Source: an uncultured Clostridia bacterium (GTDB lineage: Bacteria > Bacillota > Clostridia > Acetivibrionales > CALMWN01). Taken from it: a DNA stretch of 45,813 nt. The position numbers and the translations under genes were made by a program. Positions 1-45,813 of the stretch are shown here, in pieces; positions within the stretch are counted from its first letter, which is position 1, and the number at the start of each line of letters is the position of its first letter. The stretch lies in contig CALMWN010000410.1 of assembly GCA_937873555.1 (NCBI GenBank), forward strand, positions 1 to 45,813, in the 5' to 3' direction. The notes under the pieces are model-generated. The model saw only the letters and a list, made by a program, of their open reading frames with translations, ran no database searches and was not told the origin of the DNA.

Positions 1-244
1 ACTAATTGACAAGTTTTTAATCTACGGGATAAAGACATATAGGTTTATGTCTCATATATGGATTCATGCTTCTGAAAAGTAATTATCGTCAAATAATCGT
101 AACTTAGTAGTACTTCGTTAAGTACGCAGAGGATGGTAAATCCTATCCCTCTGCTGTGGCTAAATAAGCCACAAGATATACATAGCATATAGTTTTTGAA
201 CAATCTTCTTTCTTACAGAGGAAATACTACTCATCACATATTGC

Positions 245-733
245 TTAAAGGGAAAAAAAGTTCCCAGCATTGAAAGTAGGTGATTTTACTACAGAACTAT
301 TCTCTACAACTTCATACTGATGATTTCCTGAATAGTGGCGTGCAACCTCGACAGAGTGCTTAACGTCTTTGGGGAAACCTGTATCATCAAATATGATAAC
401 ACCATCACCTTTGATAGCATTTTCCGCCATGTACTTTACTCTCTCTTTGTTTAGTTCTTCATGGTTCCACTTGCTGTCAGTAATGAATTGTTGCAGTGCT
501 TGCATGGATGTACCTTCTATAAATTCAGACATCATTCCACAGTTTTTATAAGGTATATCAGTTAATAGTCCTGTAGTATAACGTTCTGCCGACCTCATGG
601 TATCAGAACGCTTGAATATATTTTTAAAATTATTCAAAAACCTTTGTAGCTTTAGCATTGGATATGGCGGAACTTTCTTTAATATTATGTCCATTGTTAT
701 TTGACCCCCTGTACCTATGATACAGGTATTCAA
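245..733 (-). pseudogene. IS701-like DDE transposase, N-terminal fragment only
   Basis: 162-aa ORF with the GVIIFDDTGFPK...ARHYSG pattern typical of the first catalytic Asp region of IS701-type transposases. It stops far short of a full-length enzyme. Confidence 0.5.
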
Positions 734-1174
734 GCCAAAGTTACATGGAAATACAAGCTAACGAAATACTATAGTATTGCTATGTTAAGTATATAGAGGC
801 AGGAAAGGAATCCTCCTCTGTCTGGGTTGTGAAACTCACAAAATATAAAAAGCATTGAGTTTATCGAGTATGCGTTTCCTTTTTTACATTGGTCTGAGGC
901 TTATTGGCATTGGAATTGCAAGGTGGGGTCTTTGGTAAATCAATATTGTAGTATTAATATGGGCAAGACTAACAAACTAGCATATAACGTGTTTTATAAG
1001 TATGTCTATAAAAACGGCATAGTTCAATACTTTTCCGATTATTATATAAGAAAATATACGGATAGATGGGGGATAAGGTCAAACTACTTATATACTTAAT
1101 GTACAAATCGGATGTTATATCAAACAAAATTTACAGCCTTTTATGGTAATGCAATAGGTATAAGATGTTGTCCT

Positions 1175-1203
1175 TTGACATAGTAGAAGAGCTAAGTTAT
1201 GAT
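1175..1203 (+). promoter_or_regulatory. candidate sigma-A promoter for the sugar operon
   Basis: TTGACA (1175-1180), 17-nt spacer, TATGAT (1198-1203), about 105 nt upstream of the first gene. Confidence 0.35.
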
Positions 1204-1308
1204 TTTTACTTTGTTCTTTCTCGAAAGCCAATATTACAGAAGCATATTGTGACTACAAAAGATATAATGCCATTATTAGCTGAACTTTAAAATATGTAGG
1301 AGACAAAG

Positions 1309-2631
1309 GTGATGAATGAAAGAAAAATGCTTAATAGTAATATGGAGGAATATGAAAAAATTTCCGTTATTGGACTTGGCTATGTTGGGCTCCCATTAGC
1401 AGTTGCATTTTCAGAAAAAGTAGAAGTAATTGGTTTCGATATAAATAAAGAAAAAATTGATGCATTTAAAAATGGGCATGACATAACTAAACAAGTTGGT
1501 GACCAAAAACTGGCTAAATCGAGTGTTTTTTTTACAACCGACCCTAGTGAACTCAGGAAGGCTAAATTTCATATTGTAGCGGTTCCGACGCCTATAACTA
1601 AAAATTATACTCCAGATTTGAAGCCCCTTAAATATGCAAGTAAAATAATAGGACAGAATTTAACAAAAGGGTCTATCGTCGTATATGAATCAACAGTTTA
1701 CCCTGGAGTAACTGAAGGAATTTGTGTCCCAATACTACAGGATGAATCAGGATTAAAATGTGGTGTAGACTTTAAGATTGGGTATTCTCCTGAACGTATA
1801 AATCCAGGAGATAAATTGCATACAGTTGATAAAATAAGAAAAATTGTTTCAGGTATCGATAAAGAGTCGCAAGAAATTATTGCAAATGTATACAGGCTAA
1901 TTGTGACAGCCGGAGTGTTTACAACATCATCTATTAAAGTTGCAGAGGTAGCCAAAATAATTGAAAATTGTCAAAGAGATTTGAATATTGCATTTATGAA
2001 TGAGCTATCTATTATTCTCCATAAGTTAGAAATTGATACTAATGAAGTGCTTGATGCAGCTTCCACAAAGTGGAATTTTTTGAGGTTCAGTCCAGGGCTT
2101 GTCGGGGGACACTGTATAAGTGTGGATCCATATTATTTGACATACCATATGCAGGAGATAGGTTATTATCCTCAGCTTATCCTTTCGGGTAGAAATATTA
2201 ATAATAATATGAGCAAATATATAGCCGAGAATACTGTCAAACAACTCATTAAAGCAGGACACCAAATAAATAGTTCGAAGGTATTAATTATGGGTGTAAC
2301 GTTTAAAGAGAATGTCCCAGATATTAGAAATTCAAAGGTAATAGATATTGTGAAAGAACTTTTAGATTATGGAATTGAAACATATGTTACAGATCCTATA
2401 GCGGATCCATATGAAGTAAAGGATGAATATCAATTAGAATTAGTAGACATAAGGGATGTAAGAAATGTTAACGCAGTTATTCTTGCGGTACCACATAATG
2501 AATACAAGCAAATCAGTTTAAATAATTTAAAAGAAATATTTGTGGATGGAGAGCCTGTATTAATTGATGTGAAAGGCATTATGAGCAAAGATGAAGCAAA
2601 AACATTGAATTACACCTATTGGAGGTTATAG
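1309..2631 (+). CDS. nucleotide-sugar 6-dehydrogenase, UDP-GlcNAc/UDP-ManNAc dehydrogenase class (TviB/WbpO/CapL-like)
   Basis: N-terminal Rossmann motif ISVIGLGYVGLPLAVAF. Length (440 aa) and overall pattern match the UDP-glucose/GDP-mannose dehydrogenase family. AGGAG lies 10 nt upstream of the GTG/ATG start. Confidence 0.85.
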   Translation: MMNERKMLNSNMEEYEKISVIGLGYVGLPLAVAFSEKVEVIGFDINKEKIDAFKNGHDITKQVGDQKLAKSSVFFTTDPSELRKAKFHIVAVPTPITKNYTPDLKPLKYASKIIGQNLTKGSIVVYESTVYPGVTEGICVPILQDESGLKCGVDFKIGYSPERINPGDKLHTVDKIRKIVSGIDKESQEIIANVYRLIVTAGVFTTSSIKVAEVAKIIENCQRDLNIAFMNELSIILHKLEIDTNEVLDAASTKWNFLRFSPGLVGGHCISVDPYYLTYHMQEIGYYPQLILSGRNINNNMSKYIAENTVKQLIKAGHQINSSKVLIMGVTFKENVPDIRNSKVIDIVKELLDYGIETYVTDPIADPYEVKDEYQLELVDIRDVRNVNAVILAVPHNEYKQISLNNLKEIFVDGEPVLIDVKGIMSKDEAKTLNYTYWRL

Positions 2632-2632
2632 G

Positions 2633-3613
2633 ATGAATTTTAATGATTTTAATCTTTTAAAGAATAAAAGATTTTTAGTAACGGGTGGAGCTGGATTTAT
2701 TGGATCTAATATTGTAGATGTGCTTATAAAAATGGGCAATATAGTAAGAGTTCTTGATAACTTTTCTACGGGTAAATGGGAAAACATTTATGCTCATCTA
2801 AATAACAATTTGTTTGAGCTTATTGTAGGTGATATTAGAGATATAGAAACATGTAGAAAGGCATGTGAGGGAATAGATTATGTACTTCATCAAGCTGCTT
2901 TAGGAGGGGTTACGCGTTCTATATTATATCCAAAGGAAACAAATGATGTTAATATTACGGGCACAATAAATATGTTCGTTGCTGCAAGAGATCAGGGAAT
3001 AAAAAGATTTGTTTATGCATCATCGTCATCGGTATATGGAGATGAAAAGAATCTAATTAAGGAGGAGAAAAAAACAGGGAAACCGCTATCGCCTTATGCG
3101 GTTTCAAAAAGAGCAAATGAACTATATGCAAAAAATTTTTATGACCTCTATAAGCTTCAGTGTATAGGACTTAGATATTTTAATGTGTTTGGAAAAAGAC
3201 AAAATCCTAATTCTATATATGCTGCTGTAATTCCTACCTTTATAAAAAAGTTAATAGACAATGAATCCCCGATAATAGATGGTGATGGTATGCAGTCAAG
3301 AGACTTTACTTATATTGAGAACGTTATTGAAGCAAATTTAAAGGCTTGCGTTTCAGGAGTTGAATCTTATGGTGAAGTATTTAACATTGCATACGGAGAA
3401 AGAACAAGTATTATTGATTTGTTTAAAAAATTATGTGAGTTAATAGGTAAAGATATTAAACCTACTTTTGGCCCTAGGCGTATTGGGGATATAATGCATA
3501 CAAATGCAGATATTAGTCTTGCTAGAAGGGTACTAGGTTACAATCCCAAATATGATATCAATAAGGGGCTGGAATTAACGACGCAATGGTATAAACATTA
3601 TATTTTGTATTAA
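2633..3613 (+). CDS. NAD-dependent nucleotide-sugar 4-epimerase (TviC/WbpP/CapI-like SDR)
   Basis: Motifs VTGGAGFIGSN, SSSSVYG and YAVSK (extended SDR YxxxK). The start is 2 nt after the upstream stop, with GGAGG upstream. Confidence 0.85.
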   Translation: MNFNDFNLLKNKRFLVTGGAGFIGSNIVDVLIKMGNIVRVLDNFSTGKWENIYAHLNNNLFELIVGDIRDIETCRKACEGIDYVLHQAALGGVTRSILYPKETNDVNITGTINMFVAARDQGIKRFVYASSSSVYGDEKNLIKEEKKTGKPLSPYAVSKRANELYAKNFYDLYKLQCIGLRYFNVFGKRQNPNSIYAAVIPTFIKKLIDNESPIIDGDGMQSRDFTYIENVIEANLKACVSGVESYGEVFNIAYGERTSIIDLFKKLCELIGKDIKPTFGPRRIGDIMHTNADISLARRVLGYNPKYDINKGLELTTQWYKHYILY

Positions 3614-3892
3614 TGAAACTAATCAGTATTCTCAATTCACCAAGGAAATTTGATATAAGAAATTATAATCAGAAGAACAGTAATGGTGTAAGTTGAGAAC
3701 ATTACAGTGCGGGAAAATAGTTGATAGCTTTAATGACAATTGCACCAAGAGAAAGTAATAACAATTTAATTCCCTATTTCTTATTAACATAGATTTATAA
3801 TTGAGGAAGTTATTTTGCAAACATAAGTCATACTTCATTATTAAAAGTGCTTAACTGCATATACTTAGAATGATTTGATAAGGGAGGCTTCT

Positions 3893-4993
3893 ATGAAAAT
3901 TTCAAATGAAACAGCATCATTTTTTAGTAACTATGTCTTGGATTATTACTCTAATAGGAAATTTAATGAAATTGGAAAAGAACCTAATGCCGTGGTTATC
4001 AAGCCTACTTTAAAATGTGTAGCCAATTGTAAACATTGCGAGGGACGATTAAAAGATTTTGAGTCTAAAAACCTTCTGGAGATTAATGAATATATTAGTT
4101 TTTTTAAAGATTTAGTTGACCTTGGATGTAAATATTTATGCATAAGCGGTGGTGAACCATTAATATATAAAGATCTATTAAAACTAGTGGATGTTGCTAC
4201 ACAATTGGGATTAATAGTTTCTATAAATACTAATGGCTGGCTATTAGATAATGAGAAACTTAATTCATTATTAAAAAATGGCGTATTACAAGTTAATCTT
4301 TCTTTAGATTCACCTGACTCAGATATGCATGATTCTCTACGTGGATTATGTGGTTTGTTTAATAAAGTAACAAATTTGTTTTATACGTATAATCAGAAAA
4401 GGGAATATGATTATATTTTAAATATTAGAATGATATTATCAAAATATAGTTATAGAAAGTTACCAGAAATGATTGATTTAGCAATATATTTAAATGCAGA
4501 CATACTTAGTATTGATATGATTGAAAACGATTATAATTGCAAAGAATTTCTGCTAAATGAAGAGGATATATATACTTTTAACAAAGTTGAAAAAGGACGA
4601 ATCTTTAGAAAAATTGAAACAATCCTTAATGATAATAAGTTAAGAAAGGCCGCGCTAGAACAGATTCAGTGTATTTATGATACTAACTTTAACTCAGAAT
4701 CTAATTATGCAAATGGTATATATTGGCCAGATGAAAACATAAAAAATAAATGCACTATACCCTTATCCTTTATGATTTTAGAAGGTGATGGTTCAATTTT
4801 ACCTTGTAATAATGTTGAATATACCAGAAGACCTATAGTTGGCAACCTTAAGCAACAATCTATAAAGCAAATCTGGAACAATGAAAATTGGAATATTTTT
4901 AGAAAGGATAAGGATATATATTGTAGATTTTGCCCTATGAATATGAGTCATTCTATTATCTTAAGAAATAAGAGAGTATATAGGGATATATAA
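3893..4993 (+). CDS. radical SAM enzyme with partial SPASM/twitch-like C-terminus
   Basis: CVANCKHC (CX3CX2C), GGEPL, C-x13-G-x4-C then CRFC near the C-terminus. Start moved to the ATG at 3893 behind AGGGAGG; the ORF track starts at 3875. Confidence 0.8.
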   Translation: MKISNETASFFSNYVLDYYSNRKFNEIGKEPNAVVIKPTLKCVANCKHCEGRLKDFESKNLLEINEYISFFKDLVDLGCKYLCISGGEPLIYKDLLKLVDVATQLGLIVSINTNGWLLDNEKLNSLLKNGVLQVNLSLDSPDSDMHDSLRGLCGLFNKVTNLFYTYNQKREYDYILNIRMILSKYSYRKLPEMIDLAIYLNADILSIDMIENDYNCKEFLLNEEDIYTFNKVEKGRIFRKIETILNDNKLRKAALEQIQCIYDTNFNSESNYANGIYWPDENIKNKCTIPLSFMILEGDGSILPCNNVEYTRRPIVGNLKQQSIKQIWNNENWNIFRKDKDIYCRFCPMNMSHSIILRNKRVYRDI

Positions 4994-5102
4994 TAAGTTG
5001 AAATTTACGGTGAAATATTTACTAGTCATTCAAATTATTGAGATATAAACACATGTTAAATTTTTTCTCGGATTTTTCAGAATAAGGTATGGAGGTAATT
5101 TG

Positions 5103-6209
5103 ATGAATGTATTAATAGGTGTATGTGGAATAGGATTTGGCCATACAACTAGACAAATTGAGGTAGCAAAGGAACTAGTAAAAAGGAACCATCGGGTTAA
5201 GATTTTTACCTTCTCTGATGCTAGAGAACATTTTGTTAAGGAAGGATTTGATGTTTCCGAAGTATGGGTGCCATGGATCTCATTTAAGGGTGATAAATTA
5301 AATTACCGTGATTTAATATTAAAAAATTATAATAGTTTATTTAAAGGGTTATTTTTATACAAAAGAAATTTGCAAAACTTAATAAAAGATAACTTTATAC
5401 CAGATATATGCATTTCAGATTACGAACCAAATGTAGCAAAAATCGCTTACAAATTTAAAAAGCCTTTAATAAATATAGATCAACAAAGTAAATTTTGGCT
5501 ACTTGACTATCCTGAGATAAATGGTTTTTCATCTATTGAGGAGAAAAAACGATTAAACCTTTTTTTCCCCAGATATGATCAAAAAATAATCTCATCATTT
5601 TATAAACTTCCTGATATAAAAATGGAGAATATTACTGTAATTGGGCCAATTATCCGTGGAGATTTAAAGGAGTTAGCCCTTAAAAATGAATTCAAAGAAA
5701 TAGACCAGGTTGTAATTTACTTATCACAATACGGGGCATTTTCCATATCTGACAATTTCGGAGGACTCGTAAAAATTCTTGAAAAGTTTAAAGAAATCAA
5801 TTTTGTAATATATTCTAATTCATTTCACTTAAGTGGAAAATTAGGTGATAATATAATAATAAAGAGAGTAGATCGAAAAGAGTTTATAAAAGATATTTCT
5901 ATGTCAAGAGGAGTAATATCAACTGCGGGATACACACTGATAACAGAGTGTCTCTTTATGAATAAACCCATGTACTTAATCCCTTTACCGACATTTGATC
6001 AGCATTATTGTGCAAAGTTTATTTATGAAAATAGTTTTGGGTATTCCTCAAGTACTTTGGATTGCTCAGAAATTAGAGATTTTTTAGAGAAAATTGATCA
6101 TTACAAAAACAATATAATAATTGGGAAAGGAATTCACGGTAAATTATTTGATATGCCGAATGTTTTAGATAAAATTGTAGAGGTCATTGAGGGATGTAGT
6201 AATGGGTAA
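5103..6209 (+). CDS. glycosyltransferase (GT-B, MJ1255/TIGR00661-like)
   Basis: N-terminus VLIGVCGIGFGHTTRQIEVAKEL resembles the glycine-rich acceptor-domain start of this GT family. GGAGG lies 7 nt upstream of the ATG at 5103. Confidence 0.55.
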   Translation: MNVLIGVCGIGFGHTTRQIEVAKELVKRNHRVKIFTFSDAREHFVKEGFDVSEVWVPWISFKGDKLNYRDLILKNYNSLFKGLFLYKRNLQNLIKDNFIPDICISDYEPNVAKIAYKFKKPLINIDQQSKFWLLDYPEINGFSSIEEKKRLNLFFPRYDQKIISSFYKLPDIKMENITVIGPIIRGDLKELALKNEFKEIDQVVIYLSQYGAFSISDNFGGLVKILEKFKEINFVIYSNSFHLSGKLGDNIIIKRVDRKEFIKDISMSRGVISTAGYTLITECLFMNKPMYLIPLPTFDQHYCAKFIYENSFGYSSSTLDCSEIRDFLEKIDHYKNNIIIGKGIHGKLFDMPNVLDKIVEVIEGCSNG

Positions 6210-7098
6210 GCTTTATATTACAGCTGATGATTTTGGGATTGATTTAGACAGGGACATTGGAATTTGTGTTTTAGCAATTTTTAATGTCATTAATTCAATA
6301 AGTATTATTGTAACTAATGAAGGGAGCTATCAAAGGATTAGAAGACTTATTTCTATTATTAGGAAATGTAATCCTAATATAGAGCTGGGATTACATATAA
6401 ATTTAACTGATCCTCAATTAAGTCTATTTAATTTAACCGAGATATGTAGGAAAGAAAATCATTTATCAGTTTCAAATAGTAAAATATTATTTTATGAAAA
6501 TTCAATTTTAAACAATATAGAATTTTATAAGGTCCGCTCAGAGATAGATAATCAATTAAGAATTTATACTAATATCATTGGCAGGCTTCCCAATCATGTA
6601 GATGGACATAATCACTGTCACATTACAAATGTAGCAATTTTTAGTTATCTTCATGATCTGTGCAGAAAATATAATATACATAGGATAAGAATCCCGAGGG
6701 AAAAATTAAATATAAAAGAATTTTTAAAATATAAAAAGGTATATGATATTGAACTGGATAAAGATTTACTATACTTAATTCGTACAATGAGGGAAAATGC
6801 GTTAAGTGATATATTGCTTTATGAAAGTCTATGCAAAAAGTTAACAAAAGAAAGCAGCTGTTTTTGTGCTTTGTGTAAAGAATATGAATTTTTTGGTACT
6901 ACATATGGACATATAAGAAAAATAAAATATCTTATTGAAAACATTCATACTAGCAGTGGAATACAAGAATTAATGATACACCCTGGTTTCTACTGGCCTC
7001 TTATAAAACATAACACACCTTTTTCAAACTTAGATAGGCAAAGGGAGTTATTTAATATTATTGTCGCAAAAATATATTGGAGATTAAATGTTCTTTAA
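6202..7098 (+). CDS. YdjC/ChbG/HpnK-family carbohydrate N-deacetylase
   Basis: N-terminal LYITADDFG motif and mid-protein DGHNHCH are characteristic of YdjC-like proteins. The start overlaps the stop of the upstream GT gene. Confidence 0.6.
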   Translation: MGKLYITADDFGIDLDRDIGICVLAIFNVINSISIIVTNEGSYQRIRRLISIIRKCNPNIELGLHINLTDPQLSLFNLTEICRKENHLSVSNSKILFYENSILNNIEFYKVRSEIDNQLRIYTNIIGRLPNHVDGHNHCHITNVAIFSYLHDLCRKYNIHRIRIPREKLNIKEFLKYKKVYDIELDKDLLYLIRTMRENALSDILLYESLCKKLTKESSCFCALCKEYEFFGTTYGHIRKIKYLIENIHTSSGIQELMIHPGFYWPLIKHNTPFSNLDRQRELFNIIVAKIYWRLNVL

Positions 7099-7162
7099 TA
7101 GTATAATATAGTTTTACATTTTATTGTATAAACAAAATTCATAATAAAACCATAGAAATGGA

Positions 7163-8536
7163 GTGTTAGAATTGGAATCTGTTGAAAGATTAATTATGGT
7201 TGATCCAATGAATGATTACAGTGAAGAAAGAAAAGAAGAATTTTTAGAATTTTTTAACCTTGATTCTAATTTTATCAAAGCAATTGATAGTAAATATTCT
7301 GTTGAATTAGATAAATATAAATTAGAATTCTTGCATAAATGCTATTTTAATAAAATGAAAAATAAAGATGACATATTTAACAGTTATTGTAATGCATCAG
7401 TGTATTATGCATTACGTCATTTATATGGTAGGCCAGAAAAGTTTAAGAGTGAGCAAAAACTAGTCGAATTTTTAAAAAATAATCTGAAAGAAGGCAGTGA
7501 TATACTAGATTACGGATGTGATGTAGGAGATTTTAGTATCCTGTTTTCACGGTTAGGCTATAATGTAACAGTATGTGATTTAGATACGGCGTTGCTTGAC
7601 TTTGCAGAGTTTAGGTTTATAAAGCGTAAACTCAAAATAAACATAAAGCGTATAAGTAGTAATCTAGAGATACCTGAGTTTAACAAAAAATTTGATTTTA
7701 TATTTTGTAGAAATGTTTTAGAACATACATTAAATCCGTTATCTATATTATACAATAACTATCGATACCTTTCGAAGAATGGATTGTTCTATACATCAAC
7801 CTTAAACCCACAACAAGATACATATGCGGGCGGTAGACATTTAAAAGGAGCACTTCAAGAAGCAAAGTCTATTGAGTACATTAATTTTTACAAAAATAAC
7901 CTAAAAGAAATAGATGACATTAGTGGACTATATCATAAAAAAAAGAAATTATTCGTTTTTGAAGGCATAATTGGATCTGGAAAGACAACATTAATTAATC
8001 AGTTACTAGGCAAAGTAGAAAGTTCATCTAAAATAAACATAAAATCTACGAAGATTTTTTCTAAAGATATGACAAACATAGATTTTGATTTTAGAAGAGG
8101 TAGATACTATACAATTTTTGATGAATTAAAATACATGTTATTTGATGACTCAATAGTTTCATATAATTTTATGGAAAGAAATTATTTGTCAACTTTGGCA
8201 CATACTTATGCAAAAGCTATATTAACAAATGATGATGAAGAGTATAGCGACATGATAAAGTGGTATAAACAAAATATTAATAGTACGGTATATATTCCAG
8301 ATGCTTATATTATTCTAGATATTCCGGTAAATTTAGTCACGGAGCGTCTTACCCAAAGAGGTCAGGCAAATGTATGCAATCCACTATGGAATAATAAAGA
8401 CTATTTAAATATTGTAAAAGACTTCTATTCAAAATTTACTAATGAAAATGAAGTAGATTCAAAAGTATACATAGTTGATGGAACTCAAAAGCAAGATGAA
8501 GTTTTAAAAACAGTAATAAAAATAATTAATGAGTAG
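7163..8536 (+). CDS. fusion protein: class I SAM-dependent methyltransferase + deoxynucleoside-kinase-like P-loop kinase
   Basis: The N-terminal half has ILDYGCDVGDF...VTVCDLD...FCRNVLEH (MTase motifs I, II and post-II). The C-terminal half has FVFEGIIGSGKTTL (P-loop), ERNYLS and DAYIILDIP...ERLTQRG (dNK/NMP-kinase pattern). Start codon uncertain (7163 GTG or 7196 ATG). Confidence 0.7.
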   Translation: MLELESVERLIMVDPMNDYSEERKEEFLEFFNLDSNFIKAIDSKYSVELDKYKLEFLHKCYFNKMKNKDDIFNSYCNASVYYALRHLYGRPEKFKSEQKLVEFLKNNLKEGSDILDYGCDVGDFSILFSRLGYNVTVCDLDTALLDFAEFRFIKRKLKINIKRISSNLEIPEFNKKFDFIFCRNVLEHTLNPLSILYNNYRYLSKNGLFYTSTLNPQQDTYAGGRHLKGALQEAKSIEYINFYKNNLKEIDDISGLYHKKKKLFVFEGIIGSGKTTLINQLLGKVESSSKINIKSTKIFSKDMTNIDFDFRRGRYYTIFDELKYMLFDDSIVSYNFMERNYLSTLAHTYAKAILTNDDEEYSDMIKWYKQNINSTVYIPDAYIILDIPVNLVTERLTQRGQANVCNPLWNNKDYLNIVKDFYSKFTNENEVDSKVYIVDGTQKQDEVLKTVIKIINE

Positions 8537-8601
8537 TGTTGGTCTATTTATATTTATGATAATTTTATACTCCCTTAGCCCCGTGTCTACTAAAGAGTAA
8601 G

Positions 8602-8841
8602 GGAAGAAAATTTACACTGGAACAAAAGGCTCAGATATTGCTTGAACTTCTGAAAGAATACAAGATAATATCTGGGCTCGCCGCTGAGTACGAAATGTTC
8701 CCTAACCAGCTCCAACGCTGGAAGTCGGAAGCTACCCAAAAAATGCATCTCATTTTCATAAAGGACAGCGACGAAGCCGAAAAGCTACAAAAGAAGCACG
8801 AATCCGAGGCTGAGGACTTAACAAAGCAGATAAACAATTAG
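8602..8841 (+). pseudogene. IS3-family OrfA (HTH transposase) remnant lacking its start
   Basis: RKFTLEQKAQILLELL...EYEMFPNQLQRWKSE matches the IS3/IS911 OrfA pattern. There is no start codon at the proper N-terminus and no OrfB follows. Confidence 0.6.
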
Positions 8842-9238
8842 ATGCCTATTTAGGGGGAGAAGAGAGAAAGATTTTGGAGTTTCCGAAGAATCAAAATTGT
8901 ACAGAAAACGTTAGTTGCAGACATTTTAGTATGATTAGCAATATCAAAGAGATATAGCATAATCAAAATAAGTTATTATTTTGAAACTAACAAGTATAGA
9001 TAAGTATAGAAAACTATTTTGAAAAAGTTTCAAAGAATTAATTCTGATGCTTAATATTCTGTATAATGAGTAATTTTTGAACCACCTAGTATTCATCTAT
9101 GTGTATAGGTGTTAAATGTTCATAGCTCATAAAATCTTAGGATAACTAAACGATTTTTTTCTCTGTGAAGAATATAATTTAAATATATTTTACATAATGT
9201 AAAGACACTATAAAAATTAAAGCTTAGAGGTGAAATTA

Positions 9239-10231
9239 ATGCAAAATACAACATTTCTTGTTACAAACAAATGCAATTTGTTCTGTTATCATTGTTTTTC
9301 AAATTCTGGACAAGTAATTGAAAATGAATTATCTTTTGGTGATAAACTGAAAGCAGTAGATGTACTAAAACAACTGGGGACAAAAAGATTAGTGTTTAGT
9401 GGTGGGGAACCTTTGCTTTATGAAAATATATTCAGCCTGATTTCGTATGCAAAATCTAAGGAACTAAAGGTTTCATTGTTAACTAATGCAACAAAGCTTG
9501 ATTACAACAAAATAATAAAGCTTAAGGGACTAGGGATTTCAAGTTTAGCTATAAGTATTTATTCTAGAGATATTTTAAGATATGATGAAAATAACTATTT
9601 GAAATATCTTGTTACAGTTAAAAGCGCTACCAGACTTCTAACTGATGAAAAAGTAAAGTTTAAAATAACTATCCCAGTTACATCGAGAAATTCCGAATTT
9701 GTGATAAATATTATAAAAGAATTTCAAACATTAAATATTACTCCTAAAAAAATAAGATTATTTATTGTTACTCCTGTTGGGAAATGTTGCGAAAATTTAG
9801 AATTAAGTCCGTCCCATTCGATCTGGTTAAATACAATAGCAAAAGTTAAAAGTCAGTGTAAAGAAACTGGTTATGATATATACTACGAAGAAAATTATAC
9901 ATCAAATACTGATATTTATTGTGGATGTCAAATTAAAGAATATTCTTATGCTCATGATAACGATTTTGCAGACCCGCATGTAGATGCAAATGGAGATATA
10001 TATTTATGCGGGTTACTACTTAGAAATAAAAAATATCTTATTGGAAATATAAACGAATGTAACATTATGGAGATTAAAAAAAACATTCACTATCAAGCAG
10101 AATGTGTTAAAAGAGTGGAATCAGGTAAAATTGATGGCGATTTTTGTATGGCATTAAATAGAGAAGTTCCAAATAAAAAATATAAGACAAAATTAGTATG
10201 TCCAATTGTTTACAATTCTAATAGTTTGTAA
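9239..10231 (+). CDS. radical SAM enzyme with SPASM/twitch-like Cys-rich C-terminus
   Basis: CNLFCYHC (CX3CX2C), SGGEPLLY, then CGC...GDIYLCG (G-x4-C) and further Cys residues. Start set at the ATG at 9239 behind AGAGG. Confidence 0.8.
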   Translation: MQNTTFLVTNKCNLFCYHCFSNSGQVIENELSFGDKLKAVDVLKQLGTKRLVFSGGEPLLYENIFSLISYAKSKELKVSLLTNATKLDYNKIIKLKGLGISSLAISIYSRDILRYDENNYLKYLVTVKSATRLLTDEKVKFKITIPVTSRNSEFVINIIKEFQTLNITPKKIRLFIVTPVGKCCENLELSPSHSIWLNTIAKVKSQCKETGYDIYYEENYTSNTDIYCGCQIKEYSYAHDNDFADPHVDANGDIYLCGLLLRNKKYLIGNINECNIMEIKKNIHYQAECVKRVESGKIDGDFCMALNREVPNKKYKTKLVCPIVYNSNSL

Positions 10232-10265
10232 GAATTGGCTAGCTTTTATGTAATAGTCACGGAGA

Positions 10266-11468
10266 CACCTGACTAAAACAAAATAAAACTATGAGATATG
10301 AAGATATTCAAGATTTAGGGGGGCTATATGAACGTTGTTTCTAAAATATTGAACAAATTTGATGAACAAGAAAAATTTAAATTAAATGTATCTATCTTTG
10401 ATTATAGTATAGAGATATTTAGCACAAGTCAAGAAGCTCTAAATTATTTAAAAGAATTATTTTACCCGGATAATACTAATTGCCTATCTCAAAATAAAGT
10501 GTTTTTAGGGAAGAGAGATTTACTTATTAAAAATATAAATATGGATGAAAGTGAACTTAAAGATATAATGCATAATATTATAATAAGTTGGATTTATTTA
10601 GGAATAGTTCATCCAATAAAAACTGCAGAAGTTAAAAAATATATATATAATTCTTGGCAAGCATACATACAGTCCAATAAAGATAAACATTCTAACCCTT
10701 ACATACTTTTCAAAAGAGAAAATGAAATAATTATCATAACGACTAAAGGTTTTAATAATTATAAATTGCTTTCCTGGATAGTACGAGAAATTGCTGGGCG
10801 CAGATTAGAGAATAATGGGTATTCCATTTTTCATGCAGGCGCAGTCAATATAAATGGCAAAGGAGTTGCAATTTTTGGTAATTCTGGTGCAGGAAAAACT
10901 ACTTTAGCTTTAGGTCTATGTAAATATGAAGGTGCAAAATATATTTCTAGCGACAGACTTTATATTAAGAACAACGATATTAATAATTGTTTAGAATCTA
11001 CATCATTTAGTTTTCCTATACGTATAAACTATGGAACTTTATTAACACTTCAAGAAATGAATAATTACGAAAAATGGAATTTGCAAACACCAGTTCCTGG
11101 CGAAGATACTACTTGGAAACAATTTGATGGTAAAGATAAGCTTGAGATTACACCTTATGAGCTCGAACAAAAATTATTATTACAAGTTAGCGCTAAAACA
11201 AACATTGATATTGTAATATTTTTGAATTTATTAACTAACTCAAATATGAACGAGTATATTTATGAGACTAATTCTGAACTTTTAGAGACAAATTGCTGGA
11301 CACCAACTGATCCATCATTCGCATATGATTGGCTGTCACAACGCAATATTTCTGATGAGTTACTTTTACATAGCTCAAAGAAGATCATTAATAGTCTAAT
11401 GAATTTAACAAATATTAAAGTTAAATATTCATTTTTACATTTCAGAGATTTATGTAAAGAAATAGCTA
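10266..11468. repeat. direct repeat copy 1 (1203 bp) containing the kinase-like gene
   Basis: Offset of exactly 2976 bp to 13242..14444. The encoded proteins are identical over 380 aa and the nucleotides matched wherever I spot-checked. Confidence 0.85.
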
Positions 11469-11479
11469 GATTGACCTGA
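10328..11479 (+). CDS. HPr-kinase-fold P-loop protein, copy 1 (last codons replaced by IS sequence)
   Basis: FHAGAVNINGKGVAIFGNSGAGKTTLALGL...SSDRLYI resembles the HPr kinase/phosphorylase C-terminal domain. The native C-terminus is cut 6 codons before the stop by the IS at 11469. Confidence 0.65.
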   Translation: MNVVSKILNKFDEQEKFKLNVSIFDYSIEIFSTSQEALNYLKELFYPDNTNCLSQNKVFLGKRDLLIKNINMDESELKDIMHNIIISWIYLGIVHPIKTAEVKKYIYNSWQAYIQSNKDKHSNPYILFKRENEIIIITTKGFNNYKLLSWIVREIAGRRLENNGYSIFHAGAVNINGKGVAIFGNSGAGKTTLALGLCKYEGAKYISSDRLYIKNNDINNCLESTSFSFPIRINYGTLLTLQEMNNYEKWNLQTPVPGEDTTWKQFDGKDKLEITPYELEQKLLLQVSAKTNIDIVIFLNLLTNSNMNEYIYETNSELLETNCWTPTDPSFAYDWLSQRNISDELLLHSSKKIINSLMNLTNIKVKYSFLHFRDLCKEIARLT

Positions 11480-13054
11480 TAAAAACAGTTTTCATGAAGT
11501 AACATACTTCAGAAGTATAAATTTATTGATCTTTGACACTTGAATATGTGAGAAACCAGGCTCCTTTTGCTCCTTTATGCCATCATCTTGGCTACTTGCC
11601 TTAGATTATGGGCAAGAATACCCAAGCCGGTCCATATTTGCGTTTTCCGATATCTATTCAGCATGCTACAGTTTAATCCGAACCGGCGTTTTAAGCAACT
11701 AATACGGCCTTCGATTCCTGATCGCCATCGTTTTAATCGTCGGAATGTCGGAGTGTTTTCACATATATGGTTCGCTCTTTGGACTTTCTACCAATCTTGG
11801 GTATGCAAACATGCTTAACACCAGCTCCGTATGCTAATTCCTCATTGTCGGAATCTTAATATCCTCGATCAAGTGCCATCTCTGATGGGGCCTGACCGAA
11901 TAAGTCAACATGCTTTTGCAGAGCATCATTCACCAGAATTTTGTCGCATGGATTGCCCTTATACAGTTGGTAGCCTGTTATGATCCCGCCATCTACCTCC
12001 TGTATTTGTAACTTGTATCCGAATTCAACACGCTTCCCAAGCTTACCTTTGACAATGGGGCGGGCGTCAGGATATTTGAAACTGATAAGGCGGTCGGCAA
12101 GTTTTGTATTCCCGGCATTGACGGATTCGCTTTGTTCAATGATCTTACGGACCTTTTTGGCGGTGTCCAGCAAGTTACCACAGATCTTTCGGTCATTCTT
12201 TGTTTCAGGAATCAGCTTCTTTGCCAAACGGTCTGTCTGGATCAAGACTTTCCCGGCTTCTACGGCCATCTGTCCAGTGATTTTCCGAACTTTCGTGCGG
12301 GCATCCTCTGTTCTGCGGCGGAGTACCTTGTTGATGGACAGCAAGTGGTCCTTCATTTTACGAATCGATGTCGTACTTTGTAGGGAAGCCTTTCCACAAG
12401 CTTGTTTTATGCGGGTGACTGCTTTTGTTAGCTTTTTTAAGCCTTCGTAAAGCAGGCCGCATCCGTAGGGTGGACGATATTGGCCTCCACTACCGTTGAA
12501 TCAACCCGAGTCTTACGACCTTTTAGAGGTTTCATCTGCGCCAGGGATTTCAGCAGTTTTTGATTCATCTCTTCGATGACTTCCTCGCCATACTTGGTGG
12601 TAATTTTCATTAAGGCGGTAGGATCCGGTACTTTCTGCACAATTGGGATACGACAGAAAAATCGATACATGAGGTTATGAGTAACTTCGGGGGCAGATCT
12701 TCATAGCTCAGTCCAGTGTAATGCTTGAGAAACATCATGTGGATGTATACACGAGCCGGTACGGATGGGCGTCCACACTGGGTATTAAACCGATCAACGA
12801 TGGGATATTCGTATGATTTGTCCTGTAAATATTTAACAATCTTCTCAAGTTCGGGAGTAAGCCGGTATGTGGCTTCTGATATAAGGAATTGTGCTAGGGT
12901 TGGCTGATTCCAATCTGGATAATCGAGTATCAGCATAGCTATTACCTTTTGTAATTTTTGTATTGTGCTGTATTATTCGACATCTGGAGTTAAAATTTCT
13001 GCCTCAAACTCACTATATTCAAGGTTTTCAAGGATCATTTATCAGGTGAAACTA
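11469..13054 (-). mobile_element. IS5/IS1182-family insertion sequence with a degraded transposase
   Basis: Imperfect terminal inverted repeats (GATTGACCTGATAAA at the left, TTTATCAGGTGAAACTA at the right). Flanked by a 4-bp direct repeat (GCTA or CTAG, register ambiguous). Removing it restores the kinase reading frame. Confidence 0.65.
11560..12936 (-). pseudogene. IS5/IS1182-family DDE transposase, multiple frameshifts
   Basis: Collinear minus-strand ORF pieces (12610..12936, 12437..12670, 11856..12356 and a further out-of-frame tail). They carry CGRPSVPARVYIHMMFLKH (InsH N-terminal type) and DSTVVEANIVHPTDA. Confidence 0.7.
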
Positions 13055-13096
13055 GCTAGTATTGCCAGAAGTTTATAAATTAATTTGTTACGATAT

Positions 13097-13130
13097 AAAA
13101 AAGCGTTTTTTCACTTCTGAGAAAAAACGC
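13097..13130 (-). terminator. orphan rho-independent terminator-like hairpin
   Basis: 10-bp perfect stem GCGTTTTTTC/GAAAAAACGC with an 8-nt loop. An A6 run on the plus side gives a U-tract on the minus strand. No minus-strand gene feeds into it. Confidence 0.35.
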
Positions 13131-13241
13131 AAGAAGGCAAATTGAGTGTGAAAAAACTTGTTTTTTACATCGCCTGAATGGCTGAAATGTAAGGTTGAAA
13201 AATGGACTAACGTTCAAACTGGTATATAATTGGGGTCAGGT

Positions 13242-14444
13242 CACCTGACTAAAACAAAATAAAACTATGAGATATGAAGATATTCAAGATTTAGGGGGGC
13301 TATATGAACGTTGTTTCTAAAATATTGAACAAATTTGATGAACAAGAAAAATTTAAATTAAATGTATCTATCTTTGATTATAGTATAGAGATATTTAGCA
13401 CAAGTCAAGAAGCTCTAAATTATTTAAAAGAATTATTTTACCCGGATAATACTAATTGCCTATCTCAAAATAAAGTGTTTTTAGGGAAGAGAGATTTACT
13501 TATTAAAAATATAAATATGGATGAAAGTGAACTTAAAGATATAATGCATAATATTATAATAAGTTGGATTTATTTAGGAATAGTTCATCCAATAAAAACT
13601 GCAGAAGTTAAAAAATATATATATAATTCTTGGCAAGCATACATACAGTCCAATAAAGATAAACATTCTAACCCTTACATACTTTTCAAAAGAGAAAATG
13701 AAATAATTATCATAACGACTAAAGGTTTTAATAATTATAAATTGCTTTCCTGGATAGTACGAGAAATTGCTGGGCGCAGATTAGAGAATAATGGGTATTC
13801 CATTTTTCATGCAGGCGCAGTCAATATAAATGGCAAAGGAGTTGCAATTTTTGGTAATTCTGGTGCAGGAAAAACTACTTTAGCTTTAGGTCTATGTAAA
13901 TATGAAGGTGCAAAATATATTTCTAGCGACAGACTTTATATTAAGAACAACGATATTAATAATTGTTTAGAATCTACATCATTTAGTTTTCCTATACGTA
14001 TAAACTATGGAACTTTATTAACACTTCAAGAAATGAATAATTACGAAAAATGGAATTTGCAAACACCAGTTCCTGGCGAAGATACTACTTGGAAACAATT
14101 TGATGGTAAAGATAAGCTTGAGATTACACCTTATGAGCTCGAACAAAAATTATTATTACAAGTTAGCGCTAAAACAAACATTGATATTGTAATATTTTTG
14201 AATTTATTAACTAACTCAAATATGAACGAGTATATTTATGAGACTAATTCTGAACTTTTAGAGACAAATTGCTGGACACCAACTGATCCATCATTCGCAT
14301 ATGATTGGCTGTCACAACGCAATATTTCTGATGAGTTACTTTTACATAGCTCAAAGAAGATCATTAATAGTCTAATGAATTTAACAAATATTAAAGTTAA
14401 ATATTCATTTTTACATTTCAGAGATTTATGTAAAGAAATAGCTA
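13242..14444. repeat. direct repeat copy 2 (1203 bp)
   Basis: See copy 1. Identity ends at the position equivalent to the IS insertion point in copy 1. Confidence 0.85.
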
Positions 14445-14464
14445 ACATTACCAGAAGTTTATAA
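13304..14464 (+). CDS. HPr-kinase-fold P-loop protein, copy 2 (intact)
   Basis: 386 aa, identical to copy 1 up to ...CKEIA, then the native end NITRSL. AGGGGGG lies 5 nt upstream of the ATG. Confidence 0.7.
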   Translation: MNVVSKILNKFDEQEKFKLNVSIFDYSIEIFSTSQEALNYLKELFYPDNTNCLSQNKVFLGKRDLLIKNINMDESELKDIMHNIIISWIYLGIVHPIKTAEVKKYIYNSWQAYIQSNKDKHSNPYILFKRENEIIIITTKGFNNYKLLSWIVREIAGRRLENNGYSIFHAGAVNINGKGVAIFGNSGAGKTTLALGLCKYEGAKYISSDRLYIKNNDINNCLESTSFSFPIRINYGTLLTLQEMNNYEKWNLQTPVPGEDTTWKQFDGKDKLEITPYELEQKLLLQVSAKTNIDIVIFLNLLTNSNMNEYIYETNSELLETNCWTPTDPSFAYDWLSQRNISDELLLHSSKKIINSLMNLTNIKVKYSFLHFRDLCKEIANITRSL

Positions 14465-14638
14465 ATTAAATTTGTTACTTTCCATTAGCCCTCTATCATA
14501 CTATTTTTGTGAAATGCTTATGCAGACTAATTAGGCATTTATCTTTAAAAGCAATTTTGTGAATCAATGTGCGGATATTTTATAATGACCCCAGAAAACA
14601 AGACAGACAAAGCAGCCCAAATAAGTTAGAATGTAATT

Positions 14639-14722
14639 ATGGATAAGAGAAGAAACTTTACACCCGAACAAAAAGCAAAAATCGTTATGGAAGTCTTACG
14701 GGAAGAAAGAACACTGAATTGA
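14639..14722 (+). pseudogene. IS3-family OrfA remnant (first 27 codons only)
   Basis: MDKRRNFTPEQKAKIVMEVLREERTLN followed by a stop, the N-terminal HTH of IS3/IS911-type OrfA. Confidence 0.55.
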
Positions 14723-14909
14723 TGAACCGGACAAACAATGGAAACCAAAAACGCATGCAGCAAGCAAAATTTCCTCAACACAAGAGCATGGAAGAATTTA
14801 ATTTCAACTATCAGCCAAGTATCAACCGCCAAACCATATATAACCTGGGTGCCTGCGAGTTCATCCGGAAGAATGAGAATATAGCCTTTATTGGTCCGAC
14901 CGGTACCGG
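14719..14909 (+). pseudogene. istB: IS21-family IstB helper ATPase, 5' fragment (5'-truncated, then interrupted in the Walker A motif)
   Basis: AKFPQHKSMEEFNFNYQPSINRQ...IAFIGPTGTG matches IstB up to the first half of the P-loop. Continuation is at 18427. Confidence 0.75.
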
Positions 14910-14925
14910 ATATGACAACATTTTA

Positions 14926-14992
14926 GTTATGTAAAGATTTTGCCGAGAATGCCAGTAATAATAGGAGCTTTTAGCAAAAAACTTTACATAAC
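14926..14992. repeat. left subterminal 67-bp palindromic module of the RIT element
   Basis: Bounded by GTTATGTAAAG (14926-14936) and CTTTACATAAC (14982-14992). Confidence 0.75.
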
Positions 14993-15068
14993 AGTTTAAT
15001 ATAAATATAGTTCAAGATAAATTTGATACATACTCCTTTTATCATATAAAATAAAGGAGTGTTGTCAA

Positions 15069-16304
15069 ATGACAGATCAAAAAACAATTCTTGAGCTGAT
15101 TGAAACCGTGAGCAAAGAGATGCGCGAGCTGGAGTATTCAGAAAAAACCCTGACATCATATGAAAAGGTTTGGAAGTCATTCAAAGCCTTTGCCAAAAAG
15201 AAAAACATCAATTTCTATTCAACCGAAGTTGGGCTTGCGTTTTTAGAGCAGAAGTGCAAATTCGTTTCCAAATACCCAGTAAAATATACTATGGAAGAAA
15301 AGGTAAGAGCAGTCAATAGGATTGACGAGTACTACAAATATAGCATAATTTCAACCAAAAGAGCTCATAGAAAAAAATATACTTTTCCGGAGGTGTTCAG
15401 GGAACAAGTCCACTCATATATAGTTTACAGAAAGACAGAAGGCTTATCGGATAGTCGGATTAAAGCCATCAGTGCATACATGGAGCGATTTACCAATTAT
15501 TTGTATGACATTGGCCTGCGAAAGATTGCAGAACTGGACGTCTCTCATATTCATGGTTTCATTGAATTCTCCACCAAATATACAGCTTCAACGGTCAGAA
15601 ACACCTTTACATGCCTACGGGGATTTTTATCCTTTATTCATGAGAAAGGCTACCTGGATAAGAATTTAACATTTATGATTCCATTAATACGCATAAGCAG
15701 AGAATGCACAATCCCCTCTGCATATTCAAAAGATGAAGTGGAAAAGATCCTTAATTGTATAGACAGATGCAATACCAAGGGAAAGCGCGATTATGCCATG
15801 CTGCTTCTTGCTGCAAGGCTGGGATTACGTGCTTCCGATATCTGCAGTTTGACTTTCACAAACTTGAATTGGGAACAGAATTTGATCGAAATAGTCCAGG
15901 AAAAAACAAAAAAGACATTGCAATTACCGTTGCTGAACGAAGTTGGTGATGCAATTATCGATTATCTGCATTTCCGTCCGAAAGTTCCACTCAAATATGT
16001 CTTTCTCAGGGTTGAAAATCCACCGGAAAAATTGCACAATCATTCCCTATACGAAATTGTGTCTAAATACATGAGCAGGGCTGGAGTTCACGTCCCACAA
16101 GGCAAAAAACATGGTCCTCATGCATTAAGACATTCTCTCAGCAGTATAATGTTGGAAAACAGAGTTCCTCTGCCGGTGATATCAGAGATATTATCACACA
16201 CCAACTCGGACACTACCAAAATATATTTAAAAATTGATATCTCCCAGCTCAGGGAATGTGCACTCGATGTGCCGGGGATTGAAAATTTGGGTATGGAGGT
16301 GTAA
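15069..16304 (+). CDS. tyrosine recombinase, first of trio (RitA position)
   Basis: 411 aa. C-terminal catalytic pattern ARLGLRASD...HALRHS...LSHTNSDTTKIYLK. Confidence 0.85.
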   Translation: MTDQKTILELIETVSKEMRELEYSEKTLTSYEKVWKSFKAFAKKKNINFYSTEVGLAFLEQKCKFVSKYPVKYTMEEKVRAVNRIDEYYKYSIISTKRAHRKKYTFPEVFREQVHSYIVYRKTEGLSDSRIKAISAYMERFTNYLYDIGLRKIAELDVSHIHGFIEFSTKYTASTVRNTFTCLRGFLSFIHEKGYLDKNLTFMIPLIRISRECTIPSAYSKDEVEKILNCIDRCNTKGKRDYAMLLLAARLGLRASDICSLTFTNLNWEQNLIEIVQEKTKKTLQLPLLNEVGDAIIDYLHFRPKVPLKYVFLRVENPPEKLHNHSLYEIVSKYMSRAGVHVPQGKKHGPHALRHSLSSIMLENRVPLPVISEILSHTNSDTTKIYLKIDISQLRECALDVPGIENLGMEV

Positions 16305-16309
16305 GAGTT

Positions 16310-17302
16310 ATGGTCAACATGAATATCAACAATGAAAATATAGCTTTTTACAAAAATCTCGTCGCGCAGTTCCTATCCTACAAACGGGCGCAGGGATACA
16401 AATATAAAGCAAACGAGGAAAGTTTGAACAGATTCATCAAGTTTTTAGTTGCCTTCGGACTGACGGAATGCCGACTCTCAAAGGAACTGGTTGAAGCATA
16501 TGCCATCAAGCGCCCCGACGAGGCACCCAAGAATCATGCAAACAGGGTAAGCGATTTTAGACAGTTCGTCATATATTTGAATGAGCTCGGGTACGAGGCA
16601 TATATTCCAACTGTAAGCAAGGTCTCAAAACGCTCATCATCCTTCGTCCCGTACATATTTACACATGATGAGATTTCAAGAATTTTTCAGGTGGTTGACA
16701 GGTTGAAGCCCAATTCACGTTACAACAGTGCGATTGTTTATCCGGTATTGATAAGAATGCTATACGGATGTGGTTTGAGAATTTCGGAAGCACTTGATTT
16801 GAGAGTGGGAGATGTAGATTTGGTCAATGGTGTCCTGACTATAAAAAAATCAAAATTTGATAAGGACAGGCTTATACCCATGTCGGAGTCTTTGAATTCC
16901 ATATGCAAAAGATTCCTCAAGCAGATGCACAAGAACTCAGCCGAAAATGACTACTTTTTTAAAAACAGAAATGGCAGCCGACGTAGTAAAAACACAGTAT
17001 ACCATCGATTTCGTGAAATTCTTTGGTCAAGTGGAATTTCTTACGGTGGTAAAGGCAAAGGGCCGAGACTTCATGATATGAGGCATGTATTTTGCTGTCA
17101 TTCATTAAAAGAAATCTCCGATAAAGGCATTGACTTGTACTGCGCATTACCGGTATTATCCACCTACCTGGGGCATAGTTCGGTAACGGCAACAGAAAAA
17201 TATCTCAGACTAACAGAGGAATTATACCCCGACATAATTAAACGCATGAATGGCACCACCTCGTATGTTTACCCGGAGGTGTATAAAGTTGAAGCCTACT
17301 GA
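16310..17302 (+). CDS. tyrosine recombinase, second of trio (RitB position)
   Basis: 330 aa. GCGLRISEAL...HDMRHVF...LGHSSVTATEKYLR. Confidence 0.85.
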   Translation: MVNMNINNENIAFYKNLVAQFLSYKRAQGYKYKANEESLNRFIKFLVAFGLTECRLSKELVEAYAIKRPDEAPKNHANRVSDFRQFVIYLNELGYEAYIPTVSKVSKRSSSFVPYIFTHDEISRIFQVVDRLKPNSRYNSAIVYPVLIRMLYGCGLRISEALDLRVGDVDLVNGVLTIKKSKFDKDRLIPMSESLNSICKRFLKQMHKNSAENDYFFKNRNGSRRSKNTVYHRFREILWSSGISYGGKGKGPRLHDMRHVFCCHSLKEISDKGIDLYCALPVLSTYLGHSSVTATEKYLRLTEELYPDIIKRMNGTTSYVYPEVYKVEAY

Positions 17303-18305
17303 TTTCGCATATTACCTTACTAATTTTCTGTCCAAATACCTGCCGTGCATTGAAGGATGTAGTGTGAATACGATTTCAGCTTATCGGGATGCGTTCAAAT
17401 TGCTGCTGATGTTTGCAAGGGAGAGGGAAGGCATAAAAGAGGAAAAACTGGAACTGTCTCTAATTGACAAAGCCTTCGTCATACGTTTTTTGTTATGGAT
17501 TGAAAATGAACGCGGTTGTGCTGTTATTACAAGAAATCAAAGGTTGGCTGCAATTCATGCGTTCTATTCGTATCTTCAAAGAGAATTGCCGGAACGCATG
17601 TACCAGCTTCAGGAGGTTTTATCAATACCCTTTAAAAAGCACCCACAGAAAACAGTAAATTTCTTCTCAACCGAAGGAATTAAAGCTCTTCTTGCGGAAC
17701 CAAACATAAATACAGAAAGCGGCCGAAAGCATCTTGTGCTTCTAAGCTTAATGTATGCAACCGGCAGCCGTGTACAGGAAATTGCTAATCTGACAGTATC
17801 GGATGTCATGTATAACGGTAATTCTCTTGTGAAGCTGACGGGAAAAGGAAACAAAAGCAGATTTGTACCTCTGGAGCCTCCTGTTGTTAAATTACTCTGC
17901 CAGTATCTCGAAGATTTTTCATTGATTGACCCTTTCAGAAGGATGGAATTGCTGTTTACAAATCACTCACAAAAAAAGTTAACGCGGCAAGGCATAACCC
18001 ATATTCTTAAAAAATATGCTGACAAAGTGAGAAAAAAGCGGCCTGAACTGATACCTGGAACCGTTTCACCGCATTGCCTTCGGCACTCACGAGCAGTCCA
18101 TTGGCTACAGGCTGGAGTGGATTTGATATACATCAGAGATTTATTGGGCCATACCAGTGTTCAAACCAGTGAAATTTATGCACGTATTGATGGGGAAATG
18201 AAAAGAAAAGCTTTAGAAAAAGTTTCTTCACATGCTATCCCAAATGAAATGCCGTCATGGCAAAAAGACAAATCATTAATGGAATGGTTGAAAGAATTGG
18301 ATTAA
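17250..18305 (+). CDS. tyrosine recombinase, third of trio (RitC position)
   Basis: 351 aa. ATGSRVQEI...HCLRHSRAVHW...LGHTSVQTSEIYAR. Overlaps the previous gene; exact start uncertain (17250, 17265 or 17289). Confidence 0.8.
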   Translation: MAPPRMFTRRCIKLKPTDFAYYLTNFLSKYLPCIEGCSVNTISAYRDAFKLLLMFAREREGIKEEKLELSLIDKAFVIRFLLWIENERGCAVITRNQRLAAIHAFYSYLQRELPERMYQLQEVLSIPFKKHPQKTVNFFSTEGIKALLAEPNINTESGRKHLVLLSLMYATGSRVQEIANLTVSDVMYNGNSLVKLTGKGNKSRFVPLEPPVVKLLCQYLEDFSLIDPFRRMELLFTNHSQKKLTRQGITHILKKYADKVRKKRPELIPGTVSPHCLRHSRAVHWLQAGVDLIYIRDLLGHTSVQTSEIYARIDGEMKRKALEKVSSHAIPNEMPSWQKDKSLMEWLKELD

Positions 18306-18315
18306 CTCGTTTATA

Positions 18316-18382
18316 GTTATGTAAAGTTTTTTGCTGGAGGTACTTGATATTATCAGTACTTTCAGCGAAATCTTTACATAAC
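18316..18382. repeat. right subterminal 67-bp palindromic module of the RIT element
   Basis: GTTATGTAAAG (18316-18326) and CTTTACATAAC (18372-18382), the same span as the left module. Confidence 0.75.
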
Positions 18383-18402
18383 CAAATACTTGTCATATCC
18401 GG

Positions 18403-18426
18403 CCTTATGTAAAGATTCACATAAGG
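18403..18426. repeat. 24-nt hairpin between two CCGG copies just outside the RIT right end
   Basis: CCTTATGTAAAGATTCACATAAGG has 8-bp arms and contains the TTATGTAAAGATT core also present in the RIT ends. It is flanked by CCGG at 18399-18402 and 18427-18430. Confidence 0.7.
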
Positions 18427-18947
18427 CCGGGAAAACCCACTTATCCATAGCAATCGGTATTAAAGCTGTTACTCAAGGGTACTCCGTTCTCTTTATCACT
18501 CTGAATGATATGTTAGAAGATCTATATATGTCCCGTGTGGATAATTCATTTGGGCAGCGCCTGAAAAAATATACACAGCCTGACTTATTGGTCATTGATG
18601 AATTGGGTCTTCGAAAGCTAAACCAGACTAGCGTGGATGACTTCTACGAAGTTATTGCAAAGCGTTATGAGCAACGTTCGACTATCATCACCTACAACAA
18701 GACTTTCGAGGAATGGGGCAAAATCCTCTTCGACCCAGTGTTAGCTACCGCTATTCTTGATAGATTCGTCCACTATTGTAATTTCATAGTCATCAATGGT
18801 GACAGTTACAGAATGCGGGAGCGTGAAGGACTTGTTTCTCACACTGGTAAACGAGGGAGACCAAGAAAATCAGCTGTCCCTGAAGAATTGTCCACTGATA
18901 ATGTCGGACTGGAAGTCGAAGAAACGGAGGAGGAAACATTAAGATGA
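18427..18947 (+). pseudogene. istB: IS21-family IstB, 3' part
   Basis: Joining ...GGTACCGG (14902-14909) to GAAAACCCAC (18431-18440) restores GPTGTGKTHLSIAIG (Walker A). Downstream LLVIDELG is the Walker B. Confidence 0.75.
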
Positions 18948-19246
18948 TAAATCCGACATATGAACAATTACTGGATTTTTACTATGATTTTCTTTCACGC
19001 CAGCAAGAGCAGGAACAAGAAGAACAGGATATTATCGAGTTACTGCAGGCATTATTACAAGGCTATCATCTTCTGTCAGATAACATTGTAGAACTTCGAG
19101 ACACGATTAACAAACAATGTGTTCAAATGACAAGGGCGGGTATTATTAAATATTGCAAATTGCCTTTCTATGATTTATACAGCGACATAGGAGAAAATTT
19201 TACGCATTACAAGGCATATCAGAGATTTGTGACTTATTTAGATTAA
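18944..19246 (+). CDS. hypothetical protein coupled to istB
   Basis: 100-aa ORF whose ATG overlaps the istB stop (ATGA). Gln/Glu-rich segment; no recognisable motif. Confidence 0.35.
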   Translation: MINPTYEQLLDFYYDFLSRQQEQEQEEQDIIELLQALLQGYHLLSDNIVELRDTINKQCVQMTRAGIIKYCKLPFYDLYSDIGENFTHYKAYQRFVTYLD

Positions 19247-19307
19247 AGTAACCGTCTTGATATCAACAAAGACACCGGCAGTAGAGTAAAATAGGCAGTG
19301 TTTATGC

Positions 19308-19447
19308 CGCGAAAGCCTCTTGACAATGAGTAGGATGGCATGTTAGGCTCCCAAGCCAGGCATCAGCCATGCTACGAAGGATTTCTTACCTGTTCGGAAT
19401 GGGTGGTGCCGGTAGATGCCTGGTGACATGCCATCAGAGGCTCATTG
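19308..19447. repeat. about 140-bp imperfect palindrome (nested inverted repeats)
   Basis: Outer arms are CCTCTTGACAATGAG..ATGGCATGT (19308-19335) vs its complement at 19418-19447. Inner arms are CCAGGCATC (19348-19356) and GATGCCTGG (19407-19415). Appears GC-richer than its surroundings. Confidence 0.6.
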
Positions 19448-20037
19448 TCAAGAGGACCGTGGAATAAATGCGGTAAGAATGGGATCATACTCCGCCCAAA
19501 ACTGATCCCGTTTTTCCGCCCGATATTTTTAATATATTTTCGATACTTTTTGACCTGCTCAAATTTCTCCGCCTTTATTGCACTTTTTTTATTGACAACA
19601 ACAGAGTAGCCGATTCTGTGGACTAGATCATATAAACTGCCTGCTGCATAGTTGACACCAAACTTTCTATTAATCCATATTTTCAAGACCGACATGGTCC
19701 AGTTACTTTTGTTGAAGCCGTGTTCTCTGGGAGACTCCAAAAGTACCTGGTATACTTGAGCAAGTTGCTCATCCGTTAGTCGGCATAAAGGCCCCTTAGG
19801 TTTTTGAGGTATCAATCCATCAAGACCCAATGGATTATATCGGTTAAGCCACTCTCTTACTGTGGAATCTGATGTATTTAATAGCTCAGCTACTTTGAGG
19901 CTGGTGTAGCCTTCCATGAACTTGAGCATAGCGAGGTACCGGATTTTAAGGTCTGCATCGCTTGTCTCTCGGTAAAGTTTCTGGATTTGCTCATAGGTTG
20001 CATGCTTCATTTTTATTTCGACTTTTCTTCTGCTCAT
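19372..20037 (-). pseudogene. IS630-family transposase, N-terminal HTH part only
   Basis: The pattern LKFMEGYTSLKVAELLNTSDSTVREWLNRYN...LTDEQLAQV...NWTMSVLKIWI is typical of IS630 N-termini. The DDE domain is absent and the ORF tail looks out of frame. Confidence 0.6.
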
Positions 20038-20146
20038 AATATCAGTTTCTCCTTTATGGGGCGCTGATATTATGATAATATAGTTGAAAGTCTAGAACAT
20101 TGGCAATCACAGGCAATAAGCGGATAACCGGCTTAAATTATATAGC

Positions 20147-20175
20147 TTGAACGAATGTGAATGGTATGGTAAAAT
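20147..20175 (+). promoter_or_regulatory. candidate sigma-A promoter of metG
   Basis: TTGAAC, 17-nt spacer, TGG-TAAAAT (extended -10). The leader is only about 90 nt. Confidence 0.4.
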
Positions 20176-20271
20176 GCTGTTAGTAGAAATTTACAAAGTC
20201 AAGTAGGTATAATGTAATAAAAGTGGTTTAGATTAAGTATACAGTTTAAATACATGGAGGCTTTAAGTAGT

Positions 20272-21840
20272 ATGAACAATGAAAAGTATTACATTACAAC
20301 TGCAATCGCATATGCCTCACGTAAACCTCATATTGGAAATACCTATGAGGTTGTGTTAGCTGATGCTATTGCACGGTTCAATCGTCTTATTGGTTATGAT
20401 GTCTTTTTTTTGACTGGAACTGACGAGCATGGTCAAAAAATACAAAAGCAGGCAGAAATACAAGGTATTTCACCGCAAGAGCACGTGGATATAATTACTG
20501 ATGAGATACGCAGAATTTGGGACCTTATGAATATAAGTTATGACAAATTTATTAGGACTACCGACATCTATCACAAAGAAACAGTACAAAAAATTTTTAA
20601 AAAACTCTATGAGCAAGGCGATATATATCAATCTTCATATGAGGGTTGGTATTGTATACCTTGCGAATCCTTTTTTACAGATACTCAGATTACCAATAAT
20701 AAATGCCCAGATTGCGGGGGTATTGTTGAGAAATCCAGCGAAGAGGCCTATTTTTTTAAAATAGGTAAATACGCTAATCGACTTGAGAAATACATCGAAC
20801 GAAACCCCAATTTTATACAACCAGAGTCTCGTAAAAATGAAATAATTAGAAACTTTATACAAGTAGGACTACAGGATTTATGCGTATCTCGCACCTCCTT
20901 TTCATGGGGTATTCCAGTGAGTTTTGATAGCAAGCATATAATATATGTTTGGATTGATGCTTTGTCTAATTATATTACTGCGCTCGATTACAACCCCGAT
21001 GGTGAAAGTGGAGACCTCTTTAATAAATATTGGCCAGCAAATGTACATTTAATTGGTAAGGATATTCTACGTTTTCATACTATTTACTGGCCTATAATGC
21101 TTATGGCTCTTAATATTGAATTACCCAAGCAGATATTTGGTCATCCATGGCTCCTATATGGTACTGAAAAGATGTCTAAGTCTAAATGTAACGTAATATA
21201 TGCAGAGGATTTGGTCAGACACTTCGGTGTTGATGCTGTTCGTTATTACTTGTTGCATGAGATGCCCTTTGCACAGGATGGAACAATAACATATGAACTT
21301 TTAATAAGCCGAATTAATTCAGATCTTGCCAACATCCTTGGTAATCTTGTGAATCGTTCTATCGCAATGGTAGAAAAATATTTTTGTGGTATAATTCCTT
21401 TTTGTGGGGCTCTAGAAAGTATTGATAAGGAACTTATTGAATTTGCTCTTTCAGTTCCTTCAAAAGTTGAGAAGCAAATGGAACATCTACATGTATCTGA
21501 TGCACTTGATGAAATATGGTCACTGCTTAGACGAACTAATAAATATATCGATGAAACCGCACCTTGGCTACTTGGCAAAGAAGAAAACAAAAAGGAACGT
21601 CTGGGTACAGTACTTTACAATTTGCTTGAATGTATACGATTTGCCTCAGTATTAATTTTACCATTTTTACCCGAAACGGCTCAAAATATTCAGACACAAA
21701 TAAATGCCAAAAATATTACATGGGAATCACTTTCGAATTTTGTTGGCACTATTTCTGGCAAAGAAGTTAACAGGGAAAAACCTCTATTTAATCGCATTGA
21801 CGAAAAGGAAAAGATAATAGAAATTGAACTGAACCAATAA
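20272..21840 (+). CDS. metG: methionine--tRNA ligase, short form without C-terminal tRNA-binding domain
   Basis: KYYITTAIAYASRKPHIGN (HIGH-type), a CIPC...CPDCGG zinc knuckle, KMSKS and an anticodon-binding helical C-terminus. Start set at the second ATG (the ORF track starts at 20254). Confidence 0.9.
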   Translation: MNNEKYYITTAIAYASRKPHIGNTYEVVLADAIARFNRLIGYDVFFLTGTDEHGQKIQKQAEIQGISPQEHVDIITDEIRRIWDLMNISYDKFIRTTDIYHKETVQKIFKKLYEQGDIYQSSYEGWYCIPCESFFTDTQITNNKCPDCGGIVEKSSEEAYFFKIGKYANRLEKYIERNPNFIQPESRKNEIIRNFIQVGLQDLCVSRTSFSWGIPVSFDSKHIIYVWIDALSNYITALDYNPDGESGDLFNKYWPANVHLIGKDILRFHTIYWPIMLMALNIELPKQIFGHPWLLYGTEKMSKSKCNVIYAEDLVRHFGVDAVRYYLLHEMPFAQDGTITYELLISRINSDLANILGNLVNRSIAMVEKYFCGIIPFCGALESIDKELIEFALSVPSKVEKQMEHLHVSDALDEIWSLLRRTNKYIDETAPWLLGKEENKKERLGTVLYNLLECIRFASVLILPFLPETAQNIQTQINAKNITWESLSNFVGTISGKEVNREKPLFNRIDEKEKIIEIELNQ

Positions 21841-21865
21841 AACAGACATAGGAATAAAGGCTTCA

Positions 21866-22473
21866 AAATACATATGTCCGAAGGGATCATCCATGATACG
21901 GATAAAATATCTACCTTCTTGACAGTCCCCGATAGCACCTATCTCATTGATCGAGGATATCTGGACTGCAAAGAATACGACCGTTGCACCAAGGAAGGAT
22001 AAAGAAGTTATCCTCGGAGGCTTTTATATGCGGATGCAGCATTCACTTAGAGCAGTTGAGGTAATTGATTCTCTACAGGTGAACCCTTTTTCATTCTCAC
22101 GAACTGTTTTGATCTTAGTCCGGAAGAGATTGCAGATATTTATCTATTAAGGTGGCAGATCGAACTATTCTTCAAATGGATTAAACAGCACCTTAAGATC
22201 AAGAGGTTCTATGGGACCAGCTACAACTCTGTGTTGAACCAGCTTTATGCGGCACTCATATTGTTTTTGCTGCTAAAACTCATGCACATTCTTGTTGGTA
22301 CCCAGTATGATTTTCTAAAGCTGACAAGATTAATTGCACGAGGGCTTTGAAATACAATCGATTATCTTAAAAACTCTATATCTGTAGTAAAGCCCCCGGG
22401 GATAAAACCTAGGCGATTCAACTGGAAAATGGAGTATGCATCATTGTTAGCTCAGTGTCTGGTCAGTAAATGA
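21866..22473 (+). pseudogene. IS4-family transposase C-terminal remnant with internal stops
   Basis: LIDRGYLD and LRWQIELFFKWIKQHLKIKRFYGTS signatures, broken by stops and frameshifts. Confidence 0.6.
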
Positions 22474-22619
22474 TATTAAATTTTCAAATTTCATTGTGTT
22501 AGGTTTATATAGTTATTGCCTTTTTACTAACACTTCCCATATTTTTCTTATTGGAGCAGGTTATACTACATATTTCGGCTTAATCCGGGGCTCTTCCGCA
22601 TATTCGAGTATGGCAAAAA

Positions 22620-24255
22620 CTAACATAATACCTTGGCTCTCAATAGTGGAAGCCCCGCTCTTCCATACATCATTCTTTTAATCATTTTCAGTCTATTGTT
22701 TCCACCTTCTAAGAAGCCATTACTCAATTGACTTGAAACAGCATTTTCAACTGCTTCAATATCTTTTAATAATCCACTTACAAAAGTTCTTATGTTTCCG
22801 ATCACGGATTTCTGATACTTTTCAATAAATAGATAAAGATAAACGAGACTCTTTGTGATAAATATTTCTCTAAACTCCCTAATACATGCGTGCATATGAT
22901 GCAATACCGGATACTTCTTAAAAATGATCTCCTTGTCAGGGCTAGCTATTTCTCTATTCAACCACAGGAAATCAAAGATATCTTTTCTATTTATAAAATA
23001 GGCATGAAGCTTTGTCCGATTGATTGGTGCTCCTACAGTATTTTTACTTGTATGATATTCTATATCATTTTCTTCTATTAATCTTTTGCAATAATCATAA
23101 AAATTAGTTGTTTTCCCTTCATAGCCCTGACTAGTAATAATGGATAATATATCTTTCAATATAACTCCATCAGATAGTTTTGTAATAATGAGATTCCTGT
23201 AGGCATCAAGCTTAGACTCTCTCTTTTTTCCCGTTGAAATATTCCTGCATAGAACATCAGGATCCCCTGTTTTGTACTTGCGAATTGTCCTATAAGTATG
23301 TCCTGTAAGCTTTCTGACGTAGGAAGGTTGATACCCCTGATTTAAGAGTTCTTGTATCCGAATAATATCTTCCTTACGCTGTTTTTCACTATCTGTCAGC
23401 TCGTTTTTTTTTATTTTGTTCTATCAATAACCGAGGTTCTATTTCATTGTTTGAAGATTCATCTGGAATCATAATTTTGTTTGGGATCTCTCTTGATAAA
23501 GTATCCTTTATCACTTTCAACAAATTTTGGTGCAGGTGAAACCGATCTGCTATCTGCATGGCATCAGGTAACACTTCCGATATGGCTTTTGCATATGCAC
23601 TCGCTCTGTCGCGTGTAATCATTTTTATATGTTTATTATTCTGCAACCATTTCTTTAACTCACTACCATCACGTCCATCTAGTATTGCAACTGGCTTATG
23701 AGTTCTTCCATCGCAGATTAAGGTTCCGTATTTCTGCCCTTTCTTGTAAGCCCAATCATCAACACCGATAATTTCACTACAAGAAACATCCTGTTTTTCT
23801 GCATATTTAATAAATAATCGGATTATTGTATCGCCACTTACATCAATACCCATGTATTTGCAGATTCGTGAACAACCTTCACAGCTAGTGTTCAAAGCAA
23901 TTGTCAAAATGAGATCTTCTAACCGTTCTGTCTTTCTTCTATACCACCCCGCAAAACCATCTAATTCTTCTGCAAATACTTTCTGATCGCAGTCTGGGTT
24001 ATTACAATCGTACTTATATGCAGTAACTAAAAGAAGAACGGATTTGCCTAGAATCGGCAAATCAACTATCTTTCGCTTATATGTGCTGTGATATTGATTA
24101 GATTCACACCCACAGCTAGGACACTTTTGACTCTTTGTTCTTGACTTTAATTGCACTATTATTCTATCAGGTGTTTCATGTTTATTTGTTATTTCTATAT
24201 CTCCAGGGTAAAATTTCTGCAGATCCAATAAATGTGACAAAATGACCTCCACCAT
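22620..24255 (-). pseudogene. ISL3-family transposase, frameshifted
   Basis: The N-terminal piece (23389..24255) has the zf-ISL3 pattern CPSCGC...DLPILG and the GVDDWAYKKGQKYGT DDE region. The middle (about 23160-23388) and C-terminal (22620..23159) parts lie in other frames. One break coincides with a T9 run at about 23404-23412. Confidence 0.75.
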
Positions 24256-24339
24256 ACCAGTTTTCTGATAGTATAGGTCATCATAGCTTTTGTAGTGTAC
24301 TCAAAATGGCACCTCCCGCAAATGGCTTGTCAGCAACAC

Positions 24340-24507
24340 CTATTGCGATTTCCTTTTATCTAGAGGTTTCATAGAACCTTTAGGTATAGCCCAAGCTTTG
24401 CCAAGGCGTTGAATGCCATCAATACGTCCCTGCTTACATAGGACCTGTACCCGGCGTTCAGAAATTTCCCATTTTTGGGCAGCTTCTTTAAATGTGATGT
24501 AATCCAT
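24340..24507 (-). CDS. small helix-turn-helix DNA-binding protein (excisionase/MerR-like HTH)
   Basis: MDYITFKEAAQKWEISERRVQVLCKQGRIDG... GGGAG lies 6 nt upstream of the ATG at 24507. Confidence 0.6.
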   Translation of the reverse strand: MDYITFKEAAQKWEISERRVQVLCKQGRIDGIQRLGKAWAIPKGSMKPLDKRKSQ

Positions 24508-25007
24508 ATCATGCTCCCTGGTTAAAATTAACAAGACAACATGTTAAGTATATACGGAATTCCGAATAAAAGCAAGATATTAGGCCTAGAACCACCGTAA
24601 TATGCTCATGAAGCAACTAAAAGAACAGTATATATGAATAAATAAATCGTTTGTTTTATTGTCGGATAGATCAAGTTGCTTTTTGCATGAAAGGAGGAAT
24701 TCAAGTATCAAAAGTAATCGACCTTGACAATCAAAAAGGTGATATGTGATAAATGATCACAGCGGTAGATCAAAGAATCGGTCTTGCATTAAGGATAAAA
24801 AGTTACTGTGAGTGATTAACTGATGGTCATGCAGGACAATAAACAGCAGCAAAAAAAGAGAACCTTCACTGTGATTACAGATCTGGACATTGTATAGACC
24901 TTTTGTTTTTAAGTAAAATATATAAATTGATTTAAAAATTAACTATCATAAACATATAAAACTAGCAATGATTGGCAATAATTTTTATAAAAACATTTGG
25001 TGAGCTT

Positions 25008-25860
25008 ATGTGTAATGAAGAAAGTTACTTAAAAGAAGGTTCTTGTTTCTCCCGCAGTAAACTGTATAACATAGAACCTATAGGATTAAATACAGCGTAT
25101 ACGGAGAGCCTGACAAGTTATATTACTAGGATTTCAAAAGCTCATTCTGTATATGTCGGAACATTAATAAAATTAGAGCTGGCACCAATACTTGATAAGT
25201 ATTATATTTTGAACAGCTCATTCAACGGAGGAAATAGTTTCTACAGTTACACACATATATTAAATGGTAATGGCAAAAATGCGGATGATTTTGCTAATGC
25301 GCTTTCTGAAATGGTATGTAGAAAAGACATTCTTTTCACAACAATGCTCTCTTACCGGAATGTGATTCCTTATCAAGGTTTATCAAAAAATACAGCTTCA
25401 TGGTGTCCGTTTTGCCTTGAAGAATGGAGAATTGCAAATAAACCGATATATATGCCTTTGGCTTGGACTTTGAAAGTAAGTAACATCTGCAATATACATA
25501 ATACAAGGCTGGTGAGCAGATGTCCTATATGTAATAGCAAGATTCCATTTCTGCACAGAAAAATTTGTAATGGTTACTGTCCAAGGTGTAGAGCATGGTT
25601 GGGCAGAGGATACGATCAAAATGTAAGTCAGTTAATAAAAACAGACGACTGGGAGAAATGGGTGAATTGTAATATTGGTGAGTTAATTTCCATGGCTCCA
25701 GTTATAAGCATTCTTCCTTCCAGAGAAATATTGGAGGAGAATCTAAAACATATAATTAATACATCTAACAATATAACTCGTTTAAGTAAATTGACGGAGA
25801 TTCCAAAGTCAACAGTTTGGTATTGGGCAAATGGTAAGACTATTCCACGCTTGGATAAAT
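25008..25860 (+). pseudogene. tniQ: TniQ-family target selector (paralog 1), 5' part, interrupted by IS66
   Basis: The pattern SRSKLYNIEPIGLNTAYTESLTSYITRISKAH plus WCPFC...RCPICN...YCPRCRAWLG is shared with the TniQ at 31934. Confidence 0.75.
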
Positions 25861-27578
25861 GTTACTGCTCAGCCATTGACAAAATTGACGTACTAAGCAG
25901 ATGGTAATATTTTATCAATGAAAAGTCCCCAATTCAACCAATATAATAGTATCAAAGGTTGAATGGCGGTGAATATAGTGGATGAGTCATTAATAATAAA
26001 AACCTACAATGAAGGTATAAATTCAGTTATAACTCTTGTTAAAGAATCAATGGCGGGGCTAAATAAAGAGATATTTGATTTGAAGCTTGAAAACCAGAAA
26101 CTAAACGAAAGAATTACAGAGCTTGAAGCCCGCCTTAACAAAAATAGCAGCAACAGCAGCAAGCCTCCCTCATCAGACGGATACAAAAAGCCTCAAAACA
26201 GCCGGCAGAAGACAGGGAAGCCTACCGGTGGCCAGTGGGGCCACGAGGGAAAAACACTGGAAAAAGTGCAAAATCCTGATGAAGTGATTGAGTATAAAAC
26301 CCCGGGAGACTGTGATTGTGGTTGTGAATTGAATAACGTCAAGTGTACAAAGAAAACCCGGCAGGTATTTGATATCCCAAAACCCAAGATACGGGTAACA
26401 GAGCATGTTACCTACGAGGTAGTGTGCCCAAAATGCGGGAAGGTGCACAAAACAGATTTTCCGCCACAGGTTAGCCAACCTACACAGTATGGTGCAAATA
26501 TGCAGGCATTGATGAATTACCTCACACTATACCAGTTGATCCCCCTTGAAAGAGCTGCTGACACAATAAAGAATTTCACTGGACAGACGGTAAGTGAGGG
26601 GACCTTGGTAAATGCGGCATACGGGCTGTATAACAAGCTGGAAAACCCGGTAGAGGAAATTAAGCAACAGATCACCGATTCCGATGTAGCTCATTTTGAT
26701 GAGACGGGAATGAGAGCCCAAGGGCAAACCAAATGGTTGCATGTAGCTTCCACGGAGAACCTGACCTATTATGCCGTGCATGACAAACGTGGAGAAAAGG
26801 CTGCCAAAGACATCGGCATTCTGCCGCACTTTACGGGCACAGCCGTACATGACCACTGGAAGCCCTACTACCGCTTCATTGGATGCACCCATGGAGAATG
26901 CAATTCCCATCATCTGCGTTCCCTGAAGGATGTAGTTGAAAACTACCATCAGGAATGGGCAGATAAAATGGCGGACCTGTTGATTGAAATCTATCGCAGA
27001 GTAGAGGGCTTAAAGGAACAGGGTTTTACCAAAATGCCTGAGGAAGAAACAAAAATATGGTATGGCCGGTACCATAAAATTCTAACCGAAGGTATTACGG
27101 AAGATTCCATGAAAAGCCCGCAAGTACTGAATAAAAAGGGCAAACTGAAGAAAAGCAAGCCATTGCAGTTACTGCTAAAGCTTCAGCAGTTTGATATTGA
27201 AACCTTGGCCTTCATGTATGATTTTGACGTGCCCTTCCATAACAACTTGGCCGAACGGGACTTGAGGATGCAGAAGCTCCGGCAGAAGATATCAGGATGT
27301 TTCCGCGGAAAGGATGGGGCCAACGTATTTAGCCGGGTAAGAAGCTATTTATCCACGGCAAAGAAAAATGGAATTGATGCGATGGAGGCCATTGTATTGG
27401 CAGTAAAAGGGCAGCCATTTGTCCCTGTAAGGTAGGCGTATTCAGTTTTACACACTCAGGGGATGCCGGAATGGTATCCCTTGTTTTTCGACCCGATCTG
27501 GTCGGTGACATCACGCGCATAGGTGATGGTCTAATCCTACCATGAAACCGGGTCTGTTTGGAATGCCTGAGCAGTTAC
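25861..27578 (+). mobile_element. IS66-family insertion sequence (single-ORF type)
   Basis: Terminal inverted repeats are GTTACTGCTCAGCCATTG at the left and, as reverse complement, GTAACTGCTCAGGCATTC at the right. A perfect 8-bp target duplication GGATAAAT sits at 25853-25860 and 27579-27586. Confidence 0.9.
25963..27435 (+). CDS. IS66-family transposase
   Basis: 490 aa. Leucine-zipper N-terminus ending NSSNSSKPPSSDGYKKP, a CPKCG zinc finger and an HFDETG DDE region. Confidence 0.9.
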   Translation: MAVNIVDESLIIKTYNEGINSVITLVKESMAGLNKEIFDLKLENQKLNERITELEARLNKNSSNSSKPPSSDGYKKPQNSRQKTGKPTGGQWGHEGKTLEKVQNPDEVIEYKTPGDCDCGCELNNVKCTKKTRQVFDIPKPKIRVTEHVTYEVVCPKCGKVHKTDFPPQVSQPTQYGANMQALMNYLTLYQLIPLERAADTIKNFTGQTVSEGTLVNAAYGLYNKLENPVEEIKQQITDSDVAHFDETGMRAQGQTKWLHVASTENLTYYAVHDKRGEKAAKDIGILPHFTGTAVHDHWKPYYRFIGCTHGECNSHHLRSLKDVVENYHQEWADKMADLLIEIYRRVEGLKEQGFTKMPEEETKIWYGRYHKILTEGITEDSMKSPQVLNKKGKLKKSKPLQLLLKLQQFDIETLAFMYDFDVPFHNNLAERDLRMQKLRQKISGCFRGKDGANVFSRVRSYLSTAKKNGIDAMEAIVLAVKGQPFVPVR

Positions 27579-27586
27579 GGATAAAT

Positions 27587-28077
27587 TATTGCTTTTAGGA
27601 TATGTTTTTGGATTCAGGTTGCCAGATGTTTTTTTAAAAACTGATAATTTAACTAGGGAAAACGATATAAATGTTGTTAAGATTAATTCTGACATTTCGG
27701 GAACAAAACAAAAAAGAAAAAAGCTTGATTTTGAGAATATGAAAATAAGTTTGGAAACATATTTGAATGCTGAACATCCTTTACCAATGATAGAAGTCGC
27801 AGAAAAAATAGGCGTTAATAAGAGGATTATACTAAGATACTTTCCTGATTTATGCAAACAGATTTCAAAAAGATATAAGGAGCATTTAAGCAATAAAAGT
27901 AATCAAAGGAAAGTACATCTTTGCCACATCATTGAAGATGTCATTGAACGTTTGATAAAAGATAATGAGTACCCCAGTAGAAGGAAAATTGAATTAAATT
28001 TACCGGATGGGATAATACTAAAAGATAGTAGGTTTAAATCAATATGGAAATCAAAGCTGGAAGAGTATGGGCTATAA
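27587..28077 (+). pseudogene. tniQ: TniQ paralog 1, 3' part
   Basis: In frame with 25008..25860 once the IS and one duplication copy are removed (853+491 nt = 448 codons). The C-terminal HTH-like segment EVAEKIGVNKRIILRYFPDLCKQISKRY parallels AVAKRLGISVRTIQKRLPDLSRQISKKR of TniQ paralog 2. Confidence 0.75.
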
Positions 28078-28135
28078 AGAATTTTTATCAAAAAGTATTT
28101 GCTTATAAAGTAGGTATGGAAGGTGTCTATTTATT

Positions 28136-30796
28136 ATGTTTAGTGAAAAAGAATTTGATGTGTGGAGTATTGAAAATAAAATACAAAATGCCGCAAAAAC
28201 ATTAATTCAAAATATAAGAAATTCTCAACCTAGTAGAGTTGTCGGTGGAGGTAAATACAATGTATCTGGTAGGTATCCAAGTAGGAAAATGAGACTGACA
28301 ATACAATTTGAAAGCCATCGTGTTGAACTTGCTTCGATTTATGAGAAGGAACATGATCCTGATATTTTAGAATACTATGATCAGCCACCTTCAATAAAAC
28401 TTAACTACCCAACAAAGGACGATAAAAATATTGGAGTAATGTCTACACCGGATTTTTTTGTTATTCACAAGAATGGTGCATACTGGGAGGAGTGGAAAAC
28501 GGAAGAGGAACTATTAAAGCTTTCTGTCCGTTCTCCAAATAGGTATGTCAGGGAGAAAAACGGTACATGGAGATGCTCACCGGGAGAAGAGTATGCAGCA
28601 AAGTATGGTTTGCAATACAAGTTAAGGTCTTCTTCAGAAATTGATTGGATTTTTCAAAGGAATATCATTTTCCTGGAAGATTATTTAACAGATGCTTCAA
28701 CAGTTGTTACTGAGAATGCAAAAAGAGAAATAGAAACTTTGATAGGTGAAAATCTCGGAGTTTTATTATCTGAATTAATTACAAGTACAGCAAATGCAAC
28801 TTCAGATGATATTTATTTAATGATCAGTAGAGAAGAAATATACGTTGATATTTATAAGAACTGTATAGCTGAGCCTGACACAGTAAAAGTATATAGAAAC
28901 TTAGAGCATGCAAAAGCATATGGAAATATCATTGAAAGCAATTATGAATCCATATATGAAATATCTACTATGAATATTGAGGTTGGGCAAAGAGTACTTT
29001 GGGATGGAGTTCGGTGGATGATTATTAATGTTGGCGAATATGATATATCTTTGTCTTCAGATACAAAAAAGTATATTAATTTACCGAATGATATTTTTGA
29101 AGCATATGCAAATCAGGGTAGGATAAAAGGAATTAACAATGACAATGATATATATCCGGCTGCAAAACATAAGGATATTATTTTAAAAGCCGATAAAGAA
29201 GATCTGGAAATTGCAAATTACCGGTATAAGTGTGTTAAAAAAGTGTTGAGTGGACAGGAATCAGATCAATTACAAGTTCCTGCCAGGACAATAAGACGTT
29301 GGATAAAAAGTTTTAAGGATGCACAAGAGATTTATGGCAATGGTTATGTTGGATTAATACCGGATCATAAAATGAAAGGAAACAGAACTAATAAATTGCC
29401 GGACGAATCATTAGAAATAGCAAATGAATTTATAGAGAATGATTATGAAACGAAAAAACAGAAGTCAAGATTTGCTGTTTATGGTGCTCTACTTAATGAA
29501 TGTGAAAAAAGAGGATTACTTGCACCCAGTTATAAGACTTTCTGTAATATGATTAATAATAGAAAAAAAGAGGAACAAGTAAAAAAAAGGATGGGAAATC
29601 GAGCTGCTTACAAGTATGAAAAATTTTATTGGGAATTAACACTGACCACTCCAAGGCATGGAGACCGGCCTTTTGAAATAGGACATATTGATCATACTGA
29701 ATTGGATTTGGAATTAATTCACTCCCGCATACATAGAAATTTAGGAAGGTGTTGGATTACATTCTTATCTGATGCGTTTGCCAGGAGAATTCTATCAGTA
29801 TATGTTACATTTGATCCACCAAGCTATCGTTCAGTTATGATGGCTCTTCGTGAATGTGTTAGGAGACATAACAGACTGCCACAATCAATAGTAATTGATG
29901 GGGGGAAGGAATTTAACAGTGTATACTTCGAAACTTTTTTAGCACACTATGAGGTTTTGAAAAAACAAAGGCCTCCAGCTAAAGCCCGATTTGGATCAGT
30001 TATTGAAAGGCTATTCGGGACAACTAATACTGAATTCATTAACAATTTACATGGTAACACGCAGATTATGAAAAATGTCAGGCAGGTAACAAAAAGTGTC
30101 AATCCAAAACAGCATGCAATATGGACTTTGAATCTTTTGCATGAAAGGCTCTGTATTTGGGCCTATGAGGTATATGATACAATTGAACATCCGGCTTTGG
30201 GACAAAAACCACGAGATGCTTTTCAATTAGGTATGACAACATCGGGGAGTCGACCCAAGAGGTTTGTTCCATTTGATGATATCTTTAAGATAATCTCCCT
30301 GGCGACCACGGGAAAAGGTTGTGCTAAAGTCCAGGTTGGACAGGGAGTTAGAATAAATTGTTTATACTATTGGTCGGATCTGATGAAAGATCCGGGAGTT
30401 GAGAATAAACAGGTTCCAATTCGTTATGATCCTTATGATATTGGAATAGCATATGCTTATATAAAAGGGAACTGGGTAAAATGTATTTCAGAATACTATT
30501 CAATACTCAAGGGAAGGACAGAAAAAGAGTTGCAGATGATTACTGAAGAGATTAGAAAACAGAAGAAAAATTCATCTATGAAAGTAAGTATTACTGCAAA
30601 AAAAATTGCTAAATTCATCAGGGAAAATGAAGAAATTGAAGCTATTCAAATGCAAAGGCTAAAGGATTTTGAAGCAAAACAGGTATTTAACAACATTGGA
30701 AATCAATGCGAAGAATCCAAGGAAAACATAGAAAAAGATATTTGTTTTGAAGAAAATGCTAATATTAAAAACTTAAGTGTTTATGGAGTTTACTGA
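28136..30796 (+). CDS. fused TnsA-like endonuclease / TnsB (TniA)-like DDE transposase
   Basis: The N-terminus has QFESHRVE...STPDFFVIHKNGAYWEEWK (TnsA-type E...D...ExK). Beyond it come an HTH region, GHIDHTELD, IVIDGGKEFNS and NTEFINN (DDE) and a long Mu-transposase-like C-terminus. Total 886 aa. Confidence 0.75.
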   Translation: MFSEKEFDVWSIENKIQNAAKTLIQNIRNSQPSRVVGGGKYNVSGRYPSRKMRLTIQFESHRVELASIYEKEHDPDILEYYDQPPSIKLNYPTKDDKNIGVMSTPDFFVIHKNGAYWEEWKTEEELLKLSVRSPNRYVREKNGTWRCSPGEEYAAKYGLQYKLRSSSEIDWIFQRNIIFLEDYLTDASTVVTENAKREIETLIGENLGVLLSELITSTANATSDDIYLMISREEIYVDIYKNCIAEPDTVKVYRNLEHAKAYGNIIESNYESIYEISTMNIEVGQRVLWDGVRWMIINVGEYDISLSSDTKKYINLPNDIFEAYANQGRIKGINNDNDIYPAAKHKDIILKADKEDLEIANYRYKCVKKVLSGQESDQLQVPARTIRRWIKSFKDAQEIYGNGYVGLIPDHKMKGNRTNKLPDESLEIANEFIENDYETKKQKSRFAVYGALLNECEKRGLLAPSYKTFCNMINNRKKEEQVKKRMGNRAAYKYEKFYWELTLTTPRHGDRPFEIGHIDHTELDLELIHSRIHRNLGRCWITFLSDAFARRILSVYVTFDPPSYRSVMMALRECVRRHNRLPQSIVIDGGKEFNSVYFETFLAHYEVLKKQRPPAKARFGSVIERLFGTTNTEFINNLHGNTQIMKNVRQVTKSVNPKQHAIWTLNLLHERLCIWAYEVYDTIEHPALGQKPRDAFQLGMTTSGSRPKRFVPFDDIFKIISLATTGKGCAKVQVGQGVRINCLYYWSDLMKDPGVENKQVPIRYDPYDIGIAYAYIKGNWVKCISEYYSILKGRTEKELQMITEEIRKQKKNSSMKVSITAKKIAKFIRENEEIEAIQMQRLKDFEAKQVFNNIGNQCEESKENIEKDICFEENANIKNLSVYGVY

Positions 30797-31968
30797 TGAC
30801 AAAGAATAGTGGCTTCCCCATATGTTTATTGGAACAACCAATTGAGAACAGAGCAAAATATTTTCACGAATTTACTGTAGCTCACCCCTTACTAGTGAAG
30901 TCTACAAAACAGGTATTAGATACGATTAAAAACCCGGAAGGATATTCAATTTTTATGGTAATTGGACCGACTGGTGTCGGGAAAACCACATTAAGAAAGA
31001 AGGTCGAGAAAATTGTTATTCAGGAAATGCTATCAGAAATGGAAAATGATAAAAGTTTCATTCCGATAGTGGGAATGGAAATCGTTTCACCTGACTCAGG
31101 AAAGTTTAGCTGGATAGATTATTATAAAAGAGCACTTCAAGAATTAAATGAACCAATGATTGACAAAAAAATTGATTATGATCAGCTTTTTTTAAAATCT
31201 AATTTTAAAAGTAAATATGCACTTACAAGTAAAAAAACAACTGCTATGGAATTGAGGAAATCCTTGGAAAGTGCTTTTCATTATAGAAGGACAGTTACAT
31301 TTCTTATTGATGAGGCACAACATTTTACAAAAATGGCTAGTGGTAGAAGATATCAGGACCAACTTGATACAATAAAATCCTTATCAAATATGACAAATGT
31401 TATCCATGTTTTAATTGGGACATATGAGCTGCTGCCTTTTGTCAACTTAAGCGGGCAATTAAGCCGTAGAACTATTGATATACACTTTCCCCGGTATAAA
31501 GCTGATAGCAATGATGACCTATATATATTCAATAGTGTATTAAAAACATTTGAGAGCCATATGCCTCTAGAAAAAGAAAGTAACCTTATTAAGTATTGGG
31601 ATTTCATTTATGAGAGAACAATAGGATGTGTAGGTATTCTGAAAAATTGGTTGGAGAGGTGCCTTAATGAAGCCTTACATGAAGGTTATAAATCAATAGA
31701 TTTTGAATTGCTAAAAAAACACTCACTTTCTCTTTCTAAAGCCGAGAAGATGGCTATTGAAGCAATTGAAGGTGAATCTACTCTAGAAGATAATGAAGAA
31801 AAAAAGATAAATCTGCATAAAATACTTGGTATAAATTCTTCGAATGGTGAAAAAACTACAAATATCGACAAATGTGGTAAAAGTGTAGGGAAAAATAAGA
31901 AAAAACATAATGTAGGTCAGCGAAAACCGATGCGTGATGAAGTTGGACAATTGGAGAAAGCAAAATAA
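30796..31968 (+). CDS. tnsC: TnsC/TniB-type AAA+ transposition ATPase
   Basis: VIGPTGVGKTTL (Walker A) and FLIDEAQHF (Walker B). The ATG overlaps the upstream stop (ATGA). Confidence 0.8.
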   Translation: MTKNSGFPICLLEQPIENRAKYFHEFTVAHPLLVKSTKQVLDTIKNPEGYSIFMVIGPTGVGKTTLRKKVEKIVIQEMLSEMENDKSFIPIVGMEIVSPDSGKFSWIDYYKRALQELNEPMIDKKIDYDQLFLKSNFKSKYALTSKKTTAMELRKSLESAFHYRRTVTFLIDEAQHFTKMASGRRYQDQLDTIKSLSNMTNVIHVLIGTYELLPFVNLSGQLSRRTIDIHFPRYKADSNDDLYIFNSVLKTFESHMPLEKESNLIKYWDFIYERTIGCVGILKNWLERCLNEALHEGYKSIDFELLKKHSLSLSKAEKMAIEAIEGESTLEDNEEKKINLHKILGINSSNGEKTTNIDKCGKSVGKNKKKHNVGQRKPMRDEVGQLEKAK

Positions 31969-33364
31969 TAAATATATATCTTTTCAGGATCTTGACTTAG
32001 AGCTTCCGAATTTTTCAAAAAGAAGCAGGTTTTACTCATTGGATCCAATTGGAGTTGGAACACCTAATGTAGAGAACTTTACGAGCTACATTAACAGACT
32101 AGCTATCACACATAAAATTACTGTAAGTAGTCTGTTACAGTGCCTAATAAAAGAGGAGAGGGGAAATAATAGTTCTTTCAATATTCCGCATTTGAATTCA
32201 TTTTATAGAAATAATAGTACTGCTTTAAATGGTGTTAGTAGTAAATCAAATATTTTTTTAACAGCATTTAGTAATCAAGTGTGTAAAAATAATTTATCAA
32301 GTCTAACTTTAGTACCTTGGAGTAGTGTTTTACCTCAACACAACCTTATTAGAAGAATGAAGGGCTATTGCCCATTTTGTTATGAATATTTAAAAAAAAA
32401 TAACATTGAAATTTATGATCTATTATTATGGTCTTTTAGTTCTCTAACTATTTGCCCAGTACATAAAACAAAACTTCAATTTAACTGTACATATCATGAT
32501 TGCGGAAAGGTTCAATATAATTTAGATACTTGTTCGAGACCGGGATACTGCAATAAATGTCATCGTTGGTTAGGAAATGATTTTGCTGATCTAAAAAGAG
32601 ATGAAGAAGTGATGATTAATTTAGATTTCCAAGTTTGGGCTGCAGATCAAATTGGTAAGATAATATCAGAAACGAATAAATTGAAATCTTTACCCAGACG
32701 CGAGAATATTATGATAGCTTTAAATATATTAAAGAATAAGTATTTTAATGATTCTATTCCAAATATTTCAGAATTTTTCAATATACCTATAGCCAGTATA
32801 AGATTTTGGTGTGAAGGTAGGTGGATACCAAACATAGAAGCTTTATTAATAATATGTTATAGAATGCAAATATCTTTATTAGATTTATTAAAATACGGGA
32901 TACTGACAAAAGAATCGGAATGTGTGTTTCATATTGAAAATCAGAATGTGGATTATAAAAGGCGAGATTTTAAAAAAGCTATAATTGATGAAAACAAATT
33001 ACGTACAGATTTGCAAAATATTTTAGATAGCAATGAGATACCACCGCCACCCTTAACTGCAGTCGCAAAAAGGCTTGGTATATCTGTTAGGACAATACAA
33101 AAAAGATTGCCAGATCTGTCTAGGCAAATATCAAAAAAAAGGTTTGAATATAGAAAGTTGGAAAAGACAAAAAGACAAGAACAGTTTTATAAAGAAATAA
33201 AAGCTGCTGTAATTCAAATAACTAATGATGGATTATATCCAAACATTTTAAGAATAAGTGATTATATATCTAAATCACCACTTGTATTTTATGAATTTGA
33301 ATCATTAAAAGTTTGGAGAGAAATAATGGCTGAATTATCTCTTGAGCCTAAAATTGAAAAGTAA
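31934..33364 (+). CDS. tniQ: TniQ-family target selector (paralog 2, intact)
   Basis: RSRFYSLDPIGVGTPNVENFTSYINRLAITH, YCPFC...ICPVH...YCNKCHRWLG. Overlaps the 3' end of tnsC. Confidence 0.8.
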   Translation: MMKLDNWRKQNNKYISFQDLDLELPNFSKRSRFYSLDPIGVGTPNVENFTSYINRLAITHKITVSSLLQCLIKEERGNNSSFNIPHLNSFYRNNSTALNGVSSKSNIFLTAFSNQVCKNNLSSLTLVPWSSVLPQHNLIRRMKGYCPFCYEYLKKNNIEIYDLLLWSFSSLTICPVHKTKLQFNCTYHDCGKVQYNLDTCSRPGYCNKCHRWLGNDFADLKRDEEVMINLDFQVWAADQIGKIISETNKLKSLPRRENIMIALNILKNKYFNDSIPNISEFFNIPIASIRFWCEGRWIPNIEALLIICYRMQISLLDLLKYGILTKESECVFHIENQNVDYKRRDFKKAIIDENKLRTDLQNILDSNEIPPPPLTAVAKRLGISVRTIQKRLPDLSRQISKKRFEYRKLEKTKRQEQFYKEIKAAVIQITNDGLYPNILRISDYISKSPLVFYEFESLKVWREIMAELSLEPKIEK

Positions 33365-33480
33365 TTCTATTTAGAGTAATATCAACTCTATTATAACTCA
33401 GGTATTACTTATATTTTGATATATTTTTAGAAAATGTTATAATATTTATAGAAAAAAATTTATCACAGATAAAAAATTCT

Positions 33481-33595
33481 GGCAAGCTTATGCTTCAAAA
33501 AATTAATCTTGGCAAATATATGCTTCAAAATGCAATATTCTATCTCTTGAAAATAGGTTCAAAGGTACCTTTTTCGGCTAACTTATGGTTCAAAA
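33481..33595 (+). repeat. three direct 20-bp repeats GGCaAnnTTATGcTTCAAAA (candidate transposase-binding sites / transposon end)
   Basis: GGCAAGCTTATGCTTCAAAA at 33481-33500, GGCAAATATATGCTTCAAAA at 33511-33530 and GGCTAACTTATGGTTCAAAA at 33576-33595. A partial copy lies near 33553-33566. Confidence 0.5.
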
Positions 33596-33691
33596 CGTGG
33601 CCACTTTATAATTCAATTCACATGTATTAAAAACGTACGAAATATATAGCTAATAGAAAAGGAAGCAATCCTATTAATTTAAAAAGGGGTA

Positions 33692-34246
33692 ATGAATTTG
33701 AATAAATATTTCAATTCTTTCGACTTGCAATATTATATTTTTTTTAAAGAGTATAAATTTAAGCTTAATCTTATAGGCTTTACAGCTCAATTATTGCCAT
33801 TTTTACTGTTATTCATTTTTATACCGATGGAATATTTATTTAATGAAATTTTCTGGCCGATCCTCTTTGTTGTTTTCGTGCTTACCAGATTTCCACATGA
33901 ATATTTACATAAGTATGGCGGCTACATTATTGGAGTGAAATGCAAATGTGATTTTTTAAAGGTTAACGCCACGTGTACTCCGCTAGCTCCCATATTATGG
34001 TTTCAAGTTGTCATTATTGCAGCTACTCCGTTGATTGTATTGGGAATATTATTCTTAAGTACAATGTTTATATTCTACATTTTAAACCTAAGCTTATGGT
34101 TCTATATTGGGCTGGCATCCTTTTTGCTTTTAATAATATCCTGTGAGGGTGACATTGGATACATTTTCTATGCTCTCAGGTACAAAACGGGCTATGTCTT
34201 TGTTGATGAAGGAATAATGTTGAAGGTTTACAAACATAATATATAA
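33692..34246 (+). CDS. polytopic membrane protein with HExxH (DUF3267-like putative zincin peptidase)
   Basis: Several hydrophobic segments and the motif FPHEYLHKYGG. Confidence 0.45.
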   Translation: MNLNKYFNSFDLQYYIFFKEYKFKLNLIGFTAQLLPFLLLFIFIPMEYLFNEIFWPILFVVFVLTRFPHEYLHKYGGYIIGVKCKCDFLKVNATCTPLAPILWFQVVIIAATPLIVLGILFLSTMFIFYILNLSLWFYIGLASFLLLIISCEGDIGYIFYALRYKTGYVFVDEGIMLKVYKHNI

Positions 34247-34387
34247 TCCTCTTAATTTACGGTGGACAACTAATAAAAGAGGCGGAGTCAAATAAATATC
34301 TTTTAAACAGTTCCATAAATGGAGCAGATGCTAAAGAAATAAGTACCAGGATAAGTACCAAAATGCTTTAGAGATGGAGTTGAAAAA

Positions 34388-34549
34388 ATGAAATGCAAGG
34401 TTACTTTGAACGAAAAATATTATTTAGTTTATTATAATGAAAAGAAAATAATAGGGAAAATAACTATATTAAATGGAAATAGTGAAGAATATACAGATCG
34501 AGAAGAAAACCCCAAACTATATGACGCAATATCTGTAAAATTAAACTAA
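34388..34549 (+). CDS. possible small protein (53 aa)
   Basis: ATG preceded by GGAG about 11 nt upstream. MKCKVTLNEKYYLVYYNEKKIIG... Not in the ORF track because it is under 60 aa. Confidence 0.2.
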   Translation: MKCKVTLNEKYYLVYYNEKKIIGKITILNGNSEEYTDREENPKLYDAISVKLN

Positions 34550-34599
34550 CAACCCTCATATAATAGTTAATTAAATCATTAATTATCAAGGAGTCAATA

Positions 34600-35604
34600 A
34601 TGAACCAGCTATTATTAAAGGAAATTCCTGTATATGTGCAGGAATTTCTAAGACACATTCAAGTTAAAAAAGGAGCTTCTTTGAAAACCGTTGAGGATTA
34701 CTTTTATGAATTACGGCTGTTTTTGAGGCTTTATAAAAAGAATAAAAGTCATCTGCCTTCAGAATCCGGACTTGATAACATAGACATCCTTGACATTCAA
34801 TTGAAAGACTTGGAAAACTTAAAAACAACCGAGCTTACAGAATATTTAGCATATATAAAACCTTTAAAACAAGATAATCCGAAAGCCAATAAAAAATCAA
34901 TTACTAACGATGCTGACAGAGCTCCTGCTAAAAGAACAAAATCAAAGCGTCTGGCCTGTTTGAAATCATTCTTTAATTATTTGGAAATAACTGCAGAGTT
35001 GATAACCCGAAATCCTACACGGAAGGAAAGCCACATAAAGTTAGATAAGAGGGAAGTAAAATACCTGACCGACGAAGAGAGCATCAAGCTTCTGAGTGTA
35101 ATAAAAGGTGAGCACCATCAAAGGGACTATGCAATAATAACATTGTTTTTAGTATGTGCCTTGCGATTGTCTGAATTGGTAGGAATTAATTTGAGCCATA
35201 TCCAGAACAATGTTTTAACAGTAATAGGGAAGGGAGACAAGGAGAGAAAAATACCTCTTTCAGCATCATGTACCAGGGCAATAGATTCTTATAAAAGAGT
35301 ACGTCCCAAAAGCACGCAAGATAAGGATGCACTATTTCTTAGTGAAAGGCTACAAAGAATCAGTAAAAAAACAGTACAGTATATGGTCAAGAAATATATT
35401 GCCGCTGCCGGCCTGGATGTGAAAAAATATTCAACCCATAAACTTCGTCACACTGCAGCAACTCTAATGTATCTGCATGGCAATAAAGACCTCCGGGCCC
35501 TACAGGAACTTCTTGGTCATGAGGATATTTCAACAACTCAGGTGTATACGCATATAAGGGATAAGGAAAAGAGAGATCTGATTAACAGTAACCCTTTGGC
35601 ATGA
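34600..35604 (+). CDS. tyrosine recombinase (XerC/XerD-like or integrase)
   Basis: ALRLSELVGI...HKLRHTAATLMY...LLGHEDISTTQVYTH. AAGGAG lies 7 nt upstream. Confidence 0.85.
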   Translation: MNQLLLKEIPVYVQEFLRHIQVKKGASLKTVEDYFYELRLFLRLYKKNKSHLPSESGLDNIDILDIQLKDLENLKTTELTEYLAYIKPLKQDNPKANKKSITNDADRAPAKRTKSKRLACLKSFFNYLEITAELITRNPTRKESHIKLDKREVKYLTDEESIKLLSVIKGEHHQRDYAIITLFLVCALRLSELVGINLSHIQNNVLTVIGKGDKERKIPLSASCTRAIDSYKRVRPKSTQDKDALFLSERLQRISKKTVQYMVKKYIAAAGLDVKKYSTHKLRHTAATLMYLHGNKDLRALQELLGHEDISTTQVYTHIRDKEKRDLINSNPLA

Positions 35605-35804
35605 ATTATGAATTAGATATCCGTAATAAGAGAGCTCATAAGTAAAAAAATATTTTTTGAATAATTATGTGCTTTTTCATATAAGTAAACGATATAATTA
35701 ATTGTATGAACGTATGTTAAATAATAAATATCATGGCAATTCTACTTCACAAATGAAGGTAGTTTTGTTTCTTTAGAATGCTATAATTTTTAATATTATC
35801 TTCC

Positions 35805-35842
35805 CTCTGATTATACCTAATACAGTTTAGGTATAATCAGAG
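35805..35842. repeat. perfect 16-bp inverted repeat with 6-nt loop
   Basis: CTCTGATTATACCTAA-tacagt-TTAGGTATAATCAGAG, between the convergent recombinase and PLD genes. No U-tract on either side. Confidence 0.8.
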
Positions 35843-35905
35843 AGACTAAAAACGCTCTTTGCGTAGTAGATATTTATTTACCCGAAAACACTAGATATAT
35901 CGAAC

Positions 35906-37456
35906 TTACCAATCAATCCCTAATTCGATTAACATATCATCTTTTTTTATCTCGGTAACATTTCTGTCGATATAATCATTTTTGTTTTTAAATATAGTAT
36001 TATTTTTTATATAATACGTTTTTTTGCTTGATAAAATTATGTCTACCTCGGTTGCTTTCCAGAGCAGTTGATAATCATTATTTTTTATTAATCTTAATAG
36101 CTCCTTTTTACTAAGTTCTCTATCAAAACATTGATTCTTAATACTTGCCATAGACCTATAATACTTGCCTTCATATTTACAGAATATTAGTTGTTTTGAA
36201 GTAAGAGCATCAACTATTTTCATATCACCAAGTTCTATATCAAATACTTTTTCACAATTTGCTTTAACCGCGTGAATAGTGTTTTCAACTGGTTCTTCTT
36301 CAATTAACTGTCCGTTTTTAAATATTTGATAATAGTCTGCAAAATAGACGTACTCAGTACCTAATTCCGTATTAATCTTGAAAAAGGAGCAATTCAACTT
36401 ACGATACTGATTTATTAGTGCGGATATGGAACGAAAATCATAATGGCTTGTATTACTTGTTAGAAATTTACCGAGATCAGCCATAGAGTCATATATTTTA
36501 TCCCTAAAGAGTAGTTTTGTTTTTTCCTTATATTTCTCCTTAACCTCAGATTCCTTGTTTAACTCATCGATTTGGGCTTGAATTTCATTTTTGGACAGCT
36601 TTAAGTAATCATCCTCGAACCGCCATATGTCTCTTTTGTAATGCTCTTTTTTCCCCTTACATACATCACTAATGTATCCATAGCTGCGCTTTGAATAATA
36701 ATACTGTTCAGCGGCCTCTAACATAGAATTGTATCTTACCCCTGTATTTAGGCACACTACAGGTTTCGACAAATGAAGTTTTGCAGATTCATTCATCAAC
36801 TTTAAATGTTCTGGAGATATTACTTTTCCTTTATTAGCATCCGATATTTTCTTTTTCTGCTCATCTGTCGGGCTCCATGAACCTTTATTATTTTTTCTAA
36901 CTTCTCTAGCTTTTTCCATTGGTGTTTTTTTAAATACTTGATCTTCTAAATCCTGAGAGACGGTTGAATCAATTTTATTACCCTGATTATGATTTATTAT
37001 TTCTTTAAACCTATCTAATCTTTCCTTTGTTAATGTTGTGGCAGCTCTCCAATATTCTTCGTATAATTTATTTAGATCATCAAAGCAAGTGTCATCATAG
37101 GGTATTCCAAAATTAATTTCACGGTTATTTTTTAGACCTCCATTCGTAAAATTACTCGATCCTACTATTATATATAATTCATCAAACACAAAAATTTTAG
37201 AATGAAAATTCTGCTCTGTAAAAAATTTTATTGTGATATTTGGATTATTAATTATCTTTTCCAATGCAAAATATGATGTAGCAATGCATAATCGTACAAC
37301 CAATCTTATTTTACTGTTATTATCAATCAACTTATTGAGAAATTCATTTTCGGTGAAAAATGGGGCTGCAATTGATACACGCGGGCAGTTACTATAATTC
37401 AATAAAGTATTTATGAGATAATCTTCTTTATCTATTGAATTGGTAAACAATTCCAT
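35906..37456 (-). CDS. PLD-family (HKD) nuclease fused to NUMOD-type homing-endonuclease DNA-binding modules
   Basis: The N-terminus has HSKIFVFDELYIIVGSSNFT (HxK..D..GSxN). The middle has SPTDEQKKKISDANKGK and SPEHLKLMNESAK (NUMOD3-like), then KPVVCLNTGVRYNSMLEAAEQ...ISDVCKGKKEHYKRDIWRFED (NUMOD1/IENR-like). Further degenerate repeats follow. Confidence 0.65.
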   Translation of the reverse strand: MELFTNSIDKEDYLINTLLNYSNCPRVSIAAPFFTENEFLNKLIDNNSKIRLVVRLCIATSYFALEKIINNPNITIKFFTEQNFHSKIFVFDELYIIVGSSNFTNGGLKNNREINFGIPYDDTCFDDLNKLYEEYWRAATTLTKERLDRFKEIINHNQGNKIDSTVSQDLEDQVFKKTPMEKAREVRKNNKGSWSPTDEQKKKISDANKGKVISPEHLKLMNESAKLHLSKPVVCLNTGVRYNSMLEAAEQYYYSKRSYGYISDVCKGKKEHYKRDIWRFEDDYLKLSKNEIQAQIDELNKESEVKEKYKEKTKLLFRDKIYDSMADLGKFLTSNTSHYDFRSISALINQYRKLNCSFFKINTELGTEYVYFADYYQIFKNGQLIEEEPVENTIHAVKANCEKVFDIELGDMKIVDALTSKQLIFCKYEGKYYRSMASIKNQCFDRELSKKELLRLIKNNDYQLLWKATEVDIILSSKKTYYIKNNTIFKNKNDYIDRNVTEIKKDDMLIELGIDW

Positions 37457-37609
37457 CGTTTCACCTACCCTACAGCCTTAATTTATGTTAAATATTATAA
37501 CAGAAAATGGATTGAAATTTAACCTTGTTGGAGTAGTACCAGCATGCTGATACTTATCTACACTTGTTATAAATAATGATACAATGGTTGGATGTTAAAA
37601 TGTTGCACT

Positions 37610-38023
37610 TTATATCAACTTATTATATATAAACGTAAATCTGAGCCACTCAAAAATTTGAATTAACTCTCGGACTTCATAATTAGGCAGTCGTTTTTTG
37701 TTAGGGTTATTAACTTCTTGATTATGTACATGAAAGGGTTCCGTGACTGTCTGATCTTTTTTATCCGGATGCGATTCGCTATGAAACCTTATATGATCCT
37801 CAGCTCCGTTACAGCGAAACAAATCATAGAAGTATATATCAATTTTGCCGTCTTTAATATATTCCGTAATGTAAAATTTGGAACCATCAATCAAAGTATA
37901 CGTTTTTCTTCTTATAGAATAACTAGAAGGTAATCCAGTCTTATCAAAGTCTTTTTCGTTCTGGATAATATCCTTAAATCTCGCACTAATAAGAGTGAAA
38001 TTCGAAGGCGGCAAATTAGTCAT
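37610..38023 (-). CDS. TumE/DUF6516-like putative toxin
   Basis: The pattern HIRFHSESHPDKKDQTVTEPFHVH...ELIQIFEWL resembles the TumE family as I recall it. The start overlaps the upstream gene by 8 nt. Confidence 0.35.
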   Translation of the reverse strand: MTNLPPSNFTLISARFKDIIQNEKDFDKTGLPSSYSIRRKTYTLIDGSKFYITEYIKDGKIDIYFYDLFRCNGAEDHIRFHSESHPDKKDQTVTEPFHVHNQEVNNPNKKRLPNYEVRELIQIFEWLRFTFIYNKLI

Positions 38024-38654
38024 TCTTCACTCTTTCCAATAGATACTTCCATTCTTCTTCATCACGTTTTTGCTCAGAATTTTTAATATATATTTTCATA
38101 AGAGTGTCTTCATATTTTCCATTGTACTTTTCCTCAAAAAACTTTATTGTTTGCTTAAATGCAGCTGCTTCTTCTTCCAAAGACTGATTTACATACTTCA
38201 ATTGTTCCGATTTCCAAGATTCAACAACAGCCCTTATTGGAATAAGTTCCGTAGTTGCGGATACCCAAAGCACATTATCTGAAATCTTTATTTTCTGATT
38301 TTTTGCTGTTCTTTCAGTTCCAATAAACCGCTTATTATCAATCCAATTATTAATTGTCATTATAGATACACCGAAAAACTTTGCAAGCTCTCCTGTAGTA
38401 TAAGTCTTCACAATAGCCCTGGTCTGTAAATCAAGCATCGCCTTAAGAATCGTATGCATATTAACCTTAAACATGTTTTTGTCAGTAAACATTCTTTCAT
38501 CCAAAGCTATCTTCGTCCCAGGGTAAGTTAAATGTACAAAATTAGACAGGATCTTTACAAATAACTTTCCGTCCGAATTCTTATAAAAAGTATCAGTATA
38601 ATAGTCAACATTCTCAAGAAAATGTTCTTTTTCAACAGATGTAATCATAAACAT
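38016..38654 (-). CDS. HTH DNA-binding protein (excisionase-type HTH), putative regulator or antitoxin
   Basis: YTTGELAKFFGVSIMTINNWIDNKRF. Strong GGAGGTGAGGAG upstream. Confidence 0.5.
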   Translation of the reverse strand: MFMITSVEKEHFLENVDYYTDTFYKNSDGKLFVKILSNFVHLTYPGTKIALDERMFTDKNMFKVNMHTILKAMLDLQTRAIVKTYTTGELAKFFGVSIMTINNWIDNKRFIGTERTAKNQKIKISDNVLWVSATTELIPIRAVVESWKSEQLKYVNQSLEEEAAAFKQTIKFFEEKYNGKYEDTLMKIYIKNSEQKRDEEEWKYLLERVKND

Positions 38655-38841
38655 CACTCCTCACCTCCAATTCTAACACAACTTAAACCCAACTTCAAGG
38701 CACTTAAAAGATACATAAATATAATATGCACATTTTATACGAATTGATATACAGATGCAAAATATTTCCAGGATCGCTTGATTTGTACATTTACACAAAG
38801 ATTCAACAATGCAATATCGATGTTTAGCGGGTTTTACAGCC

Positions 38842-39023
38842 AATGTTGATATGTTTGTGTCCCGGATTCCATGACAGAAAGTTATCAACATTATATTTTT
38901 AGGACACAAAGTTCGCAACATTGTAACCGATCGTTGATATCTTTGTGTCCTGGGCGCATAGTTGCACATTGAATTAATCAATGTTGATAGCATTGTGTCC
39001 TGAATGTTGATATGTTTGTGTCA
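38842..39023. repeat. array of five 21-bp iteron-like repeats AATGTTGATAnnnTTGTGTCC
   Basis: Direct copies at 38842, 38931, 38980 and 39003, and an inverted copy at 38901-38922. A half-site AATGTTGATAAC lies inverted at 38881-38892. Confidence 0.8.
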
Positions 39024-39096
39024 TCCGACATGATTCGTAGCCCGAGGGAAAATACTTATTATATAGATAATAATCGAATAGTTTTATTTTGTTGCA

Positions 39097-39136
39097 ACAA
39101 AAAAGCAGCCACGAAGACAGATCTTCGCAGCTGCTT
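39097..39136 (-). terminator. rho-independent terminator
   Basis: The GCAGCCACGAAG/CTTCGCAGCTGC hairpin is followed on the minus strand by TTTTTTGTTG. Downstream of 39233..39508. Confidence 0.6.
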
Positions 39137-39232
39137 TAGAAAGTATTTAATACTTAGATTTTTATTGAATATTTATAAAATATTTGGTAAAATTTAATTG
39201 AGGGCAAACGATGCCTTGGGTTTAGTTGATAA

Positions 39233-39508
39233 TTATTTAATGTATATGCGGCAAGAAGCGCGTCGGAGCTTTTTACCGCATTTTACTTTTACAGAAAACG
39301 ATTCATCTTTTTCTTTTGATGTCTTTATCATTATGTAGGAATCCGCGTTCTCTGCCTCTGGTACTTCCGTTTTTCGCTGAATTTTATGTAGTACAATATT
39401 GGATACAACTCCGGATATTATCTTCGCGATAACTTCTCTTGTTGTATACAATAAAAAGCTTACTACAGAAGGTAGTAAATAAATAAGCCATACAAGTTGC
39501 TCCTTCAT
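39233..39508 (-). CDS. small membrane-anchored protein, unknown function
   Basis: AAGGAGG lies 6 nt upstream. N-terminal TM segment LVWLIYLLPSVVSFLLY. Confidence 0.6.
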   Translation of the reverse strand: MKEQLVWLIYLLPSVVSFLLYTTREVIAKIISGVVSNIVLHKIQRKTEVPEAENADSYIMIKTSKEKDESFSVKVKCGKKLRRASCRIYIK

Positions 39509-39685
39509 ACAACGTCCTCCTTTGTTCTTTAATCTTAGATAAGAAACCCACCGGCATCGTCACGCCCTCATATTAAGTGGTCTTATAAGATATCAAAGGA
39601 GGAAGGAATTTGCTACATATAAGCTGCGTTCGGGCTAACCCCTAACCCTTTATTTTAATAAACCTTTACTTTCAAGAATAGCAAG

Positions 39686-39713
39686 AAAAAACCATGTTGC
39701 TAGAAACATGGTT
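39686..39713 (-). terminator. rho-independent terminator
   Basis: 9-bp stem AACCATGTT/AACATGGTT followed by a T-run on the minus strand. Confidence 0.6.
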
Positions 39714-39763
39714 ATGAAATAAACCGGATACTGTTGTGGAGATAGAAACATATTATCAACTCC

Positions 39764-40312
39764 TTAAACCAATAGAGGTTCTTTTATAGGGTTTAATGAA
39801 CAAATAAAATTATCTTTCTGCTTCCCATAATAAAAGCTTTCTAAGCGTAAGCTCCTGAATTTAGAGAAATACATAACCTGATCACTTTCTGGAAATGTTT
39901 TTATACAAGTCTCAAATTCATCAAGTTGTGTAGAATCCAACAGGATCTCTTCCCCTTCTTTCAGTACATCCCAAATTTTCTTCGGAGATGTGACACCGGT
40001 TATCAAAAGGCGAAATTCCATAATCAATCTATTGTCTGCATTCCCGACAGGCTTTGCGTACCATTTGATACTATTATTATCAAATATGTAGTGACTGGCC
40101 CTGTCAAAAGACAACCAGTTTCCCTTGCCTCCATTTGCCTTGGAAAACTCATTATCTTTGTCTTCAAAAATTGCAGTATAGACTCCAACTTTCTTGGTAA
40201 TGGTAACCTCCCGTATTTGACCAACACATTGAGGTTTTTGATGGTCTATGACTTTAAAAGTCACACCTTTTCTTAGAGCCTTTTTCATCTGCTCCAGATT
40301 ATTAATTTTCAT
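39764..40312 (-). CDS. hypothetical protein
   Basis: 182 aa. GGAGG lies 9 nt upstream. No recognisable motif. Confidence 0.6.
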   Translation of the reverse strand: MKINNLEQMKKALRKGVTFKVIDHQKPQCVGQIREVTITKKVGVYTAIFEDKDNEFSKANGGKGNWLSFDRASHYIFDNNSIKWYAKPVGNADNRLIMEFRLLITGVTSPKKIWDVLKEGEEILLDSTQLDEFETCIKTFPESDQVMYFSKFRSLRLESFYYGKQKDNFICSLNPIKEPLLV

Positions 40313-40352
40313 TCAACTCATCCTCCTTATAATTTAATTTCACAGAATACTG

Positions 40353-40859
40353 CTAAAAACACTCTTCCTTCTGCCTTGCTCCTATTTCTGCGTACCAGGG
40401 CTGAATCCAATCAAACCATTCCTCGTCGCTTTTCTCAAGCGATAATTGGCCCAGATCCGCAGATTCATACCTGTATAGCTTCAATTCCCCACTTAATTTC
40501 GCCCTCAGCAAGTAAAACCATTTAAGCTCATACATAATGGACAATTTGTCAGCATAACATAGTTTGCTTGGCTTTACCAGATGACGTTTGGCATAATTTC
40601 TACTATGGTACAAGCAAAGGTAGAAATATTCACAGCCAAACCACTTATTAGCCATCAGCGCAGCTTTTTCAGGATGATTACTTCCAACCTTCCCATCCAT
40701 ATCCGGCGAACCCCAATAGCCCCAGTCATGAATGATTATACATATCAGTTCTTTAAAACTCGGTCTTCCATAAAGCCATTTCCATGCCATATAAACCGTT
40801 ATTGGGTGCCAAATAAACTGATGTACACCAATCAGTAAGCTCCTGGTTCCTACTTTCAC
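40353..40859 (-). CDS. hypothetical protein, possibly an HD-type metal-dependent hydrolase
   Basis: GTG start behind GAGGAGGGG. The H...IIHDWGYWG...NHPE...YHSR spacing is reminiscent of HD-domain ligands (weak). Confidence 0.5.
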   Translation of the reverse strand: MKVGTRSLLIGVHQFIWHPITVYMAWKWLYGRPSFKELICIIIHDWGYWGSPDMDGKVGSNHPEKAALMANKWFGCEYFYLCLYHSRNYAKRHLVKPSKLCYADKLSIMYELKWFYLLRAKLSGELKLYRYESADLGQLSLEKSDEEWFDWIQPWYAEIGARQKEECF

Positions 40860-40917
40860 TTATACCCCTCCTCTCTACAAAATGTTTTGAATCGTTATTC
40901 TATTGAATTATTGCAAC

Positions 40918-40946
40918 AAAAAAACCGCTAACGAATGTTAACGGTT
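40918..40946 (-). terminator. rho-independent terminator inside a 5' leader
   Basis: AACCGTTAAC-attc-GTTAGCGGTT followed by T7 on the minus strand. It lies between the promoter at 41039-41067 and the gene start at 40859. Confidence 0.65.
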
Positions 40947-41031
40947 ATATCCTATTTAATCTATCTGCCCATGAATCCCAGGGACTTTAAATATAAAGGT
41001 ATTGAAATACCATTTAGTAAAAAACAATTAA
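40947..41031 (-). promoter_or_regulatory. conserved leader RNA element, copy A
   Basis: The core 40966-41025 is shared with 45719-45776. On the minus strand it reads TTTTTTACYAAATG, a variable segment, then TATATTAAAGTCCCTGGNATTCATGGGCA. Confidence 0.55.
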
Positions 41032-41038
41032 TATAGTG

Positions 41039-41067
41039 ATTATACTATAACTAGAAAATTTTTTCAA
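41039..41067 (-). promoter_or_regulatory. sigma-A promoter driving leader copy A
   Basis: On the minus strand: TTGAAA (41062-41067), 17-nt spacer, TATAAT (41039-41044). Confidence 0.6.
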
Positions 41068-41404
41068 CAAAAAAGGTAGGGAGTAGAAGTCATAATCGAC
41101 CTCTCCCCCTACCTGCAAGCAAACACATATATTATTTGAAATTAACTTTGGATTAAACTTATACCTGCTTCAAATAGATATCTCTATAATTAATTATACT
41201 ACCGCTCATGAATTATCAATTCTGCCACCATACTCCGGCATATCTTCATATAGCTCACAACGGGCATCTACACCTTGCCAATACCAATCTGGCAATTTCT
41301 CAGCGTCCATATATAATCCTCCTTCATGTTGTGTATTTAGCATTATTTGTGGACATTACTTTAATATATACAAATAATGTTAAAAGAATTACAAGCCTAT
41401 ATCT

Positions 41405-41836
41405 TCATACCTCAACTCCGAAGTTCTCCTTCAGGTATTTCTTGCACTCCTCGACATCAACCTCTACCTTAACCTCTGCATCTGAATCTTCACTCTCATC
41501 ATCTTCGGCCCAAAATCTCCAGTCTATCTTAAGTTCCGGTACTGAAGATTCTTCAAGCTGAATAGGTATCAATACAGGTAATAACACCTCTTGCAGATAC
41601 TCCTGATCTGTACACTTGAATACGAATCCATACGAAGTATTCAAAAAGAATTGGTCGAGTTCTGTAGTAATAGTTATTTCAGGCACATATTGGGTAGCCT
41701 GTATTATCCCTGCAATTTGTTCCGGATTTTTCTCAATCACCAATGCCGGTGCACGATTACCATTACTATCATAGATATAAACTAATAATTTTTCATCCCT
41801 CACTAAACTCATCCTCCTTATAATTTGATTAATCAT
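41405..41836 (-). CDS. hypothetical protein with acidic C-terminal region
   Basis: The ATG overlaps the stop of the radical-SAM gene (ATGA). Contains WAEDDESEDSDAEVKVEVDVEE. Confidence 0.6.
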   Translation of the reverse strand: MINQIIRRMSLVRDEKLLVYIYDSNGNRAPALVIEKNPEQIAGIIQATQYVPEITITTELDQFFLNTSYGFVFKCTDQEYLQEVLLPVLIPIQLEESSVPELKIDWRFWAEDDESEDSDAEVKVEVDVEECKKYLKENFGVEV

Positions 41837-42489
41837 AGGCCTCTAGCGCAGTATTCGCATTCCGGATTTCGTCTGAGCTCTTCCATGATTGCAAACACTG
41901 ATTCCTTTGACTGCGGTTCGGCTTCCTCCCTGTGCAGCTGGATAACAAACTTTCTGCAACCGGCTACCGACTTACTGATCTCATGTATGTCTTCCCCTGT
42001 CAGTCCTGGAACAAGAGTAGTACGGAATTCATGGTCTACACCACTTTCAGATATGAGCTTGATTGATTTTTCTATCTTTCTGGTATCCACACTGCAGCCG
42101 ACAATCTCCTCATACCTGTGAATGGGCGCCTTGATGTCCATAGCCACGTAGTCCAGAACCGGGAGGACTTCTTCAAGAACTTCCGGATTGGTACCATTTG
42201 TGTCCAGTTTTACCATAAAGCCCAGCATTTTAAGCCTTATTACAAAAGTGTAAAGGTCTTTATAAATAGTTGGTTCACCGCCGCTAATACATATAGCATC
42301 AAGCTTTCCAATCCTAGACTTAAGGAAGCTGAAAACCTCGTCCTGAGATATAAGTTGAGTGCCTAAGGTTTCCTTACTGAAGCAATAAGCGCAATTTAAG
42401 TTGCACCCCTTCGTATATACAACTCCACATATCTTGCCAGGATAGTCCTCATTGCTCGTTTTAGTAATAGCTGAATAATACATTATCAA
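41833..42489 (-). CDS. NrdG-type (class III RNR activase-like) radical SAM protein
   Basis: DYPGKICGVVYTKGCNLNCAYCFS, ISGGEPTIY, KLDTNGTNPEVLEEV, DYVAMDIKAP, EFRTTLVPGL. This is the pattern of the about 230-aa NrdG2-type activases. Confidence 0.75.
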   Translation of the reverse strand: MIMYYSAITKTSNEDYPGKICGVVYTKGCNLNCAYCFSKETLGTQLISQDEVFSFLKSRIGKLDAICISGGEPTIYKDLYTFVIRLKMLGFMVKLDTNGTNPEVLEEVLPVLDYVAMDIKAPIHRYEEIVGCSVDTRKIEKSIKLISESGVDHEFRTTLVPGLTGEDIHEISKSVAGCRKFVIQLHREEAEPQSKESVFAIMEELRRNPECEYCARGL

Positions 42490-42582
42490 TATCCCCTTTT
42501 CGTCTATTTACTTAGTTGTTTATAATTTTACGAAAGGCATGTTTTTGGCTTCATACCGTGCATATGGTCATACTTGCTGCAA

Positions 42583-42969
42583 TTACTTTTTGCACTCGCA
42601 TTTTATGTCTTTATTGATTGGCTCCCCAAGCAGAGACTTTAAAAGTTTACCTGCTACAAGATCCTCCCAATAAAGCCCATCAAGCCTTATTTCCCTTAAT
42701 GTTTCGCATTGCTTATATTCAGCAATCACTACATTGTACAGGTCCAATCTCTCATCAAGTTCTACTGTAAACATATAGCCATGTACTACAGGAAGTTCGG
42801 TACCCGTGACAGGATCCATCTCCATCCTGATAGTGGTATACTTGACGATTAAGTTGCCTTTATGCTGCTGGTATGAAACCTTATAACCTTTAATACCAGC
42901 TCCATCACCCGAATAACCGTTTAAATACCTCCATGTTTTTGCTGCTTCTTGTATTTGATACGCATCCAT
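42583..42969 (-). CDS. hypothetical protein
   Basis: GGGAGG SD upstream. 128 aa, no motif recognised. Confidence 0.6.
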   Translation of the reverse strand: MDAYQIQEAAKTWRYLNGYSGDGAGIKGYKVSYQQHKGNLIVKYTTIRMEMDPVTGTELPVVHGYMFTVELDERLDLYNVVIAEYKQCETLREIRLDGLYWEDLVAGKLLKSLLGEPINKDIKCECKK

Positions 42970-43002
42970 AAATAAACATCCTCCCTTTAACCAAATTAGG
43001 CT

Positions 43003-43440
43003 TTAGTCCATGATGATATTCCCTTTTCTGTCCAGAATCCTGATATCATCAATACTGCCGCATTTCATAATAAGCTTCCTCATCTCCATTTCACTAACAC
43101 TATGGTAATACAAAAATATGGAATATATCTTGTCACTGTCCCCGAAGCTGACTCTGATATCCCAGGTAGAATCATAAAAAGGAGTGTAGGCAACACATTT
43201 CAATTCATGGATAGTTGCCTCTTTTTCAGTACCCGCTTTCATCTTCATACCATATAGGAGTGACAAATCACCCTTCAGGGATTCATTCAAGTATCCATAA
43301 TTTGCGGAATAGTACTCAACCAGCTCATTAAGTAAACTGATTACAGTAAAATCCTTTCTCTCAATAGCCATATTTATCGCCTTTGAGATGTTTTCATAAG
43401 TCACATTCCTTATAAAATTCATAGCCTCGCTGCTCAACAT
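43003..43440 (-). CDS. hypothetical protein
   Basis: ATG at 43440 lies 7 nt after GGGGG. 145 aa. Confidence 0.6.
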   Translation of the reverse strand: MLSSEAMNFIRNVTYENISKAINMAIERKDFTVISLLNELVEYYSANYGYLNESLKGDLSLLYGMKMKAGTEKEATIHELKCVAYTPFYDSTWDIRVSFGDSDKIYSIFLYYHSVSEMEMRKLIMKCGSIDDIRILDRKGNIIMD

Positions 43441-43477
43441 CAAAATACCCCCATTTGCACTGATAATTGGTATAAAT

Positions 43478-43515
43478 ACACAGGGGGATAAATAACTTTA
43501 TTTATCCCCCTGTGT
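43478..43515. repeat. perfect 18-bp inverted repeat (38-bp palindrome)
   Basis: ACACAGGGGGATAAATAA-ct-TTATTTATCCCCCTGTGT, intergenic between two co-directional minus-strand genes. Confidence 0.85.
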
Positions 43516-43524
43516 GTGTCTTTT

Positions 43525-44451
43525 TCAGCAATTAGCAAACTGCTCCTTAACTGCTGAAACCTTTGTATTGACTAATTCATAGTTTTCAATGCAGGCATCG
43601 CAATATCCAAGATTCCTTTGGCTCTCATCATTGGACATTTCACCACCGCAGTCTTTGCAGGCGCTGAATTTGGCTGCATCAAGAAACCCCTTAGTGCTTT
43701 TGTAATAGAAATTATGTATCGTCGGATACCCCCGGCTTAAAATTGCTTTTTCGCAAAGCTGGAAGGTATCGTCATAAATTTTTCCGAGTAGGCTGACAAA
43801 ATCCGACTCGATAAAATCCATTGCCAAGATTTCTAACGTCTCGCACAAATCAAGGTCCTTATAATGCTCGCCCACTATCAAGCTTTTCTCTATAAAAGGC
43901 TTGTCCCCATAAGAATTCAGGACTTCACTGTACTGAGGATACAAGTTTCGCAGCAACATAGCCGTGGTATGATCCACCCCAAATCTGGCATAATGGCAGC
44001 AGTTACATTTAAAAAGTGTGCACCGTCGGTCATTAACCCATTGCTCTCCAATTGCTTTGGCATGGATTATGGTCTTATTCTTTTCCTGGCACTCAACCTT
44101 GTAGTTGTATATGCCGTTATGGTACAAAAAAACCGGTTCATGTTGTATGCCCGGATAAGTAGGAAGCGTATGCTTGCTATATTCAGTTGTACCAAAACCC
44201 GTTCTCGACTCTATGGGGATGGGAACATTGAAAATAATGTCAGTAATACCCGCGTATTTCTTATCAAACGAATAGATAGTATCAGGATTATTGAGCATCC
44301 TTTCAAGACTGTCATCATATTCCCCGTCATAATACCCTTTATAACCGAGCTCCTTAATTTTCAAGAGATCTTCCCGGCTAAAAAAGCATTCATCAATGAC
44401 ACCAATTTTAATTTCTTCCCCACTTGTCGGGTGTCTTACGATTTCACCCAT
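43525..44451 (-). CDS. Cys-rich hypothetical protein
   Basis: GGGAGG SD upstream. 308 aa with the clusters CNCCHY and CKDCGG...CDAC. Confidence 0.65.
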   Translation of the reverse strand: MGEIVRHPTSGEEIKIGVIDECFFSREDLLKIKELGYKGYYDGEYDDSLERMLNNPDTIYSFDKKYAGITDIIFNVPIPIESRTGFGTTEYSKHTLPTYPGIQHEPVFLYHNGIYNYKVECQEKNKTIIHAKAIGEQWVNDRRCTLFKCNCCHYARFGVDHTTAMLLRNLYPQYSEVLNSYGDKPFIEKSLIVGEHYKDLDLCETLEILAMDFIESDFVSLLGKIYDDTFQLCEKAILSRGYPTIHNFYYKSTKGFLDAAKFSACKDCGGEMSNDESQRNLGYCDACIENYELVNTKVSAVKEQFANC

Positions 44452-44499
44452 AATTAAATCAACCTCCCTTTGATTACAAAATTAAACCATTAATAACTT

Positions 44500-44889
44500 T
44501 CAGATTGCGCTTGAAAATTTTAGTCTTGAAGCAAATCTTGAAGCAATCTTTTTGATAATCCAAAAGTCCACGGGCATGATTTTCAGCCCTGGGACAGTAT
44601 AGACATTAAAATTGTTGAAGTCCATATTACAGTACTCGGCAATTTTCTCATGCAAAACGTCTTCCTCACCCACTCTGCAGGAAATGATACCGACTTTGTA
44701 ATAATTACTTCCGAACAATTTCCAGACTTCGTATTCCATGACATTTACAGGGCTTAAGTTGCATGTGAAAAGAAGATTCCCTGATTCATAATATTCATGG
44801 CAAGGCCTGGCGCTGTCAAGAAGCGCAGCAACAGTTTTTTTCACTGCCTCAGAAGGTATTAAAGCTGGTTTCTCCGCTAATGCGTACAT
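44500..44889 (-). CDS. hypothetical protein, paralog of 44903..45292
   Basis: Shares C.EYYE.G.LL....S......EYEVWK.F...YY with the neighbouring gene. Confidence 0.6.
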   Translation of the reverse strand: MYALAEKPALIPSEAVKKTVAALLDSARPCHEYYESGNLLFTCNLSPVNVMEYEVWKLFGSNYYKVGIISCRVGEEDVLHEKIAEYCNMDFNNFNVYTVPGLKIMPVDFWIIKKIASRFASRLKFSSAI

Positions 44890-44902
44890 TCATCACCACT
44901 CC

Positions 44903-45292
44903 TTAGTATTCATCTAAAATTTTTTTGATTATTATTTTCTTTTCCTCCCACTGCTTCATAGGCATTTCTTTTAATATGCCTATGCCTTCGCAGTATTTTC
45001 CAAGCTTATTAAAATCAAATTTATCCTCGTTGTATACCAGTAGTAAATATTCCAGTCTATCCAAGTCCATCCAAGATACTGTAAGTCTCTCAAACCTGTA
45101 AAAAGTATTACTGAATTTCTTCCATACTTCATACTCTTGAGCTCCATTCTCGGACGTAGAGATATTAATCAGTAGAAGCTCTCCCACTTCAAAATATTCT
45201 CCTGGACAAAAGGTCCTTTTTGTTAGCATCTGCGAAAGATCCTTCAGCTTCTCCTCTGTTGTGTCCCCTTTTGGTTCCGTCTTAACGTGCAT
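44903..45292 (-). CDS. hypothetical protein, paralog of 44500..44889
   Basis: AAGGAGGG lies 9 nt upstream of the ATG at 45292. Confidence 0.6.
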   Translation of the reverse strand: MHVKTEPKGDTTEEKLKDLSQMLTKRTFCPGEYFEVGELLLINISTSENGAQEYEVWKKFSNTFYRFERLTVSWMDLDRLEYLLLVYNEDKFDFNKLGKYCEGIGILKEMPMKQWEEKKIIIKKILDEY

Positions 45293-45382
45293 AATCAAAT
45301 CACCCTCCTTTGAAAAAAATTGAAAATATGATATAATAAAAAACAGGAAAGATGCTTTTCAGCACCAATCCTGTTTTTCTGG

Positions 45383-45523
45383 TTAGGGGCGGCTATTTCG
45401 GGATAGCCGTCTTTTGTTTTTCCGACATCTGCGTACTCTTTGTGAGAAGAAGCTGTACAAAGCAACAAGCCCTGCAGCTATCCCAACAATTTTCGCTAAT
45501 GCGGACAACACCAAAGACAACAT
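45383..45523 (-). CDS. 46-aa single-TM peptide with strongly basic tail
   Basis: AAGGAGGTG lies 5 nt upstream of the internal ATG of the 78-aa ORF. MLSLVLSALAKIVGIAAGLVALYSFF then SQRVRRCRKNKRRLSRNSRP. Confidence 0.6.
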   Translation of the reverse strand: MLSLVLSALAKIVGIAAGLVALYSFFSQRVRRCRKNKRRLSRNSRP

Positions 45524-45621
45524 ACCGTTCACCTCCTTTCGGTGACTCAGGCAGCCATATATTGCTATATAACTGCCCTTATCATCGAAATAAAGATAAT
45601 AACCGGCACCACAAACCAAAT

Positions 45622-45660
45622 ATAAAAAGCCGCAGGCTCAAAGAACTTGCGGCTTTTTTG
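45622..45660. terminator. bidirectional-looking rho-independent terminator
   Basis: 8-bp stem AAGCCGCA/TGCGGCTT flanked by A5 and T6. Confidence 0.55.
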
Positions 45661-45661
45661 C

Positions 45662-45695
45662 AAATAAAAAACCCATCAAACAGATGTCTGACGGG
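45662..45695 (-). terminator. rho-independent terminator after leader copy B
   Basis: On the minus strand: CCCGTCA...TGATGGG (7 bp, one G-U pair) followed by TTTTTTATTT. Confidence 0.55.
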
Positions 45696-45796
45696 ATCAA
45701 TCTCCATAAAACCAAATATGCCCATGAATACCAGGGACTTTAATATACTTGCGTTAACACACATTTGGTAAAAAACTTAAACATAGACACATTATA
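45696..45796 (-). promoter_or_regulatory. conserved leader RNA element, copy B, with its -10 box
   Basis: Core 45719-45776 is homologous to copy A. TATAAT lies at 45791-45796 on the minus strand. The -35 would fall beyond the window end. Confidence 0.5.
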
Positions 45797-45813
45797 TAAT
45801 ACTTTTATAAAAA

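Follow-up and report, generated by a model that had tools for sequence, protein, structure and literature searches.

The window analysed here, a contig of 45,813 nucleotides from an uncultured Clostridia bacterium, begins with a compact gene cassette. The original prediction had placed six co-directional genes between positions 1309 and 8536, and all of them are present there as intact open reading frames on the + strand, with domain identities that Pfam and NCBIfam profiles confirm. The first gene (1309-2631, +) encodes a UDP-N-acetylhexosamine 6-dehydrogenase of the TviB/WbpO type with three UDPG_MGDP_dh Pfam domains and a score of 392.6 bits against TIGR03026 (cutoff 189.8), and the second (2633-3613, +) an SDR UDP-sugar 4-epimerase of the TviC/WbpP type (Pfam Epimerase, E 2.7e-58) in which the YxxxK motif is present. 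That these proteins are TviB- and TviC-like agrees with their best NCBIfam matches, TviB at 453 bits (under its cutoff of 592) and TviC at 300.6 bits (under its cutoff of 760). Downstream follow a radical SAM enzyme (3893-4993, +, with the start given as 3875 or 3893; Pfam Radical_SAM and SPASM), a GT-B glycosyltransferase of the Glyco_trans_1_3 / MJ1255-VC2487 (MurG-like) type (5100-6209, +), a YdjC-family carbohydrate de-N-acetylase (6187-7098, +) and a class I SAM methyltransferase fused to a P-loop NMP/deoxynucleoside-kinase-like domain (7163-8536, +). The glycosyltransferase matches Pfam PF13528 with 156 bits and TIGR00661 with 129.7 bits, the latter under its cutoff of 195.9, and outside its own family its only NCBIfam matches are to MurG. 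The deacetylase scores 104 bits against Pfam YdjC; its scores of about 53 bits against the HpnK and ChbG models are far under their cutoffs. The epimerase gene starts at 2633 and so abuts the dehydrogenase gene, which stops at 2631; the glycosyltransferase and YdjC genes overlap, the probable YdjC start being position 6202 within the 3' end of the glycosyltransferase gene. The metagenome contig L001 matches positions 1-9057 of the window with 100% identity, and the YdjC gene called on it encodes 298 aa. The remaining gaps measure 70-280 nt, and no terminator-like site was found on the + strand between the six genes. A sigma-70-like promoter match (TTGACA-17-TATGAT; 1175-1203, +) about 100 nt 5' of the first gene is the best of the region with 11 of 12 matches; it is a consensus match only, in a region whose total matches are not above those of shuffled sequence.

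In this genome the cassette is bounded on the left by a truncated IS701-family transposase remnant (245-733, -; Pfam DDE_5, E 1.7e-17; NCBIfam IS701, 102 bits) that spans only profile positions 1-109 of 363. While this confirms one of the two IS remnants originally placed on the flanks, the other, a probable IS3-family OrfA remnant (8638-8841, +), matches the NCBIfam IS3 profile weakly (E 0.0046, 16 bits). It stands between the six genes and a second radical SAM/SPASM enzyme of 333 aa (9230-10231, +; Pfam Radical_SAM and a weak SPASM match). This protein shares 38-44% full-length identity with a radical SAM of 325-335 aa in the cassettes of the related loci L004-8, L011, L013, L015, L016 and L021; hence the unit extends beyond the limits first drawn for it. 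The metagenome contigs L001 and L002 both break at window position 9057. An HprK-related P-loop kinase-like ORF (10328-11479, +; TIGR04355, 49 bits, under its cutoff of 200) is exactly duplicated at 13304-14464, and because no counterpart was found in any of the related loci, its membership in the conserved unit is doubtful. The cassette had been thought to be horizontally acquired, but base composition gives no foreign mark: GC3 is 0.18-0.25 in the cassette, 0.27 in a methionyl-tRNA synthetase gene and 0.21-0.26 in Tn7-like genes of the window. None of the six proteins has a membrane-span-like segment, and no Wzx, Wzy, Wzz, priming transferase or second glycosyltransferase was found across the whole window. 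The claimed absence of polysaccharide genes holds within the window, and is qualified by an ABC-2 exporter on L001 that consists of an ATPase with two ABC2_membrane_6 permeases and lies about 1-3.5 kb past the window's left end, upstream of the IS701 remnant. This exporter has a counterpart in none of the related loci.

The first radical SAM is the signature gene of the family. C42/C46/C49 are invariant in it, as are C287, C305, C344 and C347; the presence of just four conserved C-terminal cysteines, where the BtrN twitch domain aligns (residues 283-347 in a profile comparison), bears out the suggestion of a twitch-type auxiliary-cluster domain. By profile HMM its top PDB relative is BlsE (7vob, E 6e-20), and Foldseek on an AF2 model (pLDDT 92.6) again returns BlsE as the top match (E 1.8e-14, TM 0.63/0.70). 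The family is small, discrete and very patchy in its distribution: about 37 clusters share 40-51% identity, after which matches fall to 30%, and members were found in 13 of 185,579 species genomes. The same glycosyltransferase adjoins the radical SAM wherever a related locus has usable flanks, and YdjC accompanies it in 17 of 19; all three occur together in gut MAGs, in Shimazuella and in L026, L028 and L034-37. As had been proposed, the loci of relatives were checked for the genes of a canonical polysaccharide locus, and none of the about 19 with this core contains a flippase or polymerase (Wzx, Wzy), a chain-length regulator or a priming transferase, which upholds the view that the cassette is not a fragment of such a locus. 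The parts are tied together by fusions of glycosyltransferase and radical SAM (L041, 808 aa; P0328; P0371), of radical SAM and methyltransferase (P0014 and others) and, in the window, of methyltransferase and kinase. The first kind of fusion strengthens the small-molecule logic of glycosyltransferase, deacetylase and radical SAM that the original prediction had put forward. The dehydrogenase has orthologues of 48-51% identity in related cassettes; Shimazuella lacks it, and L026 and L028 have another type, so that a uronic acid is no constant of the family.

Relatives carry a larger unit that includes a second radical SAM, an ATP-dependent amide ligase and, most often, a methionyl-tRNA synthetase (MetRS). 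An amide ligase is encoded in every fuller variant and is AsnB-like (with no glutaminase nucleophile detectable at the N-terminus), IucA/IucC-like (protein c7) or ATP-grasp/NRPS-like, as in L028 with two ATP-grasp proteins and an NRPS-like A-T protein. This suggests that the mature product of the relatives probably carries an amide-linked substituent. No amide ligase is found in the window copy, in which the unit is rearranged and broken up by IS elements and which may be incomplete. Three GT2 genes and ABC exporters (four half-transporters) are extra in L026, and radical SAMs of a sister clade occur as fusions to multi-GT proteins with up to four GT domains (GT2/GT1/GT4); both point to glycan-type, oligo- or polysaccharide products in parts of the wider family.

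A type 1 MetRS without a C-terminal tRNA_bind domain (20254-21840, +; best PDB match 4qrd, E 3e-163) had been left unlinked to the cassette. We regard it as a candidate partner, since MetRS is adjacent to or within the operon in 13 of 18 related loci of unrelated bacteria. It occurs in four different arrangements relative to the cassette: it translationally overlaps YdjC in L014, lies within the operon in L015, L016, L019 and L039, and is embedded between ATP-grasp and DH genes in L028. The window enzyme is closest to MetRS of Clostridia/Bacillota (68-74% identity), differs in type from that of the gut group and sits amid mobile elements, with an IS630-like HTH gene and ISL3 fragments on its flanks and no abrB or tatD remnants around it. 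It deviates at 7 conserved positions where the median is 2; as two housekeeping homologues deviate at 6-7, it is no clear outlier. The gut-group MetRS2, of which copies with 63-67% identity occur in housekeeping contexts of cassette-free relatives, looks like an ordinary housekeeping enzyme; this fits poorly with immunity, and the metG flank could simply be an insertion hot spot. In some pairs the cassette is better conserved than its MetRS neighbour (L012 and L017: radical SAM 84% identical, MetRS 49%).

In the methyltransferase-kinase fusion, the methyltransferase (Pfam Methyltransf_23, E 1.7e-16) covers about residues 85-235 and the kinase-like domain (dNK, E 9.5e-6) about residues 260-455; in relatives the halves are separate genes, or the methyltransferase is joined to the radical SAM. 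The kinase domain reaches 41.7 bits against TIGR00041 dTMP kinase (cutoff 83) and E about 8e-4 against PDB thymidylate kinase. NMP-kinase folds phosphorylate non-nucleotides too. Nucleotide-related neighbours are an adenosine-deaminase-family gene after the glycosyltransferase-radical SAM fusion in L041, an HD phosphohydrolase adjoining the cassette in L020, and two NUDIX, two OMPdecase-like genes and a TMPK gene with the Shimazuella cluster. The idea of a nucleoside handle thus finds circumstantial backing, as a nucleoside-type acceptor, in the TMPK/dNK-like kinase and in these genes; against it, the kinase scores under every curated cutoff and each neighbour is restricted to one lineage.

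Taken together, we think it rather probable that the cassette is the core of a rare, cytoplasmic and self-contained specialised-metabolite pathway to a modified 2-amino-hexuronic-acid glycoside and not to a polymer. The product is probably a small molecule, a modified amino-sugar-acid, and not a polysaccharide. By family assignment, the dehydrogenase and epimerase would turn UDP-GlcNAc into UDP-GlcNAcA/UDP-GalNAcA. The MurG-like glycosyltransferase would move the sugar onto a small soluble acceptor, for which our leading guess is a nucleobase, nucleoside or nucleotide, and YdjC, again by family assignment, would strip the N-acetyl group and free the 2-amine. As its closest solved relatives suggest, the BlsE/BtrN-like twitch radical SAM may then take a sugar-ring hydrogen, leaving the uronic residue oxidised, dehydrated or decarboxylated, before the methyltransferase and P-loop kinase would methylate and phosphorylate the product. 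The outcome would be an amino-uronic glycoside, possibly nucleoside-like, that has lost its N-acetyl group, been modified by radical chemistry and gained a methyl or phosphate group.

With a different acceptor, the cassette would serve the cell envelope. The glycosyltransferase might attach GalNAcA to a membrane lipid or lipid-linked precursor that genes outside the cassette provide, such as lipid II, a teichoic-acid intermediate or a diacylglycerol glycolipid, and deacetylation, radical modification and a methyl or phosphate cap would follow on that sugar. With the acceptor supplied elsewhere in the genome, a flippase or polymerase within the cassette would be unnecessary, and the MurG matches, the sister clade with its several GT domains typical of glycan builders, the three extra GT2 genes and half-transporters of L026 and the exporter upstream on L001 are in line with this. 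The pairing of methyltransferase and kinase also has a parallel in WbdD-type chain terminators of ABC-dependent O-antigens; however, the WbdD kinase has a protein-kinase fold, whereas that of the cassette is P-loop/TMPK-like. We consider such a decoration of an existing glycoconjugate unlikely, because no cassette protein is membrane-embedded, YdjC enzymes are cytoplasmic with small sugars as substrates, the L001 exporter does not recur in related loci, and the amide ligases, the NRPS-like A-T protein, the adenosine deaminase and the MetRS linkage would be left unexplained. There is next to no room for the six genes being what IS elements left of a canonical locus for a capsule, S-layer glycan or teichuronic acid, even if IS remnants lie on either side and TviB/TviC-like proteins are classic capsule enzymes: the core recurs in several lineages as a tight stand-alone operon whose partners are radical SAMs, amide ligases, kinase, methyltransferase and MetRS, and these about 19 loci, free of Wzx, Wzy, Wzz and priming transferase, already contradict it.

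The co-transcribed housekeeping MetRS would be accounted for if the cassette hypermodified a nucleoside in tRNA or another RNA, for example by an amino-sugar on the wobble base of a CAU-anticodon tRNA that alters MetRS recognition. In L014, ten genes from an AsnB-like PP-loop enzyme through MetRS abut or overlap, with the essential gene last, and the conserved gut cassette lacks an exporter and neighbours housekeeping genes such as rpoBC and LysRS. The chemistry of lysidine and agmatidine offers a parallel to the combination of a YdjC-freed amine and a PP-loop ATPase. Yet THUMP, PUA, TRAM or S4 RNA-binding domains occur in no cassette protein, no tRNA gene was found nearby, the cassette is very patchily distributed, and L028 (NRPS-like A-T, ATP-grasp), L026 (GT2s, exporters) and Shimazuella, whose locus also contains APH and GNAT genes beside NUDIX, resemble secondary-metabolite clusters, so that RNA as a substrate appears improbable. 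We regard a role as an anti-phage or toxic-nucleotide system as very improbable; viperin-like radical SAMs and a nucleotide kinase would there yield chain-terminating nucleotide analogues. PADLOC pVip models do match both radical SAMs (63-79 bits), viperin structures are among the Foldseek matches, the cassette has a TMPK-like kinase, the window is a mobile-element island with a PLD/DrmC-like gene, and the Shimazuella locus adjoins a prophage lysis module and a GmrSD-like gene. However, the NCBIfam viperin model gives 54-66 bits against a cutoff of 180, so far below it that the matches reflect the generic radical-SAM core; the twitch domain is not a viperin feature, known pVip systems have no place for a glycosyltransferase, YdjC or UDP-sugar enzymes, and no family member was found in 50,697 phage genomes or IMG/VR.

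We take the MetRS to be functionally coupled to the specialised-metabolite pathway that we favour, most likely as a target/immunity copy comparable to the aaRS genes in other antibiotic clusters. Alternatively, it might supply activated methionine for acylating the freed amine, and the order of glycosyltransfer, deacetylation and aminoacylation would then follow the logic of mycothiol and streptothricin. BlsE, the closest solved relative of the cassette radical SAM by both profile and predicted fold, acts on cytosylglucuronic acid, a hexuronic-acid nucleoside that is built from UDP-GlcA and cytosine (PMC3715490).

The six + strand genes that the original prediction had placed at 1309-8536 are present as described there, as judged from an open reading frame check together with Pfam and NCBIfam matches. 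They encode a nucleotide-sugar 6-dehydrogenase (1309-2631), an SDR epimerase (2633-3613), a radical SAM protein with a SPASM-type C-terminus (3893-4993), a GT-B glycosyltransferase of the Glyco_trans_1_3 or MJ1255/VC2487 family (5100-6209), a YdjC deacetylase (6187-7098) and a class I methyltransferase fused to a dNK/TMPK-like P-loop kinase (7163-8536). The genes abut, overlap or are separated by gaps of 70-280 nt, no + strand terminator-like site lies between them, and the best promoter-like site of the region is found at 1175-1203. None of the six proteins has a membrane-span-like segment. The closest NCBIfam model of the dehydrogenase is the TviB equivalog NF011729 (453.4 bits, under the cutoff of 592), and the protein passes the broader nucleotide-sugar dehydrogenase subfamily TIGR03026 (392.6 against 189.8). 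Similarly, the epimerase is closest to the TviC equivalog NF011728, a UDP-GlcNAcA 4-epimerase (300.6 bits, under the cutoff of 760), and passes Pfam Epimerase (197.6 against 20.9). The glycosyltransferase passes Pfam Glyco_trans_1_3 (156 against 25) and reaches 129.7 bits with the MJ1255/VC2487 subfamily model TIGR00661, under its cutoff of 195.9; its only other NCBIfam match is MurG. A PDB sequence search with this protein gave no match, and its single-sequence AlphaFold model has a pLDDT of 35.7, too low for use. The deacetylase passes Pfam YdjC (104.3 against 29.7) and matches two NCBIfam models only, both below cutoff, HpnK (TIGR03473; 53.0 bits, cutoff 232.6) and ChbG (NF002559; 52.8 bits, cutoff 227). 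The kinase domain likewise stays under the cutoffs for dTMP kinase (TIGR00041; 41.7 bits, cutoff 83.25) and deoxynucleoside kinase (PF01712; 25.9 bits, cutoff 27), and of the features typical of such kinases (P-loop, DRY/ERS and lid motifs) it displays a P-loop GIIGSGKTT, along with an ERNYLS motif; this C-terminal half of the fusion is kinase-like, with a putative substrate. Insertion sequences had been predicted on both flanks: the IS701 remnant (245-733, - strand) is solid, the IS3 remnant (8638-8841, + strand) is weak (E 0.005), though plausible. Base composition was rejected as a sign of transfer because the GC3 of the cassette is similar to that of the MetRS and Tn7-like genes. An Rfam search of the window and of four related loci at gathering thresholds detected neither riboswitches nor T-boxes, and no tRNA gene was found. 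Two metagenome contigs, L001 and L002, encode an identical radical SAM protein; they match window positions 1-9057 at 100% identity and both break off there. Upstream of the IS701 remnant, some 0.9-3.5 kb beyond the left end of the window, L001 (948-3540) has an unannotated 275-aa ORF and, after it, an ABC-2 exporter made up of an ATPase and two ABC2_membrane_6 permeases. The exporter is common to no relative, and its membership in the unit is not supported.

Comparison with related loci, which were read to ±10 kb around each and compared by mapping the window proteins and clustering all ORFs, shows that the predicted boundaries 1309-8536 are too narrow and that the genes belong to a larger unit. 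In the window itself, 9230-10231 encodes the orthologue of a 333-aa radical SAM protein of the related cassettes (38-44% identity), just past the IS3 remnant. The HprK-like ORF that follows (10328-11479) has no counterpart in related loci. A typical gut cassette runs from an AsnB-like ligase through the 333-aa radical SAM protein, a 193-aa HAD-motif protein, dehydrogenase and epimerase to glycosyltransferase, twitch radical SAM (often fused to a methyltransferase), TMPK-like kinase, YdjC and methionyl-tRNA synthetase (MetRS). In the gut-type locus L014 (AsnB-like gene to MetRS at 3566-14235, about 10.7 kb) all ten genes abut or overlap, the YdjC–MetRS junction included. In a second layout (L010, L012, L017, L018, L021, L034-36, L043) the 410-aa protein c7 takes the place of methyltransferase and kinase, and some of these loci also encode a Peptidase_S51. 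The glycosyltransferase stands beside the radical SAM gene in every related locus, and YdjC is found in 17 of 19. Every fuller cassette variant contains an ATP-dependent carboxylate-amine ligase; no amide ligase was found in the window. The AsnB-like protein begins with MRNVFF and is without the Cys nucleophile of glutamine-hydrolysing enzymes. The c7 protein, found in related cassettes and not in the window, weakly matches Pfam IucA_IucC and FhuF in five to six of eight members (best E 1e-4 to 3.5e-4), and its profile matches IucC in the PDB at the HxQN motif (E 0.15). For L028, a metagenome locus, the ligases are a pair of ATP-grasp enzymes together with an A-T protein of 982 aa. Several lineages also carry nucleotide-related neighbours. 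The window, the gut group and Shimazuella each have a TMPK/dNK-like kinase, to which Shimazuella adds two NUDIX and two OMPdecase-like genes; an adenosine-deaminase-family gene follows a glycosyltransferase–radical SAM fusion (L041), and L020 has an HD phosphohydrolase. Each of these hints alone is weak, and we propose a nucleoside-type acceptor tentatively, as a possibility that falls somewhat short of even. For protein c8 of the gut cassettes an identity as NT5C nucleotidase is not supported: it has no Pfam or NCBIfam match and no BLAST similarity to the NT5C of L025, a cassette-free gut relative; only a HAD-like DxDGV motif is visible.

The radical SAM protein matches Pfam SPASM (41.4 against 21.5). 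The cysteines conserved across 20 family members are those of the CxxxCxxC motif and the C-terminal C287, C305 and C344xxC347 only. Because just these four C-terminal cysteines are invariant, the protein is predicted to hold a single auxiliary cluster of the twitch type, and the 7-Cys motif of SPASM proteins with two auxiliary [4Fe-4S] clusters was rejected. With a CxxxCxxC motif plus an abridged SPASM of about four cysteines (C...C...CxxC) as the definition, it fits the twitch class represented by BtrN, MoaA and SkfB. The earlier assignment as a twitch enzyme thus holds, and the twitch region of BtrN aligns to residues 283-347. A B12-binding enzyme of the HpnJ type was rejected, since both radical SAM proteins of the window have no cobalamin domain and show only Radical_SAM, SPASM and Fer4_12 in Pfam. 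By family profile the best solved relative is the cytosylglucuronate decarboxylase BlsE (E 6e-20), then BtrN over its twitch domain. A Foldseek search with the AlphaFold model (pLDDT 92.6) also returned BlsE first (E 1.8e-14, TM 0.63/0.70), then SuiB, CteB, DesII, SkfB, PqqE, anSME, MoaA, viperin and BtrN, the latter at rank 27. The score with the BlsE model TIGR04466 is 50.8 bits, under the cutoff of 400, and identity to BlsE in the structural alignment is about 15%; the relation is resemblance, not family membership. The closest mechanistic models are sugar and nucleoside radical enzymes. BlsE itself acts on cytosylglucuronic acid, made by the glycosyltransferase BlsD from UDP-glucuronic acid and cytosine (PMC3715490).

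The radical SAM family is small and discrete. About 37 clusters (90% identity) lie at 40-51% identity to the window protein, the next match is at 30%, and in an exhaustive HMM search four 50%-identity clusters above 400 bits make up the true family. It occurs in 13 of 185,579 species genomes (one genome per species), eleven of them MAGs from the gut that bear the labels Bacilli, Mollicutes or Clostridia; the remaining two are Shimazuella soli, the sole cultured carrier found, and a MAG labelled Rhodospirillaceae. Carriers include the MAGs CAKMVZ01, CAKOSZ01, CAKOWW01 and JAFQQR01. With further loci drawn from metagenomes, the range covers uncultured human and animal gut Bacilli and environmental Clostridia-like bacteria. 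A plasmid search gave only Streptomyces homologues of 24-25% identity in a small sugar cluster, with uninformative glycosyltransferase matches; around the distant Streptomyces homologues (25% identity) lie aminotransferase, glycosyltransferase, oxidoreductase and phosphotransferase genes. The Shimazuella soli cluster (L003/L009, 3405-21149) combines the core of radical SAM, glycosyltransferase, YdjC and SDR with APH, two NUDIX, methyltransferase and GNAT genes and a divergent group that encodes two OMPdecase-like proteins, TMPK and a DegT aminotransferase. It sits directly after a prophage tail/lysis module and before a GmrSD-like gene.

A sister clade of 406 clusters (50% identity) was found at E <= 1e-30. 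Its members are very often fused to glycosyltransferases (Glyco_trans_1_3, four GT2, three GT1, GT4) or methyltransferases, and we therefore view this as a carbohydrate-directed radical SAM lineage, not a lineage of peptide maturases. A RiPP reading was rejected, as the abutting genes of L014 leave no space for a precursor peptide and the fusion partners are glycosyltransferases, not peptide-recognition domains. Fusions join four of the six cassette functions: glycosyltransferase to radical SAM (L041, 808 aa; P0328; P0371), radical SAM to methyltransferase (P0014 and five more) and, in the window, methyltransferase to kinase. On the L041 metagenome contig (261-4411, 55% GC) the 808-aa Glyco_trans_1_3–radical SAM/SPASM fusion is followed by a second radical SAM gene and then the adenosine-deaminase-family gene. 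Giant fusions of the clade (P0327, P0338, P0367, P0421, P0330) reach 2103 aa, with up to four GT2 domains, up to three GT1 domains, or methyltransferases, and form an uncharacterised class of radical-SAM/glycosyltransferase megaenzymes.

A MetRS gene lies adjacent to or within the cassette in 13 of the 18 loci that have enough flank. It is found directly after YdjC (L007, L010, L012-14, L018, L034-36), between kinase and YdjC (L015, L016, L019, L039), in convergent orientation to the cassette (L017, L021) or flanked by an ATP-grasp gene and the dehydrogenase gene (L028). The cassette-linked enzymes of the relatives belong to type 2 as defined in PMC8165550, with the Pyrococcus abyssi structure 1rqg as best PDB match. 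The cassettes of L012 and L017 share 84% identity in the radical SAM protein and 77% in the glycosyltransferase, and just 49% in MetRS; the association is therefore not simply inherited as a single block. The window MetRS (20254-21840, 528 aa) is of type MetRS1 (best PDB match 4qrd, E 3e-163), and its nearest relatives are Clostridia/Bacillota enzymes of 68-74% identity, encoded in a conserved abrB-metS-tatD context. The window gene is without abrB and tatD neighbours, lies between IS630-like and ISL3 fragments and is the sole housekeeping-type gene among 45 kb of mobile elements. Its short length was rejected as a mark of paralogy, since equally short homologues stand in abrB-metS-tatD housekeeping contexts, and a search of conserved positions for resistance-type substitutions gave no clear outlier. 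The gut MetRS2 family is very large (5,649 matches at E < 1e-60), with 63-67% identical copies in ordinary contexts without the cassette, and the gut-group enzymes appear to be orthologues of housekeeping MetRS. In all linked MetRS genes the Anticodon_3/Anticodon_1 domains are retained, as are the HIGH and KMSKS-type motifs. An MshC-like amide ligase derived from an aminoacyl-tRNA synthetase, which would have a lost or degenerate anticodon domain and use an amine acceptor in place of tRNA, was accordingly rejected. The very large family, the copies in ordinary contexts, the intact domains and the lack of a clear outlier at conserved positions in the window enzyme are evidence against a dedicated role of MetRS. 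We consider it likely that there is a real functional link between cassette and MetRS. Downstream of the housekeeping MetRS2 of L025 (13914-18086) we observed NUDIX, truncated class II aaRS-like (378 aa), Peptidase_S51 and APH genes, types that echo the accessory genes of the cassette family, an arrangement that hints at variable cargo in the metG flank of that lineage.

Among the other elements of the window is an exact 1203-bp direct duplication (10266-11468 and 13242-14444), each copy with an HprK-related-kinase-like ORF (383 and 386 aa). Between the copies lie fragments of ISNCY/IS5-like transposases (11856-12356 and 12610-12936), and the duplication may be IS-mediated or an assembly artefact. 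Three tandem tyrosine-recombinase genes (411, 330 and 351 aa), followed by an IstB (IS21 helper) fragment, form a mobile element of the recombinase-trio type at 15069-18947. A Tn7-like module (24972-33364) consists of an 886-aa fusion of TnsA-N, rve and Mu transposase, a TniB/TnsC-like AAA protein and a TniQ of 476 aa; upstream of these are an IS66 transposase and another TniQ (311 aa). A PLD-family protein (516 aa; 35906-37456, - strand) with weak matches to DrmC/DpdK defence nucleases adjoins an integrase (34600-35604). The run of small minus-strand ORFs at 37610-45771 has no NCBIfam match except an NrdG-type anaerobic RNR activase (41833-42489) and looks prophage-like or otherwise mobile.

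In our opinion the cassette rather probably encodes a specialised small-molecule glycoside pathway. By family assignment, the first two enzymes would convert UDP-GlcNAc to UDP-GlcNAcA/UDP-GalNAcA. The MurG-like glycosyltransferase may then move the sugar to a soluble acceptor, for which the first guess would be a nucleobase or nucleoside, and YdjC, again by family, would remove the N-acetyl group. By analogy to BlsE, BtrN and DesII, the twitch radical SAM enzyme could oxidise, dehydrate or decarboxylate the sugar by radical chemistry, before a presumed methylation and phosphorylation. In complete versions of the cassette a substituent would be attached by amide ligation. MetRS might serve as target or immunity gene, or might supply activated methionine for the freed amine. 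A more specific version, which we regard as speculative and on balance unlikely, is that the product, an amide-bearing (peptidyl-)nucleoside built on an amino-uronic acid, acts as a mimic of methionyl-adenylate or of the 3' end of Met-tRNA and inhibits MetRS, the linked genes being immunity or target-titration copies.

Alternatively, the cassette could decorate an existing lipid-linked envelope precursor, which would fit the MurG-like glycosyltransferase and the multi-glycosyltransferase sister clade; we judge this improbable. Considerably less probable is a modification of RNA nucleosides that is coupled to MetRS. A viperin-like defence system is very unlikely: with the viperin model NF038283 (cutoff 180) the twitch enzyme scores 53.7 bits and the 333-aa protein 66.3 bits, PADLOC gave generic pVip matches of 63-79 bits that are confined to the radical SAM core, and no family member was found in GenBank phages or IMG/VR, the latter yielding generic radical-SAM core matches only. 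Hardly any weight can be given to an IS-truncated fragment of a polysaccharide locus. The original prediction had noted the missing polysaccharide genes, and indeed the window holds no priming transferase, flippase, ABC-2 Wzm/Wzt exporter, polymerase or chain-length regulator, nor the several glycosyltransferases expected of a polysaccharide locus. It had also named a capsule, S-layer-glycan or teichuronic-acid locus around the core in relatives as the finding that would speak for truncation; none of the about 19 related loci has the core in such surroundings, and Wzx, Wzy, Wzz and priming transferase are absent from them, which contradicts the fragment. Of the related loci, L026 comes closest to a glycan locus, with three GT2 genes and MsbA-type ABC exporters and no priming transferase or Wzx/Wzy.

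If the small-molecule glycoside reading is true, the cassettes represent an uncharacterised cluster family centred on a carbohydrate-acting twitch radical SAM enzyme with glycosyltransferases as recurrent fusion partners or neighbours. Literature searches, including YdjC with radical SAM, glycosyltransferase and MetRS as well as BlsD/BlsE, gave no description of the cassette. The logic of the chemistry has precedents in HpnI/K/J, BtrM/D/N, BlsD/E and MshA/B/C; the new elements are the MetRS coupling and the clade of glycosyltransferase-fused radical SAM enzymes. The pathway is testable, as the UDP-GalNAcA supply is predictable and glycosyltransferase, YdjC and radical SAM enzyme are soluble. 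The coupling to MetRS is the unexpected part and points to one of two things, a MetRS inhibitor of natural origin or an aminoacyl-tRNA synthetase in a new role, the tailoring of glycosides. Searches on MetRS self-resistance and on YdjC with radical SAM, glycosyltransferase and MetRS found nothing on a MetRS linked to a biosynthetic cluster, and we know of no natural-product cluster with MetRS as immunity gene. To our knowledge, the drugs directed at MetRS so far, REP8839 and CRS3123 among them, are all synthetic, and a natural-product family aimed at this target would be the first. Some Gram-positive pathogens have second, inhibitor-insensitive MetRS genes, for which natural selective pressure could be an explanation if the inhibitor reading is true. 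MetRS aside, the glycosyltransferase–radical SAM fusion clade (406 clusters) is a sizeable set of sugar-modifying radical enzymes with uncharacterised chemistry.

Several known systems share parts of the cassette. Its first two genes are the same enzyme pair that supplies UDP-GalNAcA for Vi antigen and O-antigen (TviB-TviC, WbpO-WbpP), and by their families the products very probably perform the same two reactions as TviB-TviC; unlike in those loci, TviD/E, VexA-E and Wzx/Wzy are all absent and both enzymes score under the equivalog cutoffs. The order of chemistry resembles that of hopanoid HpnI/HpnK/HpnJ, where a glycosyltransferase adds an N-acetylhexosamine, the YdjC-family HpnK deacetylates and a radical SAM enzyme rearranges the amino sugar. 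However, HpnI is a GT2 enzyme and HpnJ binds B12, whereas the window glycosyltransferase is GT-B/MurG-like and its radical SAM protein has a twitch domain and no B12 domain; hopanoid genes were not found. In butirosin/neomycin synthesis (BtrM/BtrD/BtrN) GlcNAc is added, a deacetylase frees the amine and a twitch enzyme oxidises the carbohydrate, and the twitch domain of BtrN aligns to the C-terminal 4-Cys region of the window protein. Unlike 2-deoxystreptamine aminoglycoside clusters, the cassette has no 2-deoxy-scyllo-inosose synthase or aminotransferase, and its deacetylase is YdjC, while BtrD belongs to another deacetylase family.

A glycosyltransferase followed by a de-N-acetylase, with an aaRS-family gene or amide ligases in the cluster, is also the logic of mycothiol (MshA/MshB/MshC) and streptothricin, where aminoacylation of the amine comes next, and L028 has such a combination in its core, A-T protein, two ATP-grasp ligases and MetRS. 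MshC is a specialised CysRS paralogue; in contrast, the linked MetRS keep anticodon-binding domains and class I motifs, and thiol chemistry is not implied for the cassette. An aaRS gene within or beside a small-molecule cluster is furthermore shared with antibiotic clusters that carry a resistant copy besides the producer's housekeeping synthetase (albomycin/SerRS, mupirocin/IleRS, indolmycin/TrpRS, borrelidin/ThrRS, agrocin 84/LeuRS), and albomycin biosynthesis also combines a twitch radical SAM enzyme, a methyltransferase and a nucleoside scaffold. The early steps of blasticidin S, mildiomycin and arginomycin synthesis share with the predicted pathway of the cassette a glycosyltransferase that moves the sugar of a UDP-uronic acid to a small acceptor, after which a radical SAM enzyme processes the hexuronic glycoside (CGA synthase BlsD/MilC, then BlsE/MilG), and BlsE is the nearest solved relative by profile and predicted fold alike. 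Differences are the predicted 2-acetamido uronic acid donor, the added YdjC deacetylase, the missing CMP hydrolase and aminotransferase, and hosts that are low-GC Bacillota, not Streptomyces. In blasticidin S-type pathways amide bonds are formed in later steps (PMC3715490), and the ligases of the related cassettes would do the same.

What the first reader, a model, noticed from the sequence alone, without database searches (positions are those of the whole stretch)
14719..18947. Complete recombinase-in-trio (RIT) element inserted precisely in the Walker-A codons of an IS21 istB gene
Three overlapping tyrosine-recombinase genes (411, 330 and 351 aa) sit between about 29-bp terminal inverted repeats. 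Each end also carries a 67-bp module bounded by inverted GTTATGTAAAG 11-mers (14926-14992 and 18316-18382), giving four copies of a likely recombinase-binding core. Joining the flanks restores GGT CCG ACC GGT ACC GGG AAA ACC CAC, which encodes GPTGTGKTH, the IstB P-loop. The insertion point is therefore defined to the base, and the element looks intact although its host IS is dead. RIT elements are a known class, but their mechanism and target choice are poorly understood. A copy with a reconstructable target is useful for that reason.
Basis: partly seen in the sequence, partly recalled or inferred. Interest (0 to 1): 0.6.

Follow-up and report, generated by a model that had tools for sequence, protein, structure and literature searches.

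The report
Recombinase-trio element homing into istB
An intact three-recombinase (RIT) mobile element sits in the ATP-binding-loop codons of a dead IS21 helper gene, and about 40 related copies show this is the family's regular target, which gives this untested transposon class defined attachment sites.

Summary
Three intact tyrosine-recombinase genes (ritA 15069-16304, ritB 16310-17302, ritC 17289/17250-18305) lie between 87-nt imperfect inverted repeats. They interrupt an IS21 istB remnant exactly in the Walker A codons: GPTGTG | KTH.

The inserted DNA is 14910-18430 (3,521 bp), not just the repeat-bounded part.

The three proteins pair one-to-one with the RitA/B/C trio of Cupriavidus necator pHG1.

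The position is not chance:
- In the close lineage, 18 different 5' flanks all end ...GxxGxGG|.
- Nine different 3' flanks all carry the same palindrome followed by GK[ST].
- More distant RITs from many phyla split IstB within 3 nt of the same place.
- The trio lies in either orientation, but the palindrome is always on the istB 3' side.

My model is site-specific recombination at arm-6 bp-arm core sites. The 6-bp spacers read like leftovers of earlier P-loop targets. The extra internal site explains the inverted, head-to-head and solo-palindrome forms seen in relatives. These mechanistic steps are inferred.

It is a new member of a known kind. I found no published target rule for RITs.

The parts
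14640..14723 (+). 27-codon fragment resembling an IS3-type OrfA N-terminus (MDKRRNFTPEQKAKIVMEVLREERTLN*). It abuts the 5'-truncated istB. Context only.
   Evidence: Sequence read directly. No Pfam hit, because it is too short. The family assignment rests on my own knowledge.
14713..14909 (+). istB 5' fragment. It is truncated at its own 5' end and no istA lies upstream. It ends GGT CCG ACC GGT ACC GG (GPTGTG).
   Evidence: PF01695 positions 44-105, E 5e-15. NF038214 IS21_help_AAA positions 40-102. Frame shown.
14904..14909 (+). Left junction (attL) overlap, TACCGG. It is target-derived: the last base of a Gly codon, the Thr codon, and GG.
   Evidence: In 18 distinct relatives the same 6 nt read N+codon+GG.
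14910..14919 (+). Left outer arm, ATATGACAAC. First base of the inserted DNA.
   Evidence: Homology with relatives begins here. It is the counterpart of TTATGCAAAG in distant RITs.
14926..14936 (+). Left inner arm, GTTATGTAAAG.
14982..14992 (-). Left third arm (GTTATGTAAAG on the minus strand). It closes the 67-bp module and overlaps a promoter-like -35 hexamer.
   Evidence: Promoter-like sites lie at 14983-15011 and 15023-15052 on the + strand. These are consensus matches only.
15069..16304 (+). ritA, 411 aa. Two N-terminal four-helix core-binding domains plus a catalytic domain.
   Evidence: PF00589, E 8e-31. pHG1 RitA: 31.5% identity, E 4e-63. AlphaFold model pLDDT 81, with helix bundles at 7-91 and 108-192. 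Nearest solved folds are XerA, XerH and XerD, covering only about 290 columns. Invariant residues R254, K279, H351, R354, H377, Y386.
16310..17302 (+). ritB, 330 aa.
   Evidence: PF00589, E 8e-29. pHG1 RitB: 40% identity, E 3e-86. Invariant residues R157, K182, H255, R258, H289, Y298.
17289..18305 (+). ritC, 338 aa. An upstream ATG at 17250 would give 351 aa. A conserved tail follows the catalytic Tyr.
   Evidence: PF00589, E 6e-29. pHG1 RitC: 46% identity, E 3e-105, aligned from residue 14. Gene calls of 338 aa. Invariant residues R161, H262, R265, H288, Y297. Conserved K305, R306, L309, E310, W324, W333, L334. Helix 302-313 in the model.
18316..18326 (+). Right third arm, GTTATGTAAAG.
18372..18382 (-). 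Right inner arm.
18389..18398 (-). Right outer arm (CTTGTCATAT, the reverse complement of ATATGACAAG).
18399..18404 (.). Spacer of internal 'site X', CCGGCC. Site X runs 18389-18414: outer arm, 6 bp, palindrome arm.
   Evidence: In 11 relatives the reverse complement reads N + Thr/Ser/Val/Ala/Gly codon + GG.
18405..18424 (.). 20-nt two-arm palindrome, TTATGTAAAG | ATTCACATAA. It is part of the element and always lies on the istB 3' side.
   Evidence: (I21, I22).
18425..18430 (+). Right junction (attR) overlap, GGCCGG. Last bases of the inserted DNA. It shares CCGG with attL.
18431..18947 (+). istB 3' fragment, G AAA ACC CAC... (KTHLSIAIG...), running to the stop codon.
   Evidence: PF01695 positions 103-235, E 2e-48. 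NF038214 positions 102-232.

Best explanation
Window 14910-18430 is one intact RIT (recombinase-in-trio) element. It integrated by tyrosine-recombinase site-specific recombination into the Walker A codons (GxxGxGG|N AAR) of an IS21 istB gene. This site is the regular target of its lineage.

Anatomy of the unit:
- Left end: outer arm, 6 nt, inner arm, about 45 nt, inverted third arm.
- Middle: ritA-ritB-ritC.
- Right end: the mirror image of the left end, followed by a 6-bp spacer and a 20-nt palindrome made of two more arms.

This gives three core-type sites of the form arm-6 bp-arm:
- attL: istB 5' half, TACCGG, outer arm.
- Site X: outer arm, CCGGCC, palindrome arm. It is fully internal.
- attR: palindrome arm, GGCCGG, istB 3' half.

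Shown:
- The identity of the genes.
- The exact anatomy.
- Recurrence of the same junction architecture at many different istB genes, in both trio orientations.
- Near-identical elements in different istB genes.

Inferred:
1. attL x attR excises a circle. Its junction is a symmetric double site (X, palindrome, Y). Either half can recombine with a new Walker A site, which would explain the random trio orientation.
2. Strand exchange occurs across the 6 bp ending in GG and tolerates mismatches, so 6 bp of each old target travel with the element. These behave like the coupling sequences of Tn916.
3. X x attL recombination inverts the body in cis. In trans it joins two IS21 copies head to head.
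4. The three recombinases divide the work between the element arms and the two unrelated target half-sites.

The host IS21 here was already, or has since become, a dead remnant.
For: Identity:
- Pfam and NCBIfam hits.
- One-to-one matches to the pHG1 trio.
- RitA double core-binding domain and RitC tail.
- Catalytic R-K-H-R-H-Y residues invariant in all three alignments.

Boundaries:
- Homology with relatives that are 75-82% identical at the DNA level starts at 14908-14910 and ends at about 18400.
- The palindrome recurs next to it in every 3' junction.

Target rule:
- 18 distinct 5' flanks end GxxGxGG|, with invariant GG at -17/-16, -8/-7 and -2/-1.
- 9 distinct 3' flanks begin GK[ST] after the palindrome.
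- In RITs with only 33-36% RitA identity, from Bacillota, Actinomycetota, Desulfobacterota-type MAGs, Armatimonadota, Planctomycetota and others, tblastn splits IstB at residue 63/64 of the window's restored protein in more than 20 loci.
- L001, L092, L096, L097 and L099 show istA upstream of the split istB, so these are true IS21 elements.

Independent events:
- Element ends are 92-98% identical while flanks are unrelated.
- Contigs from run X1 carry the Acetobacterium-type element, with 11 differences in 3,485 nt, in a third istB. Intact empty istB sites are also present.

Orientation: about 9 co-oriented and 7 opposite, with the palindrome always on the 3' side.

Spacers: 20 of 21 X-spacer or attR codons are Thr, Ser, Val, Ala or Gly, the residues allowed at x in GxGK. 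L098 has TACAGG at both junctions.

Predicted rearrangement products exist:
- Two different 5' halves head to head without a palindrome: L097 (also L003, L004, L094).
- Palindrome plus 3' half on both sides: L007.
- Solo palindrome between two 3' halves: L009.
Against: - No experiment and no read data exist for this organism.
- The exact RitA was found only at this same locus, in three assemblies. There is therefore no second copy or empty site for this very element, and it may be fixed and inactive here.
- No circle junction was found: the pattern scan gave 0 hits, and Nielsen et al. could not find RIT circle junctions in mobilome reads (PMC5737581).
- The codon-like spacers could reflect a homology requirement rather than inheritance from old targets.
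- Contigs with identical inverted flanks (L003, L004, L094) could be assembly paths through an inversion polymorphism.
- The 80 loci are the best matches to my query alignment, so the share of istB-targeting RITs is biased upward.
Confidence: 0.8

Rival explanations
1. Chance insertion. The RIT transposes with little site preference and happened to land in a P-loop codon of a dead IS.
For: Only one copy of this exact element is seen. The literature lists RIT target specificity as not tested (PMC10214605).
Against: 18 distinct 5' flanks and 9 distinct 3' flanks in the close lineage are all at the same position of GxxGxGK[ST]. More than 20 further loci in distant lineages show the same.
Confidence: 0.02
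2. One ancient insertion. An IS21::RIT composite arose once and spread or diverged with its IS21, so the shared position reflects descent, not targeting.
For: Some loci share flanks (L090/L091, L098/L100, L076/L080). IS21 is itself mobile and multicopy.
Against: - Flanking IstB sequences are far more diverged than the elements: element ends are 92-98% identical while flanks are unrelated, and the 3' halves read GKTHLSIAIG, GKSFIACALG, GKTYMACALG and so on.
- A near-identical element sits in three different istB genes.
- Both trio orientations occur.
- Splitting the Walker A box should abolish IstB function, which IS21 transposition needs (established knowledge of IS21). The composite could not spread by itself.
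Confidence: 0.03
3. The element ends at the inverted repeats (14910-18398/18402). The 28-32 bp palindrome is something else: a footprint of an earlier visit, a separate miniature element or a terminator.
For: - The palindrome lies outside the long inverted repeat.
- A solo palindrome exists without any RIT (L009).
- Head-to-head forms lack it (L097).
Against: - It is present at every canonical 3' junction, across lineages whose arm sequences have co-varied with it. Examples are TTATGGAAAG|CTTTCCATAA next to GGAAAG-type arms, and TTATGTAAAG next to GTAAAG-type arms.
- Intact empty istB sites have no palindrome.
- No T-run follows it, and the terminator scan found none.
- The solo and palindrome-less forms are the reciprocal products expected if it is one of the element's recombination sites.
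Confidence: 0.08
4. Domesticated switch. The RIT is kept as a reversible interrupter of istB. Precise excision would restore IstB (GTGK or GAGK) and re-arm IS21. It is not a selfish transposon.
For: Removal restores the frame exactly. Both possible overlaps give a valid P-loop. Promoter-like sites overlap an arm.
Against: Here the IS21 is irreparably truncated. The same family also targets group II intron reverse transcriptase, IstA, Walker B and recombinase genes. That fits a parasite of mobile elements better than a regulator of one.
Confidence: 0.04

Closest known systems
RIT (recombinase in trio) elements of Cupriavidus metallidurans CH34 and C. necator pHG1 (Van Houdt et al. 2009/2012, PMC3414803; Ricker et al. 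2013, not held in the library)
   Same: - Three co-directional tyrosine recombinase genes in the order RitA-RitB-RitC, about 3.5 kb, with flanking inverted repeats.
- One-to-one protein matches.
- The pHG1 copy also has a palindrome (GCGCAAATGTGCTGCAGCACATTTGCGC) next to one end. [quoted passage not shown]
   Different: - Only 31-46% protein identity.
- Different arm sequence (TTATGTAAAG).
- Low-GC uncultured host.
- A defined target (istB Walker A). The papers I could read do not report such a target: target specificity is listed as 'NT' in PMC10214605, Table 1.
Tn916/Tn1549 and CTnDOT integrases (conjugative transposons with coupling sequences or heterologous overlaps)
   Same: - Tyrosine recombinase.
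- An inferred 6-bp staggered exchange that tolerates mismatched overlaps.
- 6 bp next to the ends that differ between the two junctions and look like sequence carried from a previous site.
   Different: - Those elements use one integrase plus Xis, have arm-type sites and carry conjugation genes.
- Their targets are AT-rich or loosely defined, not a coding motif.
- Carry-over in RIT is inferred from sequence patterns only.
Tn554 (TnpA, TnpB, TnpC) and GInt/SE elements (three or four recombinase-related genes)
   Same: Small integrative elements with several tyrosine recombinases, high site specificity and no target duplication. Tn554-like and some RIT elements hit radC (PMC3414803).
   Different: - Different recombinase subgroups (PMC8138268).
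- They include a non-recombinase partner (TnpC, GinD or Srap).
- No long inverted repeats and no end palindrome.
XerCD-dependent integrative elements (such as CTX phage) and integron attC sites
   Same: Xer-like simple recombinases (the nearest folds are XerA, XerH and XerD). Palindromic paired sites could form a folded substrate.
   Different: Those use host recombinases and the chromosomal dif site, or single-stranded folded sites. Nothing here shows a single-stranded intermediate.
Homing elements of conserved motifs (inteins, homing endonuclease genes, group II introns)
   Same: The target is DNA that cannot drift because it encodes an essential protein motif. P-loops are classic intein sites. 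This is a conceptual likeness only.
   Different: The RIT is not spliced out of RNA or protein, so it inactivates its host gene. Its chemistry is conservative site-specific recombination.

Membership tests
RIT element | Three adjacent, co-directional tyrosine recombinase genes with short gaps or overlaps | tested here: met
   15069-16304, 16310-17302 and 17289-18305, all with PF00589. The gap is 5 nt and the overlap 14 nt.
RIT element | Each gene belongs to its own subfamily, in the order RitA, RitB, RitC | tested here: met
   blastp against the pHG1 trio gives A-A 4e-63, B-B 3e-86 and C-C 3e-105. Cross-subfamily hits are between 1e-5 and 1e-13. The same order holds in about 80 loci.
RIT element | Catalytic R...K...HxxR...H...Y in all three proteins | tested here: met
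   Invariant columns: RitA R254, K279, H351, R354, H377, Y386. RitB R157, K182, H255, R258, H289, Y298. RitC R161, H262, R265, H288, Y297.
RIT element | RitA has two sequential core-binding domains (PMC8138268) | tested here: met
   AlphaFold2 model, pLDDT 81. There are four-helix bundles at 7-91 and 108-192 before the catalytic domain. Solved Xer structures align to only about 290 columns.
RIT element | RitC has an extra conserved C-terminal helix (PMC8138268) | tested here: met
   A tail of about 40 residues after Y297 has nearly invariant K305, R306, L309, E310, W324, W333 and L334. The model has a helix at 302-313, but pLDDT there is only 50-65.
RIT element | Flanking imperfect inverted repeats; unit of about 3.5 kb | tested here: met
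   87-nt arms, 77% complementary. The inserted DNA is 3,521 bp.
RIT element | Mobility as a unit (multiple identical copies, different sites) | tested here: inconclusive
Relatives are clearly at many different sites.
IS21 family (host element) | IstB helper ATPase with Walker A, encoded downstream of istA | tested here: not met
   The IstB domain is present in two pieces: PF01695 positions 44-105 and 103-235. NF038214 scores 61.7 and 166.6 bits against a cutoff of 200. But istA and the first 43 or so profile positions are absent. It is a remnant, not an IS21. Intact istA-istB::RIT arrangements exist in L001, L092, L097 and L099.
Tn916-like 'coupling sequence' mechanism | 6-7 bp of flanking DNA carried in the circle junction as a heteroduplex | not testable with these tools
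   Indirect only. The spacers read like old P-loop codons. No circle junction was found.

The most novel reading that the evidence does not exclude
RIT elements are obligate homing 'hyperparasites' of other mobile elements. Each lineage recognises DNA that encodes an invariant protein motif. Examples are IstB Walker A here and, in the retrieved relatives, IstB Walker B, IstA, the group II intron reverse transcriptase motif PQGG and the recombinase motif HxLRH.

In this reading they move through a circle whose junction is a symmetric double core site (X, palindrome, Y). The 6-bp overlaps are inherited from earlier targets. The trio exists because one recombinase reads the element arms and the other two read the two unrelated halves of the target.

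The internal site X would also make RITs engines of inversion and fusion between copies of their host IS.
Probability: 0.35. Interest if true: 0.75.

Novelty: new member of a known kind. Interest (0 to 1): 0.6.

Why it matters
RIT elements have been catalogued since 2009 and are very common. RitA alone has 1,688 representatives at 50% identity with E below 1e-30. Yet no transposition assay, attachment site or target rule appears in the literature I could search. A 2023 comparison table still lists their target specificity, empty-site formation and mode of movement as 'not tested' (PMC10214605).

This copy and its relatives supply what a bench test needs:
- a roughly 25-bp target (GGNCCNACNGGNNNNGG|NAARWC);
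- exact left and right junctions;
- an internal third site;
- a predicted circle junction;
- predicted rearrangement products.

It also shows a mobile element that systematically disables another one (IS21) and can fuse its copies. That bears on how insertion sequences are kept in check, and on mis-assemblies around them.

If the target arms are read by dedicated Rit subunits, the trio could be a natural example of a multi-subunit, retargetable tyrosine recombinase.

Tried and rejected
- The exact inverted-repeat pattern in genome contigs gave 0 hits. The source genome is not in that collection.
- The whole element against plasmids with blastn gave no match.
- The look-up of sequencing runs found no run for the element or for the neighbouring metG. 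No reads could be laid, so excision and inversion could not be tested in this organism.
- An exact RitA look-up found only the same locus, in three metagenome assemblies.
- A pattern for the predicted circle junction (outer arm, 6-7 nt, palindrome, 7-8 nt, outer arm) in genome contigs gave 0 hits.
- I tested whether the asymmetry of the palindrome's centre (G-arm left or right) follows trio orientation. It does not (n=8, read), so it cannot discriminate integration through X or Y from later inversion.
- I considered the 1-mismatch arms at 11449 and 14425, and the 29-nt repeat D3, as extra sites. I rejected them as probable chance, because they lie inside unrelated ORFs and have no partner.
- The 'opposite strands' joint 242/3815 has only 33 nt on its shorter side. 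I read it as paralogous istB sequence, not as an inversion.
- Ricker et al. 2013 (Plasmid 70:226) is not held. I cannot exclude that it already comments on insertion sites.

Full report
**What is there**

The stretch 14719-18947 holds three open reading frames on the + strand: 411 aa (15069-16304), 330 aa (16310-17302) and 351 aa (17250-18305). Each is a full-length Phage_integrase protein with E 6e-29 to 8e-31. NCBIfam finds only sub-threshold Xer-like matches.

They lie between inverted repeats 14906-14992 and 18316-18402 (87 nt, 77% complementary). With one mismatch allowed the window has 7 hits against 1.46 expected, and no shuffle of 100 reaches 7.

The flanking ORF pieces are IstB: Pfam PF01695 positions 44-105 on the left and 103-235 on the right. 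Joining base 14909 to base 18431 gives ...NIAFIGPTGTGKTHLSIAIG....

The host IS is a wreck. There is no istA, istB lacks about its first 43 profile positions, and an IS3-OrfA-like 27-codon fragment abuts it.

**The correction**

The right inverted repeat ends with GTCATAT at 18398, but the istB frame resumes only at 18431. In between lie:
- CCGGCC (18399-18404);
- TTATGTAAAG ATTCACATAA (18405-18424);
- GGCCGG (18425-18430).

Together these form a 12-bp-stem palindrome (DNA fold -13.5 kcal/mol, z = -6.5). The inserted DNA is therefore 14910-18430, or 3,521 bp. The crossover point is ambiguous within the CCGG shared by both junctions.

**Is it a RIT?**

The C. necator pHG1 megaplasmid is named in PMC3414803 as rich in RITs. 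It has a trio at 51476-54721.

The window's proteins match it one to one: A-A 31.5% with E 4e-63, B-B 40% with E 3e-86, C-C 46% with E 3e-105. Cross-subfamily matches are no better than E 1e-13.

The catalytic residues are invariant in alignments of 37 RitA, 32 RitB and 50 RitC sequences.

PMC8138268 defines RitA by two sequential core-binding domains and RitC by an extra C-terminal helix.
- The RitA model (pLDDT 81) has four-helix bundles at 7-91 and 108-192 before the catalytic domain. Solved Xer-type structures cover only about 290 of its 411 residues.
- RitC has a conserved tail of about 40 residues after the catalytic Tyr, with a modelled helix at 302-313 of modest confidence.

RitC most likely starts at 17289 (338 aa), as in the gene calls of three assemblies and in the pHG1 alignment.

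**The position is a rule, not an accident**

Relatives were fetched from species-representative genomes and metagenomes.

In the close lineage (RitA 75-90% identical) I found 18 different left-hand flanks. All of them end ...GG NNN NNN GG NNN GG| directly against the outer arm and read GxxGxG: GPTGVG, GKTGSG, GATGGG, GNVGTG, GEPGVG and so on.

I also found nine different right-hand flanks. They all read, in target orientation: outer arm | 6-7 nt | 20-nt two-arm palindrome | 6 nt ending GG | N AAR = GK[ST].

With RitA only 33-36% identical, more than 20 further loci from many phyla split IstB at residue 63/64 of the window's restored protein. There the junction is GGN AA|TTATGCAAAG, 3 nt further downstream than in the close lineage. 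The palindrome co-varies with the local arm sequence, for example TTATGGAAAG|CTTTCCATAA.

Several of these targets are complete istA-istB units.

**These are independent events**
- Element ends are 92-98% identical between loci whose flanks are unrelated.
- Contigs of public runs laid on the Acetobacterium wieringae copy show the same element, with 11 differences in 3,485 nt, inside a third istB (IIIAGATGTG|...|KSYIACALGM). Uninterrupted istB-1 and istB-2 sites are also present.
- The trio is co-oriented with istB in about nine loci and opposite in about seven. The palindrome is always on the istB 3' side.

**How it most likely works**

*Shown by sequence.* There are three sites of the classical tyrosine-recombinase form, a 10-nt arm, 6 bp and a 10-nt arm. 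In the window they are:
- attL: target left half, TACCGG, ATATGACAAC.
- Site X: CTTGTCATAT, CCGGCC, TTATGTAAAG. It is wholly internal.
- attR: ATTCACATAA, GGCCGG, target right half.

*Inferred.*
- attL x attR would release a circle whose junction is the mirror-symmetric X-palindrome-Y. Either half could recombine with a new Walker A site, so the element has no preferred orientation.
- The 6-bp spacers are not arbitrary. In 20 of 21 X or attR spacers the middle three bases are a Thr, Ser, Val, Ala or Gly codon followed by GG, which is what precedes the junction in real targets. About a third of codons would qualify by chance.
- In L098 both junctions carry TACAGG. In others attL and attR share only the GG.
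- In the distant lineage the third base of GGN differs among attL, X and attR (L053: T/G/C; L076: attL = X = T, attR = C).
- I read this as exchange across a 6-bp overlap that tolerates heterology, so that each target leaves 6 bp on the element, as with Tn916 coupling sequences. A requirement for homology with typical targets is the alternative.

*Site X makes further predictions, and relatives meet them.*
- X x attL within one copy inverts the body. This fits the orientation data, and it fits contigs whose two flanks are the same 5' half in inverted order with a single difference inside the overlap (L003; also L004 and L094).
- X of one copy x attL of another gives a palindrome-less RIT between two different istB 5' halves. 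L097 shows this, with istA upstream.
- The reciprocal product is a RIT with palindrome plus 3' half on both sides, as in L007.
- Deletion from that form leaves a solo palindrome between two 3' halves, as in the 641-bp contig L009.

Why three recombinases is unknown. My guess is that one reads the element arms and two read the dissimilar target halves.

Two promoter-like sites precede ritA, and one overlaps an arm. These are consensus matches only.

**What I could not do**

No sequencing run holding this stretch was served. The exact RitA occurs only at this same locus, in three metagenome assemblies.

So nothing shows that this particular copy still moves, although all three genes and all sites look intact. 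A scan for the predicted circle junction found nothing. Nielsen et al. likewise saw RIT DNA enriched in a mobilome but found no circle junction (PMC5737581).

**Comparison with what is known**

RITs are a described class (PMC3414803, PMC8138268). The inverted repeat and an 'overlapping palindromic sequence' at one end were noted in 2012 without interpretation, and the pHG1 copy I fetched shows such a palindrome too.

Reported insertion sites were anecdotal: a Tn6049-like transposase gene, and radC of an ICE. A 2023 table still gives RIT target specificity, empty-site formation and mode of movement as not tested (PMC10214605). My full-text searches found no paper linking RIT with IstB. Ricker et al. 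2013 is not held.

Earlier notes of this scan describe the same homing idea in other genomes. I reached it from the data before reading them, and I treat them as unverified.

**Verdict**

The element is a new member of a known kind.

Its value is that, together with its relatives, it defines the target, the true ends and a testable recombination scheme for a widespread but experimentally untouched transposon class. RitA has 1,688 representatives at E below 1e-30.

Noticed in passing
L016, L017, L025, L036, L051, L052, L061, L064, L066, L078 (junctions printed): Another RIT lineage is inserted at ...CCN CAR GGN GG| of genes reading GxPQGG|xxSPLLAN, the conserved reverse-transcriptase motif of group II intron or retron-type proteins. 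The two-arm palindrome is always on the PQGG (5') side, again whatever the trio orientation.
   Followed up: partly
L028 (Fundicoccus), L056 (Oceanobacillus), L030: These RITs split IstB at residues 120-122 of the window's protein. That is the Walker B box (VIDELG), not Walker A. In L028 the element lies between two inverted 3' parts.
   Followed up: partly
L021 3195-5356; L065, L069: In L021 a RIT is nested in the ritC gene of another RIT, at the HxLRH motif. In L065 and L069 the RIT abuts ...GLRH| of an integrase-like gene. In L015 the flank reads KKG|RIENGIGYIKGNF, which looks like IstA. In L013 and L014 the flank reads KFKPEHLGQLNFYV, which looks like a DUF1016/YhcG-type nuclease. The family names come from my reading of the motifs and were not searched.
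   Followed up: no
L009 1-641 and L007 200-3900 (Acetobacterium wieringae DSM 1911): A 641-bp contig joins the 3' halves of two different istB genes head to head through one solo palindrome (TTGCCATTATGTGAATCTTTACATAATGGCAA). In the same genome a RIT has this palindrome and an istB 3' half on both sides.
   Followed up: partly
L076 and L080 (Smithellaceae MAG chromosome OY821638.1, 2.17 and 4.93 Mb): Two RIT copies in one chromosome sit in near-identical IS21 copies. The Gly codon at the right junction is GGC in one and GGT in the other, while the left junction and site X carry GGT in both.
   Followed up: no
L109 3250-3460 and 6695-6900 (pHG1): The reference pHG1 RIT has a 28-nt palindrome, GCGCAAATGTGCTGCAGCACATTTGCGC, just outside its left inverted repeat (GCGCTATTACCGGCCG...). 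This is the same layout as here, with unrelated sequence.
   Followed up: no
window 13304-14464: A 386-aa ORF has only faint P-loop-type matches (HPr kinase C-terminal domain, 24.8 bits, below cutoff; ABC_tran). Its function is unknown. It lies directly upstream of the IS debris.
   Followed up: no
window 11856-12936 and 19372-20037: More IS debris surrounds the site. On the minus strand, frameshifted ORFs look like an IS5/IS1182-type transposase; this is my reading, as Pfam found nothing for two of them. A 221-aa protein consists only of helix-turn-helix domains (HTH_32, HTH_33, HTH_23) and looks like the N-terminal half of an IS630-type transposase. metG follows at 20254.
   Followed up: no
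window 18944-19246: A 100-aa ORF overlaps the istB stop codon by 4 nt. It has no Pfam match. It is conserved in position in all three assemblies that carry this locus.
   Followed up: no

Follow-up and report, generated by a model that had tools for sequence, protein, structure and literature searches.

The window, the whole 45.8-kb stretch of DNA analysed here, contains a gene for a natural TnsA-TnsB fusion followed by the regulator gene tnsC, with a TniQ-family selector gene on either side (Q1 upstream, Q2 downstream), an insertion sequence (IS) within Q1 and a transposon right end (Table 1). All four proteins match PmcCAST components over their full length: TnsAB aligns to chain M of PDB 9BW1 (PmcCAST TnsAB; E = 1.6e-294, residues 5–857, ~52% identity), TnsC to PmcCAST TnsC (E = 5e-103, residues 1–385), and both selectors to PmcCAST TnsD (Q2, E = 3e-67, residues 17–445; Q1 restored to 447 aa, E = 3e-68, residues 8–446). 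A sequence-only reading had described a Tn7-like core with single-polypeptide TnsA-TnsB, TniB-type TnsC, two TniQ-family genes and neither CRISPR nor TnsE, and that identification is upheld.

Table 1 Features of the transposon region, in window coordinates
Feature	Position	Strand	Basis
Q1, N-terminal part, 284 codons	25008..25860	+	Pfam TniQ, 6.4e-15
IS66-family IS, 1,718 bp	25861..27578	+	Pfam, direct reading, scripted junction check
Q1, C-terminal part, 163 codons, including helix-turn-helix region	27587..28077	+	In frame after IS removal
tnsAB, natural TnsA-TnsB fusion, 886 aa	28136..30796	+	Single ORF, Pfam domains, homologues, 9BW1 match
tnsC, AAA+ regulator, 390 aa	30796..31968	+	AAA_22 and TniB Pfam matches; PmcCAST TnsC match
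Q2, downstream TnsD-like selector, intact	31934..33364	+	Pfam TniQ, 4.5e-12; sequence read directly
Transposon right end	33481..33622	+	Pattern and PWM scans; alignment with relatives

The tnsAB gene is, as previously claimed, one uninterrupted open-reading frame. A significant TnsA-domain match had been named beforehand as the test of this gene call, and the result favours the call: Pfam TnsA-like_N (PF08722) covers residues 74–164 with 33.3 bits (cut-off 26.5), and the N-terminal 240 aa alone still match 9BW1 (E = 1.3e-74). Mu-transpos_C was also detected, whilst the rve match, at 26.5 bits, lies under its gathering cut-off of 32.6. The motifs QFES (57–60), TPD (104–106), EEWK (118–121), DHT (D519) and D588 are invariant in 19 homologues, as are the TnsA nuclease residues E59, D106, E119 and K121, of PD-(D/E)xK type. 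The DDE triad consists of D519, D588 and E624, all invariant in the homologue alignment; both aspartates of the earlier assignment stand, but the catalytic glutamate is that of SVIERLFG and not the one in NTEFI. These conserved residues would not prove cut-and-paste transposition by the window TnsAB, because PmcCAST TnsAB is reported to yield cointegrates though its TnsA domain looks intact. How a fused nuclease-transposase behaves had been called an open question, yet it has already been addressed in relatives, both experimentally, with D106A leading to cointegrates (PMC9881144), and through the solved PmcCAST TnsABC(D) structure (9BW1).

The AAA+ protein encoded after tnsAB is of TniB type, as expected from the earlier reading, with Walker A GPTGVGKT (57–64) and Walker B FLIDEAQH (169–176). 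The two genes are joined at TGATG, where tnsC and the tnsAB stop share 1 nt, and not by the ATGA coupling described before. Q2, correctly read as a 476-aa TniQ overlapping the ATPase gene, has that length from GTG 31934, or 475 aa from ATG 31937, and overlaps the 3′ end of tnsC by about 32–35 nt; homologue comparisons returned no relative above ~34% identity. Q2 is followed by no further open-reading frame before the right end, which carries four putative TnsAB-binding-type sites in the same orientation (starts 33481, 33511, 33576 and 33599), with a 30/65/23 spacing that recurs in the related loci L006, L005 and L070. The terminus reads ...TTCACA, its ACA is invariant in all six aligned right ends (window, L006, L005, L070, L087 and L088), and its last base coincides exactly with the end coordinate given earlier, 33622; the flank just outside (33623–33627) is TGTAT.

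A search of both strands over the entire window gave no site scoring higher than background outside 33481–33618. The left end, which in the fusion clade has sites in both orientations and a 5-bp duplication, is thus absent from the 33 kb upstream. The window shows no target-site duplication and no tRNA, tmRNA or Rfam match; a partner copy of the right-hand flank, like the attachment site, would lie at the absent left end. The absence of a CRISPR, cas or TnsE partner was borne out: neither cas genes nor a CRISPR array, TnsE or any Rfam RNA turned up in the 45.8-kb window, where the scan covered all but a few ORFs of at least 100 aa. The window does contain four XerC/D-like tyrosine recombinases, one at 34600–35604, 1 kb beyond the right end, and three at 15069–18305, all of them outside the element core.

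The upstream selector, which had been read as a second same-strand TniQ, does belong to the TniQ family and is homologous to Q2, but it is not one gene, as an IS66-family element interrupts its 447-residue frame following residue 284. The open-reading frame previously listed (24972–25907) has a TTG start and runs into the IS for its final 47 nt (15 codons and the stop); ATG 25008, where gene callers place the start, is the likelier one. The IS encodes its transposase in a single 490-aa frame (25963–27435) with DDE_Tnp_IS66 (4.5e-44), DUF6444 and zf-IS66 domains, has imperfect terminal inverted repeats (GTTACTGCTCAGCC / GCCTGAGCAGTTAC), and is flanked by a perfect 8-bp target duplication, GGATAAAT, at 25853–25860 and 27579–27586; its GC content is 0.46 versus about 0.33. 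This domain set, the 8-bp duplication and repeats beginning GT(T/A)AC are shared with the single-ORF members of the IS66 family; the inserted IS is without accessory tnpA/tnpB ORFs. No close nucleotide relative of it was found in the plasmid collection.

Removing the IS in silico restores a single frame for a 447-aa Q1, with 43% identity over its full length to the Q1 of L006 and 48% to P0128, so the ancestral element evidently had both selectors intact. Q1 appears from its sequence to have been inactivated by this recent insertion, losing its C-terminal 163 residues, the DNA-binding part, and the window copy now has one intact selector, Q2. The C-terminal helix-turn-helix (HTH) of McTnsD is essential (PMC11837452). 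At 299 aa, the truncated Q1 is comparable in length to short TniQs that occur naturally and might still bind TnsC.

Thirteen loci share the gene order Q1-TnsAB-TnsC-Q2, of which 12 come from a genome or metagenome distinct from that of the window (besides the window, L003, L005, L006, L070, L077, L080, L087, L088, L090, L092 and L097/L098); they include B. cereus, B. mycoides, Mesobacillus and Robertmurraya, in a sub-lineage mainly of Bacillota. In a neighbour-joining (NJ) tree, which carries no bootstrap support, every Q1 belongs to a single clade, adjacent clades hold the Q2s from those elements, and the Cas-linked 329-aa TniQs are distant from both. On our reading, Q1 and Q2 are paralogous large TnsD-type selectors that arose by duplication within this sub-lineage. 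The left end of relatives has binding sites in both orientations and adjoins the target, as described for the fusion clade, whose left end is target-proximal (Hsieh & Peters 2022, PMC9881144); in L005, L070 and L080 (B. cereus, B. mycoides and Mesobacillus) it lies beside the tmRNA gene, ~35 bp past it. Because of this location, and because Q2 is short in B. cereus-group relatives (about 300–325 aa) and leaves Q1 as the sole full-length TnsD, Q1 is likely the chromosomal homing selector in the B. cereus, B. mycoides and Mesobacillus relatives; this assignment of Q1 to ssrA is drawn from proteins 32–35% identical to the window Q1.

Several other readings of the locus were weighed. An artefact of sequencing or assembly that joined two genes has a negligible chance of explaining the fusion. 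The three assemblies carrying this TnsAB protein are 100% identical over 17.9–22.7 kb (stretches fetched from the other two), and are therefore not independent evidence on it, but TnsAB has 1,739 homologues, the best 120 of which are 880–969 aa long at 94–100% coverage and come from several phyla, a genome scan found 524 stretches encoding a relative, and the structure of a 52%-identical natural fusion is solved. As this family carries the same fusion, a sequencing-derived origin is ruled out and the fusion is, on these comparisons, a family trait. It is also improbable that the locus holds, as the sequence-only reading proposed, an undamaged Tn7-like core whose two divergent TniQs both function and serve a second pathway, neither CRISPR nor TnsE, still to be identified. 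Two same-strand TniQ-family genes do flank tnsAB-tnsC, neither cas, CRISPR nor TnsE was found, and the frame restored without the IS speaks for two intact selectors in the ancestor; however, a 1.7-kb IS with its own transposase physically splits the upstream gene, the part lost contains the HTH region that McTnsD requires, and on the IS junctions in Q1 we rejected two functional selectors for the window copy. The premise that two selectors mean TnsD plus TnsE or TnsD plus a Cas-bound TniQ is moreover outdated. About 1,000 dual TniQ-TnsD loci, including two-TnsD cases, are catalogued and attributed to repeated in-situ duplication, CAST systems form scattered groups, and TnsE (379 loci) is confined to Tn6022 and the relatives of Tn7 (Faure et al. 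2023, PMC10293859); non-Cas secondary TniQ groups are described within the TnsAB-fusion clade itself (Hsieh & Peters 2022, PMC9881144).

The extent of the element raises two further alternatives. Tandem arrays are common, and relatives show a second left end directly after the right end, so the upstream TniQ might belong to a different, tandemly inserted Tn7-like element and not to the same operon; yet the Q1-tnsAB gap is 58 bp without end sites, the 13 loci all keep the gene order and have comparably short gaps, and the Q1 and Q2 clades are sisters in the unbootstrapped NJ tree, which makes this very improbable. A complete element, potentially mobile via Q2, is a less distant prospect, though still an unlikely one. 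Its left end would lie beyond window position 1, the element would exceed 33.6 kb and 1–24.9 kb would be cargo and nested mobile elements. The right end is intact, as are tnsAB, tnsC and Q2; relatives carry cargo between the left end and Q1, and Tn7-like elements are known to have other mobile elements as cargo, as the title of PMC8649781 indicates. Against this, the left end in relatives is just about 5.7–8.1 kb upstream of Q1, no left-end-like site rises above background on either strand, and the upstream DNA contains decayed IS fragments (ISL3, IstB and an IS630-like HTH) together with sugar-nucleotide and glycosyltransferase genes that resemble ordinary host DNA. The window copy is most likely crippled, being truncated or, at most, reliant on Q2 alone.

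We therefore read the region, with considerable confidence, as the right end of a Tn7-like transposon together with its transposition module. The element falls in the TnsA-TnsB-fusion clade, within a mainly Bacillota sub-lineage with the order Q1-tnsAB-tnsC-Q2; in the window, Q1 is IS-inactivated and the copy most likely crippled. Membership of the clade is indicated by the single polypeptide, the nuclease residues, the DDE triad, tnsC in the operon, the intact Q2 and the right end. Type I-B2 or I-D CAST is contradicted by the lack of any cas domain in the scanned ORFs and of an array, both TniQs are of TnsD length and outside the clade of 329-aa I-B2 TniQs, unlike a small (about 330 aa) Cas-interfacing TniQ, and the single fused frame is not the separate TnsA and TnsB, plus TnsE, of canonical Tn7. 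If the homologous PmcCAST and McCAST are a guide, a large TniQ of TnsD type would bind a fixed DNA site via its C-terminal helix-turn-helix region and then recruit TnsC, which would recruit and activate TnsAB; TnsAB would cut both strands with its TnsA PD-ExK and TnsB DDE sites, excising the element, and insertion would follow at a set spacing from that DNA site, left end beside the target. Q1 and Q2 together presumably provided two protein-guided target specificities. The element is an ordinary member of a known, well-studied family and is probably crippled; the features once called open are already documented.

The TnsAB-fusion clade also takes in CRISPR-associated transposons of types I-B2 and I-D, as well as many elements without CRISPR whose targets are tRNA genes. 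PmcCAST (type I-B2, Peltigera membranacea cyanobiont; PDB 9BW1 / 8V32) shares the natural fusion and the full-length TnsD alignments (for Q1 after IS removal), and its mechanism, protein-guided homing through TnsD, would be the same in outline. The window differs in having no Cascade genes, CRISPR array or small Cas-linked TniQ, and its second selector is a large TnsD-type protein encoded upstream of tnsAB, not divergently upstream. The PmcCAST tns operon reads towards its tRNA target (tRNA-Val in L023), whereas that of the window points to the right end; judging from L004, whose sequence was read, the target-side end of PmcCAST would be the left end. McCAST (type I-D, Myxacorys californica) and cyanobacterial non-CAST tRNA-targeting TnsAB elements belong to the same clade, with fused TnsAB, conserved PD...ExK, a frequent second TniQ and the left end beside the target, but the host lineage of the window has a low GC content and is probably Bacillota-like, its element is ordered Q1-AB-C-Q2, this copy is without a left end, and the attachment site of Bacillaceae relatives is the tmRNA gene and not a tRNA gene. 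The dual TniQ-TnsD loci likewise have two TniQ-family selectors through in-situ duplication without Cas or TnsE, and a case of two tnsD genes is explicitly listed (Faure et al. 2023, PMC10293859); those selectors are in tandem, usually one large and one small, whereas the window has two large ones (447 and 476 aa) flanking tnsAB-tnsC. Canonical Tn7 (TnsABCDE) has in common with the window a heteromeric transposase logic, in which a TnsA-type nuclease is combined with a DDE TnsB, the AAA+ protein TnsC and a site-specific selector of TnsD type, but its TnsA and TnsB are separate, it has TnsE, it targets glmS, and its tns genes adjoin the right end and read inward.

The central gene of the element, tnsAB, encodes TnsA and TnsB in a single polypeptide. 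The sequence-only reading had taken this fusion to be genuine and not sequencing-derived, and the homologue family indeed shares the fused architecture. Full-length homologues, the match to a solved structure and invariant catalytic residues show that the fusion is a family trait. Homologues numbered 1,739 at E ≤ 1e-5, the best 120 of which (880–969 aa, 94–100% coverage, 48–58% identity) belonged to cyanobacteria, Chloroflexota, Bacillus/Priestia and Symbiobacteriaceae. Scanning genomes gave 524 stretches encoding a relative, of which 80 were fetched, with Acidobacteriota, Gemmatimonadota, Brocadiia and Pelotomaculum also among them. Identity of the window TnsAB to any other protein in the databases searched did not exceed 58%. 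Residues 5–857 aligned to chain M of PDB entry 9BW1 (E = 1.6e-294), as did the N-terminal 240 residues alone (E = 1.3e-74). According to a 2026 preprint, 9BW1 is the cryo-EM structure of TnsABC from PmcCAST, a type I-B2 CRISPR-associated transposon with a fused TnsAB; at 52% identity, this structure already settles the question of the TnsAB fold and active site. In an alignment of 19 homologues both the PD...ExK nuclease site (E59, E64, D106, E118/E119, K121) and the DDE triad (D519, D588, E624) were invariant, which places the catalytic glutamate at E624 and not in the NTEFI motif as previously read. Three assemblies carry the exact TnsAB protein, but the 17.9–22.7 kb fetched from the other two were 100% identical to the window, so they lend no independent support to the fusion.

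Features of the element and its right flank (window positions)
Feature	Position	Strand	Basis	Location
TniQ-domain ORF, 311 aa	24972-25907	+	ORF calling and Pfam	
IS66-family transposase	25963-27435	+	Pfam	
162-aa ORF, no Pfam match	27589-28077	+	ORF calling and Pfam	
886-aa ORF with TnsA-like_N, rve and Mu-transposase_C matches (tnsAB)	28136-30796	+	Pfam	
AAA_22/TniB ATPase (tnsC)	30796-31968	+	Pfam	
TniQ-domain ORF, 476 aa (Q2)	31934-33364	+	Pfam	
XerC/D-like tyrosine recombinase	34600-35604			just outside right end
516-aa PLD-family protein, DrmC/DpdK-like matches	35906-37456			right flank
TumE toxin	37610-38023			right flank
Viperin-like radical-SAM protein	41833-42489			right flank

The tnsC start codon shares one base with the tnsAB stop (TGATG), and its product possesses Walker A and Walker B motifs and matches PmcCAST TnsC (E = 5e-103). 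Two TniQ selectors had been read on the same strand, and both genes are present, but the upstream one (Q1) is split by an IS66-family insertion sequence. This element is 1,718 bp long, with a GC content of 0.46 over its transposase gene against ~0.33 in the surroundings. Direct reading of the DNA showed that its terminal inverted repeats, GTTACTGCTCAGCC at 25861 and GCCTGAGCAGTTAC at 27578, match imperfectly, and that the 8-bp direct repeat GGATAAAT bordering them is perfect (25853–25860 and 27579–27586). A target duplication of 8 bp is the usual size for IS66-family elements. Nucleotide BLAST of the insertion against a plasmid collection returned nothing informative. When the 1,718 bp and one repeat copy were removed in silico, the 311-aa ORF ran on in frame into the 162-aa ORF across the junction CTTGGATAAATTATTGC, giving a restored Q1 of 447 aa, counted from the ATG at 25008, which shared 43% identity over its full length with the upstream TniQ of a metagenomic relative (L006) and 48% with the Q1-related protein P0128.

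Restored Q1 (residues 8–446, E = 3e-68) and the downstream selector Q2 (residues 17–445, E = 3e-67) both aligned to PmcCAST TnsD, a protein also present in 9BW1, and in both the match to the small Cas-linked TniQ was confined to the N-terminal ~210 residues. Because TnsD aligned over almost the full length and the Cas-linked TniQ over the N-terminal part only, both are of TnsD type, that is, predicted direct DNA-binding selectors. The insertion lies after Q1 residue 284 and removes 163 C-terminal residues, including the helix-turn-helix region; in McCAST, a related type I-D system, loss of no more than the extreme C-terminal helix-turn-helix from TnsD abolished transposition (PMC11837452). Q1, which was probably the homing selector, is broken in the window copy. 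The insertion is probably recent, since both halves of Q1 are otherwise undamaged and the two copies of the duplication are exact. The remnant of 299 aa retains the TniQ core and might, speculatively, interfere with the TnsD pathway, since co-expressed TniQ makes that pathway less efficient in McCAST and CyCAST.

A search of related genomes found the four-gene block again, with short or overlapping junctions. The order Q1-tnsAB-tnsC-Q2, with Q1 on the plus strand, occurs in Bacillus cereus (L005), B. mycoides (L070), Bacillus sp. ISL-37 (L077), Mesobacillus selenatarsenatis (L080), Robertmurraya (L097 and L098), the metagenomic contigs L006, L087, L088, L090 and L092, and L003, which encodes the closest TnsAB relative (58%) on a contig starting within the Q1 C-terminus. 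This is unlike cyanobacterial I-B2 relatives, where a divergent 329-aa TniQ lies upstream and TnsD downstream, and unlike several Acidobacteriota and cyanobacterial loci with the gene order AB-C-Q-Q. In a neighbour-joining tree of 110 TniQ-family proteins (no bootstrap), all upstream Q1s formed one clade and the Q2s of the same elements fell in neighbouring clades; cyanobacterial TnsDs came next, with Cas-linked TniQs far off. Q1 and Q2 share 28% identity over 417 residues, and the branching pattern corresponds to the in-situ duplication scenario of Faure et al. for dual TniQ-TnsD loci.

Closer relatives were scarce for both selectors: Q2 had at most ~33–34% identity to its closest relative in the databases searched, a metagenome scan with a Q1 profile recovered only 9 loci, mostly similar to the B. 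mycoides element, and none of the relatives found with Q1 or Q2 extended as far as a left end or an attachment site. The best relative of Q1 (48%) was an orphan TniQ in L096 (8579–9913), without adjacent tnsAB or tnsC and followed by an Mrr-type nuclease gene, which is evidence for frequent decay in this sub-lineage. In Robertmurraya massiliosenegalensis (L097, 15258–17288) Q2 is shortened to 245 aa by an opposite-strand DDE transposase gene; selectors were therefore knocked out by insertion sequences in two cases, Q1 in the window and Q2 in Robertmurraya.

The right end lies 3' of Q2, where the pattern GGC(A/T/C)A..(T/A)TAT(G/A)..T(C/T)AA occurs at four sites in a single orientation, beginning at 33481, 33511, 33576 and 33599, followed by ...TTCACA up to 33622; a position weight matrix derived from them scored 18.7–25.8 at these sites and ≤13.3 elsewhere in the whole window on both strands. 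The same four-site layout, with a spacing of 30/65/23 or 30/64/23, is found 3' of Q2 in L006, L005 and L070 (in L005 with cargo intervening), and the terminal ACA occupied the same column in all six aligned right ends, including those of L087 and L088. The boundary earlier placed at 33622 proved exact, being the terminus of this conserved right end.

The left end was sought over the whole window, on both strands, by exact pattern, with up to three mismatches and with a matrix from the four right-end sites. These searches found none, and neither the left-end triad seen in relatives nor an inverted site occurred anywhere in the window. A TGTGAATTGAA match at 26323 was rejected, as a hit of this kind, here inside the IS66 transposase, would arise by chance. 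An attachment site was sought with tRNA, tmRNA and Rfam scans of the window, none of which gave a match. In L005, L070 and L080 the left end (2961–3030 in B. cereus, 1985–2050 in B. mycoides and 2131–2200 in Mesobacillus) is a triad in which one inverted site is followed by direct sites near +21 and +48, and it starts ~35 bp beyond the tmRNA (ssrA) 3' end; L087 has the same triad 128 nt from its contig start, the flank being too short to show a gene. The triad lies 5.7–8.1 kb upstream of Q1 in relatives. These ends fit the published description of fusion-clade left ends, with sites in both orientations next to the target (Hsieh & Peters 2022, PMC9881144), and tmRNA goes unmentioned as a Tn7-like attachment site in the searchable literature. 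As Q2 is just 301–325 aa in B. cereus-group elements, Q1 is their sole full-length TnsD and so the probable tmRNA-homing selector; that the window Q1, 32–35% identical to those Q1s, homes likewise is a weaker suggestion still. In five relatives another left-end-like site cluster comes within a few bases after the right end (L005 19449, L070 14937–14985, L077 ~15590, L087 14550–14565, L088 10338–10386); these represent tandem elements, or what is left of them, sharing one attachment site.

Given that the window holds no left end, the copy is either left-truncated, which we consider probable, or longer than 33.6 kb, which seems less likely. The DNA upstream of Q1 is a patchwork in which a small HTH gene and broken ORFs of ISL3 transposase are joined by a methionyl-tRNA synthetase gene, fragments of an IS630-like HTH and of IstB, and a run of three tyrosine recombinases, with sugar-nucleotide, glycosyltransferase and radical-SAM genes farther upstream. 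The lone 528-aa synthetase gene (20254–21840), between the IS630-like ORF and the broken ISL3 ORFs, may be a mobile extra copy. The recombinase genes (15069–18305) encode 411, 330 and 351 aa, with an overlap between the second and third; they resemble an element of the 'recombinase in trio' type and are followed by the IstB (IS21 helper) fragment. A perfect 1,203-bp direct repeat (10266–11468 and 13242–14444), each copy holding a near-identical 383-/386-aa ORF with a weak HPr-kinase-C-like P-loop match, encloses 1,773 bp of GC-rich DNA (reaching 0.45), and may reflect either an insertion with duplicated sequence on both sides or a fault of the assembly. To the right of the element, the flank resembles a further mobile or defence island. 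There, the 20-mer ATGTTGATATNTTTGTGTCC occurs six times within 180 bp (plus strand at 38843, 38931, 38981 and 39004, minus strand at 38872 and 38902) and nowhere else in the window (chance expectation 0.01), 190–370 bp upstream of a minus-strand gene pair that starts with a weak-HTH gene (213 aa) and continues with a TumE-toxin gene. These copies could be iterons, operators or the end of an unrelated mobile element; the cluster (38843–39023) was rejected as the missing end, as its motif is unrelated to the right-end sites and the cluster itself lies outside the right end. BLAST of the 37.6–39.25 kb region against the plasmid collection gave nothing informative.

By analogy with PmcCAST and McCAST, a TnsD-type selector would bind its own site, TnsC would assemble beside it and TnsAB bound to both ends would be recruited, cutting both strands to excise the element, which would insert at a fixed offset with its left end adjoining the target. 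Two paralogous TnsDs would then provide two fixed-site pathways. That the mainly Bacillota Q1-tnsAB-tnsC-Q2 sub-lineage represents an uncharacterised two-TnsD design, Q1 directing insertion to the tmRNA gene and Q2 serving a second, purely protein-guided pathway (e.g. to plasmid or other mobile-element sites), appears doubtful to us; some members have a long Q2, and in the B. cereus group it is truncated to ~300 aa. Resident Tn7-like ends are one conceivable Q2 target, because relatives repeatedly show a foreign left end immediately behind the right end. Were the two-TnsD design true, the window would contain a naturally occurring Q1 knock-out of it.

The target of the second selector and the behaviour of the fused TnsAB had been put forward as open questions, which for the family are largely answered by 9BW1 and two published studies. 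Hsieh & Peters 2022 (PMC9881144) described the fusion clade, its unusual left end, its frequent second TniQ and its cut-and-paste behaviour, with McCAST D106A yielding cointegrates, and Faure et al. 2023 (PMC10293859) catalogued ~1,000 dual TniQ-TnsD loci and expressly counted two-TnsD cases among them. A gene order with Q1 and Q2 as flanking genes was not found in the searchable literature; this order and the tmRNA site are features of the relatives, not demonstrated by the window. The comparative by-products, namely the Q1-AB-C-Q2 operon of Bacillaceae and related metagenomic contigs, the four-site right end, the tmRNA-adjoining left end and the two IS-hit selectors, are of modest use for mining Tn7-like systems. 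The window copy alone carries little weight and opens no long-standing question: it is a divergent, low-GC and damaged member of a clade already characterised both structurally and genetically.

Follow-up and report, generated by a model that had tools for sequence, protein, structure and literature searches.

A rare gene joining a single-HKD PLD nuclease domain to a homing-endonuclease DNA-binding module in the cargo of a Tn7-like transposon

Introduction

PLD nucleases with a single HKD motif are known both with and without a DNA-recognition arm. BfiI has been described as a dimer that works without metal and has a single active site, located where its subunits meet (PMC2853115). BfiI belongs to a restriction-modification system; its chain runs from an N-terminal single-HKD PLD domain through a linker to a C-terminal, B3-like sequence-recognition domain. 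The single-HKD arrangement also occurs in Nuc, NucT and Zucchini, which have no recognition arm, and in the PLD domain of SauUSI, an enzyme that has helicase and target-recognition domains as well.

A modular plan is likewise found among homing endonucleases and their relatives. [quoted passage not shown] The six recognised homing-endonuclease families all depend on metal and none forms a covalent intermediate, and modular nucleases with NUMOD-type arms have so far used GIY-YIG, HNH and EDxHD catalytic domains, all metal-dependent (PMC3943268).

Here we describe a gene that draws on both plans. It lies in a 45,813-nucleotide contig of an uncultured Clostridia bacterium (CALMWN010000410.1), the whole of which we call the window. 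A first-pass annotation had read the gene product as a single-HKD PLD nuclease domain fused to DNA-binding modules common to GIY-YIG and HNH homing endonucleases. We find that this fusion is real and beyond chance, and that its product is rare and probably a DNA-cutting enzyme. No description of the PLD plus NUMOD1-type architecture was found in the literature that we searched.

Results

The gene occupies 35906-37456 on the reverse strand, exactly where it had been placed before, and is a complete open reading frame for 516 amino acids plus a stop codon (35906-35908), with full-length homologs at 34-51% identity. Residues 1-160 (36977-37456, reverse strand) form the PLD-family nuclease domain. 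Pfam PLDc_2 covers residues 26-136 with E=2.6e-11 and 43.9 bits (cutoff 27), and residues 85-106 match the model of the PLDc active-site motif (E=9e-5), in agreement with the earlier reading of one HKD motif in the N-terminal part. The catalytic motif HxK(x)4D(x)6GSxN, HSKIFVFDELYIIVGSSNFT, was read from the sequence at residues 85-104 (37145-37204, reverse strand); it is present as a single copy in the chain, H85-S-K-I-F-V-F-D92…G99-S-S-N102. H85, K87 and G99-S-S-N102 are invariant in all 15 of the PLD-bearing family members, and position 92 is D or N.

The best Foldseek matches to residues 1-160 are the PLD domain of SauUSI (7clg), NucT (6ehi), Nuc (1byr) and Zucchini (E=2e-6 to 1e-4, probability 1.00), with further matches to FAM83, F13 and TrmB-like proteins. 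The Pfam RE_NgoFVII N-terminal PLD domain was matched in 10 of the 15 PLD-bearing members. We place the domain in the single-HKD nuclease subgroup of the PLD superfamily (Nuc/BfiI-like), outside the homing-endonuclease families listed in PMC3943268; by analogy with that subgroup it would form a homodimer with one composite active site and use metal-independent phospho-histidine chemistry.

The PLD domain is followed by a linker (residues 161-230; 36767-36976, reverse strand) that differs in length among members, is modelled with low confidence (pLDDT<50 for residues 177-214) and has a basic pI in most of the family. The NUMOD3-like repeats annotated here in the first pass survive as one weak stretch at residues 196-212 (36821-36871, reverse strand): the NUMOD3 match to the window protein (residues 197-211; E=0.022) scores 15.1 bits, below the Pfam cutoff of 20.4. 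Of 18 family members, 4 have a NUMOD3 match, the best of them at E=8.7e-4, and about five lack the stretch altogether.

Residues 231-301 (36554-36766, reverse strand) make up a DNA-binding module of the NUMOD1/IENR1 type (I-HmuI NUMOD-like), with a helix trailing it. No other part of the family is as well conserved; the invariant columns here are V233, N237, A248, Y253, I262, V265, C266 and Y273. A repeat HMM built from 13 repeats of the GIY-YIG proteins P0008 and P0032 matches it along HMM positions 1-68 (i-E=3.5e-18); BLASTP against the repeats of P0008 gives E=5e-12; and PHROG_314, ‘homing endonuclease’, covers residues 193-300 (E=2e-9). The P0008 repeats are themselves recognised by Pfam as NUMOD1 (E=7.9e-11) and I-HmuI_NUMOD-like (E=5e-13). 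The window protein is not itself matched by the NUMOD1 or PF22083 models of Pfam, so the module's membership in NUMOD1/IENR1 is transitive: Pfam labels the GIY-YIG repeats, and these match the module. The viral Foldseek matches of the protein are intron-associated GIY-YIG and HNH endonucleases, SegB/SegC and NUMOD proteins. A NUMOD1/IENR-type module had been proposed at about this position, and these matches confirm it. The first-pass annotation had itself named an HKD motif lacking its conserved partners, or a lack of NUMOD or IENR hits, as fatal to its reading; we find the HKD residues kept family-wide and homing-endonuclease DNA-binding modules matched in the middle region of the protein.

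The 370 or so non-catalytic residues had been read as containing several NUMOD modules and repeats. One module stands, and about 215 residues are instead an orphan globular domain (residues 302-516; 35909-36553, reverse strand) that is specific to the family. The ‘two or three more degenerate repeats’ proposed for this region are not supported: in each protein the repeat HMM detects a single copy, with all other hits at noise level (i-E>0.2). Two further searches for such repeats in residues 302-516 led us to reject them; hhalign comparisons of sub-profiles reached just E=0.017-0.15 over 9-27 columns, and Pfam run over the members gave NUMOD1 in one of 18 (E=0.0095). The domain is modelled as compact (AF2 from a 13-sequence alignment; pLDDT 89.4, pTM 0.76) and has no match in Pfam, PHROG, NCBIfam or PADLOC, nor any PDB structural match in a fold search with the domain on its own (best E=0.75). 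Going by the model, we regard it as a confident new-fold candidate for DNA recognition. It presumably adds target recognition; this role is an assumption. The domain shows no detectable similarity to any DNA-binding fold, and many members have a version of it with an acidic to neutral pI. Complete genes exist that encode the NUMOD1-type module and the C-terminal domain with no PLD domain (P0019-P0021).

We compared the protein with the described systems. BfiI was not among its sequence or fold matches. The order of an N-terminal single-HKD PLD domain, a linker and a C-terminal recognition region is common to both, and the expected mechanism would be that of BfiI, in which a homodimer cleaves without metal at a single active site (PMC2853115). 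In place of the B3-like domain of BfiI, the window protein has one NUMOD1/IENR-type module and the orphan domain; unlike BfiI, the family members have no methyltransferase neighbour. With the GIY-YIG/HNH phage homing endonucleases it shares the layout of catalytic domain, tether and extended DNA-binding region, a homologous NUMOD1/IENR1-type module and possibly a NUMOD3-like helix, whereas its catalytic domain is PLD, its single module is not part of a tandem array and a large globular orphan domain has been added. Nuc, NucT and Zucchini differ from it in having no DNA-recognition arm, and the helicase and target-recognition domains of SauUSI are missing from it.

The nearest sequence relative of the PLD domain is a family of ‘phospholipase D-like domain-containing proteins’ of about 400-425 amino acids (P0009, P0025, P0093; L009; Pseudomonas megaplasmids), found by hmmsearch (E of about 1e-40, profile positions 1 to about 200) and by tblastn against plasmids. 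Its members are also stand-alone genes, but they are far commoner (hundreds of clusters), and their C-terminal domain of about 240 amino acids, also uncharacterised, is unrelated to ours. One and the same PLD module has thus been joined to different C-terminal domains, among them HA-like repeats in L034.

Among defence systems, DrmC of DISARM (PADLOC, E=8.2e-10) and DpdK of Dpd (NCBIfam, E=9.9e-7) are matched at the level of the PLD domain, with NCBIfam scores far below the cutoffs (DpdK, 28.5 bits, cutoff 100; DrmC, 17.2 bits, cutoff 133). Unlike the window protein, DrmC and DpdK have no NUMOD-type modules, and there are no drm or dpd genes near the window gene. Because these matches, and that to the type IV REase model, are domain-level and below cutoff, we reject DISARM, Dpd and the other PADLOC systems and conclude that the protein is not a member of any known defence system.

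The surroundings of the gene are those of a Tn7-like transposon. Three transposition genes lie on the forward strand: a TnsA-TnsB fusion (28136-30796; Pfam Tn7_TnsA-like_N, rve and Mu-transpos_C), a TnsC/TniB-type AAA+ protein (30796-31968; Pfam AAA_22 and TniB) and TniQ (31934-33364; Pfam TniQ), an arrangement that recurs in a second assembly (L155). A Tn7-like end, to which no strand applies, is found at 38842-39030. It has six TnsB-type sites of 17-20 nt at 38842-39022, four in one orientation and two in the other (repeat family D1), and its terminal 8 bp, read inward from 39030, are TGTCGGAT, with a TGT tip. Pattern searches for the TnsB-type site gave 5 and 8 matches where 0.0 and 0.39 were expected. 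The gene sits between tniQ and the TnsB-site array and is thus inside the cargo of the element, whose partner end was not found within the window.

Next to the gene is a TumE-family toxin gene (37610-38023, reverse strand; Pfam TumE, 29.6 bits against a cutoff of 23.4), overlapped on its upstream side by an ORF for an HTH protein (38016-38657, reverse strand; HTH_17, weak). The mobile-element region and adjoining toxin-antitoxin-like pair noted in the first pass are therefore both present. Neither the TumE nor the HTH gene was found beside any of the homologs, and the pair is context, not a conserved partner.

A segment of about 66 bp upstream of the gene (37457-37522, reverse strand) travels with it. 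The copy in L154, 82% identical, shares this segment and 1-2 nt downstream, and beyond these limits the neighbours are unrelated. An extended -10 element, TGTTATAAT, lies in the segment at 37494-37502, and a ribosome binding site, GTAGGTGA, stands right before the ATG. The -10 element is a putative promoter by its consensus; a generic promoter and terminator scan gave no excess over shuffles in the AT-rich window DNA. The mobile unit is the ORF and this predicted promoter only, about 1.6 kb.

The family is small, with about 13-18 clusters among 1.84 billion representatives, and was found in one of 185,579 species genomes. P0158 is a second copy, at least 90% identical. A search of 50,697 phage genomes gave no relatives, and 2.9 million viral contigs gave PLD-only matches and no other relatives; on these results we rejected a phage origin. 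One member is directly upstream of an SPP1-type phage portal gene on a phage-like contig. The window copy is intact and full length; truncated or split copies are L154, L006, P0004 and P0016.

No neighbour gene was conserved across the approximately 10 loci of our context survey, several of which are on short contigs. Attempts to find such a partner failed: the genes for 394 and 395 aa that neighbour the L001 and L003 copies proved unrelated, and tblastn of all window neighbours against the homolog loci returned generic tyrosine-recombinase similarity only. Neighbours across the loci include RhuM, IS21, Phd/YefM, a MazF-like ORF and TumE, and some loci are integrase/IS-rich islands. The gene has no DNA methyltransferase next to it, in the window or at any homolog locus, and no family locus shows an intron or intein association or an interrupted host gene. 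The sole methyltransferase seen near homologs is a small-molecule, TehB-type gene in L151.

Two copies are integron cassettes: P0012 (L152) is flanked by attC sites at 7619-7690 and 9248-9319, and P0005 (L004) is likewise bounded by attC sites. The cassettes that neighbour these copies encode HicA, HEPN, DUF4365 and YhcG. The same possibility was considered and rejected for the window copy, where no attC site was found.

Discussion

We favour, with moderate confidence, the interpretation that the gene encodes a modular, site-directed endonuclease, dimeric, metal-independent and tethered by its DNA-binding domain, that serves as a defence or conflict gene borne by mobile elements. The identity of the domains, the conservation of the motif, the rarity of the family, its lack of partner genes and its mobile-element settings are observed; that the protein dimerises, cuts DNA, binds DNA with its C-terminal domain and serves in defence is what we infer. 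The active site would be a single composite one, built when two subunits come together by their single-HKD PLD domains in the manner of Nuc and BfiI; it would need no metal ions to cut DNA and would work through a covalent phospho-histidine intermediate. The linker, flexible, variable and sometimes with a NUMOD3-like helix, would tether the catalytic domain to a recognition arm made of one NUMOD1/IENR1-type module and the 215-residue orphan domain. The arm also exists elsewhere as a stand-alone protein, so the fusion looks like a DNA-binding unit that has been armed with a nuclease. The gene, as a self-contained accessory module with its own predicted promoter, ribosome binding site and ORF, may hitch-hike on the Tn7-like transposon, on integron cassettes and on integrase/IS islands. 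Its target would be incoming or competing DNA (phage, plasmids or rival elements), and it would not propagate itself by homing.

The first-pass annotation had left the choice open between an ‘unusual homing or defence nuclease’. Defence fits the contexts better (Tn7-like cargo, integron cassettes, integrase/IS-rich islands), and the carriage of phage-defence genes by integron cassettes has been documented (bioRxiv 10.1101/2024.07.02.601719). Some observations do not favour it. The truncated and split copies fit a selfish or toxic gene equally well, and the member next to the portal gene counts against it. No means of self-protection for the host genome, which a solitary nuclease with no methyltransferase would need, was identified.

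A free-standing homing endonuclease of a new, PLD-based class is the first alternative to consider; genomes or elements without the gene would be cut at a long target, and recombinational repair would copy the gene into the break. The NUMOD1/IENR-type module and the order of nuclease, linker and DNA-binding domain are common to GIY-YIG, HNH and EDxHD homing enzymes (PMC3943268); the unit of promoter and ORF is portable and has sharp boundaries; decayed copies are frequent, as the life cycle of a homing gene predicts; and the lack of a methyltransferase and the portal-adjacent member would also be in keeping. We nevertheless think it unlikely. First, the gene differs from those of the phage enzymes in having no link to introns or inteins and no interrupted host gene at any locus, and in its absence from the phage genome collection, with viral contigs giving PLD-only matches. 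Second, the flanks differ between copies and are unrelated, so homology-driven homing between those sites is not evident. Third, two copies have been mobilised as integron cassettes and one as transposon cargo, and the movement of those copies is therefore independent of their own cleavage. The contexts thus lend homing little support, and for a gene that travels alone on mobile elements, use as a weapon in defence or conflict is likelier than classical homing.

A restriction-type enzyme, which we hold to be very unlikely, would be either modification-dependent (type IV-like, the C-terminal domain reading modified bases) or a BfiI/NgoFVII-like type II enzyme left as an orphan by the loss of its methyltransferase. 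It would account for the type IV enzyme SauUSI being the top structural match of the PLD domain, for RE_NgoFVII matching two-thirds of the PLD-bearing members and for the match of the sister PLD protein P0025 to the PADLOC type IV REase model (E=5.7e-10), and type IV enzymes as a rule have no methyltransferase. These matches, however, are confined to the PLD fold. We found neither a helicase/ATPase nor an SRA or B3-like domain in the protein, known NUMOD-type modules read long unmodified sequences, and nothing marks the C-terminal domain as a reader of modified bases.

That the protein cuts no DNA in vivo, being a DNA-binding regulator or partition-type factor of mobile elements with a vestigial or repurposed PLD domain (for example with a phospholipid or nucleotide substrate) or the product of a decaying gene, is highly improbable: complete genes for the DNA-binding part alone, the non-nucleases and pseudo-enzymes of the PLD fold (the FAM83, F13 and TrmB-like matches) and the many truncated copies would suit it, but the full catalytic motif is strictly kept across members that are 30-50% identical, which argues for selection on catalysis, the nearest structural relatives are nucleases, and the window copy is intact.

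The gene is minimal, a single-gene unit of about 1.6 kb with its own predicted promoter that is found as transposon cargo and in integron cassettes, so that a stand-alone role in defence or conflict is simple to test. Were the enzyme sequence-specific, it might also provide a compact, EDTA-resistant nuclease scaffold. There is a slim chance that the family forms a seventh class of NUMOD-tethered endonucleases with long targets, one that differs from the rest in mechanism, with a dimeric, metal-independent PLD site that works through covalent phospho-histidine and with a C-terminal domain of a DNA-recognition fold not seen before; it would then be a true homing enzyme or a single-gene anti-phage or anti-plasmid system spread by transposons and integrons. 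A PLD domain in the catalytic slot would add to such enzymes a metal-independent, covalent-intermediate chemistry that needs dimerisation to cut, and this would alter how target sites are arranged and read.

Domain architecture

The ORF at 35906-37456 (-) encodes 516 aa, of which residues 26-136 match PLDc_2 in Pfam (E=2.6e-11; 43.9 bits, cutoff 27) and residues 85-106 match the PLD active-site motif. That motif occurs once, reading H85-S-K-I-F-V-F-D92-ELYIIV-G99-S-S-N102, which is the canonical HxK(x)4D(x)6GSxN and bears out the first-pass annotation, which had placed one HKD motif in the N-terminal part. In an 18-sequence alignment of the family, H85, K87 and G99-S-S-N102 are retained in all 15 PLD-bearing members. 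A Foldseek comparison of the full-length model with the PDB found that residues ~1-160 resemble the SauUSI PLD domain, NucT, Nuc and Zucchini (E=2e-6 to 1e-4).

Residues 193-300 match a PHROG family annotated 'homing endonuclease' (E=2e-9), and there is a weak Pfam match to NUMOD3 at residues 197-211 (E=0.022; 15.1 bits, cutoff 20.4). Judged from these matches together, the ORF and its HKD domain are solid and the similarity of the middle region to homing-endonuclease tails is real, with NUMOD3 sub-threshold. The NUMOD3-like stretch is moreover absent from about five members of the 18-sequence alignment. The NUMOD1/IENR-type module first proposed alongside NUMOD3-like repeats fared better. The GIY-YIG protein P0008, retrieved by a database search, aligns with 33% of the window protein, and Pfam finds in it a GIY-YIG domain along with NUMOD1 (E=7.9e-11) and I-HmuI_NUMOD-like (E=5e-13); four of its five tandem repeats align by BLASTP to residues ~207-330 (best E=5e-12). 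A repeat HMM built from 13 repeats of P0008 and P0032 (a 779-aa GIY-YIG-like protein) gave a single match in the window protein, spanning the whole model at residues 231-301 (i-E=3.5e-18). It found exactly one copy in every family member, further copies in them being noise only (i-E>0.2, negative scores). We therefore regard one NUMOD1/IENR1-type module as firmly established in the window protein. Pfam's own NUMOD1 model gave no direct match to it; across the 18 family members Pfam called NUMOD1 in one (E=0.0095) and NUMOD3 in four (best E=8.7e-4). P0032 and the 467-aa P0008 themselves carry unusually long arrays of five to nine tandem ~70-aa NUMOD1/IENR-type modules, implying very long DNA targets.

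Most of the invariant columns of the 18-sequence alignment fall in the NUMOD1-type module. The domain identities and their conservation in the family are established. Residues 177-214 are disordered in the AF2 model. Against viral predicted structures, Foldseek matched the non-catalytic part to 'intron-associated endonuclease', GIY-YIG, HNH, SegB/SegC and NUMOD1/NUMOD3 proteins, with a high rmsd, as expected because such tails are extended and flexible.

The C-terminal region had been read as two or three more degenerate repeats, a reading we drop: profile-profile comparison gave only E=0.017-0.15 over 9-27 columns, and the repeat HMM finds one module copy per protein. Modelled over its full length with AF2, the protein scores well locally but has a low pTM (pLDDT 78, pTM 0.38); residues 300-516 modelled alone, from 13 sequences, are compact and confident (pLDDT 89.4, pTM 0.76). 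A PDB search with the latter model gave nothing significant (best E=0.75), and the domain has no hit in Pfam, PHROG, NCBIfam or PADLOC. With the repeat tests failed and the compact model lacking a database match, residues 302-516 are described as a predicted orphan globular domain.

Family distribution and module shuffling

The full PLD-module-orphan architecture is rare. When 1.84 billion representatives were searched exhaustively with a profile, about 13 members proved to be full length (P0004-6, P0010-18), alongside fragments. Among 185,579 species-representative genomes, only that of Clostridium frigoriphilum has the architecture, and it occurs in none of 50,697 phage genomes and in none of 2.9 million viral contigs; a JGI metagenome scan gave one truncated copy.

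Three proteins (P0019-21) have the NUMOD1-type module and orphan domain without the PLD domain; P0019 is a complete gene on seven contigs, with no adjoining PLD gene. The PLD domain, conversely, has its nearest relatives in a group of ~400-425-aa proteins, hundreds in number, whose C-terminal domain is a different, uncharacterised one; some of them are encoded on Pseudomonas megaplasmids. The PLD half and the recognition half thus shuffle as independent modules.

The N-terminus of P0019 is small and DUF4177-like, and its gene is located within a SHOCT/resolvase/WYL/integrase element. Speculatively, the PLD-less proteins (P0019, P0020 and P0021; loci L156-L158) might regulate the nuclease form or antagonise it by protecting sites. 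The ~400-425-aa family (P0009, P0025, P0065, P0093; L009; L068) has a conserved C-terminal domain ending GW..(x)..P..N.RT..A.R.LGF and is present in 105 Pseudomonas plasmid records, among others. One of its loci, L068, is the Pseudomonas megaplasmid NZ_OP378668.1, where the annotation gives the PLD gene 598 aa and two DNA methyltransferase genes lie nearby. By eye, a 518-aa Flavobacteriales protein (L034, 9848-11404) joins the same PLD subtype to HA-like (helicase-associated) repeats; immediately upstream of its gene is a tyrosine recombinase fragment.

Loci of relatives

Across the homolog loci examined, family members have no conserved neighbour gene and no neighbouring DNA methyltransferase. 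The P0012 gene (locus L152) lies in an integron cassette array of at least 11 attC, flanked by attC at 7619-7690 and 9248-9319, beside HicA, HEPN, DUF4365 and GNAT cassettes. The P0005 gene (L004) is bordered on each side by attC-type sites, and a YhcG-type cassette comes next. Others lie in an integrase/resolvase island in Clostridium (P0004, L001) and with IS21 IstB and RhuM (P0007, L006); the P0014 gene (L153) has a Phd/YefM pair upstream and is followed directly by an SPP1-type portal gene (E=1.6e-27). The L152 contig (1-17214; JGI 3300037045) looks like a defence-rich chromosomal integron: its attC are of two sequence subtypes, and its cassettes encode HicA, DUF5343, HEPN_Swt1, DUF4304, HEPN, the PLD-NUMOD protein, DUF4365, GNAT and several unknown proteins.

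The closest relative (P0002; L154, 1035-2574) has 82% nucleotide identity to the window copy and lies beside a divergent 226-aa ORF with, by eye, a MazF/PemK-like core. The DNA common to the two loci is limited to the gene with ~66 bp before the ATG and 1-2 nt beyond the stop codon, and the shared upstream piece holds a conserved extended -10 element (TGnTATAAT) and RBS. The L154 copy is split into three ORFs (294, 156 and 60 aa) and may be a pseudogene or reflect assembly errors; other damaged copies are L006, with a frameshift near its 3' end, and P0004, with an internal deletion and short C-terminus. In the window-specific flank, ~65 nt downstream of the PLD stop, is a hairpin with a strong 16-bp stem (35805-35842; CTCTGATTATACCTAA…TTAGGTATAATCAGAG); it has no T-run, and a terminator scan did not call it.

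The Tn7-like element

At lower coordinates than the PLD gene, on the plus strand at 28136-33364, are genes for a TnsA-TnsB fusion, a TnsC/TniB-type ATPase and TniQ. On the other side, at 38842-39022, is a TnsB-type site array of six 17-20-nt motif copies, four one way and two inverted (38873, 38903), where a pattern search gave a chance expectation of about 0-0.4; the outermost copy is followed by TGTCGGAT, read inward from 39030, a Tn7-type terminus. The PLD gene, bracketed by these, therefore lies in the cargo region of a Tn7-like element. The cargo around it also includes a membrane ORF, a tyrosine recombinase and a TumE-family toxin whose ORF overlaps that of an HTH protein, which agrees with the first-pass annotation, where the gene stood at the edge of a mobile-element-like region next to a putative toxin-antitoxin pair. 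The partner Tn7 end was not found anywhere within the 45.8-kb window. The arrangement recurs in a second assembly (L155), where ArdC and SHOCT genes lie outside the transposon end.

In the fusion ORF (28136-30796, 886 aa) a TnsA-like endonuclease is joined to a TnsB-type transposase part (rve + Mu-transpos_C), with TnsC/TniB and TniQ next. Just upstream of tnsAB, a second tniQ-like gene (24972-25907, 25963-27435, 27589-28077) is apparently split by an IS66-family transposase insertion, in L155 as well; one piece, the 162-aa ORF at 27589-28077, is similar to the C-terminal portion of the uninterrupted TniQ. Farther off, two near-identical 383/386-aa ORFs with a weak HPr-kinase-like P-loop (10328-11479 and 13304-14464) enclose a segment of higher GC (about 45%) with transposase-like fragments on the minus strand, and may be a duplication around an IS insertion. 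Three consecutive, partly overlapping tyrosine-recombinase-like ORFs (15069-18305; 411, 330 and 351 aa, by eye from translations) have a layout like that of 'recombinase in trio' elements, and are followed by an IS21 IstB-like fragment (18390-18947).

Mechanism and role

Enzymes with a single HKD motif, Nuc and BfiI among them, build one active site from two chains and cleave independently of metal, via a phospho-histidine intermediate. With this mechanism, the conserved HKD motif, the disordered linker and the recognition arm, our best model is a homodimeric endonuclease that would be tethered by two recognition arms, its specificity coming from the NUMOD1-type module and the orphan domain; we infer that it dimerises, that it is catalytic and that its orphan domain binds DNA. 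BfiI, described as a metal-independent dimer with a single active site (PMC2853115), would be alike in working, combining a PLD domain with a DNA-binding domain, but the window protein lacks the B3-like domain and methyltransferase of that group. In layout (nuclease, tether, NUMOD tail) it resembles I-TevI, I-BmoI and I-HmuI, but its catalytic domain falls outside the six recognised homing-endonuclease families, all metal-dependent and without a covalent intermediate (PMC3943268). It belongs to neither group. We found no description of the PLD-NUMOD/IENR architecture in the literature searched. Of the two roles first suggested, homing and defence, we retain homing only as the main rival.

Classical homing would account for a module common to homing endonucleases, an ORF-sized mobile unit, decayed copies and the copy adjoining a portal gene. 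Yet the family is absent from phage collections, its loci show no interrupted genes, the flanks of its copies are unrelated, and the copies are mobilised by other machineries. Minor alternatives are restriction of a type IV-like kind and a role without catalysis.

Phage-defence genes are documented in integron cassettes (bioRxiv 10.1101/2024.07.02.601719); in the integron-cassette literature searched we found no mention of PLD cassettes. The PLD gene is a solitary unit with a putative promoter of its own, riding transposons, integrons and islands amid toxin-antitoxin and defence-type genes, and we therefore favour for it a role in defence or inter-element conflict.

Follow-up and report, generated by a model that had tools for sequence, protein, structure and literature searches.

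Two minus-strand operons in a 45,813-nt stretch of DNA from an uncultured Clostridia bacterium (contig CALMWN010000410.1, analysed whole and referred to here as the window) are each preceded by a near-consensus promoter that leads, through a short leader, into an intrinsic terminator placed ahead of the first gene. What is such a unit for: the short RNA that would end at the terminator, or the genes that lie beyond it? The sequence-only reading that drew attention to the locus had offered both possibilities, an sRNA family or a conditional termination/antitermination leader.

Anatomy of the two copies in the window

All of the features that the sequence-only reading had listed for copy A are found on the minus strand where it had placed them. 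A σA-type promoter (TTGAAA-17-TATAAT; 41039..41067), matching consensus at 11 of 12 positions, is followed, 13 nt past its -10 hexamer, by a 5' block GTTTTTTACTAAATG (41011..41025) that consists of a U-tract and a UAC(C/U)A motif and includes the previously singled-out TTTTTTACTAAATG (41024-41011). Next come a first hairpin, HP1 (GGUAU-uuca-AUACC; 40998..41011), whose sequence varies among the members of the family described below while its pairing is retained, and the conserved block AAAGTCCCTGGGATTCATGGGCA (40966..40988), which folds as a second hairpin, HP2, with a conserved base, G-(U)-CCC/GGG-C, and a variable apical part. A spacer (40947..40965) holds the semi-conserved AUAGGAUAUAA immediately 5' of the terminator (similar strings are also found in members D, F, J and K). 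The terminator itself (40916..40946) has a 10-bp stem with a 4-nt loop (40946-40923) and a run of 7 T (40922-40916); spacer and terminator hairpin together are computed at -12.2 kcal/mol.

The first gene past copy A (40353..40859, minus strand) encodes a 168-aa protein of a widespread mobile-element family without a Pfam assignment. Its GTG start at 40859 lies 57 nt beyond the terminator, no promoter-like site was found between the terminator and its ribosome-binding site, and an internal terminator is also present in the operon. On the other side of copy A, a terminator-like hairpin read from the sequence (GGTAGGGGGAG…CTCCCTACC plus a T-run; 41069..41113, minus strand) closes the preceding operon and adjoins the -35 hexamer; a simple terminator scan missed it because its loop is too long for that scan. 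(A nearby repeat array at 38844-39022, with repeats in both orientations, was considered as a Tn7-like transposon end; no matching array was found near tnsAB.)

Copy B has its parts in the same order, as had been claimed. Its -10 hexamer (TATAAT; 45791..45796, minus strand) lies close to the edge of the window and its -35 hexamer beyond it, and the complete promoter, TTGAAC-17-TATAAT, is present in the source contig (L001, positions 3805-3833). The 5' block GTTTTTTACCAAATG (45762..45776), with TTTTTTACCAAATG at 45775-45762, HP1 (GUGU-guua-ACGC; 45751..45762), the conserved block with HP2, AAAGTCCCTGGTATTCATGGGCA (45719..45741), and an intrinsic terminator (45666..45695; 10-bp stem at 45695-45672, run of 6 T) follow on the same strand. 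Directly past this terminator a second terminator-like hairpin can be read from the sequence (45624..45653, minus strand; GCCGCA…TGCGGC plus TTTTT, with an A-run in front; the scan flagged a smaller overlapping hairpin), and operon B continues with another hairpin past a small peptide ORF and a strong internal one. A 46-aa peptide encoded past copy B, with an Arg/Lys-rich C-terminus and a hydrophobic N-terminal half, resembles a type I toxin when taken together with its antisense RNA unit. An opposite-strand ORF of 139 aa overlaps copy B and is called as a gene in L001.

Two occurrences of the core TTAAAGTCCCTGGNATTCATGGGCA are found in the window, a number that stays the same with 3 mismatches allowed, and a match was found in none of 100 dinucleotide-preserving shuffles. 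The cores of A and B are nearly identical and their terminator stems differ, also as proposed, with ~70% column identity over the whole alignment. Copies A and B are thus confirmed as real copies of a compact promoter/structured leader RNA/terminator cassette.

A family of twelve members and its conserved RNA structure

The concern that no further homologues might exist was dispelled by ten more members, which brought the distinct ones to 12. C and D share a further contig, which derives from the samples that gave the window but has no protein in common with it; E to L come from four related elements (E and F in L070, G in L071, H to K in L083, member L in L085), which carry an HD–holB–dnaX operon. 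The latter eight came to light by following DnaX homologues, their detection resting on a covariance model for which A-D alone had been used. Two of them are weak, G at 24 bits and I at 22 bits being within the range of ordinary terminators at control loci (20-28 bits), and were accepted on motif, promoter and context. All members come from metagenomic contigs and belong to one element family, in which 5 element lineages are represented; the source samples are ENA ERZ27245621 and JGI 3300022551, 3300010328 and 3300025143.

What surrounds the module varies greatly. The DnaX proteins of the elements are only 39-51% identical to that of L062, the gene content is mosaic, and HD, delta' and DnaX are the only proteins common to the elements in the DNA compared; between the window element and L060, the module is 71% identical and there is no protein similarity. 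Each copy has different genes past it, among them genes for replication, a methylase, radical SAM and unknowns. Nor do A-D have an upstream neighbour in common: A has a small ORF of 34 to 45 aa behind a 132-aa protein, B a SHOCT protein, C a 63-aa ORF and D a methylase. The module is a cassette standing before most operons of a little-known integrative element family in Clostridia.

The shared order is σA promoter, U-rich/UAC block, HP1, a 23-nt near-invariant block (HP2 in A and B) and an unrelated intrinsic terminator. All 12 promoters are near consensus, with an extended -10 (TGn) in seven, and the predicted RNA is 114-131 nt long in every member. The U-tract is universal and the UAC motif present or nearly so in most members, the linear block reading GUUUUUUAC(U/C)A in A-C, variants of this in D-G, and UUUUUU…GAGUACC in H-L. 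Spacing in A-D is narrowly confined (-10 to U-tract, 13-14 nt; U-block to HP2, 26-28 nt; HP2 to T-run, 41-49 nt). The conserved leader 5' of the terminator comes to ~65-75 nt, and the terminators have stems of 9-15 bp and 5-7 U, with computed energies, spacer included, of -12 to -21 kcal/mol.

Outside these elements the module was not encountered in the collections and loci searched. An exact-pattern scan for the core found no match in 185,579 species genomes and none in IMG/VR; a shorter core pattern gave one match in IMG/VR, in a GC-rich coding region, which was judged to be chance. Copy A had only chance-level blastn matches in 50,697 phage and 72,556 plasmid records. Homologues of the 168-aa protein (51-70% identity, some in Mu-like prophages, one beside SSB and ArdC) have no module around them in 57 genome loci and 4 further contigs searched with nhmmer and the covariance model, so that the module is not tied to this gene; the 207-aa protein past copy D has no database homologue except itself. 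The module was also absent from two kinds of control, jumbo-phage contigs with distant relatives of the HD protein and a normal chromosomal dnaX–ybaB–recR locus.

These comparisons bear on the most prosaic explanations, duplication of a piece of a decayed gene and plain chance. The 139-aa ORF over copy B would suit the former, but A, C and D have no equivalent overlapping ORF, the leader ATG is missing in C and D, and the 23-nt block is set between covarying stems and lacks codon periodicity. Chance is opposed by the empty shuffles and by 12 members in 5 element lineages. The comparative data contradict the decayed-gene reading, which the earlier note had itself raised, and we assign both explanations a negligible probability.

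The RNAalifold consensus has three hairpins. In a 13-row model alignment, changes on both sides are seen at 5/5 pairs of HP1 and 9/9 pairs of the terminator, and 93% of cells are paired, vs 33-55% when the partners are slid; terminator sequences differ between members with their pairing kept. The hairpins include G-U pairs and are for that reason specific to the sense strand. HP2 behaves differently. Its base, AAG-U/A-CCC…GGGCA, is invariant and hence without classical covariation support, the pairing being supported only by member L, in which a C and a G are missing in concert (CC/GG); the register of the CCC/GGG pairing is ambiguous. Its apical part ranges from ~4 to 11 nt and is variable in sequence (loops GNAUU, AUAAUUA, UAUA, GUAU, AACC, CACA, AUUA and others), for a core of 16-22 nt, and 17-30 nt separate its end from the terminator stem. 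HP1 loops are likewise varied (UUCA, GUUA, AUUUU and others).

The conserved block is an imperfect palindrome, and its single variable base in A-D adjoins the dyad centre, so one may ask whether it works as DNA, either as an operator or roadblock for an element repressor or as a recombinase site. Gram-positive plasmids offer a parallel: the pLS20 and p576 plasmids have conserved sequences, EGeRS1 and EGeRS2, before several variable establishment operons, EGeRS2 with a strong σA promoter that bears operators (PMC8708921). EGeRS2 is like the module in being a conserved, repeated regulatory sequence with such a promoter. It differs in that a ribbon-helix-helix repressor acts there at DNA operators, and the p576 operator motif TTATCCCnnTTATCCC is absent from and near the modules (9 occurrences were found vs 5.9 expected, which is chance level); EGeRS1 is further removed, being 400-750 bp long, GC-rich and promoterless. 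Moreover, the distance between half-sites shifts by up to 6 nt among members, which an operator of fixed spacing would not tolerate, and the covariation in HP1 and the terminators is that of RNA helices, G-U pairs included. A fixed HP2 base under an apical part of variable length and sequence speaks for an RNA hairpin rather than a DNA operator. We think it very improbable that the block serves as a DNA-level site.

One could also read the module as a small-molecule riboswitch whose aptamer is formed by HP1 and HP2 and whose expression platform is the terminator. This would be compatible with the layout of leader and terminator and with the concentration of conserved nucleotides in and around HP2. 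These nucleotides are nevertheless few, the conserved part has no alternative pairing to the terminator, and the downstream genes are functionally unrelated. Rfam 15, whose families include riboswitches, T-box, PyrR, EAR and known sRNAs, gave no match at gathering score in the window, L061, L070, L071, L083, L085 or L086, and E-values up to 10 for 40700-41300 brought up matches at chance level only (14-22 bits, against thresholds of 35-90); the sequence-only reading had likewise recognised no known riboswitch class. We give the riboswitch reading only a slim chance.

Four narrower structural proposals were rejected. Folding without the 3' terminator arm disclosed no conserved alternative pairing that would compete with the terminator, which removes classical attenuation by an alternative antiterminator helix and fits attenuation mediated by a factor instead of by mutually exclusive structures. 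A closing helix around HP1 and HP2 is inconsistent between copies; a leader peptide would begin at an ATG that A and B have and C and D lack, and that no Shine-Dalgarno sequence precedes; and the GGA of a CsrA site lies in a loop in copy A only.

Dependence on read-through and its possible control

In 9 of the 12 members only 27-38 nt lie between the T-run and the start codon, which is preceded by a conserved AGGAGG ribosome-binding region; the gap to the next gene is longer in A and B than in most others. Between the terminator and the first gene of A-D there is no promoter-like site matching at 9 or more of 12 positions. Start codons so soon after the T-run and no intervening promoter imply that the downstream genes need read-through, a dependence that is shown at the level of sequence.

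This layout weighs against a free-standing gene for a trans-acting sRNA of ~115-120 nt, base-pairing or protein-titrating, with the downstream genes transcribed independently. A strong promoter and a strong terminator must, to be sure, give an abundant short RNA, and the gap from terminator to gene is 56-180 nt in A, B and C. But where ribosome-binding site and start codon lie 27-38 nt past the T-run a promoter would not fit, and none is seen in the corresponding interval of A-D. The core has no complementary target on either strand of the window with 3 mismatches allowed, and the conserved nucleotides are mostly paired instead of forming an open seed. Of the two possibilities first offered for the locus, the termination/antitermination leader is upheld by the homologues, the pairing of the terminators and the read-through layout; the purely trans-acting sRNA is not, and we consider it improbable.

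We lean, with somewhat more belief than doubt, toward a cis-acting attenuator leader whose conserved hairpin would recruit a factor, or RNA polymerase itself, for antitermination, much like the nut, put or LoaP systems. The module most likely gates its operons through controlled read-through of its own terminator. Transcription would initiate at the strong host-type (σA) promoter and proceed through a leader of ~115-130 nt, comprising the U-rich start, the small variable HP1 and the conserved GC-rich HP2, to the strong intrinsic terminator, where by default most transcripts would end as short RNA. Genes past the module would be expressed only when polymerase reads through, and HP2 in the nascent RNA would be the recognition element for whatever lets polymerase ignore the terminator, the candidates being an RNA-binding antiterminator and RNA polymerase itself. 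One switch might thereby be exerted over most operons of the element, including the HD–holB–dnaX replication operon. That the RNA is made, that read-through is conditional and that HP2 mediates it are what we infer.

A NusG/KOW or other antiterminator-type domain was not seen in any of the screened proteins, which came from the window, L001, L060 and L061; the ORFs of L070, L071, L083, L085 and L086 were compared only among themselves, on contigs that carry incomplete elements. No protein conserved across the elements fits the part of an N-like factor.

The absence of a regulator from the screened proteins is one of several points in favour of a simpler account, in which the module is a constitutive mobile promoter-terminator-RBS cassette, shuffled by recombination, whose leaky terminator sets a low, fixed output with no switch, HP2 serving RNA stability, processing or as a recombination hot-spot. 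The same unit, including the conserved ribosome-binding region, stands before unrelated genes in elements of mosaic gene content, and the PeSLs of T4-type phages set a precedent with their conserved composite promoter/terminator motifs beside variable genes (PMC2839356, PMC4122927). Like the module, PeSLs are short promoter and stem-loop motifs between variable cassettes, probably aiding modular shuffling (same references). They differ in being arranged terminator-then-promoter, in belonging to Gram-negative phages and in having no conserved leader hairpin between promoter and terminator. Against the constitutive cassette, strong terminators past near-consensus promoters would be wasteful unless read-through were regulated, and an HP2 base that is invariant in elements with DnaX as divergent as noted above implies a specific recognition partner. 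We consider the constitutive cassette rather unlikely.

Going beyond the attenuator leader as such, we propose, tentatively and with less confidence, that HP2 is a new nut/TAR-like hairpin of ~16-22 nt and that a single RNA switch of this kind presides over essentially all operons of undescribed Clostridial integrative elements.

Relation to known antitermination systems and significance

In lambda, boxB is GCCCU-GAAAA-AGGGC and the boxA consensus is CGCUCUUA or UGCUCUUUAACA; a put site of HK022 is a neighbouring pair of stem-loops, which works on RNA polymerase directly in cis and needs no protein factor. The module resembles both as a repeated cis-acting RNA site just past strong early promoters of a mobile element. 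With nut it shares a linear element and a short GC hairpin, its CCCU-loop-AGGG recalling lambda boxB, and with put a layout of two stem-loops. Sequence homology to either is lacking. The U-rich/UAC block is not boxA, and the loop is not a conserved GNRA-like pentaloop. Also, the conserved cassette here includes the terminator, and an element may have up to four or more copies, vs two.

ANTAR targets are a tandem pair of hexaloop hairpins, with A and G at loop positions 1 and 4, and the second hairpin overlaps with the terminator, whereas the loops here are of 4-5 nt or variable in length and HP2 ends well before the terminator stem. Type III toxin-antitoxin loci (ToxI-like) have tandem direct repeats of antitoxin RNA between promoter and terminator and a fixed toxin gene downstream; the present leader has no tandem repeats, and the gene downstream differs per copy.

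LoaP acts on leaders of the dfn and mln operons of Bacillus velezensis, where read-through requires a leader hairpin that is bound once it has emerged from the polymerase (PMC12691694). The likeness is in a small, near-identical hairpin found in several 5' leaders, followed by an intrinsic terminator and by more terminators inside the operons, and the serial terminators of operons A and B are indeed the layout of processive antitermination systems (PMC8191782, PMC12691694). The differences are several. The LoaP hairpin has a UNCG-type tetraloop, and no HP1 or HP2 loop is UNCG; the conserved part of HP2 is the base of the stem, the apical loop being variable; LoaP targets are polyketide clusters and those of the module are mobile-element operons. 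Finally, LoaP has an associated gene for a NusG paralogue, of which the screen of window, L001, L060 and L061 proteins found none (the elements being incomplete).

Also comparable are conAn of the pLS20 family and canT of Tn916, cis-acting RNAs of Gram-positive elements with which polymerase passes several terminators (PMC8191782, PMC11658703). conAn2 is 260-600 nt long, is flanked by 20-bp inverted repeats and lies directly past the conAn1 gene (PMC8191782), and at least 341-452 nt of canT RNA are needed for activity (PMC11658703). Length and context set the module apart from conAn, since its leader takes up 114-131 nt and has no fixed gene upstream, and its conserved leader of ~65-75 nt is likewise short beside canT. 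Those RNAs, moreover, are single in their elements and each heads one long operon, whereas the module stands before most operons.

The candidate is compact and sharply defined, and its 12 natural variants show which nucleotides are fixed (AAG-U/A-CCC…GGGCA) and which are free. To our knowledge, few RNA elements are known for terminator bypass (nut, put, EAR, conAn2, canT and the LoaP hairpin), and most of them are long or poorly defined. Should read-through prove constitutive, the module would still be a clear Gram-positive counterpart of the T4-type phage PeSLs. If the proposed function is confirmed, the module would provide a small genetic part (promoter-leader-terminator-RBS) for engineering and a marker for finding an uncharacterised family of integrative elements, which carry their own clamp-loader genes (HD–holB–dnaX), and it would be a tractable model of element-wide antitermination control in Clostridia.

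Copies A and B and the anatomy of the module

The module (a promoter, a short structured leader and an intrinsic terminator at the head of an operon) occurs twice in the window, both times on the minus strand. The parts that the sequence-only reading listed for copy A (41067-40916) are all present. These are a promoter, TTGAAA-17-TATAAT, at 41067-41039 (11 of 12 consensus positions); the 5' block TTTTTTACTAAATG at 41024-41011 and the small hairpin HP1 (GGTAT-ttca-ATACC) at 41011-40998; the core block AAAGTCCCTGGGATTCATGGGCA at 40988-40966, located by pattern scan; and an intrinsic terminator, located by terminator scan (stem 40946-40923, T-run to 40916), whose T-run ends 57 nt before a GTG start at 40859. 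Copy B (45796-45666; sequence and scans) has the full set of the same parts, its -35 element lying just past the window end, where the source contig, L001, reads TTGAAC-17-TATAAT. That copy B keeps the order of parts and a near-identical core but has a different terminator stem, as that reading also held, is borne out by alignment (~70% identity overall, core near-identical, terminator stems unrelated). The core block occurs only twice in the window, even with three mismatches allowed, as against 0 occurrences in 100 shuffles.

The family now counts 12 members (A to L), all with a near-consensus σA promoter, extended at -10 (TGn) in seven. A U-rich tract opens the transcript (in A-D, G-UUUUUU-A from 13-14 nt past the -10 element); it is followed by a UAC(C/U)A motif and then by HP1, the sequence of which differs among members. 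The conserved block AAG-(U/A)-CCC-(U)…(A)-GGG-C-A-(U), the putative hairpin HP2, lies 5-10 nt further on, and a spacer of 17-30 nt, often with AUGGAUAUAA-like sequence, leads to the terminator (stem 9-15 bp, 5-7 U, -12 to -21 kcal/mol for spacer and hairpin together). Predicted RNA lengths are 114-131 nt.

RNAalifold predicts three hairpins for A-D. In the four-sequence MAFFT alignment, both sides change in 5/5 pairs of HP1 and 4/9 of the terminator, and 94% of cells are paired, compared with 33-55% when partners are slid; a 13-row model-fitted alignment, which leans to the model and has two dubious rows, gives both-side changes in 15/20 pairs and 93% of cells paired. The base of HP2 is invariant and shows no classical covariation, so that its pairing rests on the pattern of conservation: the part above the base differs in sequence and also in length, with a 4-nt loop (UAUA, GUAU) at the short extreme and an 11-nt segment at the long one; I and J have A in place of U at position 2, as expected of a bulged base (G-C closing pair, bulge, CCC/GGG); and in L the pairing is CC/GG, one C and its matching G being gone. 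G-U pairs occur in HP1, HP2 and the terminators, implying that the helices are sense-strand-specific. A DNA operator is disfavored, since the covariation is of RNA type, the p576-type operator (PMC8708921) is absent, and the distance between half-sites varies among members, which is better explained by a hairpin than by a DNA site bound by a dimer. A decayed gene fragment, which the sequence-only reading had kept in view as another source of the similarity, is excluded: an opposite-strand ORF overlaps copy B only, and the conservation has no coding pattern.

Occurrence of the module and the elements that carry it

Exact-pattern scans for the core block gave 0 matches in one genome per GTDB species and 0 in IMG/VR, and blastn of copy A against phage and plasmid records gave no real match. 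Copies C and D lie 3.1 kb apart on one JGI metagenome contig that is also found in ERZ27245621 and JGI 3300022551. These same samples hold the window sequence (positions 30353-45813 are 100% identical to contig k141_15871 of ENA ERZ27245621, to which a JGI contig of sample 3300022551 is in turn 100% identical over its 6.2 kb, window 39607-45813), so that the C/D contig probably comes from the same genome or element. No protein similarity between the C/D contig and the window element is detectable; the modules are their sole similarity (71% over ~135 nt).

The C/D contig codes for an HD protein, a delta'-like protein and a DnaX-like clamp-loader subunit, and syntenic elements in other samples, one of them in an NCBI MAG annotated as Clostridia bacterium (GCA_050251575.1), were reached via DnaX homologues (39-51% identity). 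A covariance model built from A-D alone detected E-L in them, which with C and D makes ten more members. Scores were 53 and 41 bits for E and F (locus L070), 33-36 for H, J and K (L083) and 30 for L (L085), with weaker matches for G (L071; 24 bits) and I (L083; 22 bits). Because control loci yield up to 20-28 bits at ordinary terminators, the scores of G and I are within noise and were not used; both were accepted by HP2 core, consensus promoter and position. Scanning ~1 Mb of sequence for AG-T/A-CC…GGCA plus a T-run recovered 11 of the 12 members, together with three isolated strings that were put down to chance; the pattern misses copy A, in which a G follows GGGCA. No member was found among 57 genome loci and four contigs with homologues of the 168-aa protein encoded behind copy A, in a chromosomal dnaX–ybaB–recR locus or in jumbo-phage contigs, all of which served as controls. 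A weak match in the window (39100-39201, minus strand; 25 bits, inside the noise range) has TTTTACCAAAT, identical to the 5' block of copy B, followed by a small hairpin, CTAAAG and a strong terminator; HP2 and a promoter are missing, and this match may be a decayed fifth copy.

Six loci (L061, L070, L071, L083, L085 and L086) have the HD (YhaM-like), delta'-like and DnaX-like proteins in common, the only ones shared across the element DNA compared; from element to element these are joined by integrases, SSB, RadC, a C5 methylase, radical SAM or Prok-E2/JAB/ThiF genes. The six loci apparently constitute an undescribed family of Clostridia integrative elements, of which a literature search found no description. 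In L061, an IS200/605-type element (1-175; Y1 transposase, terminal hairpin CCACCCGCTAAGCGGGTGG) directly precedes the HD gene, and all that remains of the module there is its post-terminator ribosome-binding segment (ATTTATTAATCAAATTTAAGGAGG); a module was apparently split by the insertion.

The module region of the window (39031-45813) has mainly unassigned genes and one radical SAM protein, and the contig past the window end codes for a SHOCT protein, ArdC, DUF7567 and ThyX. To the left of ~39030, the stretch 24972-38657 holds a Tn7-like transposition module with a TnsA-TnsB fusion (28136-30796), TniB/TnsC (30796-31968) and TniQ (31934-33364); a second TniQ (24972-25907) adjoins an IS66 transposase. 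An integrase, a PLD/DrmC-like protein and a TumE toxin with its HTH partner are probably its cargo. Upstream of the HTH/TumE pair and adjoining the module region, the 18-nt repeat GACACAAAnATATCAACA occurs six times in both orientations within 180 bp (38844-39022); these repeats may serve as operators or iterons or mark a transposon end, and no matching array was found near tnsAB. Still further left, polysaccharide genes are found along with many insertion sequences. Three tandem tyrosine-recombinase genes with an IstB-like ATPase fragment after them (15069-18305), together with a MetRS gene and fragments of ISL3, IS66 and DDE_5, give this part of the window the look of an accumulation of mobile DNA. 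Two HprK-like/ABC-like ATPase genes (10328-11479 and 13304-14464) are near-identical, and their starts are duplicated by a direct repeat (10266-10565 and 13242-13541, 2976 bp apart) that is at least 300 nt long and 100% identical. Positions 1-77 of L001 are Illumina/Nextera adapter (…CAAGCAGAAGACGGCATACGAGAT…CTGTCTCTTATACACATCT, reverse complement), an assembly artefact of the public record.

Proposed read-through of the module terminator

The 168-aa protein behind copy A (40353-40859, minus strand) belongs to a large unannotated family (591 database matches) with invariant His and Asp residues (HDWGYW motif); its match to the HD-domain oxygenase PDB 6npa is marginal and non-significant (E = 0.056). 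Homologues occur in Mu-like prophages near Mor/GemA, and one adjoins SSB and ArdC. Just downstream of copy B, 45383-45523 (minus strand) encodes a 46-aa peptide whose N-terminal half is hydrophobic and whose tail is rich in Arg/Lys (MLSLVLSALAKIVGIAAGLVALYSFFSQRVRRCRKNKRRLSRNSRP). Convergent with this ORF, and overlapping its 3' end, is an antisense unit (45310-45421, plus strand; promoter TTGAAA-16-(TG)TATAAT at 45310-45337, terminator at 45385-45414, by sequence and scan); the two look like a type I toxin-antitoxin pair.

In nine of the 12 members (D to L) the start codon lies 27-38 nt past the T-run, behind a conserved ribosome-binding region (e.g., AAATTTAAGGAGGTTGATTTATTATG), and no promoter-like site (at least 9/12 positions) lies between terminator and gene in A-D. 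On these sequence grounds, downstream expression must need polymerases that read through the module terminator. Since the terminators are strong and the promoters near-consensus, the short RNA should accumulate by default. The sequence-only reading had offered either an sRNA family or a conditional leader: dependence on read-through and the closeness of start codons favor the leader, and a free-standing sRNA is disfavored by this tight coupling and by the lack of a complementary target in the window. A constitutive mobile promoter-terminator-RBS cassette, like the PeSLs of T4-type phages (PMC2839356, PMC4122927), is a rival that explains why gene content is mosaic and why the ribosome-binding region is conserved, but accounts for neither the strong terminators behind strong promoters nor the invariance of HP2.

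Folding without the 3' terminator arm revealed no shared alternative helix involving the conserved blocks, so that a classical antiterminator/terminator switch or riboswitch platform is unlikely; no Rfam family matches the module, in keeping with the sequence-only reading, which did not recognize in it a known riboswitch class. Operon B has further terminator-like hairpins beyond the module's own, and operon A has an internal terminator. What best fits is factor-mediated, possibly processive, antitermination, in which HP2 in the nascent RNA would nucleate antitermination at the module terminator. Of the proteins screened (window, L001, the C/D contig and L061), none was recognized as NusG/KOW, N-like or otherwise of antiterminator type; the members span five element lineages, and the elements are incomplete in the contigs examined, so that a regulator could lie outside. 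The constancy of HP2 in otherwise very divergent elements would be accounted for if HP2 acted directly on RNA polymerase, in the manner of put, or through a host factor. NusG-dependent pauses in Bacillus involve a TTNTTT non-template motif. The conserved U-tract (~+8 to +15) resembles it, and a pause there would, speculatively, allow time for factor loading.

Precedents for antitermination include lambda N-nut, HK022 put, LoaP with its leader hairpin, conAn and canT (PMC12691694, PMC8191782, PMC11658703), and the LoaP, nut and put leaders are closest to the module in its proposed mode of working. The module misses defining features of every family that could be tested: it lacks the UNCG loop of LoaP targets (and no NusG paralogue was found among the proteins screened), the boxA and conserved boxB loop of lambda nut, the hexaloops of ANTAR targets and the Reg operators of EGeRS2/p576, and both conAn2 and canT are far larger.

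The module is so far confined to one metagenomic integrative-element family in Clostridia, and all support for its function is computational. The first downstream gene differs in every copy, the products including an HD-like 168-aa protein, a toxin-like peptide, DUF2442/Uma2/methylase, unknowns followed by E2/JAB, the HD–holB–dnaX replication operon, RadC and others; because these genes all differ, the module is a general head-piece of element operons and not the sensor of one pathway.
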